DNA of 64,000 nucleotides from an uncultured Actinomycetes bacterium (GTDB taxonomy: Bacteria > Actinomycetota > Actinomycetes > Streptosporangiales > Streptosporangiaceae). A program made the position numbers and the translations under genes. The DNA lies in assembly GCA_963734725.1 (NCBI GenBank), contig CAVTIX010000027.1, positions 14,967-78,966 of the forward strand, written 5' to 3'. Below the pieces are notes generated by a model. The model was not told the DNA's origin. It did no database searches and saw only the letters and a list, made by a program, of their open reading frames with translations. Positions 1-64,000 of this stretch are shown here, piece after piece. How positions within the stretch are numbered: the first letter of the stretch is position 1; each line of letters opens with the position of its first letter.

Positions 1-43
1 TGTACGCCGAGCGGGACTTCGACGCGCTGGAAGCCAGCCCTAG

Positions 44-229
44 CTAACCCGCTTGGGGCAGTGCCTCCGGCTTACGAGCGCGGATGGCGAGGACGACCGG
101 GATCGGAAGGCCCGCGCCGGGGCCGAGCAGGTCCAGCACATTGGCGGCGTTGCGCTCGGCATGTGGCTTGTTCCAGCTGTCGTACCACTCGGCGTACCCG
201 TCGTAGCGCGGCCTGGTAAGCGGCATCAT
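44..229 (-). pseudogene. Remnant of a SAM-dependent methyltransferase (N-terminal ~40 aa kept, catalytic core missing)
   Basis: The 61-aa ORF MMPLTRPRYDGYAEWYDSWNKPHAERNAANVLDLLGPGAGL... looks like the usual N-terminus of actinobacterial class I methyltransferases. The GxGxG SAM-binding core is absent and a short tail leads to a stop. Confidence 0.3.
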
Positions 230-475
230 GGGCTCCTGCCGGTGCGGGGGCGCCTATGCCGAAGCTAGCTCCACACCGGGCGCCAGGCGCGCAGGATTCG
301 TCCTGGGCAGAATCCGCCTGCAAATGAGCGATTGTCGGGGGCACAACCACGGCCACCGCTGGCGCTAGCACGAGCCAGGCGGCCCGATCATAAGCGCAAT
401 CGCGGACGCCGCGGGATTCGAACCGGGCCCTGCTGACCGCCCGCCCCGGCAGCCTGGCCGGTCACGGTGACGGCT

Positions 476-506
476 GGCCCGGCCCCGCGGGCGGCGGGGC
501 CGGGCC
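476..506 (-). terminator. GC-rich hairpin 10 nt downstream of the stop of the 516..2012 gene
   Basis: Perfect 13-bp inverted repeat GGCCCGGCCCCGC / GCGGGGCCGGGCC (476-488 and 494-506) with a 5-nt loop. There is no U-tract, which is common in actinomycetes. Confidence 0.5.
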
Positions 507-515
507 ATAGCCGGT

Positions 516-2012
516 CTAGGGCTCCGGGTCGATTCCGTGCCAGGCGGGCACCTTCACGGTGCGGTGCCCGGGCGTGCCGCCCAGGATGACCTTTCGGAGC
601 GAAACGTCGTTGCGAGTTGTGGTCTCGTACAGCACTCTCTCTGGGTTCGCAACGATCTCGATGTAGTAGGTGCCGTTCGGCACGTGCGTGATATCGAACG
701 ACTGGCCAGCCAGGAATTGGAAGTAGGTGTCACCCCAGCCGAGGGGTAGTTGCTCAGCCACCCACAAGGCCGTAGGCGAGCCACATTGCCCGTCACCGAA
801 TCCCAGGGACGGGGGCTGCCAGACCGCGTGCGGCAGCAGCAAGTTGACCGGGTCGGTGGGCGCGATGCAGAACCCGACCTTCTGGCTGCGCACCGCCACC
901 GACTTGGCCGAATTGAGCAGCGCGTACCGGGCGAACTGCTCGAAGTGCCAGTGGTTGTGGCCCTTCTGGCTGTCGAAGCCCATGGTTCCGGCCCGGACCC
1001 GGCCGATGACGCGCCCGTTTCGCCAGAAATACTGGTAGGCCTTCATCGTTGGTGACCCATTGGAGCGGAACCCCTCGACGTCGAGGGGCCCGTTGCCGCC
1101 GATCCACACCGTCGCCCCGAAATCAAGGTAGTCGTGTGTCTGACGCCTGGGATGGCTCGCAAAGATCCCCCACGACGGCAGCGGCACCAGGTCTGGCAGC
1201 GCGGACTGCGGCGGGTGCCTGAGGGTCGGCGCGTCCGCGGGGAGCGGCGGCGCCGCCGCGCCGCGAGCCGAATGCCGACGGCTCGCAGCGCAGCAACCGG
1301 GGGGCGGGCAGCACTTGGGCGGCTTGGCCACGGTGACCTTGACTGTGGCCGTAGCGTCCTTGGCCGGGATGTGGAACAACCGGACGTATTCGGGGCTGAT
1401 CGTCTCGGTCACGTGATAGACGCCCAACGGCAGTTTGACATCAGTCCCGGAGAACTGGGCCGGGTCGACCGCCCAGCCCTTTTGCACTCCCCACACCATC
1501 GCTAGCTGGAAGGGATCGGCGGCGCACAGCGAGGGGTACGGCGTGGCAGGCGGGCCCCCAGGGCTCACTCGGGCCGGGCTATAGCTATTGGGGCAAAACG
1601 AGGCTGGTCTGGTCAAGACCACCTTGCCGGCCAGGTTCCGGACCGTCAGCACGGTGAATCGCCGCAGGCCGTTCCAGCTGTCCAGGATGCTGGCTGGCAG
1701 CGGCCGGCGCACGATTCCCCCGTACGGCGGGTGAATGATCTGGGTAATCGTTAGGGGCTTGGTGTACGACGCCCGCTGGACATCAAACTCCAGGGGCGAG
1801 GCGAGCGCCGATACCCAGATGCCGGGGTCAAGGAATACCCGGCCGCGGAAGCCGTACAGCGTGACGCTGTGCTGGGCGGCCTCAAGTTTCAGCACCGGAC
1901 CTGGGACCTTGGCAGCGCTGACGGCTGGCACGCCGGGCATGGCGATCGCGGCGACGGCCAGGCCGGCGACGGCCAGGACGCCGCGATGCGGCGCCCACTT
2001 TGTGAATCGCAT
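516..2012 (-). CDS. Secreted lysyl-oxidase-like copper amine oxidase (LOX catalytic domain), paralog 1
   Basis: 498-aa ORF with GGAGG 4 nt upstream of the ATG at 2012 and a signal peptide (LAVAGLAVAAIAMPGVPAVSAAK). The C-terminal block GHNHWHFEQFARYALL...SQKVGFCIAPTD...GDTYFQ...FDITHVPNGTYYIEIVANP...RND aligns by eye to animal LOX (CHQHYHSMDEFSHYDLL...HKASFCLEDT...CYDTY...IDITDVKPGNYILKVSVNP...NN). Confidence 0.8.
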   Translation of the reverse strand: MRFTKWAPHRGVLAVAGLAVAAIAMPGVPAVSAAKVPGPVLKLEAAQHSVTLYGFRGRVFLDPGIWVSALASPLEFDVQRASYTKPLTITQIIHPPYGGIVRRPLPASILDSWNGLRRFTVLTVRNLAGKVVLTRPASFCPNSYSPARVSPGGPPATPYPSLCAADPFQLAMVWGVQKGWAVDPAQFSGTDVKLPLGVYHVTETISPEYVRLFHIPAKDATATVKVTVAKPPKCCPPPGCCAASRRHSARGAAAPPLPADAPTLRHPPQSALPDLVPLPSWGIFASHPRRQTHDYLDFGATVWIGGNGPLDVEGFRSNGSPTMKAYQYFWRNGRVIGRVRAGTMGFDSQKGHNHWHFEQFARYALLNSAKSVAVRSQKVGFCIAPTDPVNLLLPHAVWQPPSLGFGDGQCGSPTALWVAEQLPLGWGDTYFQFLAGQSFDITHVPNGTYYIEIVANPERVLYETTTRNDVSLRKVILGGTPGHRTVKVPAWHGIDPEP

Positions 2013-2334
2013 TCCGCCTCCAGTTCTCCGCCCGCACCCGAAGCGGGCAGATCAATTAATAGACGCTGCGGCGATGCCTCACGTTGCCGCCGTGTCTATT
2101 CCGTGAGCAATACCGGTGACCGCCCGTGACCAATGGCTCGGCCACCCACACTGCCGCCCCCCGGTCGCCTGGCGTTCGGCACGGCCATCCGGCGCGAACG
2201 GAGGTCTGCGAACGGTCCGCGAACGCTGGCGATCTTAACGTTGCTGACCTGAACATCCGCGGCAAAACGAACGCGGCGGCACCCGTTGCCCCAGTTGCCG
2301 GGGCACAGTTCCCCGCGCAGGAAAGGAGCCTTTC

Positions 2335-3146
2335 ATGACAACCGCCTTGTCGCTCGAAGAGGTGAAATCGCGGCAGCAGAAGACCTGGAGCAGCGGCGAT
2401 TACGGGAGGATCGCGTGGATCACCGTCCCGCTGGCCGATGACTTGTGCGAGGCTGCCTGGCGCGGCCCGGCTCGGCCGTGCTCGACGTGGCGACCGGCAC
2501 CGGCCATGTCGCGCTGGCCGCTGCCCGCCGCTTCTGCGCTGCCACCGGGGTTGACTACGTGCCCGCTCTGCTGGAGGAAGCGCGCGCCCGGGCCGCTGCG
2601 GAGCGCTTGCAGGTGGAGTTCCGGGAAGCCGATGCCGAGAACCTGCCCTACCCGGACGCGTCCTTCGACTACGTGCTGTCGGCCATCGGGGTAATGTTCA
2701 CCGCCGACCACCAGCGCGCAGCAGACGAACTGCTGCGGGTGTGCCGCGGCGGCGGTGTGGTGGCGCTGGCAAACTGGACGCCGGCCGGCTTCGTCGGGCA
2801 GATGCTCAAGCTGGTCGGGCGCCATGTCCCACCGCCGCCAGGTATCCGCCCGCCGACCAGCTGGGGGACGGAGCAGGGGGTACGCGAGCTGCTCGGGACC
2901 AGCGCCGGGGAGCTGGCCTTCACCACGGCCAGCGTGCGGCAGCGCTTCCCGTCACCGGAGTTCTTCGCCGACTTCTTCCTGACCAACTACGGGCCCACAT
3001 TCAAAGCGTCCCAAGCGCTCACCCCCGAAGGCCGGGTCGCGTTCCGCGACGACCTCATCGCCCTCGCCACGGCCTCGAACCTCGCGACCGACGGCACGCT
3101 GGTCAACGACTGGGAGTTCCTGGTCACGGTCGCGACCAAAGCATGA
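2335..3146 (+). pseudogene. Class I SAM-dependent methyltransferase, reading frame broken near 2450-2465
   Basis: The N-terminus MTTALSLEEVKSRQQKTWSSGDYGRIAWITVPLADDLCEAA is in frame 1. The rest (LARPGSAVLDVATGTGHVALAAAR...SFDYVLSAIGVMF...) is in the frame of ORF 2445..3146. Together they give a typical full-length methyltransferase only if one frame change is allowed. Confidence 0.6.
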
Positions 3147-3537
3147 CGACCGCACCATCGCGGCCGTGACTACGGGTGGCCGATTCGGTCCTGTCAAAGC
3201 ACGTGCGCGCCCTCCGCGAGGCCGGTTATGTGGCTATCCACCAGGCCCACCTGCGCCTCGCGGGTGCGGACTAGCCTTTCGCTGACCAAAGCGGCGTCTT
3301 GCGTCAGCCGGGTTTGCGGGCCATTACCACCTCGGTGTCGCCCGGCCAGTCCCAGAAAATGCCCTCGGCGGAACGGTTCGCAAGCAGCGCCCGCACGTCC
3401 CTGGCGAAGTCGTCAAGACGATCATCAAACAGGCGCGGCGCTGCGGATGAGAGGGAAAAGAGGCAGAGCCGAGGTAGATGGTCGGGTCATATGGCACCGC
3501 GCCAGTGTCCCTGAGGCCGTGCAGGCGCAGGCTGCCT

Positions 3538-5847
3538 TCAGCGCTTGCGGAATGTAGCGGTGTAGGTGGTGTTCGCTGCGGGGGCAGTTACGGTGTGGCT
3601 CCGCGTGCCGCCGTCCGACCACTTCGAGAAGTAGTACCTGGCCTGGTTGAACCACTGTGGCGACCGCGCGCTGACCGTGTTCGCCGAGCCGATGACCACT
3701 CTCACGGAGAACGGCGTCCTGTGTCGCGCCTCGTTCACCACCAAGTGGAGGACGGCGCCTATCGGGAGGGTCTTGAACCTGAGCACGACCGTCTTCGGGT
3801 TCAGCCGGACGCTAGTCGTTGAGGTCAGCCCGCCCGAATCCGTCGCGGTCAGTTGCAGTTCTAGCCAGCACGGGTATTGGTGGTCTGGGGCGCTCAATGA
3901 TCCGCTGGCGACACCGGTGAAGCTCCCGAGCATGTGCGTGTGGCAGTTGGTCGGCGTGAAGCAGTGATGAAGGATCAGCGACCAGCTCAACGCCGACGCT
4001 GGCAAGGTCCCGTCCTGCGCATCGGTAGCGTGGCCGGAGAACTTAATACTGTCGCCGACCTTCCAGGTCAGGGTGGGCAGGGGCGAGTCGATGGTCGCGG
4101 TCGGCGCGGTGTTGCCGGCCGTGACGGTGGCTGATGCCGTGTCGCTGGCGCCCTGGTCGTCGGTGACCCGCAGGCTTGGGTGGTAGACGCCTGCCGTGGT
4201 GTAGGTGTAGGACGCCGTCGGGCCCGTCGCATCGCCGAATGTCCCGTCGCCGTTGAGGTCCCACGAGTAGCTCAGCGGCTTGCCCTCCGGGTCAGATGAG
4301 CCGGTGCCGTCGAAGCTGACCGTCAGCGGTGCGGGGCCGCTGGTGGGGCTGGCCGTGATTGCCGCGGTCGGCGGCTGGTTGGCGGCGGTGTAGGTGACGC
4401 GGTGCACGGTGCCGTCGTCCATGTCGACGTAGAACAGGTCACCGCCGGGGCCGATCTTCAGGTCGACCGGGTGCCCGGCGGCACCGCCCGCCGCGTTGAC
4501 GCCGATGAACGACTGCAGCCGGGACGGGTTGGGCAACCCGTTCGTACCTGGGAGCATTGCCCAGATCTCGTTGCGGGTGTGGTCGGCGAAGAACAGCGCC
4601 CCCTTGTACTTCGCCGGATAGGACCCGCCCTGGTAGAACGCCACGCCGGTGATGGACGAGCCGCCGGTGTGGCAGCCGGTGTAGTTCACCACGCAAGCGC
4701 TGTGGTTATAGGTGTAGTACGGCGCGACGACCGAACCGGGCGTCGAGTACAGGGATGAGCACAGATTCAGGCCGGCCGCCCGGTAACCGCTCTGGGGTGA
4801 GGCGCCCTCATAGCACGGCCAGCCGAAGTTCGACGCGGTCGCACCGGCCGGCGACACCACGCGGTTGATCTCTTCCCAGGTGTTCCAGCCGACATCGCCG
4901 ATCCACAGCTCGTCGGTGCCTGGGCGCTGGGTGAAGCGGAACGGGTTGCGCAGCCCGTAGGCCACGATCCGCCGTGCGTTGGGATCTGATGAGGAGTAGA
5001 ACGGGTTGCCGGGCACACCCGCGCCGGTGGCGGGGTCGATTCGCAGCACCGCGCCGTTGAGGGTTGCCGGGCCGTCGGCGCGCCGCACGCTCTGGCTGCG
5101 CAGCGCGCCGCCCTCTGCCCTGGGCGGGGTCAGCGCGGTGCCCACCGCAGCGGGCGGATCGGCGCAGGGATTTGCCTGGTCGCCGGCATAATTCGCCCCG
5201 TACTGGCCGTAGTCGACGTTGTTGAAACTGGCGCCGTCGCCGCCACTGGCGTAAAGGTTACCGTCGCGCCCGAAGAGCAGCGTGCCGATCGAGTGGCTGG
5301 GGAACTGCTGGCACCAGCCGTTGACGAGCACCTGTTCGGGACCGGTCATGACGTTCCCGCTGATCTGCAGCCGCGACACGCGCGCGGACACGACGCAGCC
5401 GTCGGTAGTCGGCCCAGGCGGTGTTGGGCAACCGTCGTTCCACGTCGGCGCGGTGCCGCCGATCGGAGCGTCATACGTGTAGAGAACATAGACGTAAGGG
5501 CTTGCCGGGAAGTTGGGGGGGAGCGCTAGGCCGAGCAGGCCACGATCCCAGTAATCGTCAACCTCACCCGACAGGTCAGCAAAGGTGACCGGGTTCGTGT
5601 CGGTCAGGCTCTGAAAGACCTTGATCACGCCGTTCTTCTGGCCTACGAAGATCCGCCCATCGGCTGCGAATTGCATCACCGTCGGGTTGGTAAGCCCGCT
5701 CAGCACCACCGAGTCACGGAACCCGCTGGGCAACGTTGACGCGCCTGCCGGGCTCGGCCCCGCCTGCATGACCAGCGCGGCGCCAGACGCCACCACCGCA
5801 GTGAGAATCAGCCCACGCCAACGCGGGGCACTCCCGACACGCCGCAT
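3538..5847 (-). CDS. Secreted PQQ-dependent sugar (glucose/sorbosone) dehydrogenase with PKD domain(s)
   Basis: Long ORF whose likely start is the ATG at 5847 (MRRVGSAPRWRGLILTAVVASGAALVMQ, signal-like). It has beta-propeller motifs (GLRNPFRF, WIGDVGWNTWEEIN) and a PKD-like segment (PLTVSFDGTGSSDPEGKPLSYSWDLNGDGTFGD...VTDDQGASD). Confidence 0.8.
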   Translation of the reverse strand: MRRVGSAPRWRGLILTAVVASGAALVMQAGPSPAGASTLPSGFRDSVVLSGLTNPTVMQFAADGRIFVGQKNGVIKVFQSLTDTNPVTFADLSGEVDDYWDRGLLGLALPPNFPASPYVYVLYTYDAPIGGTAPTWNDGCPTPPGPTTDGCVVSARVSRLQISGNVMTGPEQVLVNGWCQQFPSHSIGTLLFGRDGNLYASGGDGASFNNVDYGQYGANYAGDQANPCADPPAAVGTALTPPRAEGGALRSQSVRRADGPATLNGAVLRIDPATGAGVPGNPFYSSSDPNARRIVAYGLRNPFRFTQRPGTDELWIGDVGWNTWEEINRVVSPAGATASNFGWPCYEGASPQSGYRAAGLNLCSSLYSTPGSVVAPYYTYNHSACVVNYTGCHTGGSSITGVAFYQGGSYPAKYKGALFFADHTRNEIWAMLPGTNGLPNPSRLQSFIGVNAAGGAAGHPVDLKIGPGGDLFYVDMDDGTVHRVTYTAANQPPTAAITASPTSGPAPLTVSFDGTGSSDPEGKPLSYSWDLNGDGTFGDATGPTASYTYTTAGVYHPSLRVTDDQGASDTASATVTAGNTAPTATIDSPLPTLTWKVGDSIKFSGHATDAQDGTLPASALSWSLILHHCFTPTNCHTHMLGSFTGVASGSLSAPDHQYPCWLELQLTATDSGGLTSTTSVRLNPKTVVLRFKTLPIGAVLHLVVNEARHRTPFSVRVVIGSANTVSARSPQWFNQARYYFSKWSDGGTRSHTVTAPAANTTYTATFRKR

Positions 5848-6114
5848 GTCACCCCCAGCAACCCAGTGCACCGCGCACGACCGCCTCCGGGCCACGCTGA
5901 TACCTCGCCGGACACGCCATGCAGCCGATTTAGGCATCCTCCTACGGACGTAAAATCGCGGTCAAGCGTCCCGCGCGCCCACCGGGCTTCCGGAGCAGAA
6001 AACCGCGATCCGAAAGCTGACAGGCCGCTGTACCCTTTCCGCGGTGCGCATTCGGCAGAGCCTGCCCGGGTGGCTGTGCCTGGTGCGGGGAATTATCTTC
6101 GCTGCGGGAAAGGG

Positions 6115-6615
6115 GTGGTGGGCGTGGAGCCGGGCCAGCGGCCGCAGAGCTATCCACTCAAGCGGCACGACAGTGAGGCGGCGCAGCAGATGGTGGTCCG
6201 CGCGGCGGAACTGGCCCACGATTCGCACGCCCGCACCCGGCACGCGGCGGTGCTGGTGAAGGATGGCAGCCTGCTGGCGTGGGGAACTAATGGGGTGCCG
6301 TTTCCCGGGGAAGATCACTGCTACTGCAAGGCCGGGGAGTCCGGCCACCATGACCGATGCCGGACGCACGCCGAGCAACGGGCGATCACGCTAGCCCGCG
6401 AGGGTGATGGCTGGCGGAAGCTGTCAGGATCACAGCTGATCTATGTGCGGCTGGAGGCGGACGACTCGGTCCGGCTGACCGAGCCGCACTTTTGCGCCCG
6501 ATGCAGCCGCCTGGCGCTGTCCCTAGGTGTGGCGCAGTGGATCTTCGCCCTGTCCGAAGGCCTGGTTGGATACTCCTCGGCCGACTATGACACCATCGCT
6601 GCGCTCAGGTGGTAG
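6115..6615 (+). CDS. Cytidine/deoxycytidylate deaminase-family zinc protein
   Basis: Carries the zinc motif HAEQRAI and a downstream C-x-x-C (HFCARCS). A GTG at 6115/6118 is preceded by GGGAAAGGG. An ATG at 6190 is an alternative start. Confidence 0.6.
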   Translation: MVGVEPGQRPQSYPLKRHDSEAAQQMVVRAAELAHDSHARTRHAAVLVKDGSLLAWGTNGVPFPGEDHCYCKAGESGHHDRCRTHAEQRAITLAREGDGWRKLSGSQLIYVRLEADDSVRLTEPHFCARCSRLALSLGVAQWIFALSEGLVGYSSADYDTIAALRW

Positions 6616-6624
6616 CGGCCGCCG

Positions 6625-7894
6625 ATGACCGTCTCTTTGCGCACGGTAATCCGTCCGGGCCTGCTGCTCGATGTGGTGACCGGGGAGCTGCTGCAAGACC
6701 GCGCTGTTGTCATCGACGGCAACCGCATCGCCGGTGTTGTCGCAGCTGGCGATGCGCCCGCCGAGGGCCCTGCCGTCGTGGACCTGCCGGGCCGGACGGC
6801 GCTGCCTGGCATGATCGACTGTCACACTCACCTGATCGGCGAACCCGATAGCGGGCACGGGTACGCGGACCTGCTGGCGCGGACCGGCGCCCAGGAGGCG
6901 TTGTCGGGTGCGCGCAATGCGCGGGACACCCTGCTGGCTGGCTTCACCACGGTGCGTGATGTGGGCACGTTCCGAGCCTTTGTCGAACGTCGCGTTGCGC
7001 GATGCTATCGACGCGGGCTGGGTTGCTGGTCCCCGGATGCGGGTCGCGGGGGCGTACGTGACCTGTTCCGGCGGGGGTGGCGACATTACCGGGCTGGCCC
7101 CCGACGTCGATGCGGTCGTGCCGCATGAGTTCCGGGTTGGGGTGGCCGACTCAGTCGATGACATGCGCCGGGCAGTACGCCGGGTGCTGCACGGCGGCGC
7201 GGACTTCGTGAAACTGATCGCTACCGGCGCTGTGATGGCGCCGGGAGGCGTGCCCGGCGCCCCGGAGCTCACCGAGGAACAGATCCGGGCCGCCGTCGAG
7301 GAAGCGTCACTTTCCGGCGCGGATGTCGCCGCCCACGCGCACGGCGCCGAGGGCGTCAAGCGCGCCGTGCGCGCCGGGGTGCGCTCCATCGAGCACGGCT
7401 CGCTCATGGACGATGAGTCAATCCAGATGATGGCCGCTGCCGGGACGTTCCTGGTCGCCGACGTTTACAACGGTGACTACATCGCCCAGACCGGCCGCGA
7501 ACAGGGCTGGCGTGCCGACGTGCTGGCCAAGAACGACCAGACGACCCTCGCGCAGCGAGAAGGGTTCACCAAGTGCCTGACCGCCGGCGTGCGTATCGCA
7601 TTCGGTACTGACAGCGGCATCTACCCGCACGGCCTCAACGCCCGCCAGTTCGCCTACCAGGTCCGCTGCGGCCAAAGCCCGCTCGCCGCGATCCAGTCCG
7701 CCACCATCCAGGCAGCCGAACTGATCCGCTCGGCTGATCGGATCGGCCGTATCGCGCCCGGGTGCCTCGCCGACGTCATCGCCGTGAACGGCAACCCGCT
7801 GCACGACATACGCCTGCTCGAGAACGCCGTCTTCGTCATGAAGGACGGCGTCATCCAGCATCACCACCCTGACACACAGGCAGCCCAGGTCTAG
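6625..7894 (+). pseudogene. Amidohydrolase (imidazolonepropionase/prolidase-like metal hydrolase), frame broken near 6975-6990
   Basis: The N-terminal part (…LPGMIDCHTHLIGEPD…LLAGFTTVRDVGTFRAF) is in ORF 6625..7128. The continuation (NVALRDAIDAGWVAGPRM…HAHGAEGVKRAVRAGVRSIEHGS…AFGTDSG…) is in ORF 6908..7894. One base around gtcgaacgtc restores a single ~420-aa protein. Confidence 0.65.
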
Positions 7895-8005
7895 GGCCAG
7901 CTGCCACCGCCGGTACTCAACTCGACGACTTCGCGGCAGGTCCGTGCGTTCGGCTGGAGGCGTCGTTGCGAATGGTTATACGGCGATCGAGTTTCCCGGG
8001 GTCTA

Positions 8006-9724
8006 TCAGATGAGTTCGAGCTGTGGGTATTCGGGCGCCCACATGGCCGCGCGGACCTGCCTATCCGGGTCGGGCAATGACGCCTGGGCCAGGGCATCGG
8101 CCTGCGCCGCGCGGGCGACGGCCGCCGCGACAGCGGCAGACACCGTGCGCAATCTGGTGACGGACGGCAGCAGCGGGGCGCCTGGCTGGGTCGCATCGGA
8201 CAGGGAGGCGACCGCGCCGGCCGCGGCGGCGAGCATGCCGTCGCTCACCCGGCGAGCCCGCGCCACTGTCACCCCCAGGCCAAGCCCGGGAAAAATGAGC
8301 GCGTTGTTCGCCTGGGCGATCTGATAGCTCCGGCCGTCGTAGCTGACCGGGGGAAACGGGCTGCCGGTCGCTACCAATGCCCGCCCGCCGGTCCAGCGGA
8401 TAAGGTCAGCCGGGTGGGCCTCGGACAGCGAGGTCGGATTCGACAGCGGCATGATGATGGGCCGCTCGGTGTGGGCGGCCATGCCGCGGACCAAGTTCTC
8501 AGTGAACGTTCCGGTCTGCGTAGAGGTGCCTATGAGCATGGTTGGACGGGCGTGAGCTACCACCTCGGCCAGGTCGATCCGCCCGCTGGCGTCGCGCTGC
8601 CAGCCTGCCACCTCCGCGGCGGGACGGGCATAGCCAACCTGGAAGTCCCGCATGGTGGCCTGGTCGCTGGTGAGCAGTCCGTTGCGGCCGGTCGCGTAGA
8701 AGCGCGCAGTGGCCTCGTCCGGGCTCAGCCCGTCGTCAATCATCACCTGCCGCAGCGCGCTGGCGATCCCGATCCCGGCCGTCCCGGCACCATGGATCAC
8801 CACCGTCTGGTCGCGCATCCGTATCCCGGCCGCCCGGACGGCGGTGAATGCGGCAGCCAGTACCACCGCCGCCGTGCCCTGCATGTCGTCGTTGAACGTG
8901 CAGCAGACGGGAGCGTACCGCTCCAGGACGCGGCGCGCGTTGTCTGTGCCGAGGTCCTCCCAGTGCAGCATGGCGTGCGGAAACAGCCTCGTGGCCGCGG
9001 TCACGTAGGTGTCGATCAGCTTGTCGTAGGCCTCCCCCCGGACCCGGGGGTGCCGGTTTCCGAGGTACATCTCGTCGCCGAGCAGCGCAGGGTTGTCGGT
9101 GCCGCAGTCCAGCACGACCGGTATGACCCGACGCGGGTGCAGCCCGGCCGCGGCGATGTAGACGGCCAGTTTGCCGATTGCGATCTGGATACCACCCACG
9201 CCCCAGTCGCCGATACCGAGGATGCCCTCAGCGTCGGTAGCCACGATCAGGTTAACATCGTCCGGGCCTAGCCCGGTATTGGCTAGCGCGGTCTCCAGCT
9301 CATCCACGTCGTGGATCGAGAGATAGACCCCACGCGGGCGGCCGAACTCATAGCTGAACCGTTCGATCGCCGTACCCACCGTCGGGGTGTACACGATGGG
9401 AAGCATCTCCTCGATGTGCTCGCACAGCAGCCGGTAGAACAGCACCTCATTGCGATCCCGCAGGGCCGCCAGGTACCCGTTCTTGGCCAGGTCATCCGGC
9501 TGGCGCTGGTACTGGCCATACACCCGGCGCAGCTGGGCCTCCATCGTCGATACCGCGCTCGGCAGGAGCCCGGTCAGCCCCAGCGCCTTACGCTGCTCCA
9601 GACTGAACGCTGTCCCCCGGTTGAGCAGCGGCGACGACAGCACCAGGCCACCGCGCGCCCGCGCCTGTACCACCCACCGGTCACCGGCACGCACCAGTTC
9701 AAACGGTCGGTCTATCCTCACCAT
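8006..9724 (-). CDS. NAD(P)-dependent malic enzyme
   Basis: Intact 572-aa ORF with family hallmarks: LLNRGTAFSLEQRKALGLTGLLP, VYTPTVG, FNDDMQGTAAV, and the Rossmann motif IHGAGTAGIGIA. Confidence 0.9.
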   Translation of the reverse strand: MVRIDRPFELVRAGDRWVVQARARGGLVLSSPLLNRGTAFSLEQRKALGLTGLLPSAVSTMEAQLRRVYGQYQRQPDDLAKNGYLAALRDRNEVLFYRLLCEHIEEMLPIVYTPTVGTAIERFSYEFGRPRGVYLSIHDVDELETALANTGLGPDDVNLIVATDAEGILGIGDWGVGGIQIAIGKLAVYIAAAGLHPRRVIPVVLDCGTDNPALLGDEMYLGNRHPRVRGEAYDKLIDTYVTAATRLFPHAMLHWEDLGTDNARRVLERYAPVCCTFNDDMQGTAAVVLAAAFTAVRAAGIRMRDQTVVIHGAGTAGIGIASALRQVMIDDGLSPDEATARFYATGRNGLLTSDQATMRDFQVGYARPAAEVAGWQRDASGRIDLAEVVAHARPTMLIGTSTQTGTFTENLVRGMAAHTERPIIMPLSNPTSLSEAHPADLIRWTGGRALVATGSPFPPVSYDGRSYQIAQANNALIFPGLGLGVTVARARRVSDGMLAAAAGAVASLSDATQPGAPLLPSVTRLRTVSAAVAAAVARAAQADALAQASLPDPDRQVRAAMWAPEYPQLELI

Positions 9725-9916
9725 CTCGCAGTCGCCTCCTCACCCGGCGTCCCTGGTCGCCTTGGTTACGAATCTTGCTCGCCTGGATCTGTCCGGCCTC
9801 CGGCTGGCCCGCTCATCGAGAGGGTGCTGTTCTACCGATCCCTCAGCTCCGCTCCAGGCTTGCGACGCCGCGCCCCCCATCTTCCTAACGAGTGCCATGT
9901 CAAACGGAGGTCCGGG

Positions 9917-10159
9917 ATGCTGGAAACCATAACCGCCATGGTTGAGACCGCCGATGGGAGAACCTTGGAGGTCCTGATCAGCGGACCGGACGACGGGCTA
10001 CCCCTGCTCTTCCATAGGGGCACCCCGCAGAGAGCTGTCCCATTCGGAATCCTTGAGCGCCCGGCCGTTGCCCGGAACCTAGCGTTATCACCTAATCCCG
10101 CCCCGGGTCTTGCCAGCGGCCAGGGGCCCGCTGCCGCGGGCACGCTCAAAGGAGGATGA
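9917..10159 (+). pseudogene. N-terminal remnant of an alpha/beta hydrolase
   Basis: GGAGG lies 6 nt upstream of the ATG at 9917. MLETITAMVETADGRTLEVLISGPDDGLPLLFHRGTP is a typical alpha/beta-hydrolase start. The sequence then loses similarity and stops after 80 aa with no nucleophile elbow. Confidence 0.3.
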
Positions 10160-10219
10160 GCCGGCGGCGGCCGTTAGGGTAGTCGCGGGCAAGCAACGCG
10201 CCGCAAGGCGGAGGCAGCG

Positions 10220-10924
10220 ATGGACGCGACCACAGGCGACGGCGAGCCAGCCGGCGGCATCCGCGCATCGGACGCCGAGCGGGATGCGACCCTCCAACAG
10301 CTCAGCGCGGCCACCGGAGACGGGCGTCTGACCCTGGAGGAGTTCAGCCAGCGGATGGACCGCGCCACCACGGCCAAGACCCGGGCCGAGCTCGACCGCC
10401 TCGTGGCGGATCTTCCCACGGACGTCGCCGCAGCCAGCAGCGCAGTCGCCGAACGCGGCCCCGGGCGGCCGTCGTGGCACGTCTCGCCCATCGGCGGCCT
10501 GAGCGTCTCCGGGCCATGGCGGATGGAGCGCAATGTCGTCGTGGTGAGCCTCATCGGCGGCGCCGATCTCGACCTGAGGCAGGCACAGCTGGCTGCCCCG
10601 GAGGTCACCTTGACCAAGGTGTCGCTGCTGGGCGGGGTCTCGATCGGAATCCCGCCGGGGATCCGGGTCGATGCGTCGGGCTTCAGCCTCATCGGCGGCA
10701 CGAGCGTCGACGCCGGGCCGACGCCCGGCCCGGGCGCTCCGACCGTCCGTGTCCGCGCGTTCTCACTGCTCGGCGGGACCCGGATCTACCGTGGAGAGCC
10801 GGCCAGCCAGCGCGAAGGCCCGGCCGAGGCGTCACGGATGGACTGGCGGTCCCGGCGGCGGGCTGACCGGCATATGTGGCGGGCCCAGCGCCGGGCCGAA
10901 CGGCGATCGCGCCGCTACCGTTAG
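10220..10924 (+). CDS. DUF1707-domain protein with LiaF-like C-terminal domain
   Basis: N-terminal ASDAERDATLQQLSAATGDGRLTLEEFSQRMDRATTAKTRAELDRLVADLP is the DUF1707/SHOCT-like signature. The C-terminal half has repeated LIGG/LLGG beta-strand motifs. Confidence 0.7.
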   Translation: MDATTGDGEPAGGIRASDAERDATLQQLSAATGDGRLTLEEFSQRMDRATTAKTRAELDRLVADLPTDVAAASSAVAERGPGRPSWHVSPIGGLSVSGPWRMERNVVVVSLIGGADLDLRQAQLAAPEVTLTKVSLLGGVSIGIPPGIRVDASGFSLIGGTSVDAGPTPGPGAPTVRVRAFSLLGGTRIYRGEPASQREGPAEASRMDWRSRRRADRHMWRAQRRAERRSRRYR

Positions 10925-11280
10925 GCCGGCGGCACCCGGGATGAGGCGGCCGGCAACCAGCCCGTGAGCCTCGCGGCTCACGATGGCCTGGCGCCGAGGG
11001 CATCCCGCCCGGATTGTGAATCCGCTCCGTGGGTGAGCGCAGCGCCACCGCAGCAGGTGTTCACGGCTGTGCCGGACGTCACATTCAGCCGGTGAACGCT
11101 GCGGGCGCCGCAGCCCGTATTACCGGCTGCACAAGGCAGCACATTCAGCTGGCCGGCTCGCGCTTGCCGTTTCGCCGAGATCGCGCACGTGGAGGCCGCC
11201 GGGCACGAGCTCGACGGCGGGCCCGGGTCGAACACGGTGAACCGGTAGCGAGCCCGGCCTTTTGCAAATAGGAGAAGCAG

Positions 11281-12393
11281 ATGAACGCACGCATGCGTCT
11301 GGCCGCCAGCGCGGCCATGACCGCCGCGATGGCCGGCCTGCTCGGTGCATCCGCCGCCGCCCCGGCAAGTGCCGCGACCGGCGCGACGGCGCGGCTGCAG
11401 AACGGAGTCCTGACTGTCACCGGGACCGCAGCCCGGGACGTCCTTGGGATTTCCATGGGCCACCGTCAGCTGGCTATCGACTTCGGTTTCGACGGCACCG
11501 TCGACGCCCGTTTCCTGATGTCCCGTATCCAGCAGGTGAGCGTCCAGCTCGGCGACGGCAACGACGGCATCAGCGTCATCGGCGCCGGCGTCGGAGACGT
11601 CCCCATAACGATCAGCGGCGGCCCCGGCAACGACGCGGCCGGGGTAGTCGGTACCGAAGACCCCCTTCTGGCCCACAGCGCGCCGGTCACCCTCTTCGGC
11701 GGTGGCGGCGACGACAACCTCTCCGCGTCCGTGCCGGGTTCGGCCCCGGTCTCGATCGCGGCCGGCGCCGGAGACGACGTCGTTTCCGGCGGCGACGGCA
11801 GCATCGGCCCGGAAAAGATCTCGCTCGGCGCCGGCAACGACAAGTTCGTGAGCACGCTCGACGTCTTCAGCTCCCCCTTCACGGCGCGAAACGACGTCGT
11901 CGACGGCGGCACAGGGAAGGACACGCTAGAGCTGCGCGGCACGTTCGAGTCCGAGTCCCTGAACCTGTCCGCCGACGCGGGACATCTGATTGCCTTGCAC
12001 GACGGCCGGGACCGGACCGACAGCATCAACGCCGAGAACGTGACCTGGTTCGGCTTCGGCGGCAACGACGAGGGCGGTTTCGGGGACGACATCACGGTGC
12101 ACGACCTGTCCGGGACCGGCGTCGTCAACTTCACGCCGGACTTCGGCTCGCCATCCGATGCCACGGCGCCGAACAACAGCGCCGACCAGCTCCGGGTGGT
12201 TGGGACGCCGGGCGATGATCACATCACGGTAGACAGTTTCGGCTCGACCATCAACGTGTCCGGGCTCACGCCGGCGATCACCCCGGTCCTGCTGAACGCG
12301 AACGACGTTCTGCGGATCGACACCTTGGCCGGCAACGACACCGTGGACAGCTCCGGCCTGCCGCCTGGCCTGGTCCAGCTCCAGGTGTCCTGA
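11281..12393 (+). CDS. Secreted protein with hemolysin-type (RTX-like) calcium-binding repeats
   Basis: Signal peptide MNARMRLAASAAMTAAMAGLLGASAAAPASA. Multiple G-x-G-x-D type repeats are present (GGGGDDNLS, AGAGDDVVSGGDG, GAGNDKF, GGTGKDTL, GTPGDDHIT, LAGNDTVDS). Confidence 0.7.
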   Translation: MNARMRLAASAAMTAAMAGLLGASAAAPASAATGATARLQNGVLTVTGTAARDVLGISMGHRQLAIDFGFDGTVDARFLMSRIQQVSVQLGDGNDGISVIGAGVGDVPITISGGPGNDAAGVVGTEDPLLAHSAPVTLFGGGGDDNLSASVPGSAPVSIAAGAGDDVVSGGDGSIGPEKISLGAGNDKFVSTLDVFSSPFTARNDVVDGGTGKDTLELRGTFESESLNLSADAGHLIALHDGRDRTDSINAENVTWFGFGGNDEGGFGDDITVHDLSGTGVVNFTPDFGSPSDATAPNNSADQLRVVGTPGDDHITVDSFGSTINVSGLTPAITPVLLNANDVLRIDTLAGNDTVDSSGLPPGLVQLQVS

Positions 12394-12458
12394 CCGGTGG
12401 ACCGGCCGGGCGGGTGCGCCTCGCCCGGCCGTCACCGGCGCCAAACCGATGCCATCAT

Positions 12459-12940
12459 GTGCTGGTGACAGAGTTTGTGGTCAGACCGGCGCAGGCCGAC
12501 GATGCCCGGGCGATGGCGGAGCTGATGGCGGCGGTGGCCACCGAACGCGGCGGGATCGCGACCGAGCCACCGGTCGACATCGACGAACGCGCCGCGCTCT
12601 TCGCACGCAGCGCAGACGGATCGGTGATCGCGGTCGCCGGCGGCCAGATCATCGGAATGCTCCACGTGCAGGCCAGCCGCCACGGCTTCGGCGAGCTGGG
12701 CATGCTGGTCCGCCGGGACTGGCGTGGGCGCGGGGTCGGCTCCGCCCTAATGCAGGCGGCGATCGACTGGGCTCGCGGCCACCGACTGCACAAGCTGTGC
12801 CTGGAGGTGTTCGCGCAGAACGCGGCCGCGATCGCGCTCTACCGCAAGTGCGGCTTCGCCGAGGAAGGGCGCCGGCCGCAGCAGTACCGGCGGGCCGGTG
12901 GTGAACTTGGGACACGATCATGATGGGCCTGCTGCTCTAG
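12459..12940 (+). CDS. GNAT family N-acetyltransferase (3' end apparently frameshifted)
   Basis: Acetyl-CoA motif RRDWRGRGVGSALMQAA; GTG starts at 12459/12465. The ORF-track stop is at 12923 (…GGELGTRS*). Adding one T in cttggg gives the family-typical ending GELWDTIMMGLLL* with its stop at 12938-12940. Confidence 0.65.
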
Positions 12941-13095
12941 CAGCCCCCTGGCGTGCGCACCCTTTGCCAAGCCACGCACCGATCCGCCCGCCTTCGCCCC
13001 CGGGGCCTCCGGTCATGTGGCCAGTGAATGCGAGCGGTTTGCCGAACCGCCATCTCAGGCGGTTGCCCGCTTGAATCTTTGGCTAAGGGAGGCGA

Positions 13096-13185
13096 TCATG
13101 CTCCCCTCGCGCCCGCGGGCTGGATGTTCTGGTTGAGCCGGAAGAGGTTGTCCGGAGCACCTTTGGCCTCGGGTTGATGAACCCG
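13096..13185 (-). pseudogene. C-terminal remnant of a BBE-type FAD-linked oxidase
   Basis: The ORF tail …EAKGAPDNLFRLNQNIQPAGARGA* resembles the conserved C-terminal …DPxNxFRxNQNIxP of berberine-bridge/FAD-linked oxidases. Nothing upstream resembles the rest of the enzyme. Confidence 0.3.
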
Positions 13186-13379
13186 TCGGCGGCTTTTGCC
13201 TGCCCGGCTCGCGTGCGCAGATCGTGACGTGGGTGACCGAGCACCGGCTGGGTCATGGGGGCGCGTCGGTAGTTCGCCCGATGCCTGGGCACCGGCCGCT
13301 GATTTGGCCCGGGGAAACGGGCAGATTACCGGTAGTTCACCCGATGGCTGCCCGGCGCTGGCCGCTTTAGCGTCAAGGC

Positions 13380-14219
13380 ATGTCACAAGCCACAAGGCCG
13401 GCCCACCGTCCGGGGCCCCGGCGCCCACCGCCGGCCACGATGCCCGCGCCGATCATCGCGGGGTACGCCGCGGCCGTCTATCTGCTCTTCCTGGCGGTCC
13501 TCGGCTACGCGGCAGGCTTCTTCGCGGATGCCGGCGTCCCCAAGGGCATCGACCAGGGGCCGCGCGCCGCCGGGCCGGCCGCGGCGGGCATCGACTTGCT
13601 GCTGCTGTTGCTGTTCGCGGTTCAGCACACCGTCATGGCCCGCCCGTGGTTCAAGCGCCGCTGGGCACGCATCGTGCCAGCGCCTGCCGAACGGGCGACA
13701 TACGTCCTCGCCGCGAGCCTGGCGCTGGCGCTGCTGTTCTGGCTGTGGCGGCCGATCGCGGGGACCGCCTGGAGCCTGCCAGAACCGGCCGCGGCCGCGG
13801 CCTGGGCGGGGTACGCGGCCGGCTGGGCGGTCGCGGTCATCTCCACCTTCCAGGTCAGCCACTCCGACCTGTTCGGACTGCGGCAGGCCTGGCTGCACGC
13901 GCGCCGCGCCGCCTACAGCTCGCCGCCATTCACCGAGCGCGGCCTCTACCGGCGGATCCGGCATCCGCTGATGGCCGGGTTCCTGATCGTCTTCTGGTCA
14001 ACGCCTGCGATGACGGCCGGGCACCTGCTGTTCGCGGCCACCGCGACCGGCTACATGCTGACCGGCATCGCATTCGAGGAACATGACCTGCTGCAGAGCC
14101 TGGGCGAAACCTACGCCGCCTACCGGGCCCGCGTGCCCGCGCTGATCCCCCGGCCCTCGCTACTGCGGCCCTCGCCGGCTGGGCGAGGCGACGAAAACGA
14201 CACCAAGCAGGCGGCATGA
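13380..14219 (+). CDS. Membrane methyltransferase of the isoprenylcysteine carboxyl methyltransferase family (MddA-like)
   Basis: Multi-TM ORF with FAVQHTVMARPWFK and the C-terminal ICMT-type block GLYRRIRHPLMAGFLIVFWSTPAMTAGHLLFA…GIAFEEHDL…YAAYRARVPALIP. An ATG at 13440 is an alternative start. Confidence 0.65.
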   Translation: MSQATRPAHRPGPRRPPPATMPAPIIAGYAAAVYLLFLAVLGYAAGFFADAGVPKGIDQGPRAAGPAAAGIDLLLLLLFAVQHTVMARPWFKRRWARIVPAPAERATYVLAASLALALLFWLWRPIAGTAWSLPEPAAAAAWAGYAAGWAVAVISTFQVSHSDLFGLRQAWLHARRAAYSSPPFTERGLYRRIRHPLMAGFLIVFWSTPAMTAGHLLFAATATGYMLTGIAFEEHDLLQSLGETYAAYRARVPALIPRPSLLRPSPAGRGDENDTKQAA

Positions 14220-15019
14220 GCAGCACAGCTGAAGACACCGTCCCGTCAAGCGGGCTCACTAGCAGAACTCAGGCGACCGCTGTTATCCGGCCGGCCGGCC
14301 CAGCAGACATGGCGGCGCTCGGCGACTTCTTCGCCGGGCTCTCCGCGCAGTCCCGGTACCTGCGATTCTTCGCCCCGGTCACGCCTACCCCGGCCCTGCT
14401 CCGCATGCTGTCCGGCGGTGGCGCCCATGTCGATGTCGTGGTCGCTGTTCGGGGCGGTGTCATCATCGGGCACGCGATGGCAGCAGACCAGCCCGCAACC
14501 GAAGGCCCGCGGCGCCCCGGGACAGCCTGCGACCCCCTAGGGCCGGCCGTGACCGACATCGGCGTCGTGGTGGCCGATGCCTGGCAGGGGCGGGGCGTCG
14601 GCTCGGCGCTGGCGCGCGCGCTGGTCGCTCGGGCCCAGGCGCGGGGCGTGACATCGATGGCGATGGAGGTCCTACACGCGAACCACCGGGTGCTCGCCAT
14701 GATCGAGCGCCACTGGCCCACGGCCGAAACTGGCCGCTTCCGGGAATCCGCCAGCATCCACATCCGGCTTCCGCGATCTGCGCAGCTCCCCACCGCCTCG
14801 GCAGATGCCCCGCACCATTGCTGGCCAAGCAAAATGCCCTCACGTCCCGGCGCTTACCCGGTTGCTGCACGGTCACCTTGTCAATCTCGGCGACACCTGG
14901 ATAACGCCGCCAGAACGGGCCGATCGGCGCTTGATGTGCTCACAAGCACGGCCACGGAGGAGGGATGCCGATCCAGCGGCTTACATAGTAGGGCAGCCGT
15001 ACTTCGAGATCATTGGTAA
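14216..15019 (+). CDS. GNAT family acetyltransferase
   Basis: The ATG overlaps the upstream stop (ATGA at 14216-14219). Motifs SRYLRFF and WQGRGVGSALARALVARA are present. The C-terminal ~70 aa are low-similarity and may be read-through. Confidence 0.6.
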   Translation: MSSTAEDTVPSSGLTSRTQATAVIRPAGPADMAALGDFFAGLSAQSRYLRFFAPVTPTPALLRMLSGGGAHVDVVVAVRGGVIIGHAMAADQPATEGPRRPGTACDPLGPAVTDIGVVVADAWQGRGVGSALARALVARAQARGVTSMAMEVLHANHRVLAMIERHWPTAETGRFRESASIHIRLPRSAQLPTASADAPHHCWPSKMPSRPGAYPVAARSPCQSRRHLDNAARTGRSALDVLTSTATEEGCRSSGLHSRAAVLRDHW

Positions 15020-15219
15020 GGCTGGGTGATGGTGCGGGCCCGCGAGCGCGGCGGGCGCGGTCGGGGGAATCTATCCACCGGGACCACCGACAGGCCGATG
15101 TGGACGGTAACGCACGTGGCCTATGCTCGCGGCATGCGCAAGTGAAACTGATCTGCCCGTGCTCCTCCTGACTGGCTCGTCCGCGTCCATGACTAGTCGA
15201 GCCGACAAGGAGTTCCGGC

Positions 15220-16071
15220 ATGCTCACACACCAGCAGATCCTGCATTTCCGCACGTTCGGGTACGTCATGCTGCCTGGGCTGTTCAGCCCGGGCGAGGCC
15301 GCTGCGCTGCGCCAGGAGGTCGCCGTTGCGCTGACGGACGCGTTCGGCCAGCTCTCCACCGAGCCGAACGATCTGGGCGGTATCAGCGGTGACTACCTCC
15401 CCTTGGCGGTGAACCGCTTTCCGCTGAGCCTGGCGCTGATCGCTGATGACCCCCGGACCTTCGGGGCCTCAGCCGAGCTGCTCGGCGGCCCGGCCGTGCC
15501 ATCGGCAGGGATCGCCACCTGCTTCACCGGCGATTCCACCTGGCACACCCGCCAGGGCCCCGACGTCGGTGGCGTCACGTTCTGGGCCGACCTGGAGCCG
15601 CGCACCGCCCAGACCGGCGCGCTGCGCTTGATTCCCGGCTCGCACCTGCCGCAGTTCGAACATCGGCTCTGCGAATACCGCCGGGCCGAGCCCGCCATGT
15701 CCGGGTTCGGGCACTGGGAATGGCCGCATGTCGTGGTGGAAACCCAGCCGGGCGACGTGGTGGCCTTCCACGCACACCTGATGAACTGCGCCCACGGCGG
15801 CACGCCACGACTGTCGTGGACGATCGACTACCTGCCCTGGCCCGGCCTCGCCGACACGGACCGGCTGGCAGCTGTACGCGACGTGGCCGAAGACGACGTC
15901 GAGTTCGACCACGAGGACTACGACCGGGACCGCTTCCCCGTCTGGCGCGAATGGGCAGCGGGGGCAGGCCAGGCGCCATCCCGAGCCGTCGCGGCCGAGC
16001 GGCTCAGGCTGCTCGGCGTCCTGAAGGACCCGGAGAATGGCCGGTCGGCTGACGGGCGCCGTGCTTGGTGA
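15220..16071 (+). CDS. Phytanoyl-CoA dioxygenase (PhyH) family Fe(II)/2-oxoglutarate oxygenase
   Basis: N-terminus MLTHQQILHFRTFGYVMLPGLFSPGEAAALRQE and the later WHTRQG…LIPGSH…AFHAHLMNCAHGG (His/Asp/His-type facial triad context) are typical of PhyH-family proteins. Confidence 0.75.
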   Translation: MLTHQQILHFRTFGYVMLPGLFSPGEAAALRQEVAVALTDAFGQLSTEPNDLGGISGDYLPLAVNRFPLSLALIADDPRTFGASAELLGGPAVPSAGIATCFTGDSTWHTRQGPDVGGVTFWADLEPRTAQTGALRLIPGSHLPQFEHRLCEYRRAEPAMSGFGHWEWPHVVVETQPGDVVAFHAHLMNCAHGGTPRLSWTIDYLPWPGLADTDRLAAVRDVAEDDVEFDHEDYDRDRFPVWREWAAGAGQAPSRAVAAERLRLLGVLKDPENGRSADGRRAW

Positions 16072-16235
16072 CCTGATCACAGATCGGCTGGCTGCCCGCG
16101 CAGCCGGGCGCGCTGGTGGAACCGGGCCCGGACGTGCCTGAGCACGCGCGGTGGCGCTGTCATGTCGTGGCGGCGGCGTTCACGCGAGGATCGGCGCCGG
16201 CCGGCGGCATCCCGGGCCGCCGGCCGGTGAGTGGG

Positions 16236-17726
16236 TCAGCCCTCGGGGTCGATGCCGTGCCAGGCGGGCACTTTCACCGTCCGGTGCCCGGGGGTGCCGC
16301 CGAGGATCACCTTGCGCAGGGAGACGTCATTGCGCGTGTTCGACTCGTACAGGACGTGCTCCGGGTTGGCGATCACCTCGATGTAGTAAGTGCCGTTCGG
16401 CACGCGGGTGATGTCGAACGACTGGCCGGCGACAGACTGGAAGTAGGTGTCTCCCCAGCCCACCGGCATCATTTCCTGCACCCACAGGGCGGTCGGCAAG
16501 CCGCAGGTGAAATCGCCGAAGCCGATCACTGGCGGCTGCCATACCGCATGCGGCGCGAGCAGGTCCACGGGGTCGCTCGGGGCGATGCAGAACCCCTGCT
16601 TGTGACTGCGCACCGCCAGGGTTTTCGCGGAGTCGAGCAACTGGTACCGGGCGAACTGCTCGAAGTGCCAGTGGTTGTGGCCGTGCCGAGAGTCGAAGCC
16701 CATCGTGCCCGCGCGGGCCCGGCCGATGACGTGCCCGTTCCGCCAGAAGTACTGGTAGGCCTTCATGATCGGTGAGCCGTTCGAGCGGAAGCCCTCGACG
16801 TCCAGCGGCGAGTTGCCGCCGACCCATACGGTGGCGCCGAAGCTCAGCAAGTCCAGCCCGGACCGGCGGTCGTGGAACGCGCTGATGCCCCACGATGGCA
16901 GCGGCACCAGGTCCGGCAGCGCCGCCGCGGGCGGGCTTGCCAGGGACGGGACGCGGGGCAGCGGGGCAAGCCCCCGGGCGCGCGCGGGGCCGGTCCTGGG
17001 AGCGGCCGCGCAGCATCCCCGTCCCTTCACCACGGTGAGCTTGACACTGGCGGTCGCGTCGGCGGCGCTGATGTGCAGCAGGCGCACGAACTGCGGGGCG
17101 ATGGTCGCGGTGACCTTGTATTTCCCGGGGGCGAGCCGCACGGTCGGGGGAGGAAAGCTGGACGAGAAGCCGACCGGGTCGGCTGCCCAGCCCCGCGCCA
17201 GGCCCATGACCAGGCTCTTCGGGAACGGGTCGAAGCCGCATCCGGGCGGGTACGGGCTCGTGCGCGCGCTGTCGGGGACCGCCCGCTGCGGCCCGAAGTT
17301 GGGGCAGAACAGCGGCCGGGTCGAGGCCACCACCTTGCCAGCGGTATTTGCGACGGACAGGCGCAGGAAGTCCCGCAGCCCGTTGAAGCCGTCCAGCAGG
17401 CTGGCGGGCAGGGACCTGGTCGTGGTGCCGCCGCCCGGACGGAAGATGACCTGGGTGAGCGTGATCGGCTTGGTGTAGCTGGCCCGCTGCACGTCAAACT
17501 GCAGCGCGGATCCGAGCGAGGCCACATAGACGCCAGGGTCCAGGAACACCCGGCCCCGGAAACTCGACAGCGTGATGCTGTTCTGGGCCACGATCAGCTT
17601 CACCACCGGCCCGTGCGCGGCTGCCTGGGCCCCGGCCTGCGCAGGCCCCGCCAGCGCGGCCGCCGCCACCGCCGAAGCAAAACCCGCCGCGATGGCACGC
17701 CGCAGCCCACGTCCTGGTCTGTTCAT
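16236..17726 (-). CDS. Secreted lysyl-oxidase-like copper amine oxidase, paralog 2
   Basis: GGGAGGAGAGG lies just upstream of the ATG at 17726 (MNRPGRGLRRAIAAGFASAVAAAALAGPAQA). The protein is collinear with the 516..2012 product, including HGHNHWHFEQFARYQLL…HKQGFCIAPSD…GDTYFQ…FDITRVPNGTYYIEVIANP…RND. Confidence 0.8.
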   Translation of the reverse strand: MNRPGRGLRRAIAAGFASAVAAAALAGPAQAGAQAAAHGPVVKLIVAQNSITLSSFRGRVFLDPGVYVASLGSALQFDVQRASYTKPITLTQVIFRPGGGTTTRSLPASLLDGFNGLRDFLRLSVANTAGKVVASTRPLFCPNFGPQRAVPDSARTSPYPPGCGFDPFPKSLVMGLARGWAADPVGFSSSFPPPTVRLAPGKYKVTATIAPQFVRLLHISAADATASVKLTVVKGRGCCAAAPRTGPARARGLAPLPRVPSLASPPAAALPDLVPLPSWGISAFHDRRSGLDLLSFGATVWVGGNSPLDVEGFRSNGSPIMKAYQYFWRNGHVIGRARAGTMGFDSRHGHNHWHFEQFARYQLLDSAKTLAVRSHKQGFCIAPSDPVDLLAPHAVWQPPVIGFGDFTCGLPTALWVQEMMPVGWGDTYFQSVAGQSFDITRVPNGTYYIEVIANPEHVLYESNTRNDVSLRKVILGGTPGHRTVKVPAWHGIDPEG

Positions 17727-17898
17727 GACCTCTCCTCCCGGGTGCGCGGTAGCCGACCGCCGGCCGCGGCGCGACACGGGCACCCATTCAGTAGACGTTT
17801 AACCAGCGATCGATGTTGCGCGCGACGTCAGCCATTTCCCCGATCAAGTAAGGATTTCTGATGAAGTTGGCCCGCCGGATCGATCTTGGCGCTGACAT

Positions 17899-18777
17899 TT
17901 GTCCAAGACTGATAGCCGGCAGCCCCGTATCGTCCAGCGCATGGATGATCGCGACGTTGAGCACTCGCCCGGGATGCACGTGGTCCACGACGGCCCGCGC
18001 CAAGGACCGCCACTGTTGCTCATTCACGGATCGGGGGCTTCGGGCGCCTCTTGGGGCCCGGTGGCCAGGGCACTCGCCGGCCACCATCATGTCATCCGGG
18101 TCGACCTTCCGGGGTGCGGCCAATCCCCGCCCGCACCGTCGTACGACGTGCCTGAGCAGGCAGGCCGCGTGGCTGTGCTGCTCGACGACCTGGGGATGCG
18201 GCACGTCACCGTGGCCGGGCACTCCAGCGGCGGCTACGTCGCCACCGCGCTCGCCGAACAGCGCCCGGACCTGGTGGGGTCGCTCGCGCTGATCAGCACC
18301 GGCCCGAGTCTCGATGCGCTCCTTCCCCAGCCGTTCATCCTCCGGGCCCTGCTGGCCCCGCCTCTCGGCCCGCTTCTGTGGCCAAGGCGGTCGGACGCGA
18401 TGATCCGCAGGGGGATCAGCGCGACGACCGCTCGCCCGGTGGACATCCCGGGCGACGCGGTTGCTGACCTGAAGAACATCACGTACCGCGCGTTCCGCAA
18501 GGTGCTGCGCTGCAACGCCGCGTACGTCGCCGAGCGGAGCGTGCCCGAACGTCTCGCCGACCTCGATGTCCCCGTGCTGGTGATCTTCGGCGCCGCCGAC
18601 CCCCGCTACGAGCCTTCGTCGGCGCACCAGTACCACGCGGCGCCGAACGCACGGGTCGAGATGCTGCCCGGCGTCGGGCATGTGCCCATCCTCGAAGCGC
18701 CCGAGACGACCAGCGAACTCCTGCTGGGCTTCACTGCGACGGCCGCGGACACCCCGCCGGTGATCCCCACGGCATAG
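17899..18777 (+). CDS. Alpha/beta hydrolase
   Basis: LLLIHGSGASGASW, nucleophile elbow GHSSGG, and C-terminal PGVGHVPILEAPE. Confidence 0.8.
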   Translation: MSKTDSRQPRIVQRMDDRDVEHSPGMHVVHDGPRQGPPLLLIHGSGASGASWGPVARALAGHHHVIRVDLPGCGQSPPAPSYDVPEQAGRVAVLLDDLGMRHVTVAGHSSGGYVATALAEQRPDLVGSLALISTGPSLDALLPQPFILRALLAPPLGPLLWPRRSDAMIRRGISATTARPVDIPGDAVADLKNITYRAFRKVLRCNAAYVAERSVPERLADLDVPVLVIFGAADPRYEPSSAHQYHAAPNARVEMLPGVGHVPILEAPETTSELLLGFTATAADTPPVIPTA

Positions 18778-18786
18778 GCTGCTCAC

Positions 18787-19631
18787 GTGCTGCCGACCGG
18801 GACATCACCTGGCTGGACGTGGTCGGACGTGGACGTCGCCGTGCCGCGCCCATCAGGCCAGCTGCCGGGGATCAGCATGGCCGGGTTCCGCCAACGTGTC
18901 CCCGCGCTCGTGGACATCGCCATGATCGCGCACCCATCCGTCTCCTTGATCTTCGACCTGAGCGAGGCAGGAGGCATCGTCTACGATGCCCGCGGGCGGC
19001 GCCGGCGCGGCAGCTTCGTCGCCGGACTCCTCCCGGGCCAGCTTCGGCCGGCGGATGGAGTGGCGAGTGTCTCCAGATCCGGTTGTCGCCGGTCGTCGCG
19101 GCTGCGGTGCTCGGCGCATCGACCGAGCTCACCGGGACCGTGACATCCCTGGAAGATGTCTGGGGCCGCGGCGCCGGGCAGGTCGAGGAGAGGCTGCGCG
19201 CCGCCACGTCGTGGGACGAACGGTTCTCGCTCGCGGCGGAGGTCCTCGGCCGGCGACTGGGCGCCTGCCCACCGGTCGATCCGGAGGTCGCCTACACCTG
19301 GCGGCGGACGGTCACCAGCCGAGGGCAGGCACGCGTCAACAGCCTGGCAGACGAGGTCGGCTGGGGCCGCAAGCGCCTGTGGTCCCGCTTCCGATCCCAG
19401 ATCGGCCTCGCACCCAAACGCGCCGCGCAGTTGGTGCGCTTCGACCACGCCGCTCACCTTCTCGCGGCAGGTCATGCTGTCGCGAGCGTTGCCGCCGAGA
19501 GCGGCTACGTTGACCAGTCCCACCTCCACCGCGAGGTCAAGGCGATCGCCGGAGTCACGCCCGCCGCCGTGGCCACCGCGCCGTGGCTCGCGATCGACGA
19601 CGTAGCGTGGCCTGCTCCACCGCCAACCTGA
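18787..19631 (+). pseudogene. AraC-family transcriptional regulator, frame broken near 19055-19075
   Basis: The N-terminal sensor part (…GISMAGFRQRVPALVDIAMIAHPSVSLIFDL…FVAGLLPGQLRPADG) is in ORF 18787..19143. The remainder (ECLQIRLSPVVAAAVLG… and the HTH part LADEVGWGRKRLWSRFRSQIGLAPKRAAQLVRFDHA…SGYVDQSHLHREVKAIAGVTP) is in ORF 18819..19631. Confidence 0.6.
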
Positions 19632-19659
19632 CGCCGCCGACAGCTGACGGACACAGATG

Positions 19660-20395
19660 TCAGCCCTGCAGGGCGTGCATCGCCGCCACAGCTCCCGGCT
19701 GGTGGCCCATCGCCAGCATGAACAGCCACAGCAGGATCGCCAGTCCCGCGTAGCAGGCAAAGGCCGCCTGGGCGCCGCGCGGGCTGAGCGGCGGCTTGCC
19801 AGCCGGGATGCAGGCCCTGGCCTGCTCGGCATCGTCCTCGTTGCCGTGTTTGCTGTCTTCGGGTGGTCCGCGGCGTACCGGCTCGTCCGAGGAGGCTTGT
19901 GCCGCAGGCGGGTTCCAGGCTTCAGGCATGCGCGCATGCCTCCCTGCCCGCCGCCTGGCGGGCCGCTCTGCTTGGTTCGCCTGGTGGCGGTCAACCAGGT
20001 AGTCGAGGAGTCCCAGGGGATGAGGACGACGAAGATCCACAGATCCGCGGTGACGGCGAGCACCGCGCCCAGCAGCATTCCTGCGATGACCGCGGCCAGC
20101 CCAAACCGCGAGCCGATGGAGCAGGTGATCGACTTCACCACCCGGCCGCCGTCTAGCGGCACCACGGGCAGCAGATTGAACAGGTTGATCAACGCTATCC
20201 ATGCAGCGGCGGCGGCGAAGGCCCCGCTGCGGGTGGCGAGTACAGCAGCCCAGTCCCGGCCGCCAGCACGGCCCCGGTGAATGGTCCGGCCAGGGCGATG
20301 ATGGCCTCGGCCCGCCGCCAGGCTCACACCGGCAATGATCTCAGCCCGGGAGGCCAGCGCCTGATCGATTCCGCCGTGTCCATCCTGCTGACCGG
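19660..20395 (-). pseudogene. Degraded small M50/COG1994-type metalloprotease gene (no HExxH, at least two frame changes)
   Basis: Family-typical pieces lie in three different minus-strand frames: AIIALAGPFTGAVLAAG, WIALINLFNLLPVVPLDGGRVVKSI…LWIFVVLIP, and the tail …ACYAGLAILLWLFMLAMGHQ*. Junctions fall near 20225 and 20020. There is no room for the HExxH N-terminal part before the neighbouring gene's stop at 20396. Confidence 0.45.
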
Positions 20396-20875
20396 CTATC
20401 GTGCGCCCGGTCGTGGCCGTTCTTTGATCCCGTCCGCGAGCAGGCCTACTACCTCGGCGATACGCGATGCACGAAGGTCCGGCCGGCGGGTCGTCGCATC
20501 GATGTAACGCAGGTAGGCCCTGCGGTAGAACTGCGCCAGCGTGTCGAAGAAGGCCCCAGCGGCCGGGTTGGCCGCCAGTGCTGCGGAGATGTCGTCGGCA
20601 AGATCGGCGCGCTGTGGGCCTTCCGGCGCCAGTTCAACGATCGCATCGGCACCTGCCGCAATACCCGTATGACGCATCCTCGCTGGGTTCAGGGTGAACG
20701 TCCATCCGCTGTCGTCAGGCGCAATCGTCACCCGCACCGGGCAGCCGTTGACCGTGCCGCTGACGTGATGCACAGCTTTGGCGCCCCACGCCTCGTCCGG
20801 GTCAAACGGAAGCGAAATAACGGCGTGACCACGGGAATTCACAGTGATCCGGGCGCGAAACCGTTCAACGCGCAT
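20396..20875 (-). CDS. DUF1905 / YdeI-OmpD-associated family protein
   Basis: The 159-aa ORF has an N-terminal DUF1905-like beta domain (FRARITVNSRGHAVISLPFDPDEAWG…VSGTVNG) and a C-terminal YdeI-like helix (FFDTLAQFYRRAYLRYIDATTRRPDLRASRIAEVVGLL). Confidence 0.7.
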   Translation of the reverse strand: MRVERFRARITVNSRGHAVISLPFDPDEAWGAKAVHHVSGTVNGCPVRVTIAPDDSGWTFTLNPARMRHTGIAAGADAIVELAPEGPQRADLADDISAALAANPAAGAFFDTLAQFYRRAYLRYIDATTRRPDLRASRIAEVVGLLADGIKERPRPGAR

Positions 20876-20878
20876 GGC

Positions 20879-22507
20879 CTATCCTTCCACGCCTGAGGCT
20901 AGGCCCAGGACCGGCGCGTAACGCATGGCGGGTGACGGTGCGGCGCCCAGCCGGCTCGCCATCGCCAACTCGACGCACTGGCACGCACCGGCCCCCGCGG
21001 GAACCTGCCAGGCCCGGCGCAGGTGCCAGGTCAGGTAGCAGGCGAGCATGCAGATCAGCACGTGGGCCTTGACGCGTTCTTCCAGCCGGTGCCAGATGGG
21101 CCGCAGGTCCAGGTCGTCGGATTTGATGTGCCGGAAGTCCCGCTCGACGTATTTGAGGTTTTTGTAGGCGGCCACCACGCTGGGGCCGTCCAGCTCGGCG
21201 GCGGGGACGGGGGTGCGCAGCACGTAGAACCCGTCCAGGGCGGCTTCCTCATCGATCTTGGCCTGGTCGCGGGTGACCGCCAGGCTGGTGTCAGTGATCA
21301 CGATGCTGAAGTGCTTGGCGGTCTTGTATCTGCTGATCACCTTGCCCACCTCGACCCCGATCTGGGCGGCGCCGGTGAGCCGGCCGGCCCGGACCCGGGC
21401 GATGAGGGGGGCGAGCAGCTTCTCGGTGGCGGCCAGCAGGTCTTCGCGCTTGCGGGCCCGCTCGGCGGCCAGCACCGGGTTGCGGCAGGCGACCAGCCGC
21501 TCGCCGGGGTAGTCATCGGAGGTGATCTCGGCGAGGTCCTGCTGATCGAACAGCGACATCTGCAGCGGCCCGCCCTCGGCGATCAGCTTCTTGATGGCGG
21601 GGGCGCGCAGCGCGGTGATCCACCCGTAGGGGTCCGGCCGGGCTGTGCCGTCCTCCAGCTGGTTCAACGCGGCGATCCGGGCGCTGGTGATCATGCCGCG
21701 GTCGCCGACCATGACCATCTTGGCCAGGCCGAACTTCTCCCGCACCACCGTGACGATCTCGGTGAACGCGCCGGGGTCGCCGGTGTTGCCGGGGAACACC
21801 CGGACCGCGACCGGGCGGCCCGCTGGGTCGGTGAGCAGCCCGTACTCGATCTGCAGCGTGCCTTTCTTGCCATCGCGGGAGTACCCGCGGGCGGCCAGCG
21901 GGCAGCACCGCCCCTCCAGCCAGGAGGACGACAGGTCAAACAGCGCCATCCGGGCCGGGTTCGCCTCCGGCCCCAGGTGGCGGCGGGCCAGCTCCGCCTC
22001 GATGGCGTCCTGCCTGCCTTCCAGCCAGTCCATCGCCGCGTAAATGTCATCGGTGCCGGCCTCCGCCACGCCCAGGTCGGCGCCCAGGGTGCTATCGGCC
22101 CACCAGGTCAGGGTGGCCAGCTTGGAGGCGGGCTTGACCACCCGGGAGATGATCAGGGCCAGGACCAGGTCCCGGTGCCGGCCCGGCGGGCCGAGCACCG
22201 CGGGCAGGCCCAGCTTCTTGGCCATCGCGTGGACGGCGGCGACGTGCCCGTGCGGCAGCGACCCGGTGATGGTGACCGCCTGCCCGGCGGGGACCAGTTG
22301 CTGGCCTTTCAGGCCCGCGTCGATCAGGTCGATGACGTGGCCGGGCAGCGCGGAGATGTTGGCTACGGTCTCGTTCTTGACCTTGCCGGCCTCCCGGTAG
22401 GTGCGCCGCAGGTAGGCCGAGGAGTAGTCCCGGGCCTGGCCTTGCTTGTCGACATAGCCCGTCTTCCTGACTCTGACTACGTGCACTCTGCCGCTGTTCC
22501 GCGTCAT
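20879..22507 (-). mobile_element. IS1634-family (IS4-like DDE) transposase gene, apparently truncated at its 3' end
   Basis: The 542-aa ORF begins with the family-typical MTRNSGRVHVVRVRKTGYVDKQGQARDYSSAYLRRTYREAGKVKNETVANISALP. Similarity runs to …RVKAHVLICMLACYLTWHLRRAW (about 20990). No frame after that looks transposase-like and no right inverted repeat is evident. Confidence 0.75.
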
Positions 22508-22686
22508 AGCCTAATCGTAGAGGGAACTTCGCGCATGATGCCGTAGCGACACGCCAATTTTTCTGACTACGCTCTATGAGCAAATCCCGCTAAAAGCGCA
22601 GTTCAGGCTGCAACGCCTACGGAGAGCTACGGTAGGGTGAGGGACTGGCGCGGTGGCCGAGGCTCCGTTTCCAGCCCCTCCCCGTC

Positions 22687-22719
22687 GAACCGTGCATGCG
22701 GTTCTCTCGCACACGGCTC
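22687..22719 (-). ncRNA. Group II intron domain V
   Basis: The minus strand reads GAGCCGUGUGCGAGAGAACCGCAUGCACGGUUC. This is the canonical ~34-nt DV hairpin with the AGC triad at its base. It lies 11 nt after the RT stop codon. Confidence 0.8.
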
Positions 22720-22730
22720 TCCGACGTTCT

Positions 22731-24275
22731 TCACCGTCGGCGTTCGGCCGGTGCCCGCCAGGGCCGGAAGGGCCTGGGGGCGATGACGGTTCCGCACAAG
22801 GTGATCAGCCCGAAGTTGTCCGGTGACCCGCAGGTCACCAGGCGCATGCCCCAGATACGGCTGCGTTTGTGGCGTTTGGCCACGAACCCGGCCAGCCGTT
22901 CCAGGGCGTACTGGCTGATCGCATCGAACATGCGGGCGGAGTTTCCGTAGCGGAAGTATCCGCCCCAGCCGCGCAGGAACAGGTTGAGTTCCTCCACGAT
23001 CCATTCGTTGGGCAGCAGCAGCCGCTTCCGTCCGGTGATCTGCCGGATCCGGTCGCGGGCGTGCTGGGCCGCCTTGCGCGAGGGCCAGCGGGCGAGGAAG
23101 CAGACCCGGCTGGGCTTGACCGTGCCCCGGGCGCGCACCCACCGGTGATGGAAGCCGAGGAAGTCGAACCCCTCGGCGTCCTTGTCCTCGGTCAGGTGCA
23201 CGATCCGGGTCTTGGCCTCCTTCAGTTCCAGGCCCAGCCCGCCCAGCAGTTGCCGCAGCCGCCCCAGGGCGGCTTCAGCCTGCTGCCGGGTGTCGCACAT
23301 CACCACCAGGTCATCGCAGTAGCGCACCAGCACCCCGTGCTCGCGCGCGTCCCATACCCGGTCCAGCCGGTGCAGGTAGATGTTGCAGAGCAACGGGGAT
23401 GCCGGGCCGCCTTGCGGGGCCCCGGTCACCTCCCGCCGCACCTGCCCGCCTTCCATCACCCCGGCGCGCAGCATCGCCCGCAGGAGCGTCAAGACGGCCT
23501 GGTCGCTGATGCGTTCCTCGACCGCTCGCATCAACTTGCCGTGCGGAATCGCGGAAAAGCAGTTCGCGATGTCCGTCTCGACCACCCACCGCCGACCCTG
23601 CCAGGCCTCGTCGATGAGGACTTGCAGAGCATCGTGCGCCGACCGCTTCGGGCGGAACCCGAAGCTGCACGGGGCGAAGTCCGCTTCGAAGACCGGCTCA
23701 AGCACGATCTTCACCGCGGCCTGCACGATCCGGTCGCGGACCGCGGCGATCGCCAGCGGCCTGCGCTCGGCACTGCCCGGTTTGGGGATCAGCACCTGCC
23801 GCGCAGGCATGGGACGCCACGTCCCGGCCCGCAACTCACTGGCCAGCTCGCCGAGCAGCCGGGTCACCCCGTACTCCTCGACGTCGGCCAAGGTGGTCTT
23901 GTCGATGCCCGGCGCGCCGTTGTTACGGCGCACCGCGATCCACGCCCGCCACAAGACGTCTTCGCGGTAGACCTTGTCTCGCAGCGCATGGAACCGTCGT
24001 TTCGGGTCGGCCTTGGCCGCCCGGTAAAGCACATGCTGCAGGGCGCGAACCCCGTCCCCGTGGACGGCCGCCAGGGTGGACCTAGCCGTATTTCCGGCAC
24101 TCACCGATCCGGGCCTCCCAGCTTGCGCGTGAACGAAGCAGCGGCCCTTCCCTCCCCGCAGGTTGTGTTGTCCTGCAGGTCCGACCGGTACTACGGCCGC
24201 ATCCGACTCCCTCCCGGCACCCCGCCCGCTTCCCGGCTCCTCACCGGTTATAGAACGGCGCGCTTCCACGGGCAC
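22731..24275 (-). CDS. Group II intron reverse transcriptase/maturase (no obvious endonuclease domain)
   Basis: RT blocks NNGAPGIDKTTL, RQVLIPKPGSAERRPLAI, PQGGPASPLLCNIYLHRLD and YCDDLVVMC, followed by a maturase-like LRGWGGYFRYGN. The true start is probably downstream of 24275, near 24.1 kb. Confidence 0.85.
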   Translation of the reverse strand: MPVEARRSITGEEPGSGRGAGRESDAAVVPVGPAGQHNLRGGKGRCFVHAQAGRPGSVSAGNTARSTLAAVHGDGVRALQHVLYRAAKADPKRRFHALRDKVYREDVLWRAWIAVRRNNGAPGIDKTTLADVEEYGVTRLLGELASELRAGTWRPMPARQVLIPKPGSAERRPLAIAAVRDRIVQAAVKIVLEPVFEADFAPCSFGFRPKRSAHDALQVLIDEAWQGRRWVVETDIANCFSAIPHGKLMRAVEERISDQAVLTLLRAMLRAGVMEGGQVRREVTGAPQGGPASPLLCNIYLHRLDRVWDAREHGVLVRYCDDLVVMCDTRQQAEAALGRLRQLLGGLGLELKEAKTRIVHLTEDKDAEGFDFLGFHHRWVRARGTVKPSRVCFLARWPSRKAAQHARDRIRQITGRKRLLLPNEWIVEELNLFLRGWGGYFRYGNSARMFDAISQYALERLAGFVAKRHKRSRIWGMRLVTCGSPDNFGLITLCGTVIAPRPFRPWRAPAERRR

Positions 24276-24689
24276 CGGAGCCCGCTTCGGCCGGGGAGGG
24301 CCTCCCCAGTTCCCGCCGCCACCATCTGAACGTTCCGCGCCCCTTACGCCGGGCAGTTCCTCGCGGCTGCACTTCCAGGATCTTCGCCGCTTCCCTGGCC
24401 TTCACCGTGATTACACCGGCTCGGCACTGCCTCATCCCCTAACGACGCTGCAGGCTTCGCTTCACGCTACGGACCGCTCAGTCGCTCCCCTCCTTTGAAA
24501 GGGCTTTCGACGCTGGGCTCCGGCCCGGCCCGTTTCCAGACCAGACCGCCAGCCTGCTACCGGGCCTCCTGGCAGCTACCCGGACCGGACTTACACCGGC
24601 AGGCGACGACGAGCTTCTGATCAGGTCATGATCGCTGGACAATCACCTCCTGATGCGCTGGGCGCACGCAACTTGGGTTTAGTAGCTCG

Positions 24690-24917
24690 TCAGTCCTGAA
24701 TTGCAGGGTAGAGATGCTTGAGCTTGATTGGGCATCCGCGGTCGTGAAGCGCCAGTCGCCCCCGGCCAGAAGCGCTGCGCGCCTCCTGCCACCGTGACCT
24801 CCCTCTCCAGCGTTGCCCGGTCGGCCAGCCGCCGATCCAGGCACTGCCCGGCCAGCATCGCAAGCTCGATCTCGGCCATGTTCAGCCAACTGCCGTGCTT
24901 GGGCGTGTTGGCAATTC
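24690..24917 (-). pseudogene. C-terminal remnant of an IS630-family transposase (5'-truncated, one frame change near 24725)
   Basis: NTPKHGSWLNMAEIELAMLAGQCLDRRLADRATLEREV is the conserved IS630/Tc1-like C-terminal block. The typical ending DWRFTTADAQIKLKHLYPAIQD* (stop at 24692-24690) is recovered only with a 1-nt shift at gcccaatcaag. Confidence 0.6.
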
Positions 24918-24924
24918 CAGCCGC

Positions 24925-25122
24925 TTGACCTCGGCAGGCGCCTACCGGGCGGCGGGGGACCTCGACAGGGCCATCCCGCTGTACGAGGCCACCCTCGCCG
25001 ACTGCACCCGGGTGCTGGGCGACGACCACCTGCTTACCAAGACCGTTCGCGACAACTTGCGTGGCCTGAGCGGGTGGTATAGCGGGTTATCACCCGTTCG
25101 CCCGCGAGTTCAGCATGGCTGA
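24925..25122 (+). pseudogene. C-terminal fragment of a TPR-repeat protein
   Basis: …AYRAAGDLDRAIPLYEATLADCTRVLGDDHLLTKTVRDNLRGL resembles the TPR units of the STAND protein at 62266 onward. It abuts the truncated IS630 remnant and has no N-terminal part. Confidence 0.4.
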
Positions 25123-25466
25123 AGGTGCCGCGCGGGGAACGCGCGGGTCATCTGGGACTTGGCGGCGGCGATCAACGTGGGTTCGTGGCGGTCATGGTGC
25201 TCGAACTTGGCAGCACCCGACTTGCGTGCCCAGGCGCTGCCGTTTCGTGACAGACGGTCACAGCTCGAGGGTCGCACGGCGCGCGATGTCCGCCCAATTG
25301 GGCGGCGGGAGCGTCGAGTTCTGGTAGCGCGCAACTGCGCAGATCGGGCGTTCCGGTCCGGCGGTGTGCGGAACGCGGCGAGCGCGGTGCTTGCCCCAGG
25401 CACGGGCGCAGGCGTCCATCACCTGGCGTGGCGTGCGCGCGGAGCTGTCGCTTGTCGCGCCGGCAG

Positions 25467-26450
25467 CTAGCTCCAGCACCGGTGGGCCGGCGAGGTCTCG
25501 TTGACGACGAACGCCTGGAGGTGGCCGGAGGCGTCTTTGTAGAACCCGCCGGCGCTACAGTTGCCCGCCCGCGCGCACGACACCGAGATGATCTCGGCGT
25601 CCCCGCCCTTGTTCAAGGCTGCGATGCCGGGGACCTGCTGCGCTCGCCCCCAGACGCCCTTGGCCTCCCCGGCGACGAACGTCTGTGTGTTGCCGGAGGC
25701 GTCTAGGTAGGACCCGCCGGCGCTGCAGTTGCCCGCCCGGGCGCACGACACCGAGGTGATCGCGGCTTCCCCGCCCTTGCTTACCGCGGTGCCGGGGACC
25801 TGCTGCGCTCGCCCCCAGATGCCCTTGGCCTCCCCGGCGACGAACGCCTGGGGGCGGCCGAAGGCGTCTGTGTGGAACCCGCCGGCGCTGCAGCTGCCCG
25901 CCGAAGCGCACGACACCGACTCGATCACGGCGTTCCCGCCCTTGTTCAGGGCCGCGGTGCCGGGAACCTGCTGCGCTTTCCCCCAGACGCCGTTCACCTC
26001 CCCGGCGACGAACGCCTGGCCGCGGCCGGAAGGCGTCTGGGTAGCGCCCGCCGGCGCTGCAGTTGCCCGCCGAAGCGCACGACACCGAGAAGATCACGGC
26101 GTTCCCGCCCTTGTTCAGGGCCGCGGTGCCGGGAACCTGTTGCGCTTTCCCCCAGACGCCCCTCACCTCCCCGGCCACGAACGCCTGGAGATGGCCGGAG
26201 GCGTCCGCGTAGAACCCGCCGGCGCTGCAGTCGCCCGCCCGGCCGCACGACACCGAGGAGATCTCGGCGTCCCCGCCCTTGTTCAGGGCCGCGGTGCCGG
26301 GGACCTCCTCCGCTGGCCCCCAGATGCCGTTGGCCTCCCCGGCCACGAACGCCTGGGTGCGGCGGGAGGCGTCTGTGTAGCGCCCGCAGGCCGGACCCGC
26401 ACCCGCCGCCGGCCACCTCCGCGATCGCCCCGCCGACCGTCTCGGCCACG
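25467..26450 (-). pseudogene. ORF built from about six tandem ~56-aa Cys-containing repeats; N-terminally incomplete, frame change near 26030
   Basis: Repeat consensus QAFVAGEx(K/N)G(V/I)WGxAQQVPGTAALNKGGxAxIxSVSCAxAGNCSAGGxYxDASG. DNA periods measured between CCCGCC anchor points are 168, 165, 169, 177 and 159 bp. The 169-bp unit breaks the frame (ORFs 25555..26346 and 25467..25997). No signal peptide or start context is visible upstream. Confidence 0.55.
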
Positions 26451-26824
26451 TCCAGCCGCCCAGGCCAGCGCGAACGCCGGCAAGGATCGGCCTATGGGCT
26501 CAGTTGGCCTCCTCGCACCCGCCTGAGCCCTTCACCGGGTGGTTGCTCAGAGCGCGTTGAGGCTGAGCGCGGGCCGGGTCAGGCCGAGTGCGCAGTTGGC
26601 TTGACTGGCCAGGGGGCCGATCGAACGCCGCTGACGAGTGATCTCGACGTTGGTTACGAACAGGTCTGGATCACCCATCCGCTCCAGGCATGCCCAGACA
26701 CCTGTAGACACGGGGCTCCGGCAGTGGCCCTCAGTTGAGCTGGCACTATCCCAGGCTGCGAGCCTGTTGGCCCCACTTTTGGCCCCACCAGCTTGTTCGG
26801 ATCTTTCGAATTAATCCTCTGAGC

Positions 26825-26900
26825 TGGAGCCCCCTTACGGAATCGAACCGTAGACCTTCTCCTTACCATGGAGACGCTCTGCCGACTGAGCTAAGGGGGC
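26825..26900 (-). tRNA. tRNA-Thr (anticodon GGU), CCA encoded
   Basis: The minus strand reads GCCCCCUUAGCUCAGUCGGCAGAGCGUCUCCAUGGUAAGGAGAAGGUCUACGGUUCGAUUCCGUAAGGGGGCUCCA. It folds into a cloverleaf with acceptor GCCCCCU/AGGGGGC, anticodon stem UCUCC/GGAGA, loop AUGGUAA and T-loop UUCGAUU. Confidence 0.9.
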
Positions 26901-27014
26901 AGGTATTAGGTTGTCTGACCTGGTGCTTTGTGCCTAACAGCCGGAACCTCAGGCGCCGTACAGCGGGTCCTGACCTAGGAGAGCTTAGTGCACCGGCACG
27001 TAATTGCGGTTGCG

Positions 27015-28411
27015 TTACGCGCTCCTCGCCGTGGGGCGAGCGACTCCCCGCCTGGCCTTGGGAGAGCTGGGCAGGGCGGGCCGGTGCCGGCCAGAGGACC
27101 CGCGGGCGCTGCGGGGATGGGCGCGGCGCCGGGGGTCACGCCGTGCCGGTGACACCCCTGGCAGGTGGGCCCCGGCTCGGCGGTGCGTGACAGCGGCCGG
27201 GAGGGCGGCCGGTGTGGTGCCGCCGCCGCTGCGGGCGGCGATGTTGGCGGCCGCAAGCAGATCGCGGTGCCCGGTCAGGCCACATGACGGGCAGGACATA
27301 ACCCGCCCGGCAGGCTTGGGAATGCGTTCGCCGCAGGCCGGGCAGGTGGAGGAGGTTCCCCGCTCATCCACCAGCCTCACGATGATCCCGGCCGTTTCGG
27401 CCTTGTCGTGCAGCGCCCGGAGGAGGTGGCCGATCCGCCAGGCGCGGATGCGCTGGTTATGCCGTCGCCCCGCGGCGAGGGCAAGCACGCCGCGCGGGTC
27501 ACCCACTGCTAGCGTTCCGATCTTCCGCTGCTGCGCCCAGGCGACAACCTTCCGGGCGGCTTCATGCTGAGCCTGCCGGATCCGCCGCCGGTGGCGGGCC
27601 TCTGCCATCCGCTGGCGCCGGCGGTGTTTGCGCCACCGCCGCGACCCGCGCTGACCCGGCATGGGTGCCCTATGGGCCACCGCCCGGCGCCGCGCCTTGA
27701 CGTCGCGCAAGTGCTGGTGGCACTCGGCGCGCAGGGCCCGCCCCGATACCAGCAGAGCCTGGCCGCCCGGCCCGGCCACCGCGTAGGGGTGGATGATCCC
27801 CACGTCCACCCCCGCCACCCGCGAGCGCTCCGGCCTTCCCGCATCCGGGTAGCACGTGACTGGCACCTCGGCAGTGATGTCCACCCACAACCGGCCCGCG
27901 TCATAGACCAAAGTTGCCGAGCGAACCTGGCCGCCCGGGTAGGGCAAGTCCCGGTCCAGCCGGACGGTCAGCGGCGGGCGGCCTTTCGCGACCGGGACCC
28001 GCAGCCGCCTGCCATCCAGGCCAAACTGCCGTGATACCAGCGCACCGGCACCACCCGGCGGCGCCGGCGCGGGAACCGTGCCGTGATATCCCCGGCCCGG
28101 CGGCGTTTCGCAGCGGCGAACCAGGCGTCCGAATAGCGGCGCAGGACCGACCGGGCACCGGTCGTGTCCAGCTCCCCAAACGTCCCCGGCCCGGAAGCAG
28201 CCAGCTCCCGGCACAGTTCCTGGTACCCAGCCAGCGGAGTCGCCTGGCGGGCCCGCCGCCAGGCGTTCAGCTCCAAGACACAGCACCAGACGTCCCCGGC
28301 CGACACCAGCAGGCCCAGCAAACGGCGCCGCTGGGCACCGGTCAGCCGCAGCCCCGCCCGGGCAGAGCGGTACACCACCCGAGGCGACCCAGCATCCCGC
28401 TGCCGTGGCAT
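27015..28411 (-). mobile_element. tnpB: Stand-alone TnpB (IS200/IS605-family OrfB, RNA-guided nuclease type), frame change near 28021-28035; no tnpA
   Basis: The N-terminal part from the ATG at 28411 (MPRQRDAGSPRVVYRSARAGLRLTGAQRRRLLGLL…VRWYHG) is in ORF 27968..28534. The rest (FGLDGRRLRVPVAKG…VAGVDVGIIHPYAV…LVDERGTSSTCPACGERIPKPAGRVMSCPSCGLTGHRDLLAAANIA) is in ORF 27015..28463. RuvC D/E/D contexts and a zinc finger are present. Confidence 0.75.
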
Positions 28412-28541
28412 GCTCACAGCACACCAGCAACCACCGACAAACCTCACGGGCAAGCAACCGCATCCCGGACGCTTGCGTACTTCAGCGAAATCTCTGGTAG
28501 AGGGCGGCGCTAGCCGACCAGAGCCTGCATACAACCCACAG

Positions 28542-29178
28542 TCAGGGGCGGGTGACGGTCTGCACGGGCGTGATCATGTACGTGCCCGACAGTGCGGCGG
28601 TGTCCCCGTCGTGGAATACGTCGCCGCAGCCCTGGACCTGGTAGATCTGCAGGTTGCCGCGAGCGCGGAGGGCCTGCAGCCTGCCGGTGGCATTGACGTA
28701 CCGAAACCGTACTGTCCCGTTGCCCGCGGTGGCGCTGGTGCCGTCCGCCCTGAGGTTGCAGAAGGTTGGGTCGGTGAAGTGAAGATGCACGCCCGTTATC
28801 GTGCCGGTCGTGGTGCCCGTGGCCGGCTGGTAGGACTTGGCAATGACTTTCCAGGGCAGACGGCCCGCGGTCAGGGTGAAGCAGCCGCCCCGGAAGCTCG
28901 CCGCGGCGATGGATCCGATGCTTGCACCGGGCAGCCCGGAGCCTGACCTGAACGTCCCCCGCGACGAGGACGATGCGCAAATGATCGCAGCCTGCCGTGT
29001 TGTCGTGTCGGCTAGCTCCGTTGTGCCCGCATGCCCGGTGAACGAGCCGCCCGGGCTCACCGTCCAGCCTGCGCCGGCGGCCGGGGAAGTCGCCTGCGCC
29101 GAGCGCAAAGGCGGCGAGCGCAGCAGCCACGGCGGCGAGGAGCAGACGCGTCGCGCGGGACGATGCAACCAGCCGCAT
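28542..29178 (-). pseudogene. Secreted hypothetical protein; signal peptide and mature part are in different frames (junction about 29075-29090)
   Basis: The signal peptide from the ATG at 29178 (MRLVASSRATRLLLAAVAAALAAFALGAG) is in ORF 28510..29238. The mature part (ATSPAAGAGWTVSPGGSFTGHAGTTELADTTT… to the stop at 28542) is in ORF 28542..29186. Confidence 0.5.
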
Positions 29179-29379
29179 AAGAGCATGGCTACGACCCGGG
29201 TGGCGGCGCGTCAATGCCTCGCCCGGTGACAAGACCATGGTGCGGGAGCCGACCCGCGCACACCGCTTAGAAGGCGGTGCCGGCGGCGCGCTTGGAAGCG
29301 ATAGCGGCGGGCGTGTTAGAAGGCGGTACCGGCGGCGTGTTTGGAGGCGATAGCGGCAGCGTGCGTGGTGTCCGCCAGG

Positions 29380-30237
29380 TCAGGGCGTGGCCAGTTCGGC
29401 GAACGCCGCCTGCACCCGCGGCCACCATGACGACAGCGGGTCGATGACCTCGAAGTGCCCGGCGCCGGGCAACTCGTCCAGTGCCACGTCGTCACCGGCC
29501 CCGCGGGCCCGGCCGAGGTAGTCGCGGCTCATGCTGGCGGGCACCCGGTCATCGGCGGAACCGTGCACCAGGCGCACCGGGCGGTCCAGTGGCAGGAGCA
29601 GCATCGGATCGGTGACGCGATAGCGTTCCGGATGCTGGGGAGGGCCGCCGCCGAGGAGGGCGTTAGCCGCGCCCTGGCCCAGCCCCAGGGCGTAACACGC
29701 GGACAGGTCACTCACCGCGGCGAGCGCGACCACCCCACGAAACCGCGGTCCCGGTGCACGCCACCCGGAACCGGGCGGCAGCCGGTGTCTGGCCGCCGCC
29801 CACAATGCCAGGTGCCCGCCCGCCGAATGCCCGGCGAGCAGCGCGGGCTCATCACTGACCCGGTCGGCGCCGGCGGCATCCTGGACGAGCGCCGGAAGTG
29901 CGTCGACGGCGGCCGCGACATCCTCGAAGGTGCCCGGCCAACCGCCGCCGTGCTGGCCGGTGCGCCGGAACTCCGGTACGCACACCGCGAAGCCCGCGGC
30001 CGCGAGTGCCGTCGCGAGCGGGCCGGTGTGCGTCCGGTCAAAGGCCACCCGCCAGAAACCGCCATGCAGGAAGACCACCAGAGGCGCCGGGCGCGCACCA
30101 GGAGGCGACGAACCAGCAGGCAGCACACTGGCCGGCCGCGGCGGCAGTCGCAGGTCCGCCACGTGCTCGGGCCCGGGTCCGTAGGAGAGCACCAGGTCTG
30201 GCGGCGGCGCCGGCCTGGACAGTACGTCAGACGCCAA
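29380..30237 (-). CDS. Alpha/beta hydrolase (esterase / arylformamidase-like)
   Basis: Oxyanion motif FLHGGFW, nucleophile elbow GHSAGGHLA, and C-terminal HGSADDRVP…GAGHFE. Confidence 0.8.
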   Translation of the reverse strand: MASDVLSRPAPPPDLVLSYGPGPEHVADLRLPPRPASVLPAGSSPPGARPAPLVVFLHGGFWRVAFDRTHTGPLATALAAAGFAVCVPEFRRTGQHGGGWPGTFEDVAAAVDALPALVQDAAGADRVSDEPALLAGHSAGGHLALWAAARHRLPPGSGWRAPGPRFRGVVALAAVSDLSACYALGLGQGAANALLGGGPPQHPERYRVTDPMLLLPLDRPVRLVHGSADDRVPASMSRDYLGRARGAGDDVALDELPGAGHFEVIDPLSSWWPRVQAAFAELATP

Positions 30238-30652
30238 CGGGCCTCCATGGGCATTGTCGAGGCGATCACGACACGGTCACGGCGACGCGACCATCGCGCG
30301 GTCATGATGACACGATCCCGGATGAACACGATCCCGGATGGACACGATCACTACCGGCATTCAGCCGATCACGGCCCAGCCCCTGCTCACATCAAGCGTG
30401 ATCACGATCGGCACGGTGGCAACTTCGGTCATCACGCCCGCGCGCTCACGGTCTTCACCAGAGGTACCAGCCCAGGTCATCCCATGTTTCTGGACATGAA
30501 TGTGCATTTTCACCATCGGGGAGGCAAACTGAGAGGTGGGGCTCAAGGGGGGATCTGAGGTGTCGAGTTACAGTGGCTGGGAATGCTTAGCGCGTTGACG
30601 TGCGGGCAAGGCAGCTGCGAATGTCCCTGACGATGGTGACGAGAGCGCGACG

Positions 30653-31924
30653 ATGACCAAGCGACTGGCTATGACTCCAGCGGTTGGCCTGTTTGCCGGG
30701 CTTTCCGTGGTCTCCTATAGCGCGGTGAGCATGATGCTTACCGGTGTGCACGCGAGTCGCCAGGACACCACAAACGCCTGTACGACCTCGGCTGCCAACA
30801 GTCCCGCGCCCAAGACCACCGCCGCCGGGACGCTGCCCAGAACCCGCGCCGCCAGCCATGCCAACGGCCGGGCCCAGCGCCCCGCGGGCATGCCCGTGCT
30901 CTTGGCGGACGCGGTGCGCCTTGCGTCGGCCAGCACTACGGCGCCATCGCCAAGCACCCGGCCGAGCCCGAGCGCAAGCACGGCGGTCCAGCCGCAGCCG
31001 AGCCCGGGCTCGTCCGCCGCACCCAGCACCGCGCTGCCGGAACCGGCGCCGGCGCAGAGCACCAGCCCGAATCACATCACCCCGGGCGGGACGCTCAAGT
31101 CACCGATCGCGACCCCGACCGCGACGCCGACGCCGACGCCGACGCCCACGCCGACACCAACACCGACGCCAACGCCGACGCCAACCCCGACGAGGCCGCC
31201 GCCCGGGACCCTGTGCCTGAAGATCCAGACCCTCAGCAACGTCAGCTCCGTGGATCCGCACACCACCGTCAGGTTTGCCATCTGGGTCTGGCTCAGCAGC
31301 GGCACCAACGGCACCGCCAAGATCAGGCTGTCGGCGTCGCCGAGCAGCGTGTCACCGACCTTCTCGGTCTGTGTGCCGTCGGGGAGGTCCGACTGCAAGG
31401 TCGGCGGACTCAACAGCGGACAGCATGTCGAGGTGCAGGCCAAACTCAAGGCGCCCGACCGTAGTCATCGCCACGTCACACTGACCGCGACGGCAACCTC
31501 GGCGGAGGCGTCGAACTCGGCGTCGGCCTCGGCCACCGTGGACATCAAGCGGAAGTCCTCCGGCGGCTCATCGTCATCGACGCAGAACGCCGGCGACGGC
31601 CAGACGATCGGGACGATCCCCGCGACTAACCTGCCCACCGGCACCGTCCCGGGCCTGGGAATCCAACCGACCGGCAACCTTGGCTCGGCGTTCCCGCAAG
31701 TATCCCCGTCACCGTCGGTCACCTCCGGGACCGGGGCGGCAAGCCACGGACCCTCGACCAAGGCGATCAACCTTTCCGCTGGCCTGCCACTCGACGTGCG
31801 CCTCATCGGCGGGCAGGTCATCGGCCTGGCCGTGCTGGCCGCCGCCGTCACGATCGCCGTCGCCCGGCTGTCCCTGCGCAGGCAGCCGCAGCCACCAGGT
31901 GAGGACGGCCCGGGCGGTTCCTGA
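30653..31924 (+). CDS. Hypothetical membrane-anchored Pro/Thr/Ser-rich protein
   Basis: 423-aa ORF with an N-terminal hydrophobic segment and a long low-complexity region that includes a (TP)n run. A folded-looking middle part (LCLKIQTLSNVSSVDPHTTVRFAIWVW…) is followed by a C-terminal TM helix (VIGLAVLAAAVTIAVARL). Confidence 0.6.
   Translation: MTKRLAMTPAVGLFAGLSVVSYSAVSMMLTGVHASRQDTTNACTTSAANSPAPKTTAAGTLPRTRAASHANGRAQRPAGMPVLLADAVRLASASTTAPSPSTRPSPSASTAVQPQPSPGSSAAPSTALPEPAPAQSTSPNHITPGGTLKSPIATPTATPTPTPTPTPTPTPTPTPTPTPTRPPPGTLCLKIQTLSNVSSVDPHTTVRFAIWVWLSSGTNGTAKIRLSASPSSVSPTFSVCVPSGRSDCKVGGLNSGQHVEVQAKLKAPDRSHRHVTLTATATSAEASNSASASATVDIKRKSSGGSSSSTQNAGDGQTIGTIPATNLPTGTVPGLGIQPTGNLGSAFPQVSPSPSVTSGTGAASHGPSTKAINLSAGLPLDVRLIGGQVIGLAVLAAAVTIAVARLSLRRQPQPPGEDGPGGS
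31111..31192 (+). repeat. Hexanucleotide (ACNCCN)n microsatellite encoding (Thr-Pro)n
   Basis: gaccccgaccgcgacgccgacgccgacgcc… has about 13 units and translates to TPTATPTPTPTPTPTPTPTPTPTPTPT. Confidence 0.9.
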
Positions 31925-31994
31925 CGACGCGCTACGCCCGGCCACGTGACACGAAAAAGTGCCGCACGTGCCGAACGGCGCCCGGCGCAGGCAA

Positions 31995-34076
31995 TTACTT
32001 CGCGGGCAGTTCGACCGAGGGTCGGATCGACCGCATCTGCGCGGCAAGCTGGGCCAGGTCCATGGTGGGCGAGGTCAGCACGCCGAACGTGTCGCCGTCC
32101 GCCCACGTGCACAGGGCCACGCCGCCCGCCGCGCTCCCCTGGGCGTTCACGCACGCAGCCTGCCCGCCCAGCGGCCCGGCCGTAGTGGCCTGCGCACCCT
32201 TGAACTGAGCGGTGAAGCTCGTGATGAATCCGGCGGGCGAGACCCCGGCTAGATTCCCGCCGATGAACAGGAAGATCTGCGGCTGCGCGGCCCCGGAGAC
32301 TCCAGCCTTGTTCTCGTAGACGGCGGAAACCACATGGCTGGCCTGCCCGGCGCTCTTGGCGATGACCTGCTGCTGGAGCGACTTGGCGTTCATCTGCTGC
32401 TCCAGTTGCGGCCTGCGCACGTACGAGCCGAGTTGCGACGGTACTGCCAGTTCGTGAGACCTGCCGCTGCTGCGTGGGATGAGCTTGAGCTTTACCGCGG
32501 CTGCGGCGCCCGCCCCGAGGACCACGATCAGCCCGACGGCCAGCAGGATGAACCGTACCCGGCGCTTCCTGCCTCGCCCGGCCCGCGAACGATGGCCACC
32601 CAGTTCGTCGGCGTCGGCCGGTTCCTCGCTGACCGGCCGGTCCTGAACCTTCCGCCGCCGCGACCTGCCCGCGCCGGCCCCATCCTCCTCCAGCCCGAAC
32701 TCCCGTGGCGGTGCCGCCGGGCCAGGCGCGCCAGGTCGTCCGCGACTGCCTTCCCGGGCCCGATCCGGCGCCTGCTCTTCTGGCGCCCGCACCGGCAGCA
32801 CGCGCCCGCCGTCCGGGCCGCGCCGGGAACCGGGTCCGCTGTCCCCTGGGCGGGCGCGACGATCCGGCACCGGCGAACGCAACGCATCCGCGCCCTGGCC
32901 CGCGGCCCTGCGGCCACGGCCAGTCGCCGGCCGGTCGTCTCCGGGCGCCCAGGGAGCGCTCGGCGCGGCAGGGCGCCCGGCCGCGCGGGAACCGGGTTCC
33001 GCGCCGGGCCGCGACGGCCGGATGGCGGTGTCCGGCCCGGCGCGCATCTCTGCCGGGTGTTCCGGCCAGGGCCTCGGCCCGAACTTGGGATCGGCGCGCG
33101 GGCCAACCCGGCCCTCCTGCCCAGGGCCTGAGCCGGGCCAGGTGCCGCTTTCGCGCCCGAACCCCGGTCCGGACCGGGCGCCGGGCCCAGGGCCGAGGCC
33201 TGTATCGGCGTGGCGGGCCCGGCGGGCGCCGCTGGCGGGGTCGTCAAGCGCAGGGGCGAGCGGGGCGGAGAGCGGAGCGGAAGGCGCGGGACCGTCGGTC
33301 GGCGCGCGCCGACGGCCCGGGTCAGACGCCGTGCGCCGGCCGACCCCGCGACCAGGATCAGCCCCGCGACCAGGATCCGTCTCAGGACCGTGATCAGCAT
33401 GGGACCCGTGGCGCGGGTCCGCGCCGGGGTCGCGGCGCACGTCTGCGCCTGCGGCACCGAAGGAGCCCGCCCCGTCGCGGTACGGGTCCGCGCCCCGGCT
33501 GCGGCCTGGAATGGGCCGACCGGTCACTCGCAAGTCCAGGCTCGTCTCGTCGGCGAGACCGCCGCGCTGGACCGGCGCGCGGTTCGGCCGCGGGTGACCG
33601 TTCCAGCCCGGGTCGCCGCCCGGAACCGGGTCACGGGCCGGACCCGGGTCATGACCGAGGCGCGGGTCACCGTACCGGCCCGGATCGGCGGGGTGACGAT
33701 CCAGCCGCGGACCACGGTCCAGTTGCGCATCCCCGGCCAGCCGCGGATCACCGGCGAGCCGCGGATCACCAGCCAGGCGCGGATCACCGGCCAGGCGCGG
33801 GTCACCGCGGTCCGGGCCATCCGCGCGGCCCGGTTCCATCGAACGGCCCTCTACCGGACGCTGCCCCTCAGGATGCTGATCTGCGGGCCGCCGGCTTACG
33901 GCACGGTGCCGCCCGTTCGGAGTCCCATTCCGGCGGCTGTCACGGCCGTAGTCGCGATCGGGGCCCCACCCAGGGTCGTGACCGGGAGCACTGTCTGAGC
34001 CGAGGTCGGGGTCACGAGCGGTGACGGACCCACGCCAGCGAGGGTCCCTGGAAGGCTCCGAACCGCTGTCGCTCAT
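31995..34076 (-). CDS. Hypothetical single-pass membrane protein with a ~480-aa Pro/Arg/Gly/Asp-rich N-terminal region
   Basis: 693-aa ORF with the tandem motif GDPRLA x4, a TM helix RFILLAVGLIVVLGAGAAAAV, and a C-terminal ~170-aa globular-looking extracytoplasmic domain. Confidence 0.55.
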   Translation of the reverse strand: MSDSGSEPSRDPRWRGSVTARDPDLGSDSAPGHDPGWGPDRDYGRDSRRNGTPNGRHRAVSRRPADQHPEGQRPVEGRSMEPGRADGPDRGDPRLAGDPRLAGDPRLAGDPRLAGDAQLDRGPRLDRHPADPGRYGDPRLGHDPGPARDPVPGGDPGWNGHPRPNRAPVQRGGLADETSLDLRVTGRPIPGRSRGADPYRDGAGSFGAAGADVRRDPGADPRHGSHADHGPETDPGRGADPGRGVGRRTASDPGRRRAPTDGPAPSAPLSAPLAPALDDPASGARRARHADTGLGPGPGARSGPGFGRESGTWPGSGPGQEGRVGPRADPKFGPRPWPEHPAEMRAGPDTAIRPSRPGAEPGSRAAGRPAAPSAPWAPGDDRPATGRGRRAAGQGADALRSPVPDRRARPGDSGPGSRRGPDGGRVLPVRAPEEQAPDRAREGSRGRPGAPGPAAPPREFGLEEDGAGAGRSRRRKVQDRPVSEEPADADELGGHRSRAGRGRKRRVRFILLAVGLIVVLGAGAAAAVKLKLIPRSSGRSHELAVPSQLGSYVRRPQLEQQMNAKSLQQQVIAKSAGQASHVVSAVYENKAGVSGAAQPQIFLFIGGNLAGVSPAGFITSFTAQFKGAQATTAGPLGGQAACVNAQGSAAGGVALCTWADGDTFGVLTSPTMDLAQLAAQMRSIRPSVELPAK

Positions 34077-34464
34077 GCTGCCCTCACACCCCCCTCGCCC
34101 GCCGCCGTTACCGTCCCGAAATCACTCCATCATGAAGCACCAGCGCAGGCCCCGCTGCCTGTTCGGCGAGGCCGATCCCACTGGTTTACCTTCAGGAGCC
34201 GGCCTGTCCCGTCCGTACCAGCTACGGCGACCGGCCGCGCGCAGGGGTTCCCGGAGCGTGAGCCCAGATGAGAGGCGGTGGCGGCGTCCGCGACCGCCAC
34301 CCATCGACGGGCGAGCGCACCGTCCGCCCCCAGCCGCCCGAGCCCGCGCGGCCACCACTCGCTACCGGCTCCCCAAGACGGGCCACCGCACCGTCCGCCT
34401 CAGGCGCCGAGCCCGCGCGGCCACCGCTCGCGGGCGACTTAACCCGCCCCGACCGTCGGGGTCG

Positions 34465-34493
34465 TTTGTGATGGTTGCTGCAACCATCACAAA
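34465..34493. promoter_or_regulatory. Perfect 29-nt palindrome, candidate GntR/FadR-type operator
   Basis: TTTGTGATGGTTGC-T-GCAACCATCACAAA (14-bp arms). It has a TGGT…ACCA core typical of FadR-subfamily sites. A degenerate second copy lies at about 34497-34521, 48 nt from the stop of the GntR gene. Confidence 0.5.
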
Positions 34494-34541
34494 GAATGTG
34501 ATGACAGCGCCAACCATGACAATTGGGCTGGTCCAGGACGG

Positions 34542-35185
34542 TCAGGCGGGGCGGTGGTAGGCGTTGCGGGTGCGCTCGACGTGGCTGCGGGCAACCTTCG
34601 CCGCCTGCTCGCCGTCACCGGACTCAACCGCTTCGACCATGGCCAGGTGCTCGGCACACGACTCGTGCTCGCGCAGCGGGGCCACCAGGCGGTAGTACCA
34701 GCGCGCCCGGCGGCCGACGATCGCGCTCAGCTCGGCCAGGACCGCGTTGCCCGCGATCTCCGCGAGCGCGGCGTGGAAGTCGCTGTTCAGCGCGACGAAG
34801 CTTTCGGAGTCGCCCGAGGCCACTGCGGCCTCACCGTCGCGGCAGATGGCCCGCAGCCGCGCTACCTGCTCCGCGGTCACCGCCCGCGACGCCAGCCGGG
34901 CAGTCTCAACCTCCAGCAACTCCCGGACATCGAGGATCTGGTCCACTTCCTTGTCGGTGGGCACGTGCACGAAAGCGCCCTGGTTGGGGCGGAGGTCAAC
35001 CCACCCCTCCGCCTCCAGCCGGTGCAGTGCCTCGCGCAGGGCTGGCGGCTCACCCCGAGTTGGCGCGCCAGCTCTGTCTCCACCAGGTGCTGCCCGGGCG
35101 TGAGCCGACCCGCGATCACCAGCTCCACCAGCGCCTCGTAGGCCGACTGCCGCAACGGCACCGGCCGCTCCACCGGGCGGATCAT
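34542..35185 (-). pseudogene. GntR-family (FadR/FCD subfamily) regulator, frame change near 35035-35050
   Basis: GAAGGAAGG lies upstream of the ATG at 35185. The wHTH part MIRPVERPVPLRQSAYEALVELVIAGRLTPGQHLVETELARQLGVSR is in ORF 34877..35227. The continuation PALREALHRLEAEGWVDLRPNQGAFV plus the FCD domain is in ORF 34542..35207. One extra C in cgccagcc would restore GVSRPALREAL. Confidence 0.7.
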
Positions 35186-35616
35186 CGGCCTTCCTTCGCG
35201 ACTGCATCCCGCGATCTCACGTGCCACCCCCCACCGCCGAGACCCCGGGCACCTGGGTTGTATCCAAAATACTCCCCCCGCTACTGGCTTTCGTGGCGCC
35301 GAGGTTTGGCCCCGGGGCGAGAGCGACGGCCGGGACGAGGCGGGCAGGAGCCAGGAGCGGCGGCCGGGACGAGGCGGGCGGGAGCCAGGAGCGGCGGCGG
35401 CCGGGACGAAGCGGCATGGCAGACGTAACGGCCAGGCGAGTTTGCCACGGGCAGGGCTCAGCGGCGCCTGTCCGTGGGTGACAGGAGGTGGCCCTGGCGC
35501 GGAGTTCTGTCCGCGTCAGGGCCACCTTCTGGCGCCCCTCCACGATGGGACGGCCTGCGAAGACCTTAGGCACCCCGGTCTTGGCGTATGACGCAGGGAT
35601 GCAAGACGATAGCGGG

Positions 35617-36702
35617 ATGACAAACAGCGTGCGGGGCGTGATCGCCCGGGCAAAGGGAGAACCGGTCGAGGGCACCACGGTGCTGGTGCCCGATCCTGGG
35701 CCGGGCGAGGCGCGGGTCCGGGTGCAGGCGTGCGGGGTCTGCCATACCGACCTGCACTACCGCGAGGGCGGCATCGGGGAGGACTTCCCGTACCTGCTGG
35801 GGCATGAGGCGGCGGGCGTGGTCGAGGCCGTCGGCGATGGGGTGACCGGCGTCGCTCCCGGCGACTTCGTCATCCTCAACTGGCGCGCGGTGTGCGGCCA
35901 GTGCCGCGCGTGCAAGCGGGGCCGGCCGTGGTACTGCTTCGCCACGCACAACGCCGGGCAGAAGATGACCCTCGAAGATGGCACGCCGCTGTCGCCGGCG
36001 CTGGGCATCGGCGCCTTCGTCGAGCAGACCCTCGTCGCCGCGGGCCAGTGCACCAAGGTCAACCCGGCGGTCCCGCCGGAGGTTGCGGGCCTGCTGGGCT
36101 GCGGCGTGATGGCCGGACTCGGCGCGGCGATCAACACCGGCGCGGTGACGCGGGGTGACTCGGTCGCCGTCATCGGCTGCGGCGGCGTGGGCGACGCGGC
36201 GGTGCTCGGTGCGTACCTGGCCGGCGCGCATACGATCATCGCGGTCAACGTGGACCCGCGGAAGCTGGAGTGGGCGCGCCAGTTCGGCGCCACCCATGTG
36301 ATCAACTCGCGCGAGGCCGACCCGGTGGCCGAGATCCAGGCGCTGACCGGGGGCAACGGGGCCGACGTCGTCATCGAGGCGGTGGGGCGGCCGGAGACCT
36401 ATCGGCAGGCGTTCTACGCCAGGGACCTGGCGGGCACGCTGGTCCAGGTCGGCGTGCCCACCCCGGACATGCGGATCGAGCTGCCGCTGCTGGACCTGTT
36501 CGGCCGCGGCGGCGCGCTCAAGTCCTCCTGGTACGGCGACTGCCTGCCAGAACGCGACTTCCCCATGCTCACCGGCCTCTACCTGCAGGGGCGGCTGCCA
36601 CTGGAGAAGTTCGTCTCGGAGACGATCGCGCTGGACGGCATCGAGGACGCCTTCGCCAAGATGGAGCGCGGCGACGTGCTCCGCTCGGTGGTGAAGTTCT
36701 GA
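35617..36702 (+). CDS. Class III zinc alcohol dehydrogenase, S-(hydroxymethyl)mycothiol (formaldehyde) dehydrogenase-like
   Basis: [18 protein letters not shown]…[11 protein letters not shown]…[14 protein letters not shown]…[15 protein letters not shown]…[11 protein letters not shown]. An ATG at 35599 is an alternative start. Confidence 0.85.
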
Positions 36703-36725
36703 CGCAGCACCCCATCCGGATCGCC

Positions 36726-37430
36726 ATGTGGTCCGGCCCGCGCACGGTCTCCACCGCGCTCATGCGGTCGTTCGGCAACCGGCCCGACACCGTCGTGGCA
36801 GACGAGCCGCTGTACGCGTTCTACCTGGCCAGGACCGGTATCAGCCATCCCGGCCGTGACGAGATCCTGGCCAGCATGCCGGACGACTGGCGTGCGGTGC
36901 TCGACCACCTCACGACGGCGCCGCTCCCTGCGGGCAAGAGCGTGTTCTACGGCAAGCACATGACGCACCACCTGCTGCCCGAGGTGGATCGGGCGGCGCT
37001 CGCCCCGCTGCGGCACGCCTACCTGATCCGGGATCCGGCCGAGTTGCTCGCCTCGTACGCAAAGGTGCGGTCGGCGCCGACCCTGGAGGATCTGGGGATC
37101 GTGCAGCAGGCCGAGATCTTCGACGCCTACCCCGGCCCCGTGGTCGACTCCCGTGACCTGCTGGCGGACCCAGAGAGGATGCTGCGCGCGCTCTGCGCAG
37201 CGCTGTCCATCCCGTTCACCACGGCGATGCTGTCGTGGCCTGCCGGGCCACGGGACTCTGACGGCGTGTGGGGCCCGTACTGGTATGACAGCGTGTGGCG
37301 GTCCACGGGCTTCGGCCCCTACCGGCCGCCACGGGCGCCGCTGCCTGCCCGGCTGGCCGGCCTGGCCGGGCGCTGCCGCCCCTACTACGAGCGCCTGCGC
37401 GCCCGCCGGCTCACGGCTACCGGGCACTGA
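36726..37430 (+). CDS. Sulfotransferase-like P-loop protein (family found fused to class IV aminotransferase-like domains in plants)
   Basis: (IA)MWSGPRTVSTALMRSFGNRPDTVVADEPLYAFYL… The start is uncertain: the ATG at 36726 is the first canonical start after the upstream stop at 36700-36702. Confidence 0.6.
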   Translation: MWSGPRTVSTALMRSFGNRPDTVVADEPLYAFYLARTGISHPGRDEILASMPDDWRAVLDHLTTAPLPAGKSVFYGKHMTHHLLPEVDRAALAPLRHAYLIRDPAELLASYAKVRSAPTLEDLGIVQQAEIFDAYPGPVVDSRDLLADPERMLRALCAALSIPFTTAMLSWPAGPRDSDGVWGPYWYDSVWRSTGFGPYRPPRAPLPARLAGLAGRCRPYYERLRARRLTATGH

Positions 37431-37644
37431 TCCTCGTGAGACGCCCCGCGGTCAGCAATGGGCAGTGTGACGCCGCAGCCGCCGGGCCGAACGCCGCATC
37501 GCTCCGCGCTGCGGCTAGCCGGCGGCGAGACTCTGCTCCCCCGGGGCAAGCCCGGGGGCCCGTGCCTCCCGAAGCCAGCACGCTGCTGTCCGGCGCGCCT
37601 CCGGCACGACGCCCCGCGAGGGGAGCATTGACAAAGGAGGAATC

Positions 37645-38544
37645 GTGCTCCAGGCCTTCGACGAGCGCAATCTCGACGTCATCGTGAGCGTGGGCGGACG
37701 CCTTACCCACCGAAGAGAGGCAGCGGTCAGCCCGTTCGACTCCGCCGTGCAGGGCGGGGACGCGGTCTGGGAAGGCCTGCGCCTGTACCAGGGGCGGCTC
37801 TTCCGGCTGGCCGAGCACCTGGCCCGGCTGCGGCGCTCGGCCAGGGCGCTCGCGTTCGAATCGGTGCCATCCGACGAGGAGATCACCGAGCAGGTCCGGC
37901 AGACCCTGGCGGCGAACGGGATGACCGACAACGTGCACATCAGGCTCACGCTCACCCGGGGCGAGAAGATCACCAGCGGAATGGATCCCCGGCTGAACCG
38001 CAGCGGCCCCACGCTGATCGTGCTGGCCGAACACAAGCCCCCGGTCTACGACCTGTCCGGCATCAGGCTGATCACCTCCAGCGTGCGCAGGCCGCCGCCG
38101 GACTGCCTGGACCCGAAGATCCACCACAACAACCTGCTGCCCTCGATCCTGGCGAAAATCGAGGCGAACGCAGCGGGCGCCGACGACGCGGTGATGCTCG
38201 ACTACCGGGGGTTCGTCGCGGAAACCAACGCGACCCACCTCTTCCTGGTCACCGCCGGGCGGCTGGCCACACCGGCGGCGCTGGCCTGCCCGGAAGGGAT
38301 CACCCGGGCCGCGGTGCTCGACCTCGCCGCCCAGGCCGGCCTGCCCTGTCAGGCTGGCGACCTCAGCATGGCCGACTTCTACAACGCCGACGAGGTGTTC
38401 GTCACCGGGACCATGGGCGGCCTGGCGCCGGTCATCGAGATCGACGGCCGGGTGATCGGCGACGGCAAGCCCGGGCCGGTGACCGGCCAGCTGATGGACC
38501 TGTTCGCGGACCTCACCGCCCGGACCGGCACGCGTCTGGTGTGA
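37645..38544 (+). CDS. Class IV (branched-chain/D-amino acid) aminotransferase family protein
   Basis: Intact 299-aa ORF. It has the fold-type IV pattern …VWEGLRLYQGRLFRLAEHLARL…, the lysine context in HHNNLLPSILAKIEA, and the C-terminal EVFVTGTMGGLAPVIEIDGR. Confidence 0.8.
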   Translation: MLQAFDERNLDVIVSVGGRLTHRREAAVSPFDSAVQGGDAVWEGLRLYQGRLFRLAEHLARLRRSARALAFESVPSDEEITEQVRQTLAANGMTDNVHIRLTLTRGEKITSGMDPRLNRSGPTLIVLAEHKPPVYDLSGIRLITSSVRRPPPDCLDPKIHHNNLLPSILAKIEANAAGADDAVMLDYRGFVAETNATHLFLVTAGRLATPAALACPEGITRAAVLDLAAQAGLPCQAGDLSMADFYNADEVFVTGTMGGLAPVIEIDGRVIGDGKPGPVTGQLMDLFADLTARTGTRLV

Positions 38545-38572
38545 CGCCGTAGCCGCAAGGCACACTGGGTCC

Positions 38573-39361
38573 ATGACTGAGGCGGCGGCAGTACCAGCAA
38601 GCTCGTTGCCCGGCGGCGTCGAGATGCCAATGATCGGGCTCGGGACTTGGCAGCTGCGCGGCCGGGCGGGACGCCAGGCGGTGCTCACCGCGCTCCAGGC
38701 CGGCTACCGGCACATCGACACCGCGACCATGTACGGCAACGAGAGCGAGGTCGGTCACGCCCTGGCCGAGAGCGGGCTGGACCGGGACTCGGTGTTCCTC
38801 ACCACCAAGCTGCCCTCCGGCCGCGCCGACCGGGAGCGCGCCACGCTGGCCGCCAGCCTCCGCGCGCTCGGCACCGACCGCGTGGACCTGTGGCTGGTGC
38901 ACTGGCCGCCGCCGGGCCGCAAGCTCTGCCACGTCTGGCAGGAACTCCTCAACCTGCGGGACGAGGGCCGGGTGCGCGCCGTGGGGGTCAGCAACTACTC
39001 GCTGGCGCAGATCGACCGGCTGGCTCAGGTCACCGGCGAGGCGCCGGCGGTCAACCAGATCCCGTGGGGCCCGGTCCGGCACGACCCTGGCCTGCTCGCC
39101 GCGCACACCGAGCGCGGTGTCGCGGTGGAGGGGTACAGCCCGCTCAAGGGGGCCAACCTGTCCGACCCGGTGCTGGCGGACATCGCCAAGGCTCACGGCG
39201 TCACGCCCGCGCAGGTGGTGCTGCGCTGGCATCTGGAGCATGGGATCACGGTGATCCCGAAGTCGGTCAACCCGGAGCGGATCGCCGCCAACTTCGACCT
39301 GATGCGGTTCTCACTGGACCAGGAACAGGTCGCCCAGGTGGACGCGCTGTCCCGGCGCTGA
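38573..39361 (+). CDS. Aldo/keto reductase (2,5-diketo-D-gluconate reductase-like)
   Basis: PMIGLGTWQL…GYRHIDTATMYGNE…LWLVHWP…AVGVSNY…NQIPW…VIPKSVNPERI. Confidence 0.85.
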   Translation: MTEAAAVPASSLPGGVEMPMIGLGTWQLRGRAGRQAVLTALQAGYRHIDTATMYGNESEVGHALAESGLDRDSVFLTTKLPSGRADRERATLAASLRALGTDRVDLWLVHWPPPGRKLCHVWQELLNLRDEGRVRAVGVSNYSLAQIDRLAQVTGEAPAVNQIPWGPVRHDPGLLAAHTERGVAVEGYSPLKGANLSDPVLADIAKAHGVTPAQVVLRWHLEHGITVIPKSVNPERIAANFDLMRFSLDQEQVAQVDALSRR

Positions 39362-39493
39362 CCGGGCGCTACCGGACTTTTGCCGCACGCCCCGCCAGGC
39401 AGCCAGGCGGCCGTGCTTTCGAGTGCCGCCGCCCGCCCACGCCACCACGCCGCGTGGCCCGGTTCAGTCCGCCCCGGCTGGCACTATGTGAGC

Positions 39494-40207
39494 ATGACCG
39501 CGGGCCAGTGGTGGCATCATCTGTCAGCCTGGGCCGCCCGGCAGGGCCAGCCACCGTCCCACGTCCTGGTCCTCGCCACCGGCCTGCTCGCGGCCGCCGC
39601 CGTGGCGTCGCGCCGGGTCTGGCCGGTGGCCCGCACCGTGGTGACCATCGCGCACGAGGGCGGGCACGCGCTGGCCGCCGTGGTGACCGGCCGCCGGCTG
39701 CACAGCGTGCGCGTGCTGCACAGCTCGGCTGGGGTGACGGTGTCCGAGGGCAGCCCGGCCGGCCCCGGCATCATCCTCACCGCGCTCGCCGGTTACCTGG
39801 CCGCGCCACTGCTCGGCCTGGGCGCAGCCGCCCTGCTGGCCGCGGGCCACCTGCTGACCGTGCTGCTGCTCACCCTGGCTGGCCTGGCCGGGCTCGCGAT
39901 TTCCGTTCGCAACGCCTACGGGCTGCTGGCCGTCTGCCTCACCGCGGCTGCGATCGTGGCGGTCCTCTGGCAGGGTTCCGCCCTGCCCGAGGCGGCGCTC
40001 GGGTATGTCATGGCGTGGTTCCTGCTCTTCGGCGGGCTGCGGCCGGTGCTCGAGCTGCGGCGCAGCAGGCGGCAGCGGCCGGGCGTCTCGAACGACGCCG
40101 ACCAGCTTGCCCGGCTCACCGGGTTGCCGGGCGGCCTCTGGGTGGGCGTGTTCGCCCTGGTCGCGGTGGGCGCCCTGGCGCTGGGCGGCTGGCTGCTGGT
40201 GTGGTAG
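39494..40207 (+). CDS. M50B-like membrane metallopeptidase
   Basis: HEGGHALAAVVTGRRL (HExxH) sits in the first of several TM segments. The start is the ATG at 39494 or the GTG at 39488. Confidence 0.75.
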   Translation: MTAGQWWHHLSAWAARQGQPPSHVLVLATGLLAAAAVASRRVWPVARTVVTIAHEGGHALAAVVTGRRLHSVRVLHSSAGVTVSEGSPAGPGIILTALAGYLAAPLLGLGAAALLAAGHLLTVLLLTLAGLAGLAISVRNAYGLLAVCLTAAAIVAVLWQGSALPEAALGYVMAWFLLFGGLRPVLELRRSRRQRPGVSNDADQLARLTGLPGGLWVGVFALVAVGALALGGWLLVW

Positions 40208-40458
40208 CTGCCCGCTCCTCGCCAGCCCCGGGATCCTGGCCAGCCGGCGCATCCGCGGTTCCGAGCACCGTCGTACGGCGCGTGGGATGAGCAGTTCTAC
40301 CCGGACGGGGTCGGCGCCTGGATGGCCAAGCTGGACGTGGCCGAGGGCGGCGGGATGAGCTTCGACGGGCGGTTCTTCCTGGAAGGCGAGGCGTTCCGCG
40401 GCCGGCGGGCGCACCAGGTGCGGCTGGAGGGCGGCGACGCCTCCAGCGACTCCTACTG

Positions 40459-42063
40459 CTACTCCTCCTGAGGGCGCGCCGGCCGTCCTGAGGGCGCGTC
40501 AAGATGACCCGGCTGGGCGGTGCCGCCGGCCGTCCGCCGTGGGACTTCCCTTACGGCCGGATGGGCGTCGTGGCCGACGACCACGGCGCGGTCTTCATGG
40601 CGCCTGCTAACAACGCCTGACCCTGTCGCGACGGGGACCTTGCCCTCGTCGGACATCAGCAGGTGCGCCGTGCGCGCGGCGGTGGCCCGGGCCCAGCGCC
40701 CGCTGGTGGCTAGGCCGGCCACCAGCACCAGGACGCCGCAGCCCGCGATGATCAGCCACGCACCGTGGCTGGCCGGGACGAACCCGGTGCGCAGCGGGCC
40801 GTGCAGGGCCGAAGCCACCGCGGACCCGGTCAGCGCGACGCCCAGTGACCCGCCCACCTGGCGGCTGGTCGAGGCCACCGCGGCGGCCACGCCGGCCTGG
40901 GCGCGCGGCATGCCGGAAACCGCGGTGTTGCTGATCGGCGGGTTCACCATGCCGTTGCCGATGCCGAAGGCGAGGTAGCCCAGCAGCAGCCAGGCCGTCG
41001 GCGTGGTGGCCGTGACGCCCCACATGAGCAGCGCGCCCGCCGTTGTCATCACCCCGGCTACCAGCAGCGGCAGCCGCGGCCCGCGGTGCCCGGTGATCCG
41101 CCCGGACAGGGGCGCCAGCAGCACGGTCATCGCCGCCATCGGCAGCGTGTACAGGCCCGCGTGCAGCGCGGACAACTGGCGCACGTCCTGGAGGTACAGC
41201 GTGTTGAGGAACAGGAAGCCGGCCAGCGCCGCGAACGCGCTGATCGCGATCAGCACGGCGCCGGTGAACGGCGCGCTGCGGAAAAACCGCAGATCCAGCA
41301 GGGGGTCCTTGCGGCGCGGCTCGTAGATGCCCAGGGCTGCCGCGGCGACTGCCGCGAGGGCGAACAACCCGATGATGACCGCCGAGCTCCAGCCCAGGCG
41401 CGGCCCCTCGATGATCGCGTAGGTCAGCGAGGCGAGCATGACGATGATCAGGACCTGGCCGACCGGGTCCACCCGGCGCGGGCGGGCGGCCCGGGACTCC
41501 GGCACGACCAGCGCGGTCAGCACGATGGCCGCGATCCCCACCGGGATGTTCACCCAGAAGATGCCCCGCCACCCCACGGTGGCGACGAGCACGCCGCCGA
41601 GCACCGGGCCCAGCGCCATGCTGAGGCCGAACACGGCGCCCCAGACGCCAAACGCCCTGGCCCGCTCCCGGTCGTCGGTGAACGTATTCGCGATGATCGA
41701 CAAGGCCACCGGGTTGAGCATCGACCCGCCGATGGCCTGCACCGCGCGGAACGCGATCAGCCAGCCCAGGCCGGGGGCCAGGCTGCACAGCAGCGAGCCG
41801 ATGGTGAAGGTGGCCAGGCCCACCTGGAACGTCCGCCGGCGGCCGACCCGGTCCCCGGTGGAACCCGCCAGTATCAGGAAGCTCCCCACGACCAGCGTGT
41901 AAGCGTCCACCGTCCACTGCAGGCCGGACACCGGGGCGTGCAGGTCGTGCTGGATCGACGGCAGCGCGATGTTCAGAATGGTGACGTCAAGGCCGACGAT
42001 GAACAGGCTCGAACAGCAGACGGCGAGCACCAGCAAGCGGCGGCGGCGGCTGAGTTCCGGCAC
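40459..42063 (-). CDS. MFS transporter, DHA2 (EmrB/QacA, 14-TMS) family
   Basis: GTG at 42063 with GAGGAA upstream. LDVTILNIALPSIQHDL, GSTGDRVGRRR and about 14 hydrophobic segments are present. The 1,180-aa ORF in the track is an upstream read-through artefact. Confidence 0.85.
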   Translation of the reverse strand: MPELSRRRRLLVLAVCCSSLFIVGLDVTILNIALPSIQHDLHAPVSGLQWTVDAYTLVVGSFLILAGSTGDRVGRRRTFQVGLATFTIGSLLCSLAPGLGWLIAFRAVQAIGGSMLNPVALSIIANTFTDDRERARAFGVWGAVFGLSMALGPVLGGVLVATVGWRGIFWVNIPVGIAAIVLTALVVPESRAARPRRVDPVGQVLIIVMLASLTYAIIEGPRLGWSSAVIIGLFALAAVAAAALGIYEPRRKDPLLDLRFFRSAPFTGAVLIAISAFAALAGFLFLNTLYLQDVRQLSALHAGLYTLPMAAMTVLLAPLSGRITGHRGPRLPLLVAGVMTTAGALLMWGVTATTPTAWLLLGYLAFGIGNGMVNPPISNTAVSGMPRAQAGVAAAVASTSRQVGGSLGVALTGSAVASALHGPLRTGFVPASHGAWLIIAGCGVLVLVAGLATSGRWARATAARTAHLLMSDEGKVPVATGSGVVSRRHEDRAVVVGHDAHPAVREVPRRTAGGTAQPGHLDAPSGRPARPQEE

Positions 42064-42135
42064 GCGTTCCTCGCTGTCAGGTAATAAGGCTGGTACTTGC
42101 GAACATACAACTAACTTCCGCGGCGCAGCCGCGCT

Positions 42136-44076
42136 GTGTCCAACCTCACCGGCGTGATTGACTGCGCACATGGCCACCGCCCCGGAACGATGACGCAACC
42201 GGAACAGGCCGCCGTCACGGCCGACCGGACGGCGTGGGGGCGGCACCTGCAGACACCGCTGCGGCAGTTCCTGCGCACCGAGACCGGCAGCGCCGCGGTC
42301 CTGCTCGCCGCCACGATCGGCGCGCTCGTCTGGACCAACCTGGACGCTGGCTCGTACGACACGCTGTGGCAAACGGAGATCTCGCTGCGGCTGGGCGGCT
42401 TGAGCATGTCCCAGGACCTGCACGGCTGGGTGAACACCGGCCTGATGACCTTCTTCTTCCTGGTGATCGGGCTGGAGGCGCGCCGTGAGTTCGACATGGG
42501 CGAACTGCGCGAGCGGCGCCGCTTCGCGATCCCGCTGGTGGCCGGTCTCGGCGGGATGGCCGTGCCGGTCGCGATCTTCCTGGCGGTGAACGCGGGCCGG
42601 CCGTCCGCGAGCGGGTGGGGAACGGCGATGTCCACCGACACCGCCTTCGCGCTTGGCATGCTGGCCCTGGTCGGCCCGAAGTCCGCGGACCGGCTGCGCA
42701 GCTACCTGCTGACCTTCGCCGTGGTGGACGACCTCGCCGCGATCGTGGTCATCGCGCTCGTCTACAGCCATCACATCGACGTCCGGGCGCTGGTGACCGG
42801 GCTCGCCGCCCTGGCCGCCGTCTTCCTGGCCAGGGCCGGCGGCCTGCGGCACGGCGTGCTGTACACCGGGCTGGGCGTGGTCGCGTGGATGGCGTTCTTC
42901 AAGTCCGGCGTGGACCCGGCGGTCACCGGGCTGGTGATCGGCCTGGCGACCCCCGCGTACCCGGCCGCGCGCAGCGACCTGGAACAGGCCATTACCCGGG
43001 TGCGCCGGTTCCGTGAGCAGCCGACGCCGGAGGCGGCCCGGGCGGCCAGCATCAGCCTGACCGAGTCCATCTCCCCGAACGAGCGGCTGCAGAACACGTT
43101 CCACCCGTGGGCGAGCTACGTGATCGTGCCGCTGTTCGCGCTCGGCAACGCCGGGCTGGTGATCACCGGGGCGTTCCTGGCCCGCGCGTTCACCTCGCCG
43201 GTGACGCTCGGCATCTTCGCCGGCTACGTGGCGGGCAAGCCGATCGGGACCGCGGGCGGGGCGTGGCTGGTGACCAAGCTGAGCCGCGGCCGGCTCCGGC
43301 TGCCGGCCGGCTGGGCCTCGGTGACCGGTGCGGGCACGATCGCCGGGGTCGGGGTCACCGTGTCCCTGCTCATCGCCGAGCTCGCGTTCCACGGCGAGCA
43401 ACTGGACCAGGCCAAGGCGGGCGTGCTGGCCGCGGCGATCGCCGCCGCCCTGCTCACCTGGGCGGTATTCCAGGTGACCAGCCTGCTCCCGAAACCGCTG
43501 CGGCTGCGGGCGCTGCTCGGCACGGCCACGGTGATCATCGACCTCGCCGCGCCGGTCAACCCGCGCCGCGACCATATCCGCGGCCCGAAGAACGCCCCGG
43601 TCACCGTGGTCGAGTACGGCGACTTCGAGTGCCCGTACTGCGGCCGGGCGGAGCCAGCCGTCCGGGAGCTGCTGGCGGACTTCGGGGACGTGCGTTACGT
43701 CTGGCGGCACCTGCCGCTCACCGACGTGCACCAGCACGCGCAGCTCGCCGCCGAGGCGGCCGAGGCCGCGGCCGCCCAGGACGCGTTCTGGGAGATGCAT
43801 GACGCGCTGCTGCGGCGCCAGGACGCGCTCCGCCCGGCCGACCTGATCCGTTACGCGACCGAACTGCGGCTCGACACCGAACGTGTCGTCCGCGACCTGC
43901 GTGATCACGCCTACGCCTCGCGTGTCGCCGAAGACGTCGACACCGCCGACCTCGGTTCGGTCTCGGGCACGCCGACGTTTTTCATCAACGGCCAGCGGCA
44001 CTACGGGGCCTACGACATCGACTCACTGAGACAGGCAGTGCGCACCGCGCGGGCCCTGGCGGCCATCGCCGTATAG
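42136..44076 (+). CDS. nhaA: Na+/H+ antiporter NhaA fused to a C-terminal DsbA-like thioredoxin domain
   Basis: The N-terminal ~420 aa form a NhaA-type membrane domain (…LVIGLEARREFDMGEL…VVDDLAAIVVIALVY…). The C-terminal ~200 aa carry VVEYGDFECPYCG and …GTPTFFING. Confidence 0.85.
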   Translation: MSNLTGVIDCAHGHRPGTMTQPEQAAVTADRTAWGRHLQTPLRQFLRTETGSAAVLLAATIGALVWTNLDAGSYDTLWQTEISLRLGGLSMSQDLHGWVNTGLMTFFFLVIGLEARREFDMGELRERRRFAIPLVAGLGGMAVPVAIFLAVNAGRPSASGWGTAMSTDTAFALGMLALVGPKSADRLRSYLLTFAVVDDLAAIVVIALVYSHHIDVRALVTGLAALAAVFLARAGGLRHGVLYTGLGVVAWMAFFKSGVDPAVTGLVIGLATPAYPAARSDLEQAITRVRRFREQPTPEAARAASISLTESISPNERLQNTFHPWASYVIVPLFALGNAGLVITGAFLARAFTSPVTLGIFAGYVAGKPIGTAGGAWLVTKLSRGRLRLPAGWASVTGAGTIAGVGVTVSLLIAELAFHGEQLDQAKAGVLAAAIAAALLTWAVFQVTSLLPKPLRLRALLGTATVIIDLAAPVNPRRDHIRGPKNAPVTVVEYGDFECPYCGRAEPAVRELLADFGDVRYVWRHLPLTDVHQHAQLAAEAAEAAAAQDAFWEMHDALLRRQDALRPADLIRYATELRLDTERVVRDLRDHAYASRVAEDVDTADLGSVSGTPTFFINGQRHYGAYDIDSLRQAVRTARALAAIAV

Positions 44077-44165
44077 GGCGTGTCCCGTAGGTCTATGCCG
44101 TCGCGAGCGGCTGTCATGAAGGGGGAATGGGGAGGCGGGCGGGGGATCGCAAGGCGGAGGAGGAG

Positions 44166-44184
44166 CCCATAGCGGAGCTATGGG
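44166..44184 (+). terminator. Small hairpin downstream of nhaA
   Basis: CCCATAGC-GGA-GCTATGGG (8-bp stem), about 90 nt after the nhaA stop. There is no U-tract. Confidence 0.3.
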
Positions 44185-44242
44185 CACGACGACAACGCCG
44201 CGAGCCGCCCGTCCGGCAGCCGCGCAGCAGGCTGAATGACCT

Positions 44243-45283
44243 ATGGGATATGCCCTAACCCGGCTCGCCACGGGTACCTTGGGCACGGCTCGTGGGATGG
44301 AAGACCGGCGCCCGCCGGTTGTTATTCATGACGAGGCCAACGCGTGGGAGGCTGTGAACATGGTGCCGGATGGGGAGGACCTCTACCAGGTCGACCCGGG
44401 CGTGGCGAAGCTTGACCAGGGGATCCTGCTGCATTACCTGGACGGATTCATCGACGCTGGCGCGGCGGGGCGGCTGCTCACCGCGCATCTGCTGGGCAGC
44501 CTGGACCACGAGGCGGTGGCGACGTTCGACGTGGACCGGCTGATCGACTACCGGTCCCGCCGCCCGCCGATGACCTACGACAAGGATCACTGGGAGTCCT
44601 ACGACGCCCCGGAGATCGCCATCCACCAGGTACGGGACAGCGCGGGGAAGACCTTCCTGATGCTGACCGGCCCCGAGCCCGACCACGAGTGGGAGCGGTT
44701 CACCAGCGCGGTCGCGACGGTGAGCAGCCGCCTCGGCGCAGAACTCGTCCTCGGGTTCCACGGCATTCCGATGGGCGTCCCGCACACCCGCCCGCTCGGG
44801 GTGACCGGGCACGGGACCACCCCCGAGCTGGCCGCCGGGTCCCGGCCGATCGTCGACCGCCTGCAGGTGCCGGGCAGCGCGGCCTCGCTGCTGGAACTGC
44901 GCCTGGGCGAGGAGAACCGGGCCGCGGGCGGCTTCGCCGTGCACGTGCCCCACTACCTGGCGCAGGCCGCCTACCCCGCGGCGGCCGTCACGCTGCTGGA
45001 GCGCGTGACCAGGGCCACCGGCCTGGCCCTGCCCGACGAGGCACTGCGCGACGCGGCCCAGCGCACCGACGAGGAGATCGCCCGGCAGGTGGAAGGCTCC
45101 GACGAGATCAGTGAACTGGTGCAGGCCCTGGAGCGGCAGTACGACGCGTTCGTGGACGCCTCCGGCGCGGAGGGCCTGCTGGCCGAGCCGGGGGCGGAGA
45201 TGCCCACGGCCGAGGAACTCGGCGCCCAGTTCGAGCGGTTCCTGGCCGAACAGCAGGGGCGCACCGACACCCCCGAGTCCTGA
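44243..45283 (+). CDS. PAC2 (proteasome assembly chaperone 2-like) family protein
   Basis: LYQVDPGVAKLDQGILLHYLDGFIDAGAAGRLLTAHLL… and FLMLTGPEPDHEWERF are typical of actinobacterial PAC2 proteins. The start may be the internal ATG near 44360. Confidence 0.7.
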   Translation: MGYALTRLATGTLGTARGMEDRRPPVVIHDEANAWEAVNMVPDGEDLYQVDPGVAKLDQGILLHYLDGFIDAGAAGRLLTAHLLGSLDHEAVATFDVDRLIDYRSRRPPMTYDKDHWESYDAPEIAIHQVRDSAGKTFLMLTGPEPDHEWERFTSAVATVSSRLGAELVLGFHGIPMGVPHTRPLGVTGHGTTPELAAGSRPIVDRLQVPGSAASLLELRLGEENRAAGGFAVHVPHYLAQAAYPAAAVTLLERVTRATGLALPDEALRDAAQRTDEEIARQVEGSDEISELVQALERQYDAFVDASGAEGLLAEPGAEMPTAEELGAQFERFLAEQQGRTDTPES

Positions 45284-45314
45284 TCAGCGAGAACACCACC
45301 GGCGGAGGCCCGGC

Positions 45315-46346
45315 ATGCTCTTCCCCACCTCGCTCGTTGGCAGCTACCCCCAGCCGGACTGGCTGATCGACCGGGAGCGGCTGGGCCATCGCTTCCCGCC
45401 CCGCGTCCGTGCCCGGGAACTGTGGCGGGTGAGCCCGGCCTACCTGGAGGAGGCCCAGCGGGACGCGACCCTGCTCGCCATCCGGGCGCAGGAGCAGGCG
45501 GGCCTGGACATCGTGACCGATGGCGAGATGTGCCGGGAGAGCTACTCCAACAGGTTCGCCACCGCGCTGGACGGGGTGGACATCGACAACCCGGGCACGG
45601 CGCTGGACCGCAGCGGGCACCCGAACCCGGTGCCGCGGGTCACCGGGCCGATCCGGCGCAAGCACTCGGTCGAGGCCCAGGACGTGGCGTTCCTGCGCGC
45701 GAACAGTGGCAAGACCATAAAGATCACCGTGCCCGGCCCGTTCACCATGGCCCAGCAGGCGCAGAACGACTACTACGCCAGCACTGAGGAACTCGCGCTG
45801 GGGTACGCCGAGGCCGTCAACGAAGAGGTCAGAGACCTGTTCGCAGCCGGGGCGGACATCGTCCAGCTGGACGAGCCCTACCTGCAGGCGCGGCCGGAGG
45901 AGGCACGCAAGTACGGCGTGGCCGCGCTCAACCGGGCGCTCGCCGGGATCAGCGGCACCACCGCGGTGCATCTGTGCTTCGGCTACGCGGCGATCATCCA
46001 CGACCGCCCGTCCGGCTACTCGTTCCTGCCCGAGCTCGCCGCCGCCGAGTGCGATCAGGTGTCGGTCGAGACGGCCCAGTCCGGCCTGGACTGCTCGGTG
46101 CTGGCGGAGCTCAGCGGCAAGACCGTGATCCTTGGCGTGCTCAGCCTGGGGGACCACACCGTGGAGAGCGCGGATGAGGTGGCTGCTCGGGTGCGGCGCG
46201 CGCTGCCCTATGTCCCCGCCGAACGCCTGGTGCTGGCGCCCGACTGCGGGATGAAATACCTGCCCCGCGACGTCGCGTTCGGCAAGCTGACCGCGATGAC
46301 CCAGGCCGCCGCCCGGCTGCGCGCCGAGCTCGGCTCCTCCTCCTGA
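45315..46346 (+). CDS. Cobalamin-independent methionine synthase (MetE C-terminal domain-like) family protein
   Basis: GGAGG lies upstream of the ATG at 45315. MLFPTSLVGSYPQPDWL…, DIVTDGEMCRESY, VHLCFGY and LAPDCGMKYLPRDVAFGKL (zinc-ligand contexts) are present. Confidence 0.8.
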   Translation: MLFPTSLVGSYPQPDWLIDRERLGHRFPPRVRARELWRVSPAYLEEAQRDATLLAIRAQEQAGLDIVTDGEMCRESYSNRFATALDGVDIDNPGTALDRSGHPNPVPRVTGPIRRKHSVEAQDVAFLRANSGKTIKITVPGPFTMAQQAQNDYYASTEELALGYAEAVNEEVRDLFAAGADIVQLDEPYLQARPEEARKYGVAALNRALAGISGTTAVHLCFGYAAIIHDRPSGYSFLPELAAAECDQVSVETAQSGLDCSVLAELSGKTVILGVLSLGDHTVESADEVAARVRRALPYVPAERLVLAPDCGMKYLPRDVAFGKLTAMTQAAARLRAELGSSS

Positions 46347-46385
46347 GCGCGTTACCCCCGGATTACCCCGCGCCCGGGTACCGGA

Positions 46386-47921
46386 TTACCCCCCGCCCGG
46401 GTCAAGGATGGCGACCGTCAGCCCGGCCGGGTTCACGGTGAGGTCTGTCTCAGAGGCCAGGCCGGTGCTGGAGCTCACGGTGACGCTCACCGTGACCGAC
46501 TGGCCCGCCGAGAGCGTGCCGGCCGAGGGCGAAACGGCTAGGTCCGCCGGAGACGGGTTGTCGATGCTGTAGGAGACCGTCCCGCCGGAGGCGGTGATGG
46601 TGAACGAGGCGGTGGCGGGGGTGCCGCTCAGCGTCACCGAACTGGGCGACACCGCCAGCGTGCCCGGGGACGGCGGCGGCGACTGCGACGGGCTCGGCGA
46701 CGGCTGGGTACGCCCGGGCGTGGGCGAGGACGTACGCGGCGACGGTTGCCCCCGTCCCCCTTGTCCCCTCTGCGAGGGCGTCGGCGACGGGGAGCCCGAC
46801 ACGGTGATGGTCAGGCCGATGTGCTGCTTGCCGCCGCCGCGGCTGCCCGGCCCCGACGGGGAAGGCGTCACGCCCTGATGCGAGTCGGCCGACAGCGGCG
46901 GCTGCGCGGCCGCGGCCGGCCCAACGGTCGCCGCGCTGGCCGCCGCCGGGCCCTGGTGGTCCAGCGCGCCCAGGGTGAGGACGGTGCCGGTGCCCAGGAG
47001 CATGGCGGCCGCAACGGCGGCGCACGCGGCGACGGTCAGCGCCGGTACCCCGTACACCCGCCGCTGCGGCGCGAGCGGCTTGGGGAAGCCGGAGCGGTCG
47101 AATGGCTCTGCCCGGCGGGCCACCATGGCGCGGTGTCTGTCCGCGGCCGGCGAGAGGTCGCCGGCCAGCCGGAGCACCTGCTCGCGCAAGCTGGCCGGGA
47201 TCGCCACCATGGGCAGCATGCTGAGCAGCATGGCCGCGCTCAGCTCACGGCGCTTGCGCTCACCACACACGTCGCAGTTCTCAAGATGCCGGTTCACCCG
47301 CTTGCCGAGCGCCCCAGCCAGCTCCCCCTCCCAATCCGCGAGGATGTCCTCGAGTTCCTCGCATTCCCCGCCGGTGCGGGCCGCCAGTAGCGCGCCCAGG
47401 GAACCCTCGAAATGGGCGCGCGCCCGCGACACGAGCGCGTGCGCCTGTTTGCGGGAGACGCCCAGGGCGTCGGCCAGGTCGTCGCCATCCAGGACGTGGC
47501 GCAGGTTCAGCTCTATGACCTCGCGATCCCCCGGATTGAGCCCGGACAGCGCGTCTACCACCAGGTCGCGCAGTTCCTCACGGTCCGGACTGAGCGCCAG
47601 GTCCGGGTCGTTCGAGGTAACCGCCACCGCCGTGGCGAGCGGAGCAGAGAGCCCGTGCGCCCGGAGGCGGCGGAAACACTCGTTGCGGGCCACCGCGTAC
47701 AGCCACGGGCGGAGCCGGTCCGGATCTTGCAGCCCGCCCAGCTTGACTACGGCGACGAGGTAGGTGTCCAGCACCGCGTCGGCCGCGTCAGCGGGCTCAC
47801 TGAGCAGCGTCCGGCAATACGCGTAGAGCGCAGGCGCGTAGTCGTCATAGGCAGCCGCGAGCCCGGCAGGGTCCCCTGCCACGATCGCTGCGACGATCTC
47901 CCCGTCTTGCACGGGTCTCAC
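46386..47921 (-). CDS. ECF-type sigma-70 factor fused to a zinc-finger anti-sigma-like segment, a TM helix and an extracytoplasmic Ig-like domain
   Basis: Sigma regions 2 and 4 (YAPALYAYCRTLL…RPWLYAVARNECFRRLR; …GDREVIELNLRHVLDGDDLADALGVSRKQAHALVSRAR). These are followed by HLENCDVCGERKRR, the TM segment PALTVAACAAVAAAMLLGTGTV, a P/S/T-rich linker, and LAVSPSSVTLSGTPATASFTITASGGTVSYSI…. The start is the GTG at 47921 or further upstream. Confidence 0.7.
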   Translation of the reverse strand: MRPVQDGEIVAAIVAGDPAGLAAAYDDYAPALYAYCRTLLSEPADAADAVLDTYLVAVVKLGGLQDPDRLRPWLYAVARNECFRRLRAHGLSAPLATAVAVTSNDPDLALSPDREELRDLVVDALSGLNPGDREVIELNLRHVLDGDDLADALGVSRKQAHALVSRARAHFEGSLGALLAARTGGECEELEDILADWEGELAGALGKRVNRHLENCDVCGERKRRELSAAMLLSMLPMVAIPASLREQVLRLAGDLSPAADRHRAMVARRAEPFDRSGFPKPLAPQRRVYGVPALTVAACAAVAAAMLLGTGTVLTLGALDHQGPAAASAATVGPAAAAQPPLSADSHQGVTPSPSGPGSRGGGKQHIGLTITVSGSPSPTPSQRGQGGRGQPSPRTSSPTPGRTQPSPSPSQSPPPSPGTLAVSPSSVTLSGTPATASFTITASGGTVSYSIDNPSPADLAVSPSAGTLSAGQSVTVSVTVSSSTGLASETDLTVNPAGLTVAILDPGGG

Positions 47922-48053
47922 CGTAGTTCGTCGCGGCGCCCGCTGCCACCTAGTCTCATATCCGTTATCCGCATGACGCCCTGCCGAGGTGTGATATAGG
48001 CCCGCCGGGGCGCCGTTGTGCACAAAAGGCGGCCGGCCCGGCGAGCCCGCGGG

Positions 48054-49190
48054 TCAGCGCGCCAGCTCGGCGTATAGGTCCGCCGTCTGCGCGGCGACCG
48101 CCTGCCAGCCGAACTCGGCAACCGCCCGCTCCCGGCCCGCCCGGCCGAATGCATCCGCGCGGGCCGGATCGCCCAGCAGCGCGCTGAGGGCAGCGGCGAG
48201 CGCTTCCGGGTCGTCCGGCGGGACCAGCAGCCCGGTCTCGCCGTCGCTCACCACCTCGGGAATCCCGCCGACCGCGGAGGCCACCACCGCGGTGCCGCAG
48301 GCCATCGCCTCCAGGTTCACGATGCCGAGTGGCTCGTACAGCGACGGGCAGGCGAACACCGTCGCGTGCGACAGCAACTGGATCACCGCGCGCTTGGGCA
48401 GCATCTCCGGTATCCAGATCACTCCGGACCGCGCCGCGCGCAGGTCCGCGACCAGGCCCTCGACCTCGGTGGCCAGTTCCGGCGTGTCCGGCTGCCCGGC
48501 GCACAGCACGAGCTGGGCCGCCGGGTCCAGGGCGGCCGCGGCGCGCAGCAGCACCGGGACGCCCTTTTGCCTGGTGATCCTGCCCACGAAGATCACCGAT
48601 GGGCGAGCCGGGTCGACCCCGTGCTGATCCAGCACGTCGGTCGCCGGGTCCGGGGCGTATTCCGCGGTGTCGATCCCGTTGCGGATGACGCGCACCCGGC
48701 CGGGCGGGACCGCCGGGTAGGCGGCCAGCACGTCGGCGCGCATGCCCTCCGATACCGCGATCACGCAAGCGGCGGCTTCCACGGCAACCCGCTCGCACCA
48801 GGACGACAGGGCATAACCGCCGCCGAGCTGCTCGGCCTTCCACGGCCGCAACGGCTCCAGCGAATGGACCGTGACCAGGTGCGGCACCCCATACAGCAGC
48901 GACGCCAGGTGGCCCGCCAGGTTCGCATACCAGGTGTGCGAATGCACTACGTCGGCGGACCCGGCCGCCGCGGTCATCGACAGGTCGGCCGACATCACCC
49001 CGAGCGCCGGGTTCGCCCCGGCCAGGTGGTCCCAGGGCCGGTGCGCCACTGCCCCCGGGCGGTCGGCGCCCTGGCAGTGCACGGTCAGGTCCACCAGCCC
49101 GGCCAGCTCGCGGGCGAGGTAGGCCACGTGCACCCCGGCCCCGCCGTAGACCTCGGGCGGGTATTCCCGGGTGAGCAACGCGACTCTCAC
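48054..49190 (-). CDS. glgA: Glycogen synthase (actinobacterial GT4-type)
   Basis: GGGAGG lies 4 nt upstream of the GTG at 49190. VRVALLTREYPPEVYGGAGVHV… and the C-terminal EPLGIVNLEAMACGTAVVASAVGGIPEVV are present. It lies directly downstream of glgC. Confidence 0.85.
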   Translation of the reverse strand: MRVALLTREYPPEVYGGAGVHVAYLARELAGLVDLTVHCQGADRPGAVAHRPWDHLAGANPALGVMSADLSMTAAAGSADVVHSHTWYANLAGHLASLLYGVPHLVTVHSLEPLRPWKAEQLGGGYALSSWCERVAVEAAACVIAVSEGMRADVLAAYPAVPPGRVRVIRNGIDTAEYAPDPATDVLDQHGVDPARPSVIFVGRITRQKGVPVLLRAAAALDPAAQLVLCAGQPDTPELATEVEGLVADLRAARSGVIWIPEMLPKRAVIQLLSHATVFACPSLYEPLGIVNLEAMACGTAVVASAVGGIPEVVSDGETGLLVPPDDPEALAAALSALLGDPARADAFGRAGRERAVAEFGWQAVAAQTADLYAELAR

Positions 49191-49350
49191 ATTGCCTCCC
49201 TCGCGGGCGCTCCGCTGGCTTCGGGAGGCGTGTCCTCGCCGCCGGGACACCGCAACGGCCCCTGACGGGCCTTATGCGGCGTTCGGCCCGGCGGCTGCGG
49301 CGTGTCGGCGAGCGTCACGCTGACACCCGCCGAGTCCTGCGCAGCCGCAG

Positions 49351-50592
49351 TCATTTAGGGACCTCCTGGCCCTTGCCGACGACGGTGATCCCCCCGGCGG
49401 AGACCACGAATCCGCGGGCCTTGTCGTGCTCCTTGTCCACGCCCACCTCGGCGCCCTCGGGGATCTCGACGTTCTTGTCGATGATCGCGTCCCGGACCAC
49501 CGCGTGCCGCCCGATGATCGTGTTGTGCAGGATCACCGCGCGCTCCACCGTGGACCAGCTGTTGACCCGCACGCCGGGCGACAGCACCGACTCGCGCACC
49601 GTGCCTCCGGACACGATGACCCCGTTGCTGACCAGGCTGTCCAGCGCCCGGCCGACCCGGTCGCCCGAGTCGTGCACGAACTTCGCCGGCGGCTGCGACG
49701 GCACGAGGGTCAGGATCGGCCAGCGCTCGTTGTACAGGTTGAACACCGGGTGCACGTGGCACAGGTCCATGTGCGCGTCGAAGTAGGAGTCCAGGGTCCC
49801 GACGTCGCGCCAGTAGCCCCGGTCCCGCTCGGTCGCCCCCGGCACCTCGTTGGTGGCGAAGTCATACACCTGGGCCAGGCCATTGGCGACCATCATCGGG
49901 ATGATGTCCGCGCCCATGTCGTGCTTGCTTGCCGGGTTGGCCGCGTCCTTGCGCAGCGCGTCGACCAGGACGTCGGCATCGAACAGATAGTTGCCCATGG
50001 ACGCGTAGGCCTCGTCGGGGCTGTCTGGCAGGCCGGGCGGATCGGCGGGCTTCTCCAGGAACTCCTCGATCCGGTGGCCGTCCTTGGCGGCCCGGATCAC
50101 GCCGAACTCGGTGGCGTCCAGGCGGGGCACCCGGATCGCCGCTACGGTGCACCCCGCGCCGGCCTCGACGTGCTGGTCGATCATCTGGCGTGGATCCATC
50201 CGGTACACGTGATCCGCGCCGAACACCACCACCAGGTCGGGCCGCTCGTCGAAGATCAGGTTCAGCGACTGGTAGATCGCGTCCGCCGACCCGGTGTACC
50301 ACTGCGGGCCGAGCCGCTGCTGCGCGGGCACCGGGGTGACGTAGTTGCCGAGCAGGGAGCTCATCCGCCAGGTGGTGGTGATGTGCCGGTCCAGGCTGTG
50401 GCTCTTGTACTGGGTCAGCACGCAGATTCGCAGGCACCCGGCGTTGACCAGGTTGGACAACGCGAAATCCACCAGCCGGTACAGGCCGCCGAACGGCACC
50501 GCCGGCTTGGCCCGGTCCGCGGTCAGCGGCGACAGCCGCCGTCCCGCGCCACCCGCCAGGACGATCCCCAACACCCGCCGGTCTGCCATCAA
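49351..50592 (-). CDS. glgC: Glucose-1-phosphate adenylyltransferase
   Basis: [41 protein letters not shown]… plus a C-terminal left-handed beta-helix part; 413 aa, intact. Confidence 0.9.
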
Positions 50593-50975
50593 GCACCTCG
50601 CCCCAGGTCGCGCTCACGTGACCGTCGCCGCACCTCATTGTTTTGCAATACGCATTGACCAGGGTCAGCTATGACATTCCATACCCTGGTCCCGCCTCAA
50701 TGCACCACCCGGATGAAATACGCTTCCGGGTATCCATAATACGCCTACGGGGTATCGCCGGGCCGCCCGGATTCACCGTCGATACCGCTCTGGCCAGGCT
50801 GAATCCGCGGTATCAGGGCCGCTGCCTGCGCGCTCTTGTGCCGCAGCAACACGCCATCCACGCTGGCGAATCATAGGCACCGTCCCAATTGATTGCGCAT
50901 CGTAATACCCCCGGCGCGTTCGGCGATCCAAGGAGCCCGCACTGAGACTGCGAATTAGCGGCCAACAGGGGGTGA

Positions 50976-51086
50976 ATGGCACGGGGCCGCCGGGCGCGGA
51001 ACCCCCGGTGGATCGCCGCGTTCGGCGCGCTGACCGGCCTGTCCGCGCTAGCCGCCCTGTTCCTCGGCATCCTGCTGGCCGGCTAG
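50976..51086 (+). CDS. Candidate 36-aa membrane peptide (not in the ORF track)
   Basis: ATG at 50976 with a GGGGG run 4 nt upstream. MARGRRARNPRWIAAFGALTGLSALAALFLGILLAG* has an Arg-rich N-terminus and one TM helix. By hand count 34 of 36 codons end in G or C, unlike the surrounding non-coding DNA. Confidence 0.4.
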   Translation: MARGRRARNPRWIAAFGALTGLSALAALFLGILLAG

Positions 51087-51157
51087 CTCATGACACGTGC
51101 CATCAGCATGATCACCACCTCATTTCTGGCCTCCGGCGGCATGCCGGGAGCGGCCGG

Positions 51158-51715
51158 TCAGCCTGCTAGTGACCCAGTTGGGAACTGGGCGTCAAGAACC
51201 GTGGTGACGCGCCCGGTGTCGATGTCGTATACGTGGCCCGAGACGCTCACCTTCGGGGAGAGATTGGGCGCGGTGAGCAGGCGCTCGACGTCGGCCTTGA
51301 CCGTGGCATGCGGATCGGCGACGGCGGAGGCTTCCAGCGCGGACTCGGGCAGGCCGGTCGCTGCGGCGGCTCGCTGCCGGAAGCCAGGGTCGGCGAGAAA
51401 CCCGGTTCCGCATTGCGTGTGGTGCACGACCGCGACTTCGAAGAGCCTGTCATCGGTGAGCTGGCCGGCGAACAATTGCTCGGCAAGGAAGGCGAGATAG
51501 ACAATGTCGTCGATGACGGCCCGGGTGACGCGTCCGCCCGCGTTGCGGATGACCGGCGCCTCGCCGAGCTGGAGCCCGAGGACGATCGCCGGATCGACCC
51601 GGTGGTCGAGGCAGGTGACGACGATCACCTGTGCCGTGGGCGGGCCGAGTGGCACGGGCACATAGGTACGGGCGAACTGCTCGTTGCGGTCGAGCAGGGG
51701 GGTCATCCTCGTCAT
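51158..51715 (-). CDS. Beta-class carbonic anhydrase
   Basis: AAGGAAA lies upstream of the ATG at 51715. MTRMTPLLDRNEQFARTY…VVTCLDHRVDP…VIRNAGGRV…VHHTQCG carries the Cys/His/Cys zinc-ligand contexts. Confidence 0.85.
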   Translation of the reverse strand: MTRMTPLLDRNEQFARTYVPVPLGPPTAQVIVVTCLDHRVDPAIVLGLQLGEAPVIRNAGGRVTRAVIDDIVYLAFLAEQLFAGQLTDDRLFEVAVVHHTQCGTGFLADPGFRQRAAAATGLPESALEASAVADPHATVKADVERLLTAPNLSPKVSVSGHVYDIDTGRVTTVLDAQFPTGSLAG

Positions 51716-51747
51716 GGCGATTTCCTTTCGGGATAAGCGTTTCCCAT

Positions 51748-51813
51748 AGTGGACGCTGTCCACTGATTAGTGGACGCTGTCCACCATACTTGAGCCAGTG
51801 GACGCTGTCCACT
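51748..51813. promoter_or_regulatory. Three copies of the palindrome (A)GTGGAC-GCT-GTCCAC(T), candidate TetR operators
   Basis: The copies lie at 51748-51764, 51769-51784 and 51797-51813 with an identical 15-nt core. They fill the 109-bp divergent region between the carbonic anhydrase start (51715) and the TetR GTG (51825). Confidence 0.7.
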
Positions 51814-51824
51814 AATCTGTCGCC

Positions 51825-52505
51825 GTGACGACCAGCCGATCAGCAGATGAGATAACCGAGGCGAGGCGGCGGCCGCGAGGCGCCGTCCGCGACGGCCTGG
51901 TCGCCGCCGGGCTCGACCTGGCCCGGACCGGCGGCCCGGACGCCGTCGTGCTACGCGAGGCGACCCGGATGGTGGGCGTGGTGCCTAACGCCGCCTACCG
52001 GCACTTCGCCGACCGGGACGAGCTCCTCGCCGCGGTCTGCACGGCGGCCATGGGCGTGCTCGCCGCCCGCATGGCCGCTGGCGTCGCCCGCGTGCGCGGC
52101 AAGCACGGCGACGCCGCGGCCGCCCGCCGCCGGCTGCGCGCGATCGGCACGGCCTACCTGGAATTCGCTCGCGAGGAACCTGGGTTGTTCGCAACCGCGT
52201 TCGCGCTACCGCAGCGGCACGCCTACGACGCTCCAGGCGAAGGGACCGGGCAGGACCGCATGCCCCTGGATCAGCTGCGCGCCGTCCTCGACGAGCTGGT
52301 CGATGCTGGCGTGCTCCACGCCCAGCGCCGCGACGGCATCGAGTACCCCATCTGGTCCATGGTGCACGGGCTGGCCGTGCTCACCGGGCAAGGGCCCCTG
52401 CGCGACGTCCCCGACGCCACCCGCCATCACCTCGAGAAACTCATGCGCGCCTTCATCGAGGGAGGGCTTGCCTGCGCTGGCGGTCAGGCGCCGGGGCGGG
52501 CGTAG
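51825..52505 (+). CDS. TetR-family transcriptional regulator
   Basis: The N-terminal HTH is LVAAGLDLARTGGPDAVVLREATRMVGVVPNAAYRHFADRDELLAAV. 226 aa. Confidence 0.85.
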   Translation: MTTSRSADEITEARRRPRGAVRDGLVAAGLDLARTGGPDAVVLREATRMVGVVPNAAYRHFADRDELLAAVCTAAMGVLAARMAAGVARVRGKHGDAAAARRRLRAIGTAYLEFAREEPGLFATAFALPQRHAYDAPGEGTGQDRMPLDQLRAVLDELVDAGVLHAQRRDGIEYPIWSMVHGLAVLTGQGPLRDVPDATRHHLEKLMRAFIEGGLACAGGQAPGRA

Positions 52506-54157
52506 ACCACGGCGCCGTCCACCAGGGTCAGGTCCACCTCGGCCAGCGCGATCTCGGCTGCGGGCTGGGTGAACAGGTTGCGGTCGAGCACCACGAGATC
52601 GGCCCGTTTGCCTGGCTCTACCGAGCCCGCGTCCCGCTCATCGTGGTTGACGTAGGCCGAGCCCATGGTGAACGCGGCGATCGCGGCGGGCAGGCCGATC
52701 CGCTCGTCGGGCAGGAACGGCTCGTCGGTCTCCGGGCCGCGGAACGGGTACTCAGGCGAGGTGGTCCGGTTCACCGCGGTGTGCATCTGCCACATCGGGT
52801 TCGGGCTGGAGACCGGCCAGTCGCTGCCGAAGCACAATTGCGCGCCGGAGGCGGCCAGGCTGCCGAACGGGTACTGCCACGCGGACCGCTCCGGGCCGAG
52901 GAACGGCAGGGTCAGCTCTGTCATCTGCGGCTCGTTGCTGGCCCACAGCGGCTGGCAGTTCGCCAACACCCCGAGGTCCCGGAACCTGGGCACGTCGTCG
53001 GGGTGGATGACCTGCAGGTGCGCAATGTGATGCCGGCCTGCTGTGGGCCCGTTGGCCGCGCGGGCGGCGGCGACCGCGTCCAGCGCCTCCCGGACCGCGC
53101 GGTCCCCGATGGCGTGGATGTGCACCTGGAAACCCTGGGCGTCGATGGCCGTGACCGCCTCCTTCAGCTCCTCCGGGTCGAAGAAGCTGGTGCCCCGGCC
53201 CTCCGTCTCGTGCCCGTGCCCATCGAGGTAGGGGGTCAGCATCGCGGCGGTGAAGTTCTCGCAGACGCCGTCCTGCATGATTTTCACGCTGGAGGCGCGG
53301 AACCGGGACCCGCTAGCGATGGCGCGTCGTTCGGCAAGAGAATCGAGCTGGGACAGCCCAGCCCCGCGCCGCCACCAGAGGGCGCCGGTGACCCGGGCGG
53401 TCAGCAGGCCCCGGCCCTCGACCTCGCGGAAGGCGTCGAAGCTGTCGGGAACCACCGCGTATTCGCCGACGATCGCCTCCTGCCAGGCGGTGATGCCGAG
53501 CGAGTGCAGGTACCGCTGGCCCTCCAGGACGCCGGTCACCCGCTCGGCCAGCGTGACCACGGGCAGCATCCGCTGCACCAGGTTCATCGCGCCCTCGTGC
53601 AGCGAGCCCTGCGGCGCCCCGGTCGCGGTGCGCTCGATCCGGCCGTCCGGCGGGTCCGGGGTGGCGGCGTCGATGCCGGCCAGCGCCAGCGCCCGGGAGT
53701 TCACCCACGCGCCGTGGTGGTCCCGGTTGGACAGGAACACCGGCCGGTCGGGCACCACCTCGTCGAGGTCCTTCTTGCTGGGCACGCCGCGGGGGAACAC
53801 GTCCATCCCCCATCCGCCGCCGGTGATCCATTCGGCGCCGGGATTGCGGTCGGCGTAGGAACGGATCGCCGCCAGGTAGCCCTCCCGGGTGTGCTCGCTG
53901 GTCAGGTCGCACTGGCCGCGCTCGAGGCCGCCGCCGGAGGCGTGCACGTGCGCGTCCTGGAAGCCGGGCAGGACCATCCGCCCGCGCAGGTTCACCACCT
54001 CGGTGCGCGGGCCCACGTGCGGCCGCATCTCGGCGTCGGCGCCCACCGCCGCGATCCGGCCGCCGGAGACGGCCACGGCCTGTGCCCAGGTCCGCGCGGC
54101 GTCCACCGTGTAGACGGCGCCCCCGGTGAGCACCAAGTCGGCCGGGCGCTCAGCCAT
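52484..54157 (-). CDS. Amidohydrolase-3 (YtcJ-like) metal-dependent hydrolase
   Basis: MAERPADLVLTGGAVYTVD…LPGFQDAHVHASGGG…HIHAIGD…HIAHLQ…FGSDWPVSSPNP. Its start lies 3 nt after the MttB-family gene's stop. Confidence 0.85.
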   Translation of the reverse strand: MAERPADLVLTGGAVYTVDAARTWAQAVAVSGGRIAAVGADAEMRPHVGPRTEVVNLRGRMVLPGFQDAHVHASGGGLERGQCDLTSEHTREGYLAAIRSYADRNPGAEWITGGGWGMDVFPRGVPSKKDLDEVVPDRPVFLSNRDHHGAWVNSRALALAGIDAATPDPPDGRIERTATGAPQGSLHEGAMNLVQRMLPVVTLAERVTGVLEGQRYLHSLGITAWQEAIVGEYAVVPDSFDAFREVEGRGLLTARVTGALWWRRGAGLSQLDSLAERRAIASGSRFRASSVKIMQDGVCENFTAAMLTPYLDGHGHETEGRGTSFFDPEELKEAVTAIDAQGFQVHIHAIGDRAVREALDAVAAARAANGPTAGRHHIAHLQVIHPDDVPRFRDLGVLANCQPLWASNEPQMTELTLPFLGPERSAWQYPFGSLAASGAQLCFGSDWPVSSPNPMWQMHTAVNRTTSPEYPFRGPETDEPFLPDERIGLPAAIAAFTMGSAYVNHDERDAGSVEPGKRADLVVLDRNLFTQPAAEIALAEVDLTLVDGAVVYARPGA

Positions 54158-54160
54158 CGC

Positions 54161-55612
54161 CTAGTCGCCGAGCTCGGCGCGGCGGCGGGTGACGTAGTCG
54201 GCCAGTTCCTCGCGGATGGCGTCGTCCAGCGGCGGCGGCTCGTACTCTGCCAGGGTCTTCTTGGAGATCTCGCCGGCCCGCACCGTCGCGTCCTTGCCGC
54301 CCTGCTTGAGCCACCGCTCGTAGTTGGCGGTGGAGGACAGCAGCGGCCGGTAGAAGCAGGTGCGGAACCGCTCCATCGTGTGCGCGGCGCCCAGGAAGTG
54401 GCCGCCGTGGCCCACCTCCTCGTGCGCGCCGAACGCCAGCGACGCCTCGTCAATCTCCAAGGGGGTGAACTCGACTCGCAGCATCCGCAGCAGCTCGATG
54501 TCCACGATGAACTTCTCGTAGCAGCTCACCAGGCCGCCTTCCAGCCAGCCCGCGGCGTGCATCACCCAGTTGGCGCCCGCGAGGAAGGTGGGCAGCAGCG
54601 TCATCAGCGACTCATACGCCGCCTGCGCGTCGCAGGTCTGGCTGGAGTTGAGCCCGCCGCCGGTGCGGAACGGCAGCCCGTAGTGCCGGGCGAGCTGCCC
54701 GGTGCACAACAGGCCGATCGCCGACTCGGGCGTGCCGAAGCTGGGCGACCCGGACTGCATGTCGATGTTGGAGAGAAACGAGCCGAAGATCACCGGGCAG
54801 CCGGGCCGGATGAGCTGCGCCAGCGCAATGCCAGTGAGCGCCTCGGCAAGCTGCTGCGCCAGCGCGGACGGGATCGCCACCGGCGACATCGCTCCCATGA
54901 GCAGGAACGGGGTGAGGACCACCGGCTGGTTCGCCGCGCAGTACTCGAACTGCGCGTCCAGCATCCGGTCGTCCCAGCGCAGCGGCGAGTTGCAGTTGAT
55001 CAGCGAGATGGTAGCCGGGGTCTGCTCGATCGCGGACCGGCCCTTCTCCGGGCCGCCGAACAGGATCGAGGTCATCGCGATGGTGTCGGCCGCGTTCGGC
55101 CCGGACACCACGTTGCCCATGTAGATCTTGTCGGTCAGCGTCTGCAGGGCGTAGATCATGTCGAGGTGCCGGGAGTCCAGCGGCGCGTCGTTGGGCTCGC
55201 AGATCACCCCGCCCGCCGAGTCCAGTTCGGGGAACGACTGCGCCAGCATGGCCAGGCGGTGGAAGTCGTCCAGGGTGGCGTCCCGGCGGACCTCTCCCTC
55301 GCGGATGAACGGCGAGCCGTACACCGCGCCGAACACCATGTCGTCGCCGCCGATGTGCACGCTGTTGGCCGGGTTGCGCGCCTGAACGTTGAACTCGCGC
55401 GGGGCCTTGGCTGCCTGATCCAGCACGAACTCCGGGTCGAACTTGACCACGTCGCCGTCCACCTGCTGGCCGGCTTTGCGGAACAGTTCGACCGCCTCCG
55501 GTTTGGCGAACTGCACCCCGATCTCGCTCACAATGCGGCGCCAGCCGCGGTCGAGCACCGCGACCGCGTCGGCGGAGAGGATCTCGTATCGCGGCATCGT
55601 GTTGCGGAACAT
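54161..55612 (-). CDS. MttB-superfamily methyltransferase (trimethylamine methyltransferase family, non-pyrrolysine type)
   Basis: MFRNTMPRYEILSADAVAVLDRGWRRIVSEIGVQFAKPEAVELFRKAGQQVDGDVVKFDPEFV… is collinear with MttB/MtgB-type proteins. The ORF is uninterrupted, with no in-frame TAG. The start is the ATG at 55612 or 55597. Confidence 0.85.
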   Translation of the reverse strand: MFRNTMPRYEILSADAVAVLDRGWRRIVSEIGVQFAKPEAVELFRKAGQQVDGDVVKFDPEFVLDQAAKAPREFNVQARNPANSVHIGGDDMVFGAVYGSPFIREGEVRRDATLDDFHRLAMLAQSFPELDSAGGVICEPNDAPLDSRHLDMIYALQTLTDKIYMGNVVSGPNAADTIAMTSILFGGPEKGRSAIEQTPATISLINCNSPLRWDDRMLDAQFEYCAANQPVVLTPFLLMGAMSPVAIPSALAQQLAEALTGIALAQLIRPGCPVIFGSFLSNIDMQSGSPSFGTPESAIGLLCTGQLARHYGLPFRTGGGLNSSQTCDAQAAYESLMTLLPTFLAGANWVMHAAGWLEGGLVSCYEKFIVDIELLRMLRVEFTPLEIDEASLAFGAHEEVGHGGHFLGAAHTMERFRTCFYRPLLSSTANYERWLKQGGKDATVRAGEISKKTLAEYEPPPLDDAIREELADYVTRRRAELGD

Positions 55613-55706
55613 CGCCACCTGCCTCTTCCGGCTGACCCCGGGGCGGCTTGGTACCCGGCCGATGCGGCCTTGACCAGCTAAGACCCCGATCGTAGGATCA
55701 CATAGT

Positions 55707-55732
55707 AGAACAGAGTTCCGCAACGTGGAACT
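55707..55732. promoter_or_regulatory. Overlapping GAAC/GTTC palindromes at the iclR start, candidate operator
   Basis: The sequence reads GAAC-aga-GTTCC-gcaacgt-GGAACT. AGTTCC (55714-55719) and GGAACT (55727-55732) form a 6-bp inverted repeat spanning the GTG at 55725, within the mttB/iclR divergent region. Confidence 0.4.
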
Positions 55733-56828
55733 AGGTAGCGGCTATCGCAGGAACCCAACTGGCAGGCGCGTGGTGAGCAGTCGAGGCGGAACCCAGGCGG
55801 TGGACCGGGCGGCACGGCTGCTCACCGAGGTCGTGCACGCGCCCGGGGCGGTCACGTTCACCGAGCTTGCCGCGGCCACCGGCCTGGCCAAGAGCACCAC
55901 CTCGCGGCTGCTGCTGGCGCTGGAGCGCAACGGGCTGGTCCGCCGCGACGACGCGGGCCGGTTCCGGCCCGGGGAGATGTTCGTCCGGTTTGCCTGGCGC
56001 GGCGGCGCCGAGGCGGGGCTGACCGAGGTCGCCCAGCCCTGCCTGAACCAGCTCGGCCGGGACACTGGCGAGACCGTGAACCTGGGCGTCGGCCGGGACG
56101 GCGTGGTCGAGCAGATCGCCCAGGTGGACAGCGTGTATGTGATCGGCGCCACGAACTGGCTGGGCCGCGCGGTCCCGCTGCACTGCACGGCGATCGGCAA
56201 GGTCCTGCTCGCCTACGGCGCGGCGAAGCTGCGGCCCGGCCGGCTGGAGCGGCGCACCGAGCAGACCATCACCAGCCGGGCGGCGCTGGAGGCCGAGCTC
56301 GCCGCGGTACGGCAGCACGGCTACGCGGTCATTGACGGCGAACTCGAACCGGGGCTGGTGGCGGTGGCCGCCCCGGTCTACCGTGACGGCGGCGCCGTGG
56401 TCGCCGCCCTGTCGGTGTCCGGCCCGGGCACCCGGCTGACCCCGCCGCGGATCGCCGGCGTGGCAGCCGCGTGCATGGCGCAGGCCAGCGCGCTGTCCGC
56501 CGTCCTGGGCCACCGGCCGGAGCGCCCGGCGCATGGGAACGGCGCGCCGCGCCTGGCGCGGCCGGCCTCGGCGCGGCGGGCGCCGCAGCCGGGGCAGCGG
56601 CCCCAGGCACCGCCGGCAGCCCAAGCACCGCCGGCAGCCCAAGCACCGCCGGCAGCCCAAGCACCGCCGGCAGCCCAAGCACCGCCGGCAGCCCGGGCCC
56701 GGCCGGCAGCCCGGGCCCAGCCGGCCGCTTCAGCTCAGCCGACAGCGCAAGCCCCGCAAGCAGCCCGGGCCCGGCAAGCAGCGCAAGCCCCGCAAGCAGC
56801 CCAAGCACAGAGAGAAGGTGCCGCGTGA
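55725..56828 (+). CDS. IclR-family transcriptional regulator with a ~110-aa Ala/Pro/Gln low-complexity tail
   Basis: AVDRAARLLTEVVHAPGAVTFTELAAATGLAKSTTSRLLLALERNGLV (wHTH) plus an IclR effector domain up to about 56490. The frame then stays open through (APPAAQ)n to the TGA at 56826-56828. Confidence 0.8.
   Translation: MELGSGYRRNPTGRRVVSSRGGTQAVDRAARLLTEVVHAPGAVTFTELAAATGLAKSTTSRLLLALERNGLVRRDDAGRFRPGEMFVRFAWRGGAEAGLTEVAQPCLNQLGRDTGETVNLGVGRDGVVEQIAQVDSVYVIGATNWLGRAVPLHCTAIGKVLLAYGAAKLRPGRLERRTEQTITSRAALEAELAAVRQHGYAVIDGELEPGLVAVAAPVYRDGGAVVAALSVSGPGTRLTPPRIAGVAAACMAQASALSAVLGHRPERPAHGNGAPRLARPASARRAPQPGQRPQAPPAAQAPPAAQAPPAAQAPPAAQAPPAARARPAARAQPAASAQPTAQAPQAARARQAAQAPQAAQAQREGAA
56607..56696 (+). 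repeat. 18-bp tandem repeat GCACCGCCGGCAGCCCAA, 4 perfect copies plus 1 partial
   Basis: Copies start at 56607, 56625, 56643, 56661 and 56679. Related degenerate units continue to about 56815. The region is open in all three forward frames. Confidence 0.9.
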
Positions 56829-57490
56829 CACCCGACGAGCTACTCAAGCAGTTGTACGACGACACCCTGGTGGGTAACGGCCCCTCGGTGCTTGAGCTGA
56901 CGCAGACCGGACTGGGGGTGGGCATGGGCCCGGAGACGCTGCTCTACGACGCGCTGATCCCGGCGCTGGAGGAGGTCGGCGCGCGGTTCGAGCGCGGCGA
57001 CTTCTTCGTGCCGGAGATGCTGATCGCGGGCAAGGCGATGGCGGGGGCGCTGGAGATCCTGCGCCCGCTGCTGGCCGAGACCGGCGCCGCCTCGATCGGC
57101 AAGGTGGTCATGGGCACGGTCAAGGGCGACGTGCACGACATCGGGAAAAACCTGGTGAACATCATGTTCGAGGGCGCCGGGTTCGAGGTGATCGACCTGG
57201 GCGTGCAGGTGTCACCGGAGAAGTTCATCGACGCGGTCCGCGAGCACCAGCCCGACATTCTCGGCTTCTCCGCGTTCCTGACCACGACCATGCCGATGTT
57301 CAAAGCGAACATCAACGCGCTGGAGAAGTCCGGGCTGCGCGACCAGGTGATCGTCATGGTCGGCGGGGCGCCGGTCACCCAGGAGTACGCCGACGTGGTA
57401 GGCGCCGACGGGTATGCCGCCGACGCCTCGGCGGCGGTGGTCCGCGCCAAGGAACTGCTGCAGCGGCGCCGCGCCGCGCTGCCCGCGTAA
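56825..57490 (+). CDS. Corrinoid (cobalamin-binding) protein, MtgC/MttC-like
   Basis: The GTG at 56825 overlaps the iclR stop (GTGA). There is an N-terminal B12-binding cap helix bundle, then the DxHxxG motif in VKGDVHDIGKNLV and a Rossmann-like B12 domain (…VMVGGAPVT…). A longer form starting at the GTG at 56471 cannot be excluded. Confidence 0.85.
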   Translation: MTPDELLKQLYDDTLVGNGPSVLELTQTGLGVGMGPETLLYDALIPALEEVGARFERGDFFVPEMLIAGKAMAGALEILRPLLAETGAASIGKVVMGTVKGDVHDIGKNLVNIMFEGAGFEVIDLGVQVSPEKFIDAVREHQPDILGFSAFLTTTMPMFKANINALEKSGLRDQVIVMVGGAPVTQEYADVVGADGYAADASAAVVRAKELLQRRRAALPA

Positions 57491-57501
57491 CGGCGGCCGG
57501 C

Positions 57502-58500
57502 GTGGACACCGTCCTTTCCTCGGCCAACCAGCAGATCGTGATCGGCCCCGGCCAGCCGTTCTGCATCATCGGCGAGCGGATCAACCCGACCGGGCGCAAG
57601 GCGTTCCAGGAGGAACTGCGGGCCGGCGACCTGTCCCGGGTGGAGACCGACGTCGCCCAGCAGGTCGCCGGGGGCGCCATGGTGCTCGATGTGAACATGG
57701 GCGCGCCGCTGGCCGACGAGGCAGAACTCATGGGCCGGGCGGTCCAGCTGATCCAGGGCCTGACCGACCTGCCGCTGGTCATCGACTCCTCGATCATTGA
57801 GGTCCTGGACGCTGGGCTGGCCGCCTACCAGGGCAAGGCGCTGGTCAACTCGGTCACCGCCGAGGACGACCGGCTGGCCGCGATCCTGCCGCTGGTGCGC
57901 AAGCACGGCGCCGCGGTCATCGGCCTGCCCAACGACGAGGAGGAGATCCCCGAGGAGCCGGCCCGCCGGGTCGAGCTGGCCCGCAAGATCATCGACGTGG
58001 CCACCGGGAAGTACGGCGTCGCCATCGAGGACATCGTCATCGACCCGCTCGCGATGCCGGTCGGCGCGGACACCGGCCACGGCATCCGGACGCTGGAAAC
58101 GATTGCGCTGCTCCGTGAGGAGTTCGGCGTGAACATGACGCTGGGCGCCTCGAACGTGTCGTTCGGCATGCCGGACCGGCACGCGATCGGCGCCGCGTTC
58201 CTGCCGGTGGCCATCTCGCACGGTCTGACCAGCGCGATCATGGACGCTCGCTCGCCGCAGATCGTCCGCGCGGTGAAGGCCGCCGACCTGCTGCTCGACC
58301 GAGACCCCTGGGGCGCGTCATGGATCGCCGCCCACCGCGCCCAGCAGGCCGCTGCCGCTTCGGCCACTGCCGGTTCGGCCACTGCCGGTTCGGCCACTGC
58401 AGCCGCGGAGGCGCATGCCGCCGGGGCCCCGGGGGCCGCCGCGCAGTCCCCGGGGGCCGCCGCGCAGGCCTCCGGGGCCGCCGCGCAGGCTGCGCCGTGA
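57502..58500 (+). CDS. Methyltetrahydrofolate:corrinoid methyltransferase (pterin-binding domain), with an Ala-rich C-terminal tail
   Basis: FCIIGERINPTGRKAF…LDVNMG…LVNSVT…IDPLAMPVGA…LGASNVSFGMP are hallmarks of the pterin-binding TIM barrel of MeTr/MtgA/MetH type. The tail is SATAGSATAGSATAAAE…GAAAQSPGAAAQASGAAAQ. Confidence 0.85.
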   Translation: MDTVLSSANQQIVIGPGQPFCIIGERINPTGRKAFQEELRAGDLSRVETDVAQQVAGGAMVLDVNMGAPLADEAELMGRAVQLIQGLTDLPLVIDSSIIEVLDAGLAAYQGKALVNSVTAEDDRLAAILPLVRKHGAAVIGLPNDEEEIPEEPARRVELARKIIDVATGKYGVAIEDIVIDPLAMPVGADTGHGIRTLETIALLREEFGVNMTLGASNVSFGMPDRHAIGAAFLPVAISHGLTSAIMDARSPQIVRAVKAADLLLDRDPWGASWIAAHRAQQAAAASATAGSATAGSATAAAEAHAAGAPGAAAQSPGAAAQASGAAAQAAP

Positions 58501-60392
58501 CCAGCGTCGACGGCACTGTGGCCACCGACTCCGGCGGAGCGGGGCACCCGGCCGGACCAGTGCGGGTCGACCTGGTCTTCGAGCCGGGCGGGCGGCGGGT
58601 GCGGGTGCCACACGGAGTGACCTTGTTCGACGCGGCAAGCTGGAACGGCATCGCGATCGACTCCACCTGCGGCGGGCATGGCACCTGCAAGAAGTGCAAG
58701 GTCCGGGTGCTGGACGACGGCGCGGACCCGCCGTCCGCGCTGGACGCCCGCGCGTTCACACCCGAAGAGCTGAGCCAAGGATGGCGGCTGGCCTGCCGAG
58801 CGCAGGCCCTTAGCGATGTCCGCGTTGACGTACCAGCGCTTGTCACCCGGCCGAAGGCCGCCACGGTCGGCGTCGGGCGCCAGGTGATCCTGCGGCCCGC
58901 GGTGCAAAAACGCTACTTGGAGCTGGCCGAGCCGTCGCTGAGCGACCAGGTGACCGACGTCGAGCGGGTGATCGCGGCCCTGGACGACCTGGAACTGCGG
59001 GTTGACCTGGACGTGTTGCGCACGCTCGGCCGGGTGCTGCGCGGTGCCGACTACAAGGTCACCGCGGTGGTCGTGGACGACATGCTGATCGGCGTGGAGC
59101 CGGGCGACACAACCGGCCGCCGCTTCGGCATCGCCTTCGACCTAGGCACGACCACGGTCGTGGCGACGCTGCTCGACCTGGCCACCGGGACCCCGGCCGC
59201 GGTGGCGTCCCGGCTCAACGCGCAGCAGCCGTTCGGCGCGGACGTGATCAGCCGGATCAGCGCGACCATGCTGGACCCGGCGGCGCTGGACCGGCTGCAG
59301 ACGCTGGCGCAGGAAACCCTGGCGGAGCTGGCTGCCGAGGTGTGCGCGCAGGGCGGCGCAGACCCGGCCGAGGTATACGAGGTGGCGCTGGCCGGCAACG
59401 CCACCATGACCCACCTGGTCCTCGGCATCGACCCGGAGCCACTCGGGATGGCGCCGTTCATCATGGCCACCCGGCTGTTCCCCGAGGTGCTCGCCGCCGA
59501 CCTGGGCATCGGCGTGCACCCGCGGGCCCGGGCTGTGGTGTTCCCAGCGTTCGGCGCCTACGTCGGCGGGGACATCACCGCCGGGCTGCTCGCCTCCGGG
59601 ATGGACCGGGACGCGCGGCTCCGGCTGTTCGTGGACATCGGCACCAACTGCGAGATCGTGCTGGGGAACCGGGACTGGCTGCTGGCCACGGCGGCACCGG
59701 CCGGGCCCGCGTTCGAGGGCGCGGCGATCCGGTGTGGGATGCGCGCCGCCGACGGGGCGATCGAGGTGGTCACGATGACCCCGGACGCCCTGGAACTCAC
59801 GGTGATCGGCGACGCCGCGCCGACCGGGCTGTGCGGCTCCGGGCTGGTGGACGCGGTGACCGGGCTGGTCCGGCTGGGGCTGCTCGACCCCTCCGGCCGG
59901 TTCGTGCCCGAGGAGCAGGCCGGCGCGCTGGCCCCCGGGCTGGCCGGGCGGCTGACCCGGCTCGGCGAGGAGCGGGTGTTCGTGCTGCACTGGCTCGGCT
60001 CGCCAGGCGACGTGGCGCATTCGATCTACCTGTCCCAGCGGGACGTGCGGGAACTCCAGTTCGCCAAGGCGGCGATCGCCACCGGGTGGCGGATCCTGCT
60101 GGAGGAGGCGGGCCTGGCGCCTGGCGACATCCAGCAGGTCCTGCTGGCGGGCTCGTTCGGCAGCTACCTGTCCCCGGCCAACGCGATCAGGCTCGGCCTG
60201 GTCCCGGAGATCGGCGTGCTGCGCGTGGTCAGCGCCGGGAACGTCGCGGGCGAGGGGGCCAAGATGGCGCTGCTGTCGCTGCGCGAGCGGGCCGCCGGGC
60301 TGGCGCTGCTGGAGGAGGTGAGGTATGTCGAGCTGTCCGACCGCGCCGACTTCAACGACCGCTTCGTCGCGCAACTCCCCTTCCCGGGCTGA
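58497..60392 (+). CDS. RACo-type corrinoid reductive activase (N-terminal [2Fe-2S] ferredoxin + ASKHA ATPase, DUF4445)
   Basis: The GTG at 58497 overlaps the upstream stop (GTGA). A plant-type ferredoxin Cys cluster is present (DSTCGGHGTCKKCKV…WRLAC), followed by actin-like ATPase motifs (GIAFDLGTTTVVATL, VDIGTNCEIVLG, ATAAPAGPAFEGA). Confidence 0.85.
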   Translation: MTSVDGTVATDSGGAGHPAGPVRVDLVFEPGGRRVRVPHGVTLFDAASWNGIAIDSTCGGHGTCKKCKVRVLDDGADPPSALDARAFTPEELSQGWRLACRAQALSDVRVDVPALVTRPKAATVGVGRQVILRPAVQKRYLELAEPSLSDQVTDVERVIAALDDLELRVDLDVLRTLGRVLRGADYKVTAVVVDDMLIGVEPGDTTGRRFGIAFDLGTTTVVATLLDLATGTPAAVASRLNAQQPFGADVISRISATMLDPAALDRLQTLAQETLAELAAEVCAQGGADPAEVYEVALAGNATMTHLVLGIDPEPLGMAPFIMATRLFPEVLAADLGIGVHPRARAVVFPAFGAYVGGDITAGLLASGMDRDARLRLFVDIGTNCEIVLGNRDWLLATAAPAGPAFEGAAIRCGMRAADGAIEVVTMTPDALELTVIGDAAPTGLCGSGLVDAVTGLVRLGLLDPSGRFVPEEQAGALAPGLAGRLTRLGEERVFVLHWLGSPGDVAHSIYLSQRDVRELQFAKAAIATGWRILLEEAGLAPGDIQQVLLAGSFGSYLSPANAIRLGLVPEIGVLRVVSAGNVAGEGAKMALLSLRERAAGLALLEEVRYVELSDRADFNDRFVAQLPFPG

Positions 60393-60993
60393 GGCCCCGG
60401 TCCTGGTGATCGCGTGTGGCGCCCTGGGCGCGCACCTGCGCGAGATCATCGCGCGCCGCGGCTGGCCGGCCGAGTTGCGCTGTCTTCCCGCCCTGCTGCA
60501 CAACCACCCAGAGAAAATCACCATTCATGCCGAACGACTAGCCCGGGCTGGCCTGGCCCGCGGGCAACGGGTCGCCGTGGCTTACGCCGACTGCGGGACG
60601 TACGGCGCGCTGGACAAGGTGTGTGCGCGGCTGGGGTTGCGGCGGCTGCCGGGGCTGCACTGTTACGACGTGCTGGCCGGGCCGGAGCGGATCCGGGCCG
60701 AGTTCGAGGCCGAGCCCGGCACCTACGTGCTCACCGACTTCCTGGTCCGGAGCTTCGCCAAGACCGTGCTCGCGGAGCTCGGCCTCGACCGGCACCCGGA
60801 ACTGTGGCCGGACTACTTCGGGCACTACCGCCGGGTGGTCTGGCTGGCCCAGGACCGGGACCCGGACCTGGAGGCGGAGGCGGGGCGGGTGGCGGCCCGG
60901 TTCGGGCTGCCGCTCACCATCGTGGACACCGGGACCAGCCGCCTGGAGCGGGAACTGGAGGTCCTGATCGCCGGGCAGGGTTTGTGGTCGTGA
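60325..60993 (+). CDS. DUF1638-domain protein
   Basis: VLVIACGALGAHLREII…AYADCGTYGALD…YVLTDFLVRSF… is typical of DUF1638, a family usually found beside corrinoid methyltransferase genes. The start is uncertain: ATG at 60325 (overlapping the upstream gene) or GTG at 60406. Confidence 0.7.
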   Translation: MSSCPTAPTSTTASSRNSPSRAEAPVLVIACGALGAHLREIIARRGWPAELRCLPALLHNHPEKITIHAERLARAGLARGQRVAVAYADCGTYGALDKVCARLGLRRLPGLHCYDVLAGPERIRAEFEAEPGTYVLTDFLVRSFAKTVLAELGLDRHPELWPDYFGHYRRVVWLAQDRDPDLEAEAGRVAARFGLPLTIVDTGTSRLERELEVLIAGQGLWS

Positions 60994-61012
60994 CAAACAG
61001 GCGGACCGAATG

Positions 61013-61172
61013 CCGGGGGCAGGCCGTGATCCGGGGCGAGCCGGGGACCGGGGGCAGGCCGTGATCCGGGGCGAGCCGGGGACCGGGGGCAGGCCGTGAT
61101 CCGGGGCGAGCCGGGGACCGGGGGCAGGCCGTGATCCGGGGCGAGCCGGGGACCGGGGGCAGGCCGTGATCT
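61013..61172 (+). repeat. 35-bp tandem repeat, 4 identical copies plus a diverged fifth containing the MTHFR start codon
   Basis: The unit is GTGATCCGGGGCGAGCCGGGGACCGGGGGCAGGCC. GTGs lie at 61026, 61061, 61096 and 61131, and at 61166 in the diverged copy GTGATCTGGGGCGGGCC. The period is not a multiple of 3. Confidence 0.95.
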
Positions 61173-62038
61173 GGGGCGGGCCGTTCCGGGGCGGCCTGGC
61201 CAGCGTCGCCCCGTTGCTGGAGCATCCCCGGTACGAGGTGTTCCCGGCCGATAGCGTGGCGGATGCGGTCGCGCGGTGGGTCCCACCGGGCATGACGGTG
61301 ACCGTGACCGCCTCGCCCACCAAGGGCCTGGACGCCACCCTTGACCTGACCGAGGTGCTCGCGGGCCGTGGCTACCAGGTCGTGCCGCACCTGTCCGCCC
61401 GGCTGGTCCGGGACAACGCGCACCTGGCCGACATCGCCGCCCGGTTGATCGCATGCGGGGTGGACGACGTCTTCGTCCCCGCGGGTGACGCCGACCCCCC
61501 GGCAGGCCGTTTTGACAGCGCTTTGTCTTTGCTTGAGCGACTGGCGGAAATGGGCAACCCTTTCCCGCGCACCGGCATCACCGGGTATCCGGAGACGCAC
61601 CCCAGGATCGGCGACGACATCACGATCCAGGCCATGTGGGACAAGTGTCGGCTCGCCTCCTACATCGTGAGCAACCTGTGCTTCGACCCGGCCACGGTGC
61701 GCCGGTGGATCCGCCGGGTCCGCGCGCGTGGCGTCACGCTGCCGCTGTACGTGGGGCTAGCCGGGCCGGTGGAGCGCACCCGGCTGCTGCGGATGGCGGC
61801 CAAGGCGGGCGCCAGCGAGTCGGCCAGGTTCCTCGCCGGGCATGTCGAGTGGTTCCTGCGGTTCGGCACCCCCGGCGGCTACCGGCCGGAACGACTGCTC
61901 GCCAGGCTGGCGCCCGCGGTGACCGCGTCGGCCTCCGGCGTGGCCGGGCTGCACCTCTTCACGTTCAACCAGGTCCAGCAGACCGAGGAGTGGCGGAGGG
62001 AACTGCTGGCCCGCGCGGGCGCCGCCCAGCCCGTCTAG
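61166..62038 (+). CDS. Methylenetetrahydrofolate reductase (MetF-like) family protein
   Basis: …RYEVFPADSV…VTVTASPTKGLDATL…VVPHLSARLV…FVPAGDADPP…TGITGYPETHP…IVSNLCFD…PLYVGLAGPVERTRLLRMA… are MTHFR TIM-barrel hallmarks. The GTG at 61166 is the first in-frame start. Confidence 0.8.
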   Translation: MIWGGPFRGGLASVAPLLEHPRYEVFPADSVADAVARWVPPGMTVTVTASPTKGLDATLDLTEVLAGRGYQVVPHLSARLVRDNAHLADIAARLIACGVDDVFVPAGDADPPAGRFDSALSLLERLAEMGNPFPRTGITGYPETHPRIGDDITIQAMWDKCRLASYIVSNLCFDPATVRRWIRRVRARGVTLPLYVGLAGPVERTRLLRMAAKAGASESARFLAGHVEWFLRFGTPGGYRPERLLARLAPAVTASASGVAGLHLFTFNQVQQTEEWRRELLARAGAAQPV

Positions 62039-62265
62039 ACCACGTCTAGACCCGGTGCGGCCGCCGCAAACCCGCTACGCAAGCGCTATGCGGAATCACG
62101 TGTAGTAATTGCACGGAATACAATCGCTTGCACTACGCCAGCCCGAGAGTCTCGTTTCCGGTTTTGTTCCGTGATCTGAAATGGGCGTGTATAACCGGCG
62201 TGAGGTTTGGTTGACATGACCCGGGATTGCCCCGGATACGCGCGCGGGTTGGTGGCCAGACAAGC

Positions 62266-64000
62266 ATGAGCGGGAGCCAGCTGGACGGTGGCCTGGCACG
62301 GCCGGGCACGGTGAACTGGCCGCTGCTGTCGGGCGTGATCCCGCAACTGGCGGACTCTCACATTCCCCGGCACGAGAGCGGACTCGGCCTGGCCGCCAGC
62401 CTGGCCCCCGGCGACACGGCCGTGCTCATCCCGTCCGACGAAGCGGGCCGGTCCCTCGGCGGGCTTGGCGGCACCGGCAAGACGCAGCTCGCCCTGGCCG
62501 TGGCGCATGCGCTGTGGAATCAGCGGGCGCTGGACCTGGTCGTCTGGCTGTGCCCGTCCACCAGGGACGCTGTGGTAACCGCCTACGCGCAGGCGATGCG
62601 GGATATCGGGGAGGCGGCCCACGGGGAGCCCGCGGAAAGGGCCGCCGCGCGGTTCCTCGACTGGCTGGGCGAGACCCGCCGGCCGTGGCTGGTCATCCTC
62701 GACGATCTCGCCGACGCGGCTGTGCTGGAGGGGCTGTGGCCACATGGACCGCAGGGGCGCGTGGTCGTCACCAGCCGCCGGCCCGCCACCGCGGTGCGTG
62801 CCTACCGCCCGCGCGCGGTCGAGGTGGGGCCGTTCAGCCCGCGCGAGGCGCTGGGGTACCTGTCAGCCAAGCTGCACAACGACCCCGACCAGTGGATCGG
62901 CGCCCTCGACCTGGCGGGCGACCTCGGCTACCTGCCGATCGCGCTGGCGCAGGCGGCGGCGCTGATGGCCGACACCGGCCTGGACTGCCGCCAGTACCGG
63001 GCCAGGGTCACCGACCGGATGCAGCGCCTGACCGGCGCCCCACCGGGGGCTTATCCCTCGATCGTCGCGTCCACCTGGTCGATCGGCACCGAAATGGCCG
63101 AGCAGATACCGCCGGCCGGGCTGGCCCGCCCGGCGCTGGCCCTGGTCGCGATGCTGGATCCCAACGGCATTCCCGGCGCCGTGCTGACCAGCCAGGCCGC
63201 CTGCGCTTATCTCACCCGTTACCGGCGGAGCGCCGCCGTGGATGAGGCGGAGGCCCGCGCCGCTCTGTTCAACCTGGCCCGGACAGGCCTGGTCAGCATC
63301 GATACCACCAGCGCGGCCCGGACCGTGCGGGTACACGCGCTGGTGCAGGCCACGGTCCAGCAGAACCTCACCGCCGCCGAATGCGACGAGGCGGCGCGCA
63401 CCGCCGCGGAGGCGCTGCTCCAGATCTGGCCCCGCGACGACGTCCCGCCGCTGTATGAGCAGGCGCTGCGCGACTGCACCGCGCGGCTGCATGAGATCGC
63501 GGGCCGGCTGCTCTGGACCCCCGAGTGCCACCCGCTGCTGGTGCGGGCGGGCCGCAGCCTCGAAGCGAGCGGGCTGACCGGGGCCGCCGTCGCCTACTGG
63601 CAGTCACTGCTAACCGTCAGCGAGGCCGAGCTGGGACCCGGCCATACGCACACCCTGCTGGCCCACGACCGGCTGGGCGCGGCCCAGGAGGCGGCGGGGC
63701 GCCCGGACGCCGCGGTGGACGTGTACCAGGCGGCGCTGGACGAACGGCAGCGACTGCTCGGCGCGGCCCATCCGGACACCGTCGCGGCCCGCGCTAACCT
63801 CGCCCGCGCGTACCGGGAGGCAGGCCGGGCCCAGGAGGCGGTCAGCCTCGCCGAGCGCGTTCTCGCCGAATCTGAGAAGGGCAGGGGGACCCGGCACCCG
63901 GACACCCTGGCCGCCCGCGGCGACCTGGGCGAGGCCTATCTCGAAGCGGGGAAAAGCGACCAGGCCATCACCGCGTTCCAGCAAGCCCTGGCCGGCCGGG
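62266..64000 (+). CDS. STAND NTPase (NB-ARC-like P-loop domain + TPR repeats), partial; runs off the window
   Basis: Translated by hand from the ATG at 62266, with no stop to the window end (so it is absent from the ORF track). Walker A GGLGGTGKTQLA, Walker B RPWLVILDDL and GYLPIALAQAA are present. TPR units follow (HTHTLLAHDRLGAAQEAAGRPDAAVDVYQAALDERQRLLGAAHPDTVAARANLARAYREAGRAQEAV…). Confidence 0.75.
   Translation, partial: MSGSQLDGGLARPGTVNWPLLSGVIPQLADSHIPRHESGLGLAASLAPGDTAVLIPSDEAGRSLGGLGGTGKTQLALAVAHALWNQRALDLVVWLCPSTRDAVVTAYAQAMRDIGEAAHGEPAERAAARFLDWLGETRRPWLVILDDLADAAVLEGLWPHGPQGRVVVTSRRPATAVRAYRPRAVEVGPFSPREALGYLSAKLHNDPDQWIGALDLAGDLGYLPIALAQAAALMADTGLDCRQYRARVTDRMQRLTGAPPGAYPSIVASTWSIGTEMAEQIPPAGLARPALALVAMLDPNGIPGAVLTSQAACAYLTRYRRSAAVDEAEARAALFNLARTGLVSIDTTSAARTVRVHALVQATVQQNLTAAECDEAARTAAEALLQIWPRDDVPPLYEQALRDCTARLHEIAGRLLWTPECHPLLVRAGRSLEASGLTGAAVAYWQSLLTVSEAELGPGHTHTLLAHDRLGAAQEAAGRPDAAVDVYQAALDERQRLLGAAHPDTVAARANLARAYREAGRAQEAVSLAERVLAESEKGRGTRHPDTLAARGDLGEAYLEAGKSDQAITAFQQALAGR

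Follow-up and report, generated by a model that had tools for sequence, protein, structure and literature searches.

An IclR-linked, corrinoid-dependent methyl-transfer cluster in an uncultured actinomycete, probably for quaternary amine demethylation

Introduction

The 64,000-nucleotide stretch of actinomycete DNA analyzed here (the window) carries eight genes at 52484-62038 that raise the question of whether they form a complete corrinoid-dependent demethylation pathway and, if so, which compound it demethylates. A sequence-only reading had proposed that a quaternary amine or other N-methyl compound is demethylated to methyl-THF and, through a linked methylenetetrahydrofolate reductase (MTHFR), to methylene-THF. 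The protein families, the conservation of the layout in ~70 of 80 related genomes, and the betaine-catabolic genes found in relatives all support this proposal. We consider it probable that the genes are an IclR-controlled catabolic module demethylating a quaternary amine, glycine betaine being the leading candidate, in an actinomycete with aerobic-looking genes around the cluster.

Results

Gene content and conservation

The vitamin B12-dependent gene set is complete and real. Pfam returns strong family matches (weak for the MTHFR), and the profile searches with Pfam and NCBIfam bear out the eight genes at the coordinates of the sequence-only reading:

52484-54157, minus strand: YtcJ-like metal-dependent amidohydrolase (Amidohydro_3), 557 aa; full-length Pfam PF07969 match, E 1.5e-97
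54161-55612, minus strand: pyrrolysine-free MttB-superfamily methyltransferase, an MtgB-like substrate:corrinoid methyltransferase, 483 aa; Pfam PF06253, E 1.8e-186
55670-55731, no strand assigned: conserved divergent control region, from a consensus scan and direct reading; function predicted
55773-56828, plus strand: IclR-family regulator with a C-terminal PAAQAP-repeat tail; Pfam HTH_IclR and IclR_C
56825-57490, plus strand: corrinoid (B12-binding) protein, MtgC-like, 221 aa; Pfam B12-binding_2 and B12-binding
57502-58500, plus strand: methyl-corrinoid:tetrahydrofolate methyltransferase, pterin-binding, MtgA/MtgD-like, 332 aa; Pfam Pterin_bind
58497-60392, plus strand: RACo/RamA-type ATP-dependent reductive activase of the corrinoid protein, [2Fe-2S] and ASKHA, 631 aa; Pfam Fer2, RACo_linker, Raco_middle, and RACo_C_ter
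60325-60993, plus strand: DUF1638 protein, the activase partner in known systems; Pfam PF07796, E 2e-20
61166-62038, plus strand: divergent MTHFR, closest to the methyl-THF-oxidizing "type 4"; weak Pfam MTHFR match, 42.6 bits

The MttB gene thus diverges from a run of six genes in the order IclR, corrinoid protein, methyl-THF methyltransferase, RACo activase, DUF1638, and MTHFR. Read directly, the sequence has GTGA stop/start overlaps at 56825-56828 and 58497-58500, and only "gcg" stands between the TAG stop of MttB and the ATG of the amidohydrolase, a gap of 3 nt. The earlier reading had these junctions right, as it did the DxHxxG motif of the corrinoid protein (DVHDIG in the translation) and the assignment of 54161-55612 to the MttB family with no in-frame TAG: the gene has 483 codons and no internal stops, and its product aligns end to end with pyrrolysine-free MtgB. 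The start codons of the IclR (alternative start, 55725), RACo, and DUF1638 genes are predictions, and that of DUF1638 is uncertain because its ATG at 60325 overlaps the end of RACo. An overlapping ORF at 60414-61064 does not encode DUF1638; the PF07796 match falls on the 60325-60993 frame.

In NCBIfam, the pterin-binding methyltransferase exceeds the cut-off of NF005719, a methyltetrahydrofolate:corrinoid methyltransferase domain (291 bits against 259). The best model for the corrinoid protein, "glycine betaine-specific corrinoid protein MtgC," scores 200.8 bits against a cut-off of 370, and the activase, which has a CGGHGTCKKC cysteine cluster, reaches 429 bits with an AcsV-like model, also below cut-off; the equivalog and "exception" models for MtgC, AcsV, and MTHFR all remain below theirs.

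The neighborhood comparison that the sequence-only reading had proposed covered 80 species-level genomes from uncultured Streptosporangiaceae-like actinobacteria of soil and peat, and the core layout recurs in ~70 of them. Counted over the 80 loci of these related species-level MAGs, some of them incomplete, the corrinoid protein is present in 75 (84-96% identity), the IclR regulator and the pterin-binding methyltransferase (MtgA) in 73 each, the activase in 71, DUF1638 in 64, and the MTHFR in 52. The identity of 84-95% for MttB among the 80 MAGs points to strong purifying selection on this enzyme.

The aerobic-looking context genes described earlier are present in the window: two lysyl-oxidase-like proteins, one PhyH protein, and one GSDH-type dehydrogenase. 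We infer aerobic growth of the host from neighboring genes only.

The regulator and the divergent control region

The tail of the IclR protein consists of ~100 aa of PAAQAP repeats, encoded by an 18-bp tandem repeat (11.5 copies, 56602-56808). Between MttB and IclR, the consensus scan finds a promoter-like TTGACC-17-TAGGAT on the plus strand at 55670-55698 and, on the minus strand at ~55704-55709, a TACTAT that resembles a -10 box. These are followed by the palindrome GTTCCGCAACGTGGAAC at 55715-55731, a candidate IclR operator. The blocks of this control region recur between MttB and IclR in 15 out of 17 aligned relatives.

The linked amidohydrolase

The sequence-only reading took the amidohydrolase to be coupled to the methyl-transfer module. 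This holds tightly within one sublineage, where MttB lies directly upstream in all 11 informative loci with a hydrolase at least 83% identical (a linkage counted from the hydrolase side); it does not hold as a general part of the module, the hydrolase following MttB in just five of the 80 species-level relatives. The hydrolase gene is therefore most readily seen as an accessory specific to this lineage, probably cotranscribed with MttB. The protein has an HxH motif at H70/H72, and its best PDB matches, 3ICJ and 3IGH, are both uncharacterized hydrolases; we found no characterized close relative and no such hydrolase in the characterized MttB systems. The Amidohydro_3 family is mentioned in work on aminoacylases of Streptomyces and in work on metal-dependent bile salt hydrolases.

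The adjacency could quite possibly be without functional meaning, a gene order simply conserved in a young sublineage, although this is not the reading to which we incline. The absence of the hydrolase from 75 of the 80 relatives agrees with it, as does locus L082, in which ~3.5 kb of other genes separate hydrolase and MttB, and so do hydrolases of 67-72% identity that occur in operons unrelated to this one, where they follow a hydantoinase A/B pair or an aromatic amino-acid lyase. Against it stand the 11 out of 11 loci and the persistence of the pair while the genes downstream change (GlgC/GT4 in some loci, PFOR-like in others), with stop and start overlapping or nearly so in L083-L085. The link with MttB also persists for hydrolases 69-73% identical, with an EamA transporter gene lying between the pair, and there is a second, independent pairing: in L118-L120 a hydrolase of 64-65% identity adjoins an unrelated MttB paralog (28% identical).

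The substrate of the MttB-family enzyme

Conserved residues and the genes neighboring the cluster in relatives point to glycine betaine as the likeliest substrate. Over its full length the window's MttB is 42% identical to Desulfitobacterium hafniense MtgB (2QNE/9YCE), and it is 44% identical to 4YYC. Three of the four betaine-binding residues of MtgB are kept (Y97, R312, and H348, as Y98, R316, and H352). At the position of the fourth, F356, the window's enzyme has a glycine (G360), and its active-site loop is HAAGWLEGG as against HTAGILQYF in MtgB. Four residues before G360 there is a Trp, common to 4YYC and a Paracoccus protein, which we conjecture may stand in for F356. Residue conservation does not fix the substrate, given an identity of only 42% and the selectivity of MtgB, which discriminates against proline betaine although its binding residues are generic (PMC13080624).

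In 11 relatives the operon extends past the MTHFR into a DAO+FAO_M+GCV_T protein of the dimethylglycine/sarcosine-dehydrogenase type, followed in 10 of the 11 by ETF-beta and/or ETF-alpha, and in nine relatives an L-serine ammonia-lyase (L-serine dehydratase; 686 bits, above cut-off) lies downstream from MttB. The dimethylglycine-dehydrogenase and ETF genes occur in relatives whose MttB is 84-87% identical, outside the present window. These neighbors match a route from betaine through dimethylglycine and sarcosine to glycine or serine and on to pyruvate. No betaine transporter was seen in the window.

It is less plausible, and we think unlikely, that the same machinery serves another methylated substrate, for example a further betaine (proline betaine, carnitine, or gamma-butyrobetaine), a phosphocholine-type compound, or something that the amidohydrolase would have to set free beforehand or process later. 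The altered F356 and loop and the low identity to MtgB leave room for this, since similar basic residues occur in MttB-family enzymes that differ in the betaine they use (PMC13080624); so do the tight linkage of the hydrolase in its own sublineage, with overlapping or near-overlapping junctions ahead of differing downstream genes, and the pairing of a related hydrolase with the unrelated paralog. However, the dehydrogenase-like, ETF, and serine dehydratase genes at the orthologous operon in relatives indicate glycine betaine, the module is without the hydrolase in 75 of the 80 related genomes, and the active-site motif of MttB is identical in loci with and without it.

The folate branch

Among solved structures, the window's MTHFR comes closest to the methyl-THF-oxidizing S6MTHFR of Sphingobium (PDB 7XG9; E 9e-31, against ~1e-6 for canonical MTHFRs). 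Two of the six type-4 motif residues are kept (P49 and F269), while L48, F215, C219, and P268 differ. The enzyme probably works from methyl-THF to methylene-THF.

We regard as very improbable a reading in which the plus-strand operon works chiefly as a methionine synthase of the split, cobalamin-dependent kind known from Phaeobacter inhibens and passes methyl groups from methyl-THF through the corrinoid protein to homocysteine with MttB as a side input only: MtgC and MtgD of Ruegeria pomeroyi do serve methionine synthesis as well as betaine demethylation (PMC12478193), core methionine synthases are thought to accept methyl groups from corrinoid proteins (PMC7857596), and the window has a core-MetE-like gene (Meth_synt_2) at 45111-46346, a distance of 8 kb, with a counterpart inside 10 kb in 20 of the 80 relatives, but unrelated genes separate it from the operon, Pfam and NCBIfam searches found no homocysteine-binding (MtgE-type) gene in or adjoining the operon, a classical 1,210-aa MetH nearby in six relatives makes a second synthase unnecessary, the MTHFR is of the oxidizing type, and an IclR regulator with a divergent, substrate-specific MttB is typical of catabolic clusters.

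Proposed mechanism

By analogy with characterized homologs, the MttB-family enzyme would bind betaine and use one of its N-methyl groups to methylate the small corrinoid protein in the Co(I) state; the pterin-binding methyltransferase would then pass this group to tetrahydrofolate. The linked type-4-like MTHFR would oxidize the resulting methyl-THF, giving methylene-THF for use in C1 oxidation or in making serine. Accidentally oxidized Co(II) corrinoid would be returned to Co(I) by the RACo-type activase with DUF1638, at the cost of ATP and an electron. IclR probably binds the conserved palindrome GTTCCGCAACGTGGAAC between two face-to-face promoters, and the amidohydrolase is a sublineage-specific addition downstream from MttB.

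Comparison with known systems

The three-component logic and the ATP-dependent activase are those of D. hafniense MtgB/MtgC/MtgA and of Eubacterium limosum MtpB, MtcB, MtyB, and MthB. With the D. hafniense enzyme the window's MttB shares the TIM-barrel family assignment and three binding residues, F356 being the exception. In the anaerobes methyl-THF enters the Wood-Ljungdahl pathway or respiration; the window instead has a linked oxidizing-type MTHFR, and relatives of its cluster also carry linked ETF-dependent dehydrogenase genes. In the type 4 system of Sphingobium lignivorans SYK-6, the MTHFR works together with THF-dependent demethylases and oxidizes methyl-THF (Yu et al., Commun Biol 2025, PMC11868366). 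The arrangement is similar here, a demethylase yielding methyl-THF for oxidation by a linked MTHFR, except that the partner demethylase is corrinoid-dependent, as in CmuAB, rather than LigM-like.

An uncharacterized cluster on plasmid p1 of Paracoccus methylovorus (NZ_CP070369.1) has the same compact divergent layout, with MttB opposite a B12-binding protein, DUF1638, MTHFR, methyl-THF:cobalamin methyltransferase, and ASKHA activase. The Paracoccus MttB and the Sinorhizobium meliloti protein of PDB 4YYC share the loop HAAGWLEGGL with the window's enzyme (44-47% identity). The plasmid differs in that its MTHFR is split into two genes (MTHFR and a "C-terminal domain" protein), the neighboring regulator is GlxA-type rather than IclR, and the amidohydrolase is absent.

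The view that characterized pyrrolysine-free MttB enzymes come from strict anaerobes, on which the earlier reading relied, has been overtaken: Mausz et al. (PNAS 2025, PMC12478193) describe the same six-part set of MtgB, MtgC, MtgD, MetF2, RamA, and DUF1638 for glycine betaine demethylation in aerobic R. pomeroyi DSS-3. There, mtgC and mtgD knockouts abolish demethylation; two MtgB candidates, MetF2, and RamA along with DUF1638 are induced on N-osmolytes; and colocated versions occur in S. meliloti and marine bacteria (PMC12478193). Together with the Paracoccus layout, this makes the aerobic setting unsurprising. The window matches R. pomeroyi in its pfam06253 MtgB, small corrinoid protein, pterin-binding methyltransferase, MTHFR paralog (proposed to oxidize methyl-THF), RamA/RACo, and DUF1638, and in the presumed aerobic lifestyle of its host; colocation of demethylation genes with later betaine-catabolism genes is likewise found in some other bacteria (PMC12478193). 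It differs in its actinobacterial host, its extra amidohydrolase, and the gathering, under IclR, into one compact divergent cluster of parts that are scattered in R. pomeroyi. Its MTHFR is Sphingobium type-4-like. The additional function in methionine synthesis may not extend to this cluster, since no MtgE partner is nearby and a classical MetH is close by in six relatives. The cluster is most likely the actinobacterial counterpart of the R. pomeroyi MtgBCD/MetF2/RamA/DUF1638 system and, because a like system in aerobic bacteria was described in 2025, a new actinobacterial example rather than a new mechanism.

Gene content of the cluster

Profile searches against Pfam and NCBIfam confirmed all eight genes that the sequence-only reading had named between 52484 and 62038 of the window, whose G+C content is about 70-73%. 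The genes are arranged as a divergent pair of operons:

52484-54157, minus strand: YtcJ-like Amidohydro_3 protein, 557 aa (PF07969)
54161-55612, minus strand: MttB-family protein, 483 aa (PF06253, 620.5 bits)
55773-56828, plus strand: IclR regulator (Pfam; start codon inferred)
56825-57490, plus strand: corrinoid protein (Pfam B12-binding_2 and B12-binding; DVHDIG)
57502-58500, plus strand: pterin-binding methyl-THF:corrinoid methyltransferase (NF005719, 291 bits, above cut-off)
58497-60392, plus strand: RACo-type activase (Pfam [2Fe-2S], linker, middle, and ASKHA domains; start codon inferred)
60325-60993, plus strand: DUF1638 protein (Pfam; start codon inferred)
61166-62038, plus strand: MTHFR (Pfam, 42.6 bits)

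The junctions are also as first described. Three bases separate the MttB stop codon (TAG) from the amidohydrolase ATG, and GTGA stop/start overlaps are present at 56825 and 58497. The MttB gene has no in-frame TAG: Its 483 uninterrupted codons give a protein that aligns end to end with pyrrolysine-free MtgB, the glycine betaine:corrinoid methyltransferase of Desulfitobacterium hafniense. The corrinoid protein consists of a B12-binding_2 cap and a Rossmann B12-binding domain (Pfam), and its DxHxxG motif reads DVHDIG in translation. In the activase, all four RACo/RamA Pfam domains occur in order, the N-terminal [2Fe-2S] domain first, and the Cys motif is seen in translation. An ORF at 60414-61064 was considered for DUF1638 and rejected, since it has no DUF1638 match and the match lies in the 60325-60993 frame (Pfam).

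An 18-bp tandem repeat (11.5 copies, 56602-56808, plus strand) gives the IclR protein an unusual C-terminal tail of ~100 aa, in which the unit PAAQAP is repeated; the IclR proteins of related loci have only 262-278 aa and do not carry this tail. Neither a cobalamin riboswitch nor any other RNA element was detected by an Rfam scan of the cluster, and a terminator scan inside the operons gave nothing convincing.

Conservation and putative control region

Homologs of the window MttB number in the thousands, and identity among the best 120 is 87-98%; the few among these whose source is named are Streptosporangiaceae or Actinomycetota MAGs. A scan using one genome per species yielded 80 loci (these and the other loci named below are numbered with the prefix L), all from uncultured actinobacterial MAGs of Danish soils, Stordalen palsa, SPRUCE peat, and similar sites. 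Those with a name below phylum are Streptosporangiaceae, except for one Nocardiopsaceae, and their MttB proteins are 84-95% identical to that of the window. Conservation, on which the sequence-only reading had made its proposal depend, is clear: tblastn of the window proteins finds the divergent arrangement in almost all 80 loci. With several loci cut by contig ends included in the counts, the corrinoid protein is found in 75 of 80, IclR and the pterin-binding methyltransferase in 73 each, the activase in 71, DUF1638 in 64, and MTHFR in 52.

The intergenic block between MttB and IclR is conserved in 15 of 17 aligned relatives and contains three candidate control elements:

55670-55698, plus strand: promoter-like TTGACC-17-TAGGAT (consensus scan)
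MttB/IclR intergenic block, minus strand: TACTAT box
55715-55731: palindrome GTTCCGCAACGTGGAAC

Their conservation suggests two face-to-face promoters that may share one candidate IclR operator.

The MttB enzyme and its likely substrate

The protein encoded at 54161-55612 belongs to the MttB family, as proposed: It matches PF06253 over the full length of the profile (620.5 bits, E 1.8e-186, positions 12-500 of 500). A Pyl-type TMA methyltransferase was rejected, the score for TIGR02369 (trimeth_pyl) being 268 bits against a cut-off of 525. The protein scores 123 bits with Pyl-MttB 7XCL compared with 387-420 bits for MtgB and 4YYC, an MttB-family structure from Sinorhizobium meliloti for which a literature search found no paper. 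Identity is 42% to D. hafniense MtgB, 44% to 4YYC, and 47% to a Paracoccus protein; this comparison was pairwise and covered MtgB, 4YYC, and two plasmid homologs.

In MtgB, mutagenesis and a betaine-bound structure show that Y97, R312, H348, and F356 bind glycine betaine (Picking et al., JBC 2026, PMC13080624). The first three are conserved in the window protein as Y98, R316, and H352, and the position of F356 is taken by Gly360. The surrounding loop reads HAAGWLEGGL in the window protein, in all five relatives aligned, in 4YYC, and in the Paracoccus protein, and HTAGILQYF in MtgB. Its Trp at window position 356, aligned to MtgB I352, is common to 4YYC and the Paracoccus protein, and we conjecture that it may supply a second cation-pi partner in place of MtgB F356.

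Gene neighborhoods offer independent evidence on the substrate. For the 80 loci, all genes predicted in the flanks were grouped into clusters, and representatives were run through Pfam and NCBIfam. In 11 relatives (L058, L060, L062, L063, L067, L071, L072, L074, L075, L076, and L079; e.g. L060:2-4139), MTHFR is followed directly by an 859-aa DAO+FAO_M+GCV_T protein, the architecture of dimethylglycine/sarcosine dehydrogenases, and in 10 of the 11 by ETF-beta and/or ETF-alpha genes after that. L-serine ammonia-lyase (SdaA; 686 bits, above cut-off) is encoded downstream of MttB in nine of the 80, namely seven of these 11 extended loci together with L057 and L073. In the window itself, no genes for later steps of glycine betaine catabolism were found. 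The relatives' neighboring genes would form a route from betaine through dimethylglycine and sarcosine to glycine/serine and pyruvate, like that in the Ruegeria pomeroyi proteome. Given these dehydrogenase-like, ETF, and ammonia-lyase neighborhoods, we consider glycine betaine the likeliest substrate, with somewhat better than even confidence. We are far more confident of the general function, a corrinoid-dependent transfer of methyl groups from quaternary amines to THF.

Type and direction of the MTHFR

The sequence-only reading had the linked MTHFR oxidizing methyl-THF. The Pfam score of this protein is low (42.6 bits), but its best PDB match by far is 7XG9 (E 9e-31; human, yeast, and Thermus MTHFRs give 1e-6 to 3e-4), the enzyme of Sphingobium lignivorans SYK-6, which oxidizes methyl-THF (Yu et al., Commun Biol 2025, PMC11868366), and this closeness supports the proposed direction. 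The SYK-6 enzyme (S6MTHFR) defines a "type 4" MTHFR family that is coupled to demethylases, and loss of C219 or F269 lowered its activity (PMC11868366). However, of the residues in its three specific motifs (L48-P49; F215 and C219; P268-F269), only P49 and F269 are kept in the window protein (L48 is Ser, F215 Met, C219 Ala, and P268 Thr). With the family-specific positions retained only in part, the window protein is not established as a type 4 member. An identification of 7XG9 as a mycobacterial flavin-independent MTHFR was rejected, 7XG9 being the Sphingobium enzyme; the mycobacterial enzyme is not among the PDB matches of the window protein.

Relation to methionine synthesis

The plus-strand operon might also be read as a split methionine synthase acting primarily in methionine synthesis. 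MtgC and MtgD of R. pomeroyi do serve methionine synthesis as well, together with MtgE (PMC12478193), and the window encodes a core-MetE-like protein 8 kb outside the cluster:

45111-46346, plus strand: core-MetE-like protein, Meth_synt_2 only, no folate-binding half (PRK09121, 254 bits, below cut-off)

Twenty of the 80 relatives have such a gene no more than 10 kb from MttB (e.g. L046:16174-17208). In the window, however, unrelated genes separate it from the operon, the cluster itself has no homocysteine-binding gene, and six relatives encode a classical MetH within 10 kb. Unlike R. pomeroyi, the window shows no MtgE that could share MtgC and MtgD, no MtgE-type (homocysteine S-methyltransferase) protein being found among its called genes scanned against Pfam or NCBIfam. 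The operon is unlikely to serve primarily in methionine synthesis, though it may have a side link to it. Core methionine synthases are thought to accept methyl groups from corrinoid proteins (PMC7857596), so it is conceivable that the core-MetE-like protein is linked to the cluster's corrinoid protein.

The MetH of the six relatives (L010, L014, L016, L020, L022, and L028; e.g. L022:16734-20366) is full length, at about 1,210 aa; its gene is found 3-7.5 kb downstream of MttB and often adjoins a core-MetE-like gene.

The amidohydrolase

The amidohydrolase matches PF07969 throughout (328.5 bits, profile positions 1-472 of 472). Inspection by eye shows HxH at residues 70-72, VKIMQDG, HIHAIGD, and GSDWP, and most residues of these motifs are invariant in 20 homologs. 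Its best PDB relatives, 3ICJ and 3IGH, are both uncharacterized, and AlphaFold2, given an alignment of 20 homologs at 81-95% identity, reached a mean pLDDT of only 51.6, which is too low for a fold search.

The linkage to MttB is strong in one sublineage but rare overall. The gene follows MttB in only five of the 80 species-level loci (three adjacent, two with an EamA transporter between) and is not a core component of the module; in the others MttB is followed by varying, unrelated genes encoding a sigma factor, a DinB/MDMPI protein, a methyltransferase, an RCC1 protein, and others. On the other side, in six of six loci looked up with an 84-88% identical hydrolase, the gene comes close after an MttB gene, and in a metagenome scan an MttB ortholog lies upstream in 11 of 11 informative loci with an at least 83% identical hydrolase, and in six loci with a 69-73% identical one. 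The MttB stop and hydrolase start overlap or nearly overlap in three contigs (L083-L085), and in L082 the two are ~3.5 kb apart, with other genes in between. The link outlasts both the EamA insertion and changes in the downstream genes, which are PFOR-like in L083-L085 and TetR/carbonic anhydrase/GlgC in the window. We conclude that the amidohydrolase is an accessory gene of this lineage, probably co-transcribed with MttB.

For about a dozen hydrolases with 67-72% identity, the neighborhood contains no MttB. Some of these come after hydantoinase A/B (oxoprolinase-type) pairs (L107:46-4951, L110, L113-L116, and L126), with a stop/start overlap in the loci whose coordinates were checked (L107, L113, and L116), and two (L108 and L111) after an aromatic amino-acid ammonia-lyase. 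More distant hydrolases (62-63% identity) follow amino-acid permeases. The subfamily therefore comprises general small-molecule C-N hydrolases.

Three further contigs carry a markedly different MttB paralog 0.4-4 kb upstream of a 64-65% identical hydrolase:

L118:4043-7677: deep-branching MttB paralog and hydrolase
L119:1982-7677: deep-branching MttB paralog and hydrolase
L120:2631-7671: deep-branching MttB paralog and hydrolase

The paralog (PF06253, 325 bits) is 28% identical to the window MttB, and its closest match is MtgB, with a score of only 208 bits. Neither a corrinoid protein nor an activase was detected within the 6-kb flanks. This pairing indicates that the association of hydrolase and MttB may recur. 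Such YtcJ-type enzymes could be true working partners of MttB-family enzymes, freeing betaine from an amide- or ureide-masked precursor or hydrolyzing a C-N bond of the product, an idea that we regard as rather improbable. In its favor are the tight sublineage linkage, its persistence through the EamA insertion and downstream changes, and the second pairing with the distant paralog. If true, it would constitute a "hydrolase + MttB" two-step route that is absent from any characterized corrinoid methyltransferase system.

Other features of the window

Two proteins of ~500 aa (516-2012 and 16236-17783, both minus strand) have a weak C-terminal match to the lysyl-oxidase domain (30-39 bits); near them are a PhyH-like dioxygenase (15220-16071) and a GSDH+PKD protein (3538-5937). 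Apart from these oxygen-using enzymes, nothing in the window points to an aerobic lifestyle. A group II intron occupies 22632-24602 (minus strand; Rfam D1-D4 at 24462-24602, 105 bits, and domain V/VI at 22632-22721, 43 bits), its ORF at 22731-24275 (minus strand) encoding a reverse transcriptase/maturase (RVT_1 and GIIM), and adjoins an IS1634-family transposase (ORF 20879-22507, minus strand; 292 bits, above cut-off). The gene at 42136-44076 (plus strand) encodes an NhaA-type Na+/H+ antiporter that carries a fused DsbA/thioredoxin-like domain at its C terminus. A large TPR protein (62215-63999, plus strand), which resembles the TPR protein of the FxSxx-COOH system (NF040586, 236 bits, below cut-off), follows MTHFR and runs off the window end; it follows MTHFR in 18 relatives as well, several of which have ETF genes beyond it.

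Comparison with known systems

It is common to interpret metagenomic "mttB" matches as evidence of anaerobic methylotrophy. The present cluster cautions against reading them as such markers, and indicates that the B12-dependent, oxygen-independent removal of the first methyl group of glycine betaine would also be conserved in widespread and abundant uncultured actinobacteria of soil and peat. This bears on the recycling of osmolyte nitrogen and C1 units in soils and on their cobalamin demand. The value of the finding is ecological, the optional hydrolase being its only open lead, and the compact operon with a single regulator offers a convenient system for biochemistry.

The sequence-only observation is confirmed and its interpretation is mostly right; its element of surprise rests on outdated knowledge, namely the premise that strict anaerobes are the sole source of characterized non-Pyl MttB systems. 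B12-dependent betaine demethylation was recognized in aerobic marine proteobacteria only in 2025 (PMC12478193). On glycine betaine, choline, or carnitine, R. pomeroyi induces two pfam06253 MtgB proteins together with MtgC, MtgD, MetF2, RamA, and DUF1638 (PMC12478193); MetF2, the most strongly induced protein, is the proposed oxidizer of methyl-THF (Mausz et al., PNAS 2025, PMC12478193), and knockout of mtgC or mtgD abolishes betaine use (PMC12478193). Co-located versions occur in S. meliloti and marine bacteria (PMC12478193), and plasmid p1 of Paracoccus methylovorus has the same compact divergent layout as the window (RefSeq annotation). The anaerobe-only premise therefore fails, and the mechanistic part of that reading, corrinoid-dependent demethylation to methyl-THF, is in line with the current literature (PMC12478193).

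On the Paracoccus plasmid (locus L087, record 385644-387706), genes for a creatininase and an M24 metallopeptidase (possible creatinase) lie ~8 kb from the MttB cluster; this would be another N-methyl compound pathway nearby, possibly by coincidence.

Like R. pomeroyi, the window has all six parts (MtgB, MtgC, MtgD, an MTHFR paralog, a RamA-type activase, and DUF1638), here in one cluster. The optional amidohydrolase is its only element without precedent, and the cluster is a new, well-conserved actinobacterial case of an already known kind of system.

What the first reader, a model, noticed from the sequence alone, without database searches (positions are those of the whole stretch)
61013..61172. 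35-bp tandem repeat makes four identical 12-codon uORFs chained by GTGA overlaps directly into the MTHFR start
The unit GTGATCCGGGGCGAGCCGGGGACCGGGGGCAGGCC repeats perfectly four times (GTG at 61026, 61061, 61096, 61131). Each GTG opens the same mini-ORF, M-I-R-G-E-P-G-T-G-G-R-P-stop. Its TGA overlaps the next unit's GTG (39 nt ORF, 35 nt period, 4-nt overlap). The fifth, diverged unit (GTGATCTGGGGCGGGCC…, GTG at 61166) is the start of the MTHFR ORF. The repeat is therefore an amplified copy of the gene's own 5' end and its G-rich pre-start sequence. Contiguous copies without spacers rule out a CRISPR array. A period that is not a multiple of 3 rules out a coding repeat within one long ORF. 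Possible roles are a termination-reinitiation relay that tunes MTHFR translation, a contingency/VNTR locus whose copy number sets expression, or a neutral slippage or assembly artefact.
Basis: seen in the sequence. Interest (0 to 1): 0.65.

Follow-up and report, generated by a model that had tools for sequence, protein, structure and literature searches.

The report
Repeat array at overlapping stop-start gene junction
A 35-base unit holding the overlapping stop/start signal (GTGA) between two operon genes has been copied in tandem, giving a strain-variable chain of tiny reading frames that can still hand ribosomes to the downstream MTHFR-like gene; it resembles mycobacterial MIRU repeats but arose on the spot.

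Summary
Four perfect 35-bp units lie at 61026-61165, inside a 4.9-copy array at 61013-61183. Each unit opens MIRGEPGTGGRP-stop, and each TGA overlaps the next GTG. The last GTG (61166) is the only possible MTHFR-like start.

The frames are not leader uORFs. They lie between DUF1638 and the MTHFR-like gene, the last two genes of an MttB/corrinoid methyltransferase cluster. The DUF1638 stop (TGA 60991) also sits in a GTGA, so five overlaps link DUF1638 to MTHFR.

In relatives the simplest state is one GTGA shared by the DUF1638 stop and the MTHFR start. The unit is that junction duplicated: 17 nt of gene start plus 18 nt of G-rich pre-start. About 45 related soil junctions differ in period (17 to 59 nt) and copy number. 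In all 34 distinct metagenome junctions the DUF1638 frame reaches the MTHFR start through stop/start overlaps or an abutting stop-start only.

Best reading: a slippage-born junction minisatellite (VNTR) that keeps translational coupling by construction and may attenuate it. The relay itself is inferred.

The unit-to-unit junction appears in independent soil runs, but the copy number of four could not be verified. The closest analogue is MIRU-VNTR. I rate it a new variant of a known kind, of moderate interest.

The parts
60325..60993 (+). DUF1638 gene (PF07796). The stop TGA 60991-60993 lies inside GTGA 60990-60993. The true start may be GTG 60400, 7 nt after the RACo stop.
   Evidence: Pfam E=2e-20; frames and stops; sequence around the RACo stop.
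60979..61001 (+). Collapsed remnant (GGTTTGTGGTCGTGACAAACAGG) of a double-hairpin element that relatives carry in full at this position. The collapse creates the in-frame TGA 60991.
   Evidence: Comparison with 18 full copies in related loci.
60990..61064 (+). First relay frame. GTG 60990 overlaps the DUF1638 stop. It has 24 codons (VTNRRTECRGQAVIRGEPGTGGRP), reads through GTG 61026 in frame, and ends at TGA 61062, which overlaps GTG 61061.
61013..61183 (+). Tandem array: period 35, 4.9 copies, with four perfect units at 61026-61165. Each unit is 17 nt of MTHFR start (GTGATCCGGGGCGAGCC) plus 18 nt of pre-start (GGGGACCGGGGGCAGGCC), with a GGGGG run 6 nt before each GTG.
61061..61099 (+). Mini-ORF 2 (MIRGEPGTGGRP*). 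Its TGA 61097 overlaps GTG 61096.
61096..61134 (+). Mini-ORF 3 (identical peptide). Its TGA 61132 overlaps GTG 61131.
61131..61169 (+). Mini-ORF 4 (identical peptide). Its TGA 61167 overlaps the MTHFR start GTG 61166.
61166..62038 (+). MTHFR-like gene (PF02219), 290 aa, last gene of the cluster. The GTG start is fixed by conservation of the N-terminus.
   Evidence: Pfam E=6e-11; homologue N-termini; only possible start.
56602..56828 (+). Same theme at another junction. An in-frame 18-nt x 11.5 repeat forms the IclR C-terminal tail, which ends in GTGA (56825-56828) overlapping the start of the corrinoid protein.
58347..58500 (+). Same theme at a third junction. In-frame 15-nt x 3.6 and 21-nt x 3.1 repeats form an Ala-rich tail on the pterin-binding methyltransferase, which ends in GTGA (58497-58500) overlapping the RACo start.

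Best explanation
The array is a recently expanded, strain-variable minisatellite. It was made by tandem duplication of the overlapping stop/start junction (GTGA) between DUF1638 and the MTHFR-like gene.

The likely mutational route is slipped-strand mispairing between the CCGGGG(G)C motifs that flank the junction about 33-35 nt apart (inferred).

The duplicated segment carries three things: the G-run that lies 6 nt before the start (Shine-Dalgarno-like), the GTG, and the overlapping TGA. Every copy is therefore a miniature version of the junction.

A ribosome finishing DUF1638 at TGA 60991 can restart at GTG 60990. It would then terminate and restart four more times, through one 24-codon frame and three 12-codon frames, and arrive at the genuine MTHFR start (61166). 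Translational coupling is thus kept despite 174 nt of inserted DNA.

Each hand-off is presumably less than fully efficient. Copy number would then most likely grade MTHFR output down relative to DUF1638 rather than switch it. The peptides themselves have no function.

Shown here: the anatomy, the origin from the junction, the hypervariability among relatives, and the retention of stop/start linkage in relatives. Inferred: that reinitiation really happens at each GTG, and that copy number changes expression.
For: Anatomy.

Operon context: the order is IclR, corrinoid protein, pterin-binding methyltransferase, RACo, DUF1638, MTHFR, all on the + strand, with mttB divergent. One promoter-like site lies at 55670, and there are no terminator-like sites in 55500-62500.

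Ancestral state: L030 and L035 have a 5-nt junction with one GTGA shared by the DUF1638 stop and the MTHFR start. L013 and L019 show the same single GTGA after short tails of 44 and 32 nt.

Lineage-wide module: arrays built on a 17-18-nt module GTGATCCGGGGCGGGCC recur across the clade. L003 has 14 x 17 nt, L021 has 3.5 x 35 nt, L059 has 2.5 x 59 nt, and L028 and L029 differ by one 18-mer. The module occurs only at this junction in the window and in all loci fetched.

Linkage kept: in 34 of 34 distinct metagenome junctions the DUF1638 frame reaches the MTHFR start through stop/start overlaps or an abutting stop-start only. Starting in the two wrong frames succeeds in 16/34 and 10/34.

Frame kept: in 23 of the 34 the DUF1638 frame itself stays open through tails of at least 17 different lengths (0-149 nt) and stops exactly on the MTHFR start (TAG abutting an ATG in three of them). 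Only frame-preserving length changes are seen.

Species-representative MAGs: 7 of 12 junctions keep the relay.

Copy number: any number of units from 0 to 8 keeps the chain, with n units giving n+1 hand-offs.

Literature: 4-nt overlaps give strict coupling in 13 of 14 tested gene pairs (PMC6728339). [quoted passage not shown]
Against: No expression data cover the junction. Metatranscriptome contigs cover both genes of relatives but drop to zero depth across the array.

The chain is a geometric consequence of duplicating a GTGA in DNA that is almost free of stop codons. The multi-relay cases therefore do not show selection.

The junctions compared share ancestry, so the 34/34 count overstates the number of independent trials.

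Each unit has its own G-run plus GTG. MTHFR could equally initiate de novo and ignore the relay.

The copy number of four perfect units rests on one assembly.

Two nanopore MAGs read as DUF1638-MTHFR fusions. One more distant relative (L065) has an uncoupled spacer of about 160 nt.
Confidence: 0.6

Rival explanations
1. Neutral slippage product. The array is real and variable, but the mini-ORFs are incidental. MTHFR initiates de novo at its own G-rich ribosome-binding site, and copy number has no meaningful effect on expression.
For: The four units are identical, so the expansion is very recent. The chain arises automatically at any copy number. The peptides are not conserved among relatives, whose units differ in length and sequence. 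In-frame repeat expansions also occur at two other junctions of the same operon, which points to a general mutational tendency.
Against: Among relatives, the DUF1638 frame always ends on the MTHFR start or is relayed to it. Tail-length changes are frame-preserving in 23 junctions of many lengths. That pattern is what is expected if termination at the MTHFR start matters.
Confidence: 0.28
2. G-quadruplex-prone element. The sense strand carries 15 runs of four or more G. It could fold into G-quadruplexes in the mRNA or the non-template DNA, and so affect translation, transcription or replication. That would also explain the instability.
For: The G4Hunter mean over 150 nt is 1.23. The highest value in the whole 64-kb window, 1.27, lies inside this array (window mean -0.01, sd 0.23). 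There are 15 runs of G>=4 and no run of C>=4 in 61000-61200. GC skew there is +0.24. The RNA shows no excess Watson-Crick structure (z = +1.38).
Against: No canonical motif with all loops of 7 nt or less is present; the loops are 6, 3 and 13 nt. The score sits only at the usual threshold. Relatives with far fewer G-runs keep the same gene arrangement. This reading is compatible with the main explanation rather than exclusive of it.
Confidence: 0.08
3. Assembly artefact. The tandem array, or its copy number, was produced by mis-assembly of a short perfect repeat.
For: About 159 nt of perfect periodicity is hard to resolve with short reads. No reads of the source strain could be found. An exact 24-mer from the junction has no match in 185,579 species-representative genomes.
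Against: Exact flank-to-unit and unit-to-unit contigs occur in four independent soil runs from several studies. Related contigs from many assemblies, including nanopore MAGs, carry arrays at the same junction.
Confidence: 0.04

Closest known systems
MIRU-VNTR (mycobacterial interspersed repetitive units; Supply et al. 1997, as summarised in PMC12548453 and PMC3184786)
   Same: Both are short units in head-to-tail arrays between co-transcribed genes of a high-GC actinobacterium. Each unit contains a small frame whose stop and start overlap the neighbouring frames by 4 nt, so coupling to the downstream gene survives. Copy number differs between strains.
   Different: MIRUs are 40-100 bp, occur at about 40-50 loci per genome, and look mobile, with target-site repeats. 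Here the unit is 35 bp (with a 17-18-nt module) and is a copy of the local junction itself. It was found at no other place in the window or in any locus fetched. The host is a Streptosporangiaceae-like soil actinomycete. No sequence relationship to MIRUs was tested or is claimed.
Translational coupling of gene pairs with 4-nt overlaps, by termination-reinitiation (PMC6728339, PMC10666635, PMC12548453)
   Same: There is an NTGA overlap on the same strand in an operon, with a purine-rich motif inside the upstream frame a few nucleotides before the restart codon. Relatives show the plain one-step version at this very junction.
   Different: Here five such overlaps are chained through frames of 12 to 24 codons. 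I found no description of such a serial relay in the papers searched. Coupling itself is untested here.
Simple-sequence contingency loci (phase variation by repeat-number change)
   Same: Both are slippage-prone tandem repeats next to a start codon whose number varies between strains.
   Different: Changing the number of units never shifts the downstream gene out of reach. Any effect would be graded, not on/off.
Bicistronic 'ribosome delivery' designs and short upstream frames coupled to a downstream gene (reviewed in PMC12548453)
   Same: A short frame with no product of its own ends on the start of the real gene and may deliver ribosomes to it.
   Different: Those cases have one short frame, in a 5' leader. 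Here there are several identical frames between two genes.

Membership tests
MIRU-VNTR | Tandem units lying between genes of one operon | tested here: met
   The array lies between the DUF1638 stop (60993) and the MTHFR start (61166), on the same strand, with no terminator-like site.
MIRU-VNTR | Each unit holds a frame whose stop and start overlap the adjacent frames by 4 nt | tested here: met
   GTGA at 60990, 61061, 61096, 61131 and 61166.
MIRU-VNTR | Copy number differs between strains | tested here: met
   Related junctions differ in period and number of units. L028 and L029 differ by one unit.
MIRU-VNTR | Interspersed: the same unit occurs at many loci of a genome, with signs of insertion | tested here: not met
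   The module was found only at this junction in the 64-kb window and in all loci fetched. The unit is a copy of the local gene start. The whole genome was not available.
MIRU-VNTR | Unit of 40-100 bp, sequence classes I-III, genus Mycobacterium | tested here: not met
   The unit is 35 bp. The relatives are Streptosporangiaceae or uncultured Actinomycetes MAGs. Sequence similarity to MIRU classes was not tested.
Translationally coupled overlapping gene pair (termination-reinitiation) | Co-directional frames whose stop and start codons overlap (ATGA/GTGA) | tested here: met
   Five consecutive GTGA overlaps. Relatives have a single GTGA joining DUF1638 and MTHFR.
Translationally coupled overlapping gene pair (termination-reinitiation) | Translation of the downstream frame depends on translation of the upstream frame | not testable with these tools
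   This needs reporters with an early stop in DUF1638, or ribosome profiling.
Phase-variable contingency locus | A change in repeat number shifts the gene in or out of frame, or on or off | tested here: not met
   With 0 to 8 units the chain always ends on the MTHFR start.
CRISPR array | Repeats separated by unique spacers of similar length | tested here: not met
   The units are contiguous.
Structured regulatory RNA (riboswitch or leader) | Stable conserved secondary structure, or a match to a curated RNA family | tested here: not met
   The MFE is -121.6 against a shuffle mean of -127.7 (z = +1.38). No Rfam match lies in the array; the single hit in 60300-61700 (mir-1909 at 60398-60464, E=0.21) is weak and outside it.
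G-quadruplex-forming repeat | Four or more G-runs with short loops; K+-dependent folding | tested here: inconclusive
   There are 15 G>=4 runs, and the G4Hunter score of 1.23 is near the window maximum of 1.27, which lies in the same array. However, one 13-nt loop per unit means no canonical motif. Folding is not testable here.

The most novel reading that the evidence does not exclude
The junction array is a locally born, MIRU-like 'ribosome funnel'. The unit period is 2 mod 3 and every unit carries a GTGA, so a ribosome arriving in any of the three frames is steered to the MTHFR start. Coupling thereby becomes robust to the +/-1 slippage that the array's own G-runs invite: 89% of single-base indels keep the hand-off with 4 units, against 21% with none. 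The number of units would set the MTHFR:DUF1638 ratio. If so, selection for coupling, not for peptide or RNA structure, shapes a hypervariable locus. It would also show one way MIRU-type elements can originate.
Probability: 0.2. Interest if true: 0.7.

Novelty: new variant of a known kind. Interest (0 to 1): 0.45.

Why it matters
If the relay works, this is a natural series of 0 to 14 chained termination-reinitiation steps at one junction across closely related strains. That is a ready-made titration for measuring how efficient one bacterial hand-off is, a number the coupling literature says is still missing (PMC6728339). It would also show that MIRU-like, coupling-preserving repeats can arise in place by duplicating an overlapping stop/start junction, outside mycobacteria. 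There is a practical point too. Gene callers mis-start or extend both genes at such junctions, as seen in homologues with spurious N-terminal extensions. The locus would also serve as a strain marker for this abundant soil actinomycete clade.

Tried and rejected
Searches that found nothing useful:
- Exact-product look-ups for the window's DUF1638 and MTHFR proteins found nothing.
- An exact 24-mer spanning pre-start and start (GGGGACCGGGGGCAGGCCGTGATC) has no match in the species-representative genomes. The source genome is therefore not among them, and dispersal of the unit could not be tested genome-wide.
- No sequencing run holds the source strain. The best runs share 0.47 of the sampled words of the junction region (60800-61400) and 0.59 of a 5-kb stretch around it. 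The copy number stays unverified.
- Metatranscriptome contigs show that relatives' DUF1638 and MTHFR are transcribed in soil but do not span the junction. Co-transcription is not shown.

Readings rejected:
- RNA structure: the array folds no better than shuffles.
- Known RNA family: none in the array.
- CRISPR and in-frame coding repeat: rejected from the anatomy.
- Functional micro-peptide: the peptide is not conserved. Relatives encode MIRGRP and other variants, or none.
- Long antisense and alternative-frame ORFs across the array are treated as high-GC artefacts, because they overlap Pfam-supported genes.

A test I had to correct: my first relay test was too lenient, and wrong frames passed in 30/34 and 24/34 junctions. 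I tightened it.

A near-match of the module at 33735 (minus strand) is an unrelated in-frame GDPRLA coding repeat.

Full report
**1. What is there**

The sequence at 61013-61183 is a tandem array of period 35 with 4.9 copies and 98% matches. The 35-mer GTGATCCGGGGCGAGCCGGGGACCGGGGGCAGGCC occurs exactly four times, at 61026, 61061, 61096 and 61131. No match is expected in shuffles, and there is no further copy in the 64-kb window at up to three mismatches.

Each GTG opens VIRGEPGTGGRP-stop. The TGAs at 61062, 61097, 61132 and 61167 each overlap the next GTG. The fifth unit differs at 61172 and 61179, departs from the repeat after 61183, and is the start of a 290-aa frame with a Pfam MTHFR match.

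GTG 61166 is the only start codon between the in-frame TGA at 61097 and a segment conserved even in distant homologues (GGLAS..APLL..PR(Y/F)EVFP). More than 100 homologues begin (M/V)I(R/W)GGPFRGGLAS.

**2.

The array is not in a 5' leader. Upstream on the same strand lie, in order:
- an IclR regulator,
- a corrinoid (B12-binding) protein,
- a pterin-binding methyltransferase,
- a RACo-type corrinoid activase,
- a DUF1638 protein.

A divergent MttB-family methyltransferase and an amidohydrolase sit on the other strand. This is a corrinoid-dependent methylamine or betaine demethylation cluster.

DUF1638 has been linked genetically to RamA/RACo-type corrinoid reactivation (PMC5764234; PMC12478193). 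One promoter-like site precedes iclR, and no terminator-like site lies between 55500 and 62500 (weak evidence).

DUF1638 ends at TGA 60991, and that stop also sits in a GTGA. GTG 60990 opens a 24-codon frame that reads through GTG 61026 in frame and ends at TGA 61062. An unbroken chain of five GTGA overlaps therefore runs from the DUF1638 stop to the MTHFR start.

**3. Where the unit came from**

I fetched 56 metagenome loci and 14 species-representative genome loci encoding close relatives of the MTHFR-like protein. Most are 76-94% identical, and they come from Streptosporangiaceae or uncultured Actinomycetes soil MAGs.

In the simplest junctions (L030, L035; also L013 and L019 after short tails) a single GTGA serves as both the DUF1638 stop and the MTHFR start. 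The window's unit is that junction copied. It consists of 17 nt of gene start (GTGATCCGGGGCGAGCC against the gene's GTGATCTGGGGCGGGCC) plus 18 nt of pre-start (GGGGACCGGGGGCAGGCC against the relatives' GGATGCCGGGGGCGGGCC).

CCGGGG(G)C motifs flank the junction about 33-35 nt apart, which makes slipped mispairing the likely route (inference). The four units are identical to each other but differ from the gene's own copy at two sites. So an older duplicate was amplified very recently.

**4. The junction is hypervariable across the clade**

TRF on each distinct junction finds arrays built on a 17-18-nt module GTGATCCGGGGCGGGCC:
- period 17: 14 copies in L003,
- period 18: L015, L027, L028, L029,
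- period 28: L028,
- period 35: L021 (3.5 copies), L002, and the window,
- period 42: L061,
- period 59: L059.

L028 and L029 differ by exactly one 18-mer, and each form appears on two independent contigs. The module occurs only at this junction in the window and in all loci fetched.

Contigs from independent soil runs reproduce the window's flank-to-unit joins exactly (X1, X2). The full 35-mer cycle appears as 65-nt contigs in X3 and X20. X4 holds a close relative with a differently built array.

The array is therefore real, and it is a VNTR at population level. The number four in this assembly could not be verified, because no run with this strain's reads was found.

**5. Is the stop/start linkage kept?**

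I walked from the conserved end of DUF1638, allowing only stop/start overlaps (NTGA, TGATG-type) or an abutting stop-start. In all 34 distinct metagenome junctions the walk ends on the MTHFR start. Starting in the two wrong frames, it does so in only 16 and 10 of 34. An earlier, looser version of the test was uninformative.

In 23 of the 34 the DUF1638 frame itself stays open through a variable tail and stops exactly on the MTHFR start (a TAG abutting an ATG in three of them). These tails have at least 17 different lengths, from 0 to 149 nt, and some contain a hairpin element or other inserts. So only frame-preserving length changes are seen.

Seven of 12 junctions from species-representative MAGs also keep the relay. 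Two read as fusions and two are frameshifted; these may be homopolymer errors in nanopore assemblies. One distant relative (L065) has an uncoupled spacer.

Two caveats apply. The junctions share ancestry, so they are not independent trials. In arrays made of GTGA-bearing units the chain is automatic: with n units there are n+1 hand-offs and the chain never breaks.

The single-step cases are therefore the real evidence that termination at the MTHFR start is under selection. The multi-step cases show only that duplication of the junction does not destroy it.

**6. How it most likely works**

Four-nucleotide overlaps give strict translational coupling in 13 of 14 tested gene pairs, with a variable contribution from a Shine-Dalgarno motif inside the upstream frame (PMC6728339).

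Each unit here has a GGGGG run 6 nt before its GTG. From my own knowledge, this can pair with the CCUCC of the 16S 3' end using one G-U pair.

My best reading is that ribosomes leaving DUF1638 are passed on by five successive termination-reinitiation events. The hand-offs are imperfect, so the array most likely lowers MTHFR output in a graded way. De novo entry at any unit GTG could partly offset this.

A computed by-product concerns robustness. With four units, 74% of single-base indels in the tail and array still deliver to the true start, and 15% more deliver to an in-frame upstream GTG. With no unit the figure is 21%. All three frames funnel to the start. This is a property of the sequence, not evidence of selection.

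**7. Rivals**

- Neutral slippage with de novo initiation at MTHFR remains quite possible.
- A G-quadruplex role is suggested by the G4Hunter score. The 150-nt mean is 1.23, and the window maximum of 1.27 lies inside this array. There are 15 runs of G>=4 and no run of C>=4. However, no canonical short-loop motif is present.
- Ordinary RNA structure is not supported (z = +1.38). No Rfam family matches the array.
- An on/off contingency switch is excluded.

**8. Comparison with what is known**

The closest analogue is the mycobacterial MIRU-VNTR. These are tandem units between operon genes whose internal frames are coupled at -4 nt to the neighbouring gene, and whose number varies between strains (PMC12548453 and PMC3184786, citing Supply 1997).

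This array works like a MIRU but fails two defining features. It is not interspersed in the sequence available, and it is a copy of the local junction rather than an inserted element. The host and the unit size also differ. I found no description of serial relays of this kind in the papers searched.

I rate it a new variant of a known kind, of moderate interest.

**9. The same habit elsewhere in the operon**

Two other junctions end in GTGA and are preceded by tandem repeats. Those repeats have periods that are multiples of three and simply lengthen the upstream protein's tail:
- IclR to corrinoid protein: 18 nt x 11.5, with GTGA at 56825.
- Methyltransferase to RACo: 15 nt x 3.6 plus 21 nt x 3.1, with GTGA at 58497.

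These tails also vary in length among relatives, while their last few codons and the overlap are conserved. The window strain has the longest tail at each. The DUF1638/MTHFR case differs only in that the repeated segment includes the overlap itself.

Noticed in passing
window 60979-61001 (remnant); full copies e.g. L017:4587-4659, L024:3803-3875, L005:982-1054, and two copies in L057: Many relatives carry a double-hairpin element right after the DUF1638 domain: TTTGT-[~20-nt palindromic core]-ACAAAAGAATGT-[core]-ACAAACGA. The cores differ between strains but keep their pairing: of 19 predicted pairs, 9 show compensatory double changes across 18 copies. The loop is nearly invariant. The element lies inside the open DUF1638 frame. 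It has no convincing Rfam match (only a weak miRNA-family hit, E=0.27), and its conserved loop motif was found only at this junction in the loci fetched. The window keeps only a collapsed remnant, and that collapse creates the early TGA 60991. Its function is unknown.
   Followed up: partly
window 56602-56828: The IclR regulator has a C-terminal tail of about 108 aa made of an in-frame 18-nt x 11.5 repeat (PPAAQA...). It ends in GTGA overlapping the corrinoid protein's GTG at 56825. Relatives have tails of 75-267 nt that differ by repeat number, while the last residues (QREGAA) are conserved, probably because they hold the next gene's ribosome-binding site.
   Followed up: partly
window 58320-58500: The mechanical ORF list starts RACo at ATG 58320. 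The likely start is GTG 58497, which overlaps the methyltransferase stop. The 15-nt and 21-nt repeats at 58347-58490 encode an Ala-rich tail on the methyltransferase. That tail is 213 nt here against 81-156 nt in most relatives.
   Followed up: partly
window 35321-35398: A 34-nt x 2.3 tandem repeat (95% matches) lies in the divergent intergenic region between a regulator-like gene (34542-35207, minus strand) and an alcohol-dehydrogenase-like gene (35488-36702, plus strand). It is another repeat with a period that is not a multiple of three, placed next to gene starts.
   Followed up: no
window 33701-33807 (minus strand, inside ORF 31995-34076): An in-frame 18-nt x 5.9 repeat encodes (GDPRLA)n in the low-complexity N-terminal part of a 693-aa protein. 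It contains GGTGATCCGCGG and gave a chance near-match to the junction module.
   Followed up: partly
window 25505-26391: A large tandem repeat (period 168, 5.3 copies, 85% matches; also scored at period 337) was not examined.
   Followed up: no
L057, L058, L066, L069 (nanopore-derived MAG contigs): At the same junction these loci read as DUF1638-MTHFR fusions or carry frameshifts. Given the many G-runs, these may be homopolymer errors rather than biology. Short-read contigs of similar strains keep the frames.
   Followed up: no
proteins P0034, P0053, P0060, P0066, P0081 (homologues of the MTHFR-like protein): Database gene calls for these homologues start upstream, inside junction repeats (for example MASPDPGRAAGPDPAVIRGGPQRGGPLRAGPLRGG...). 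This shows that such arrays mislead automatic start prediction.
   Followed up: no
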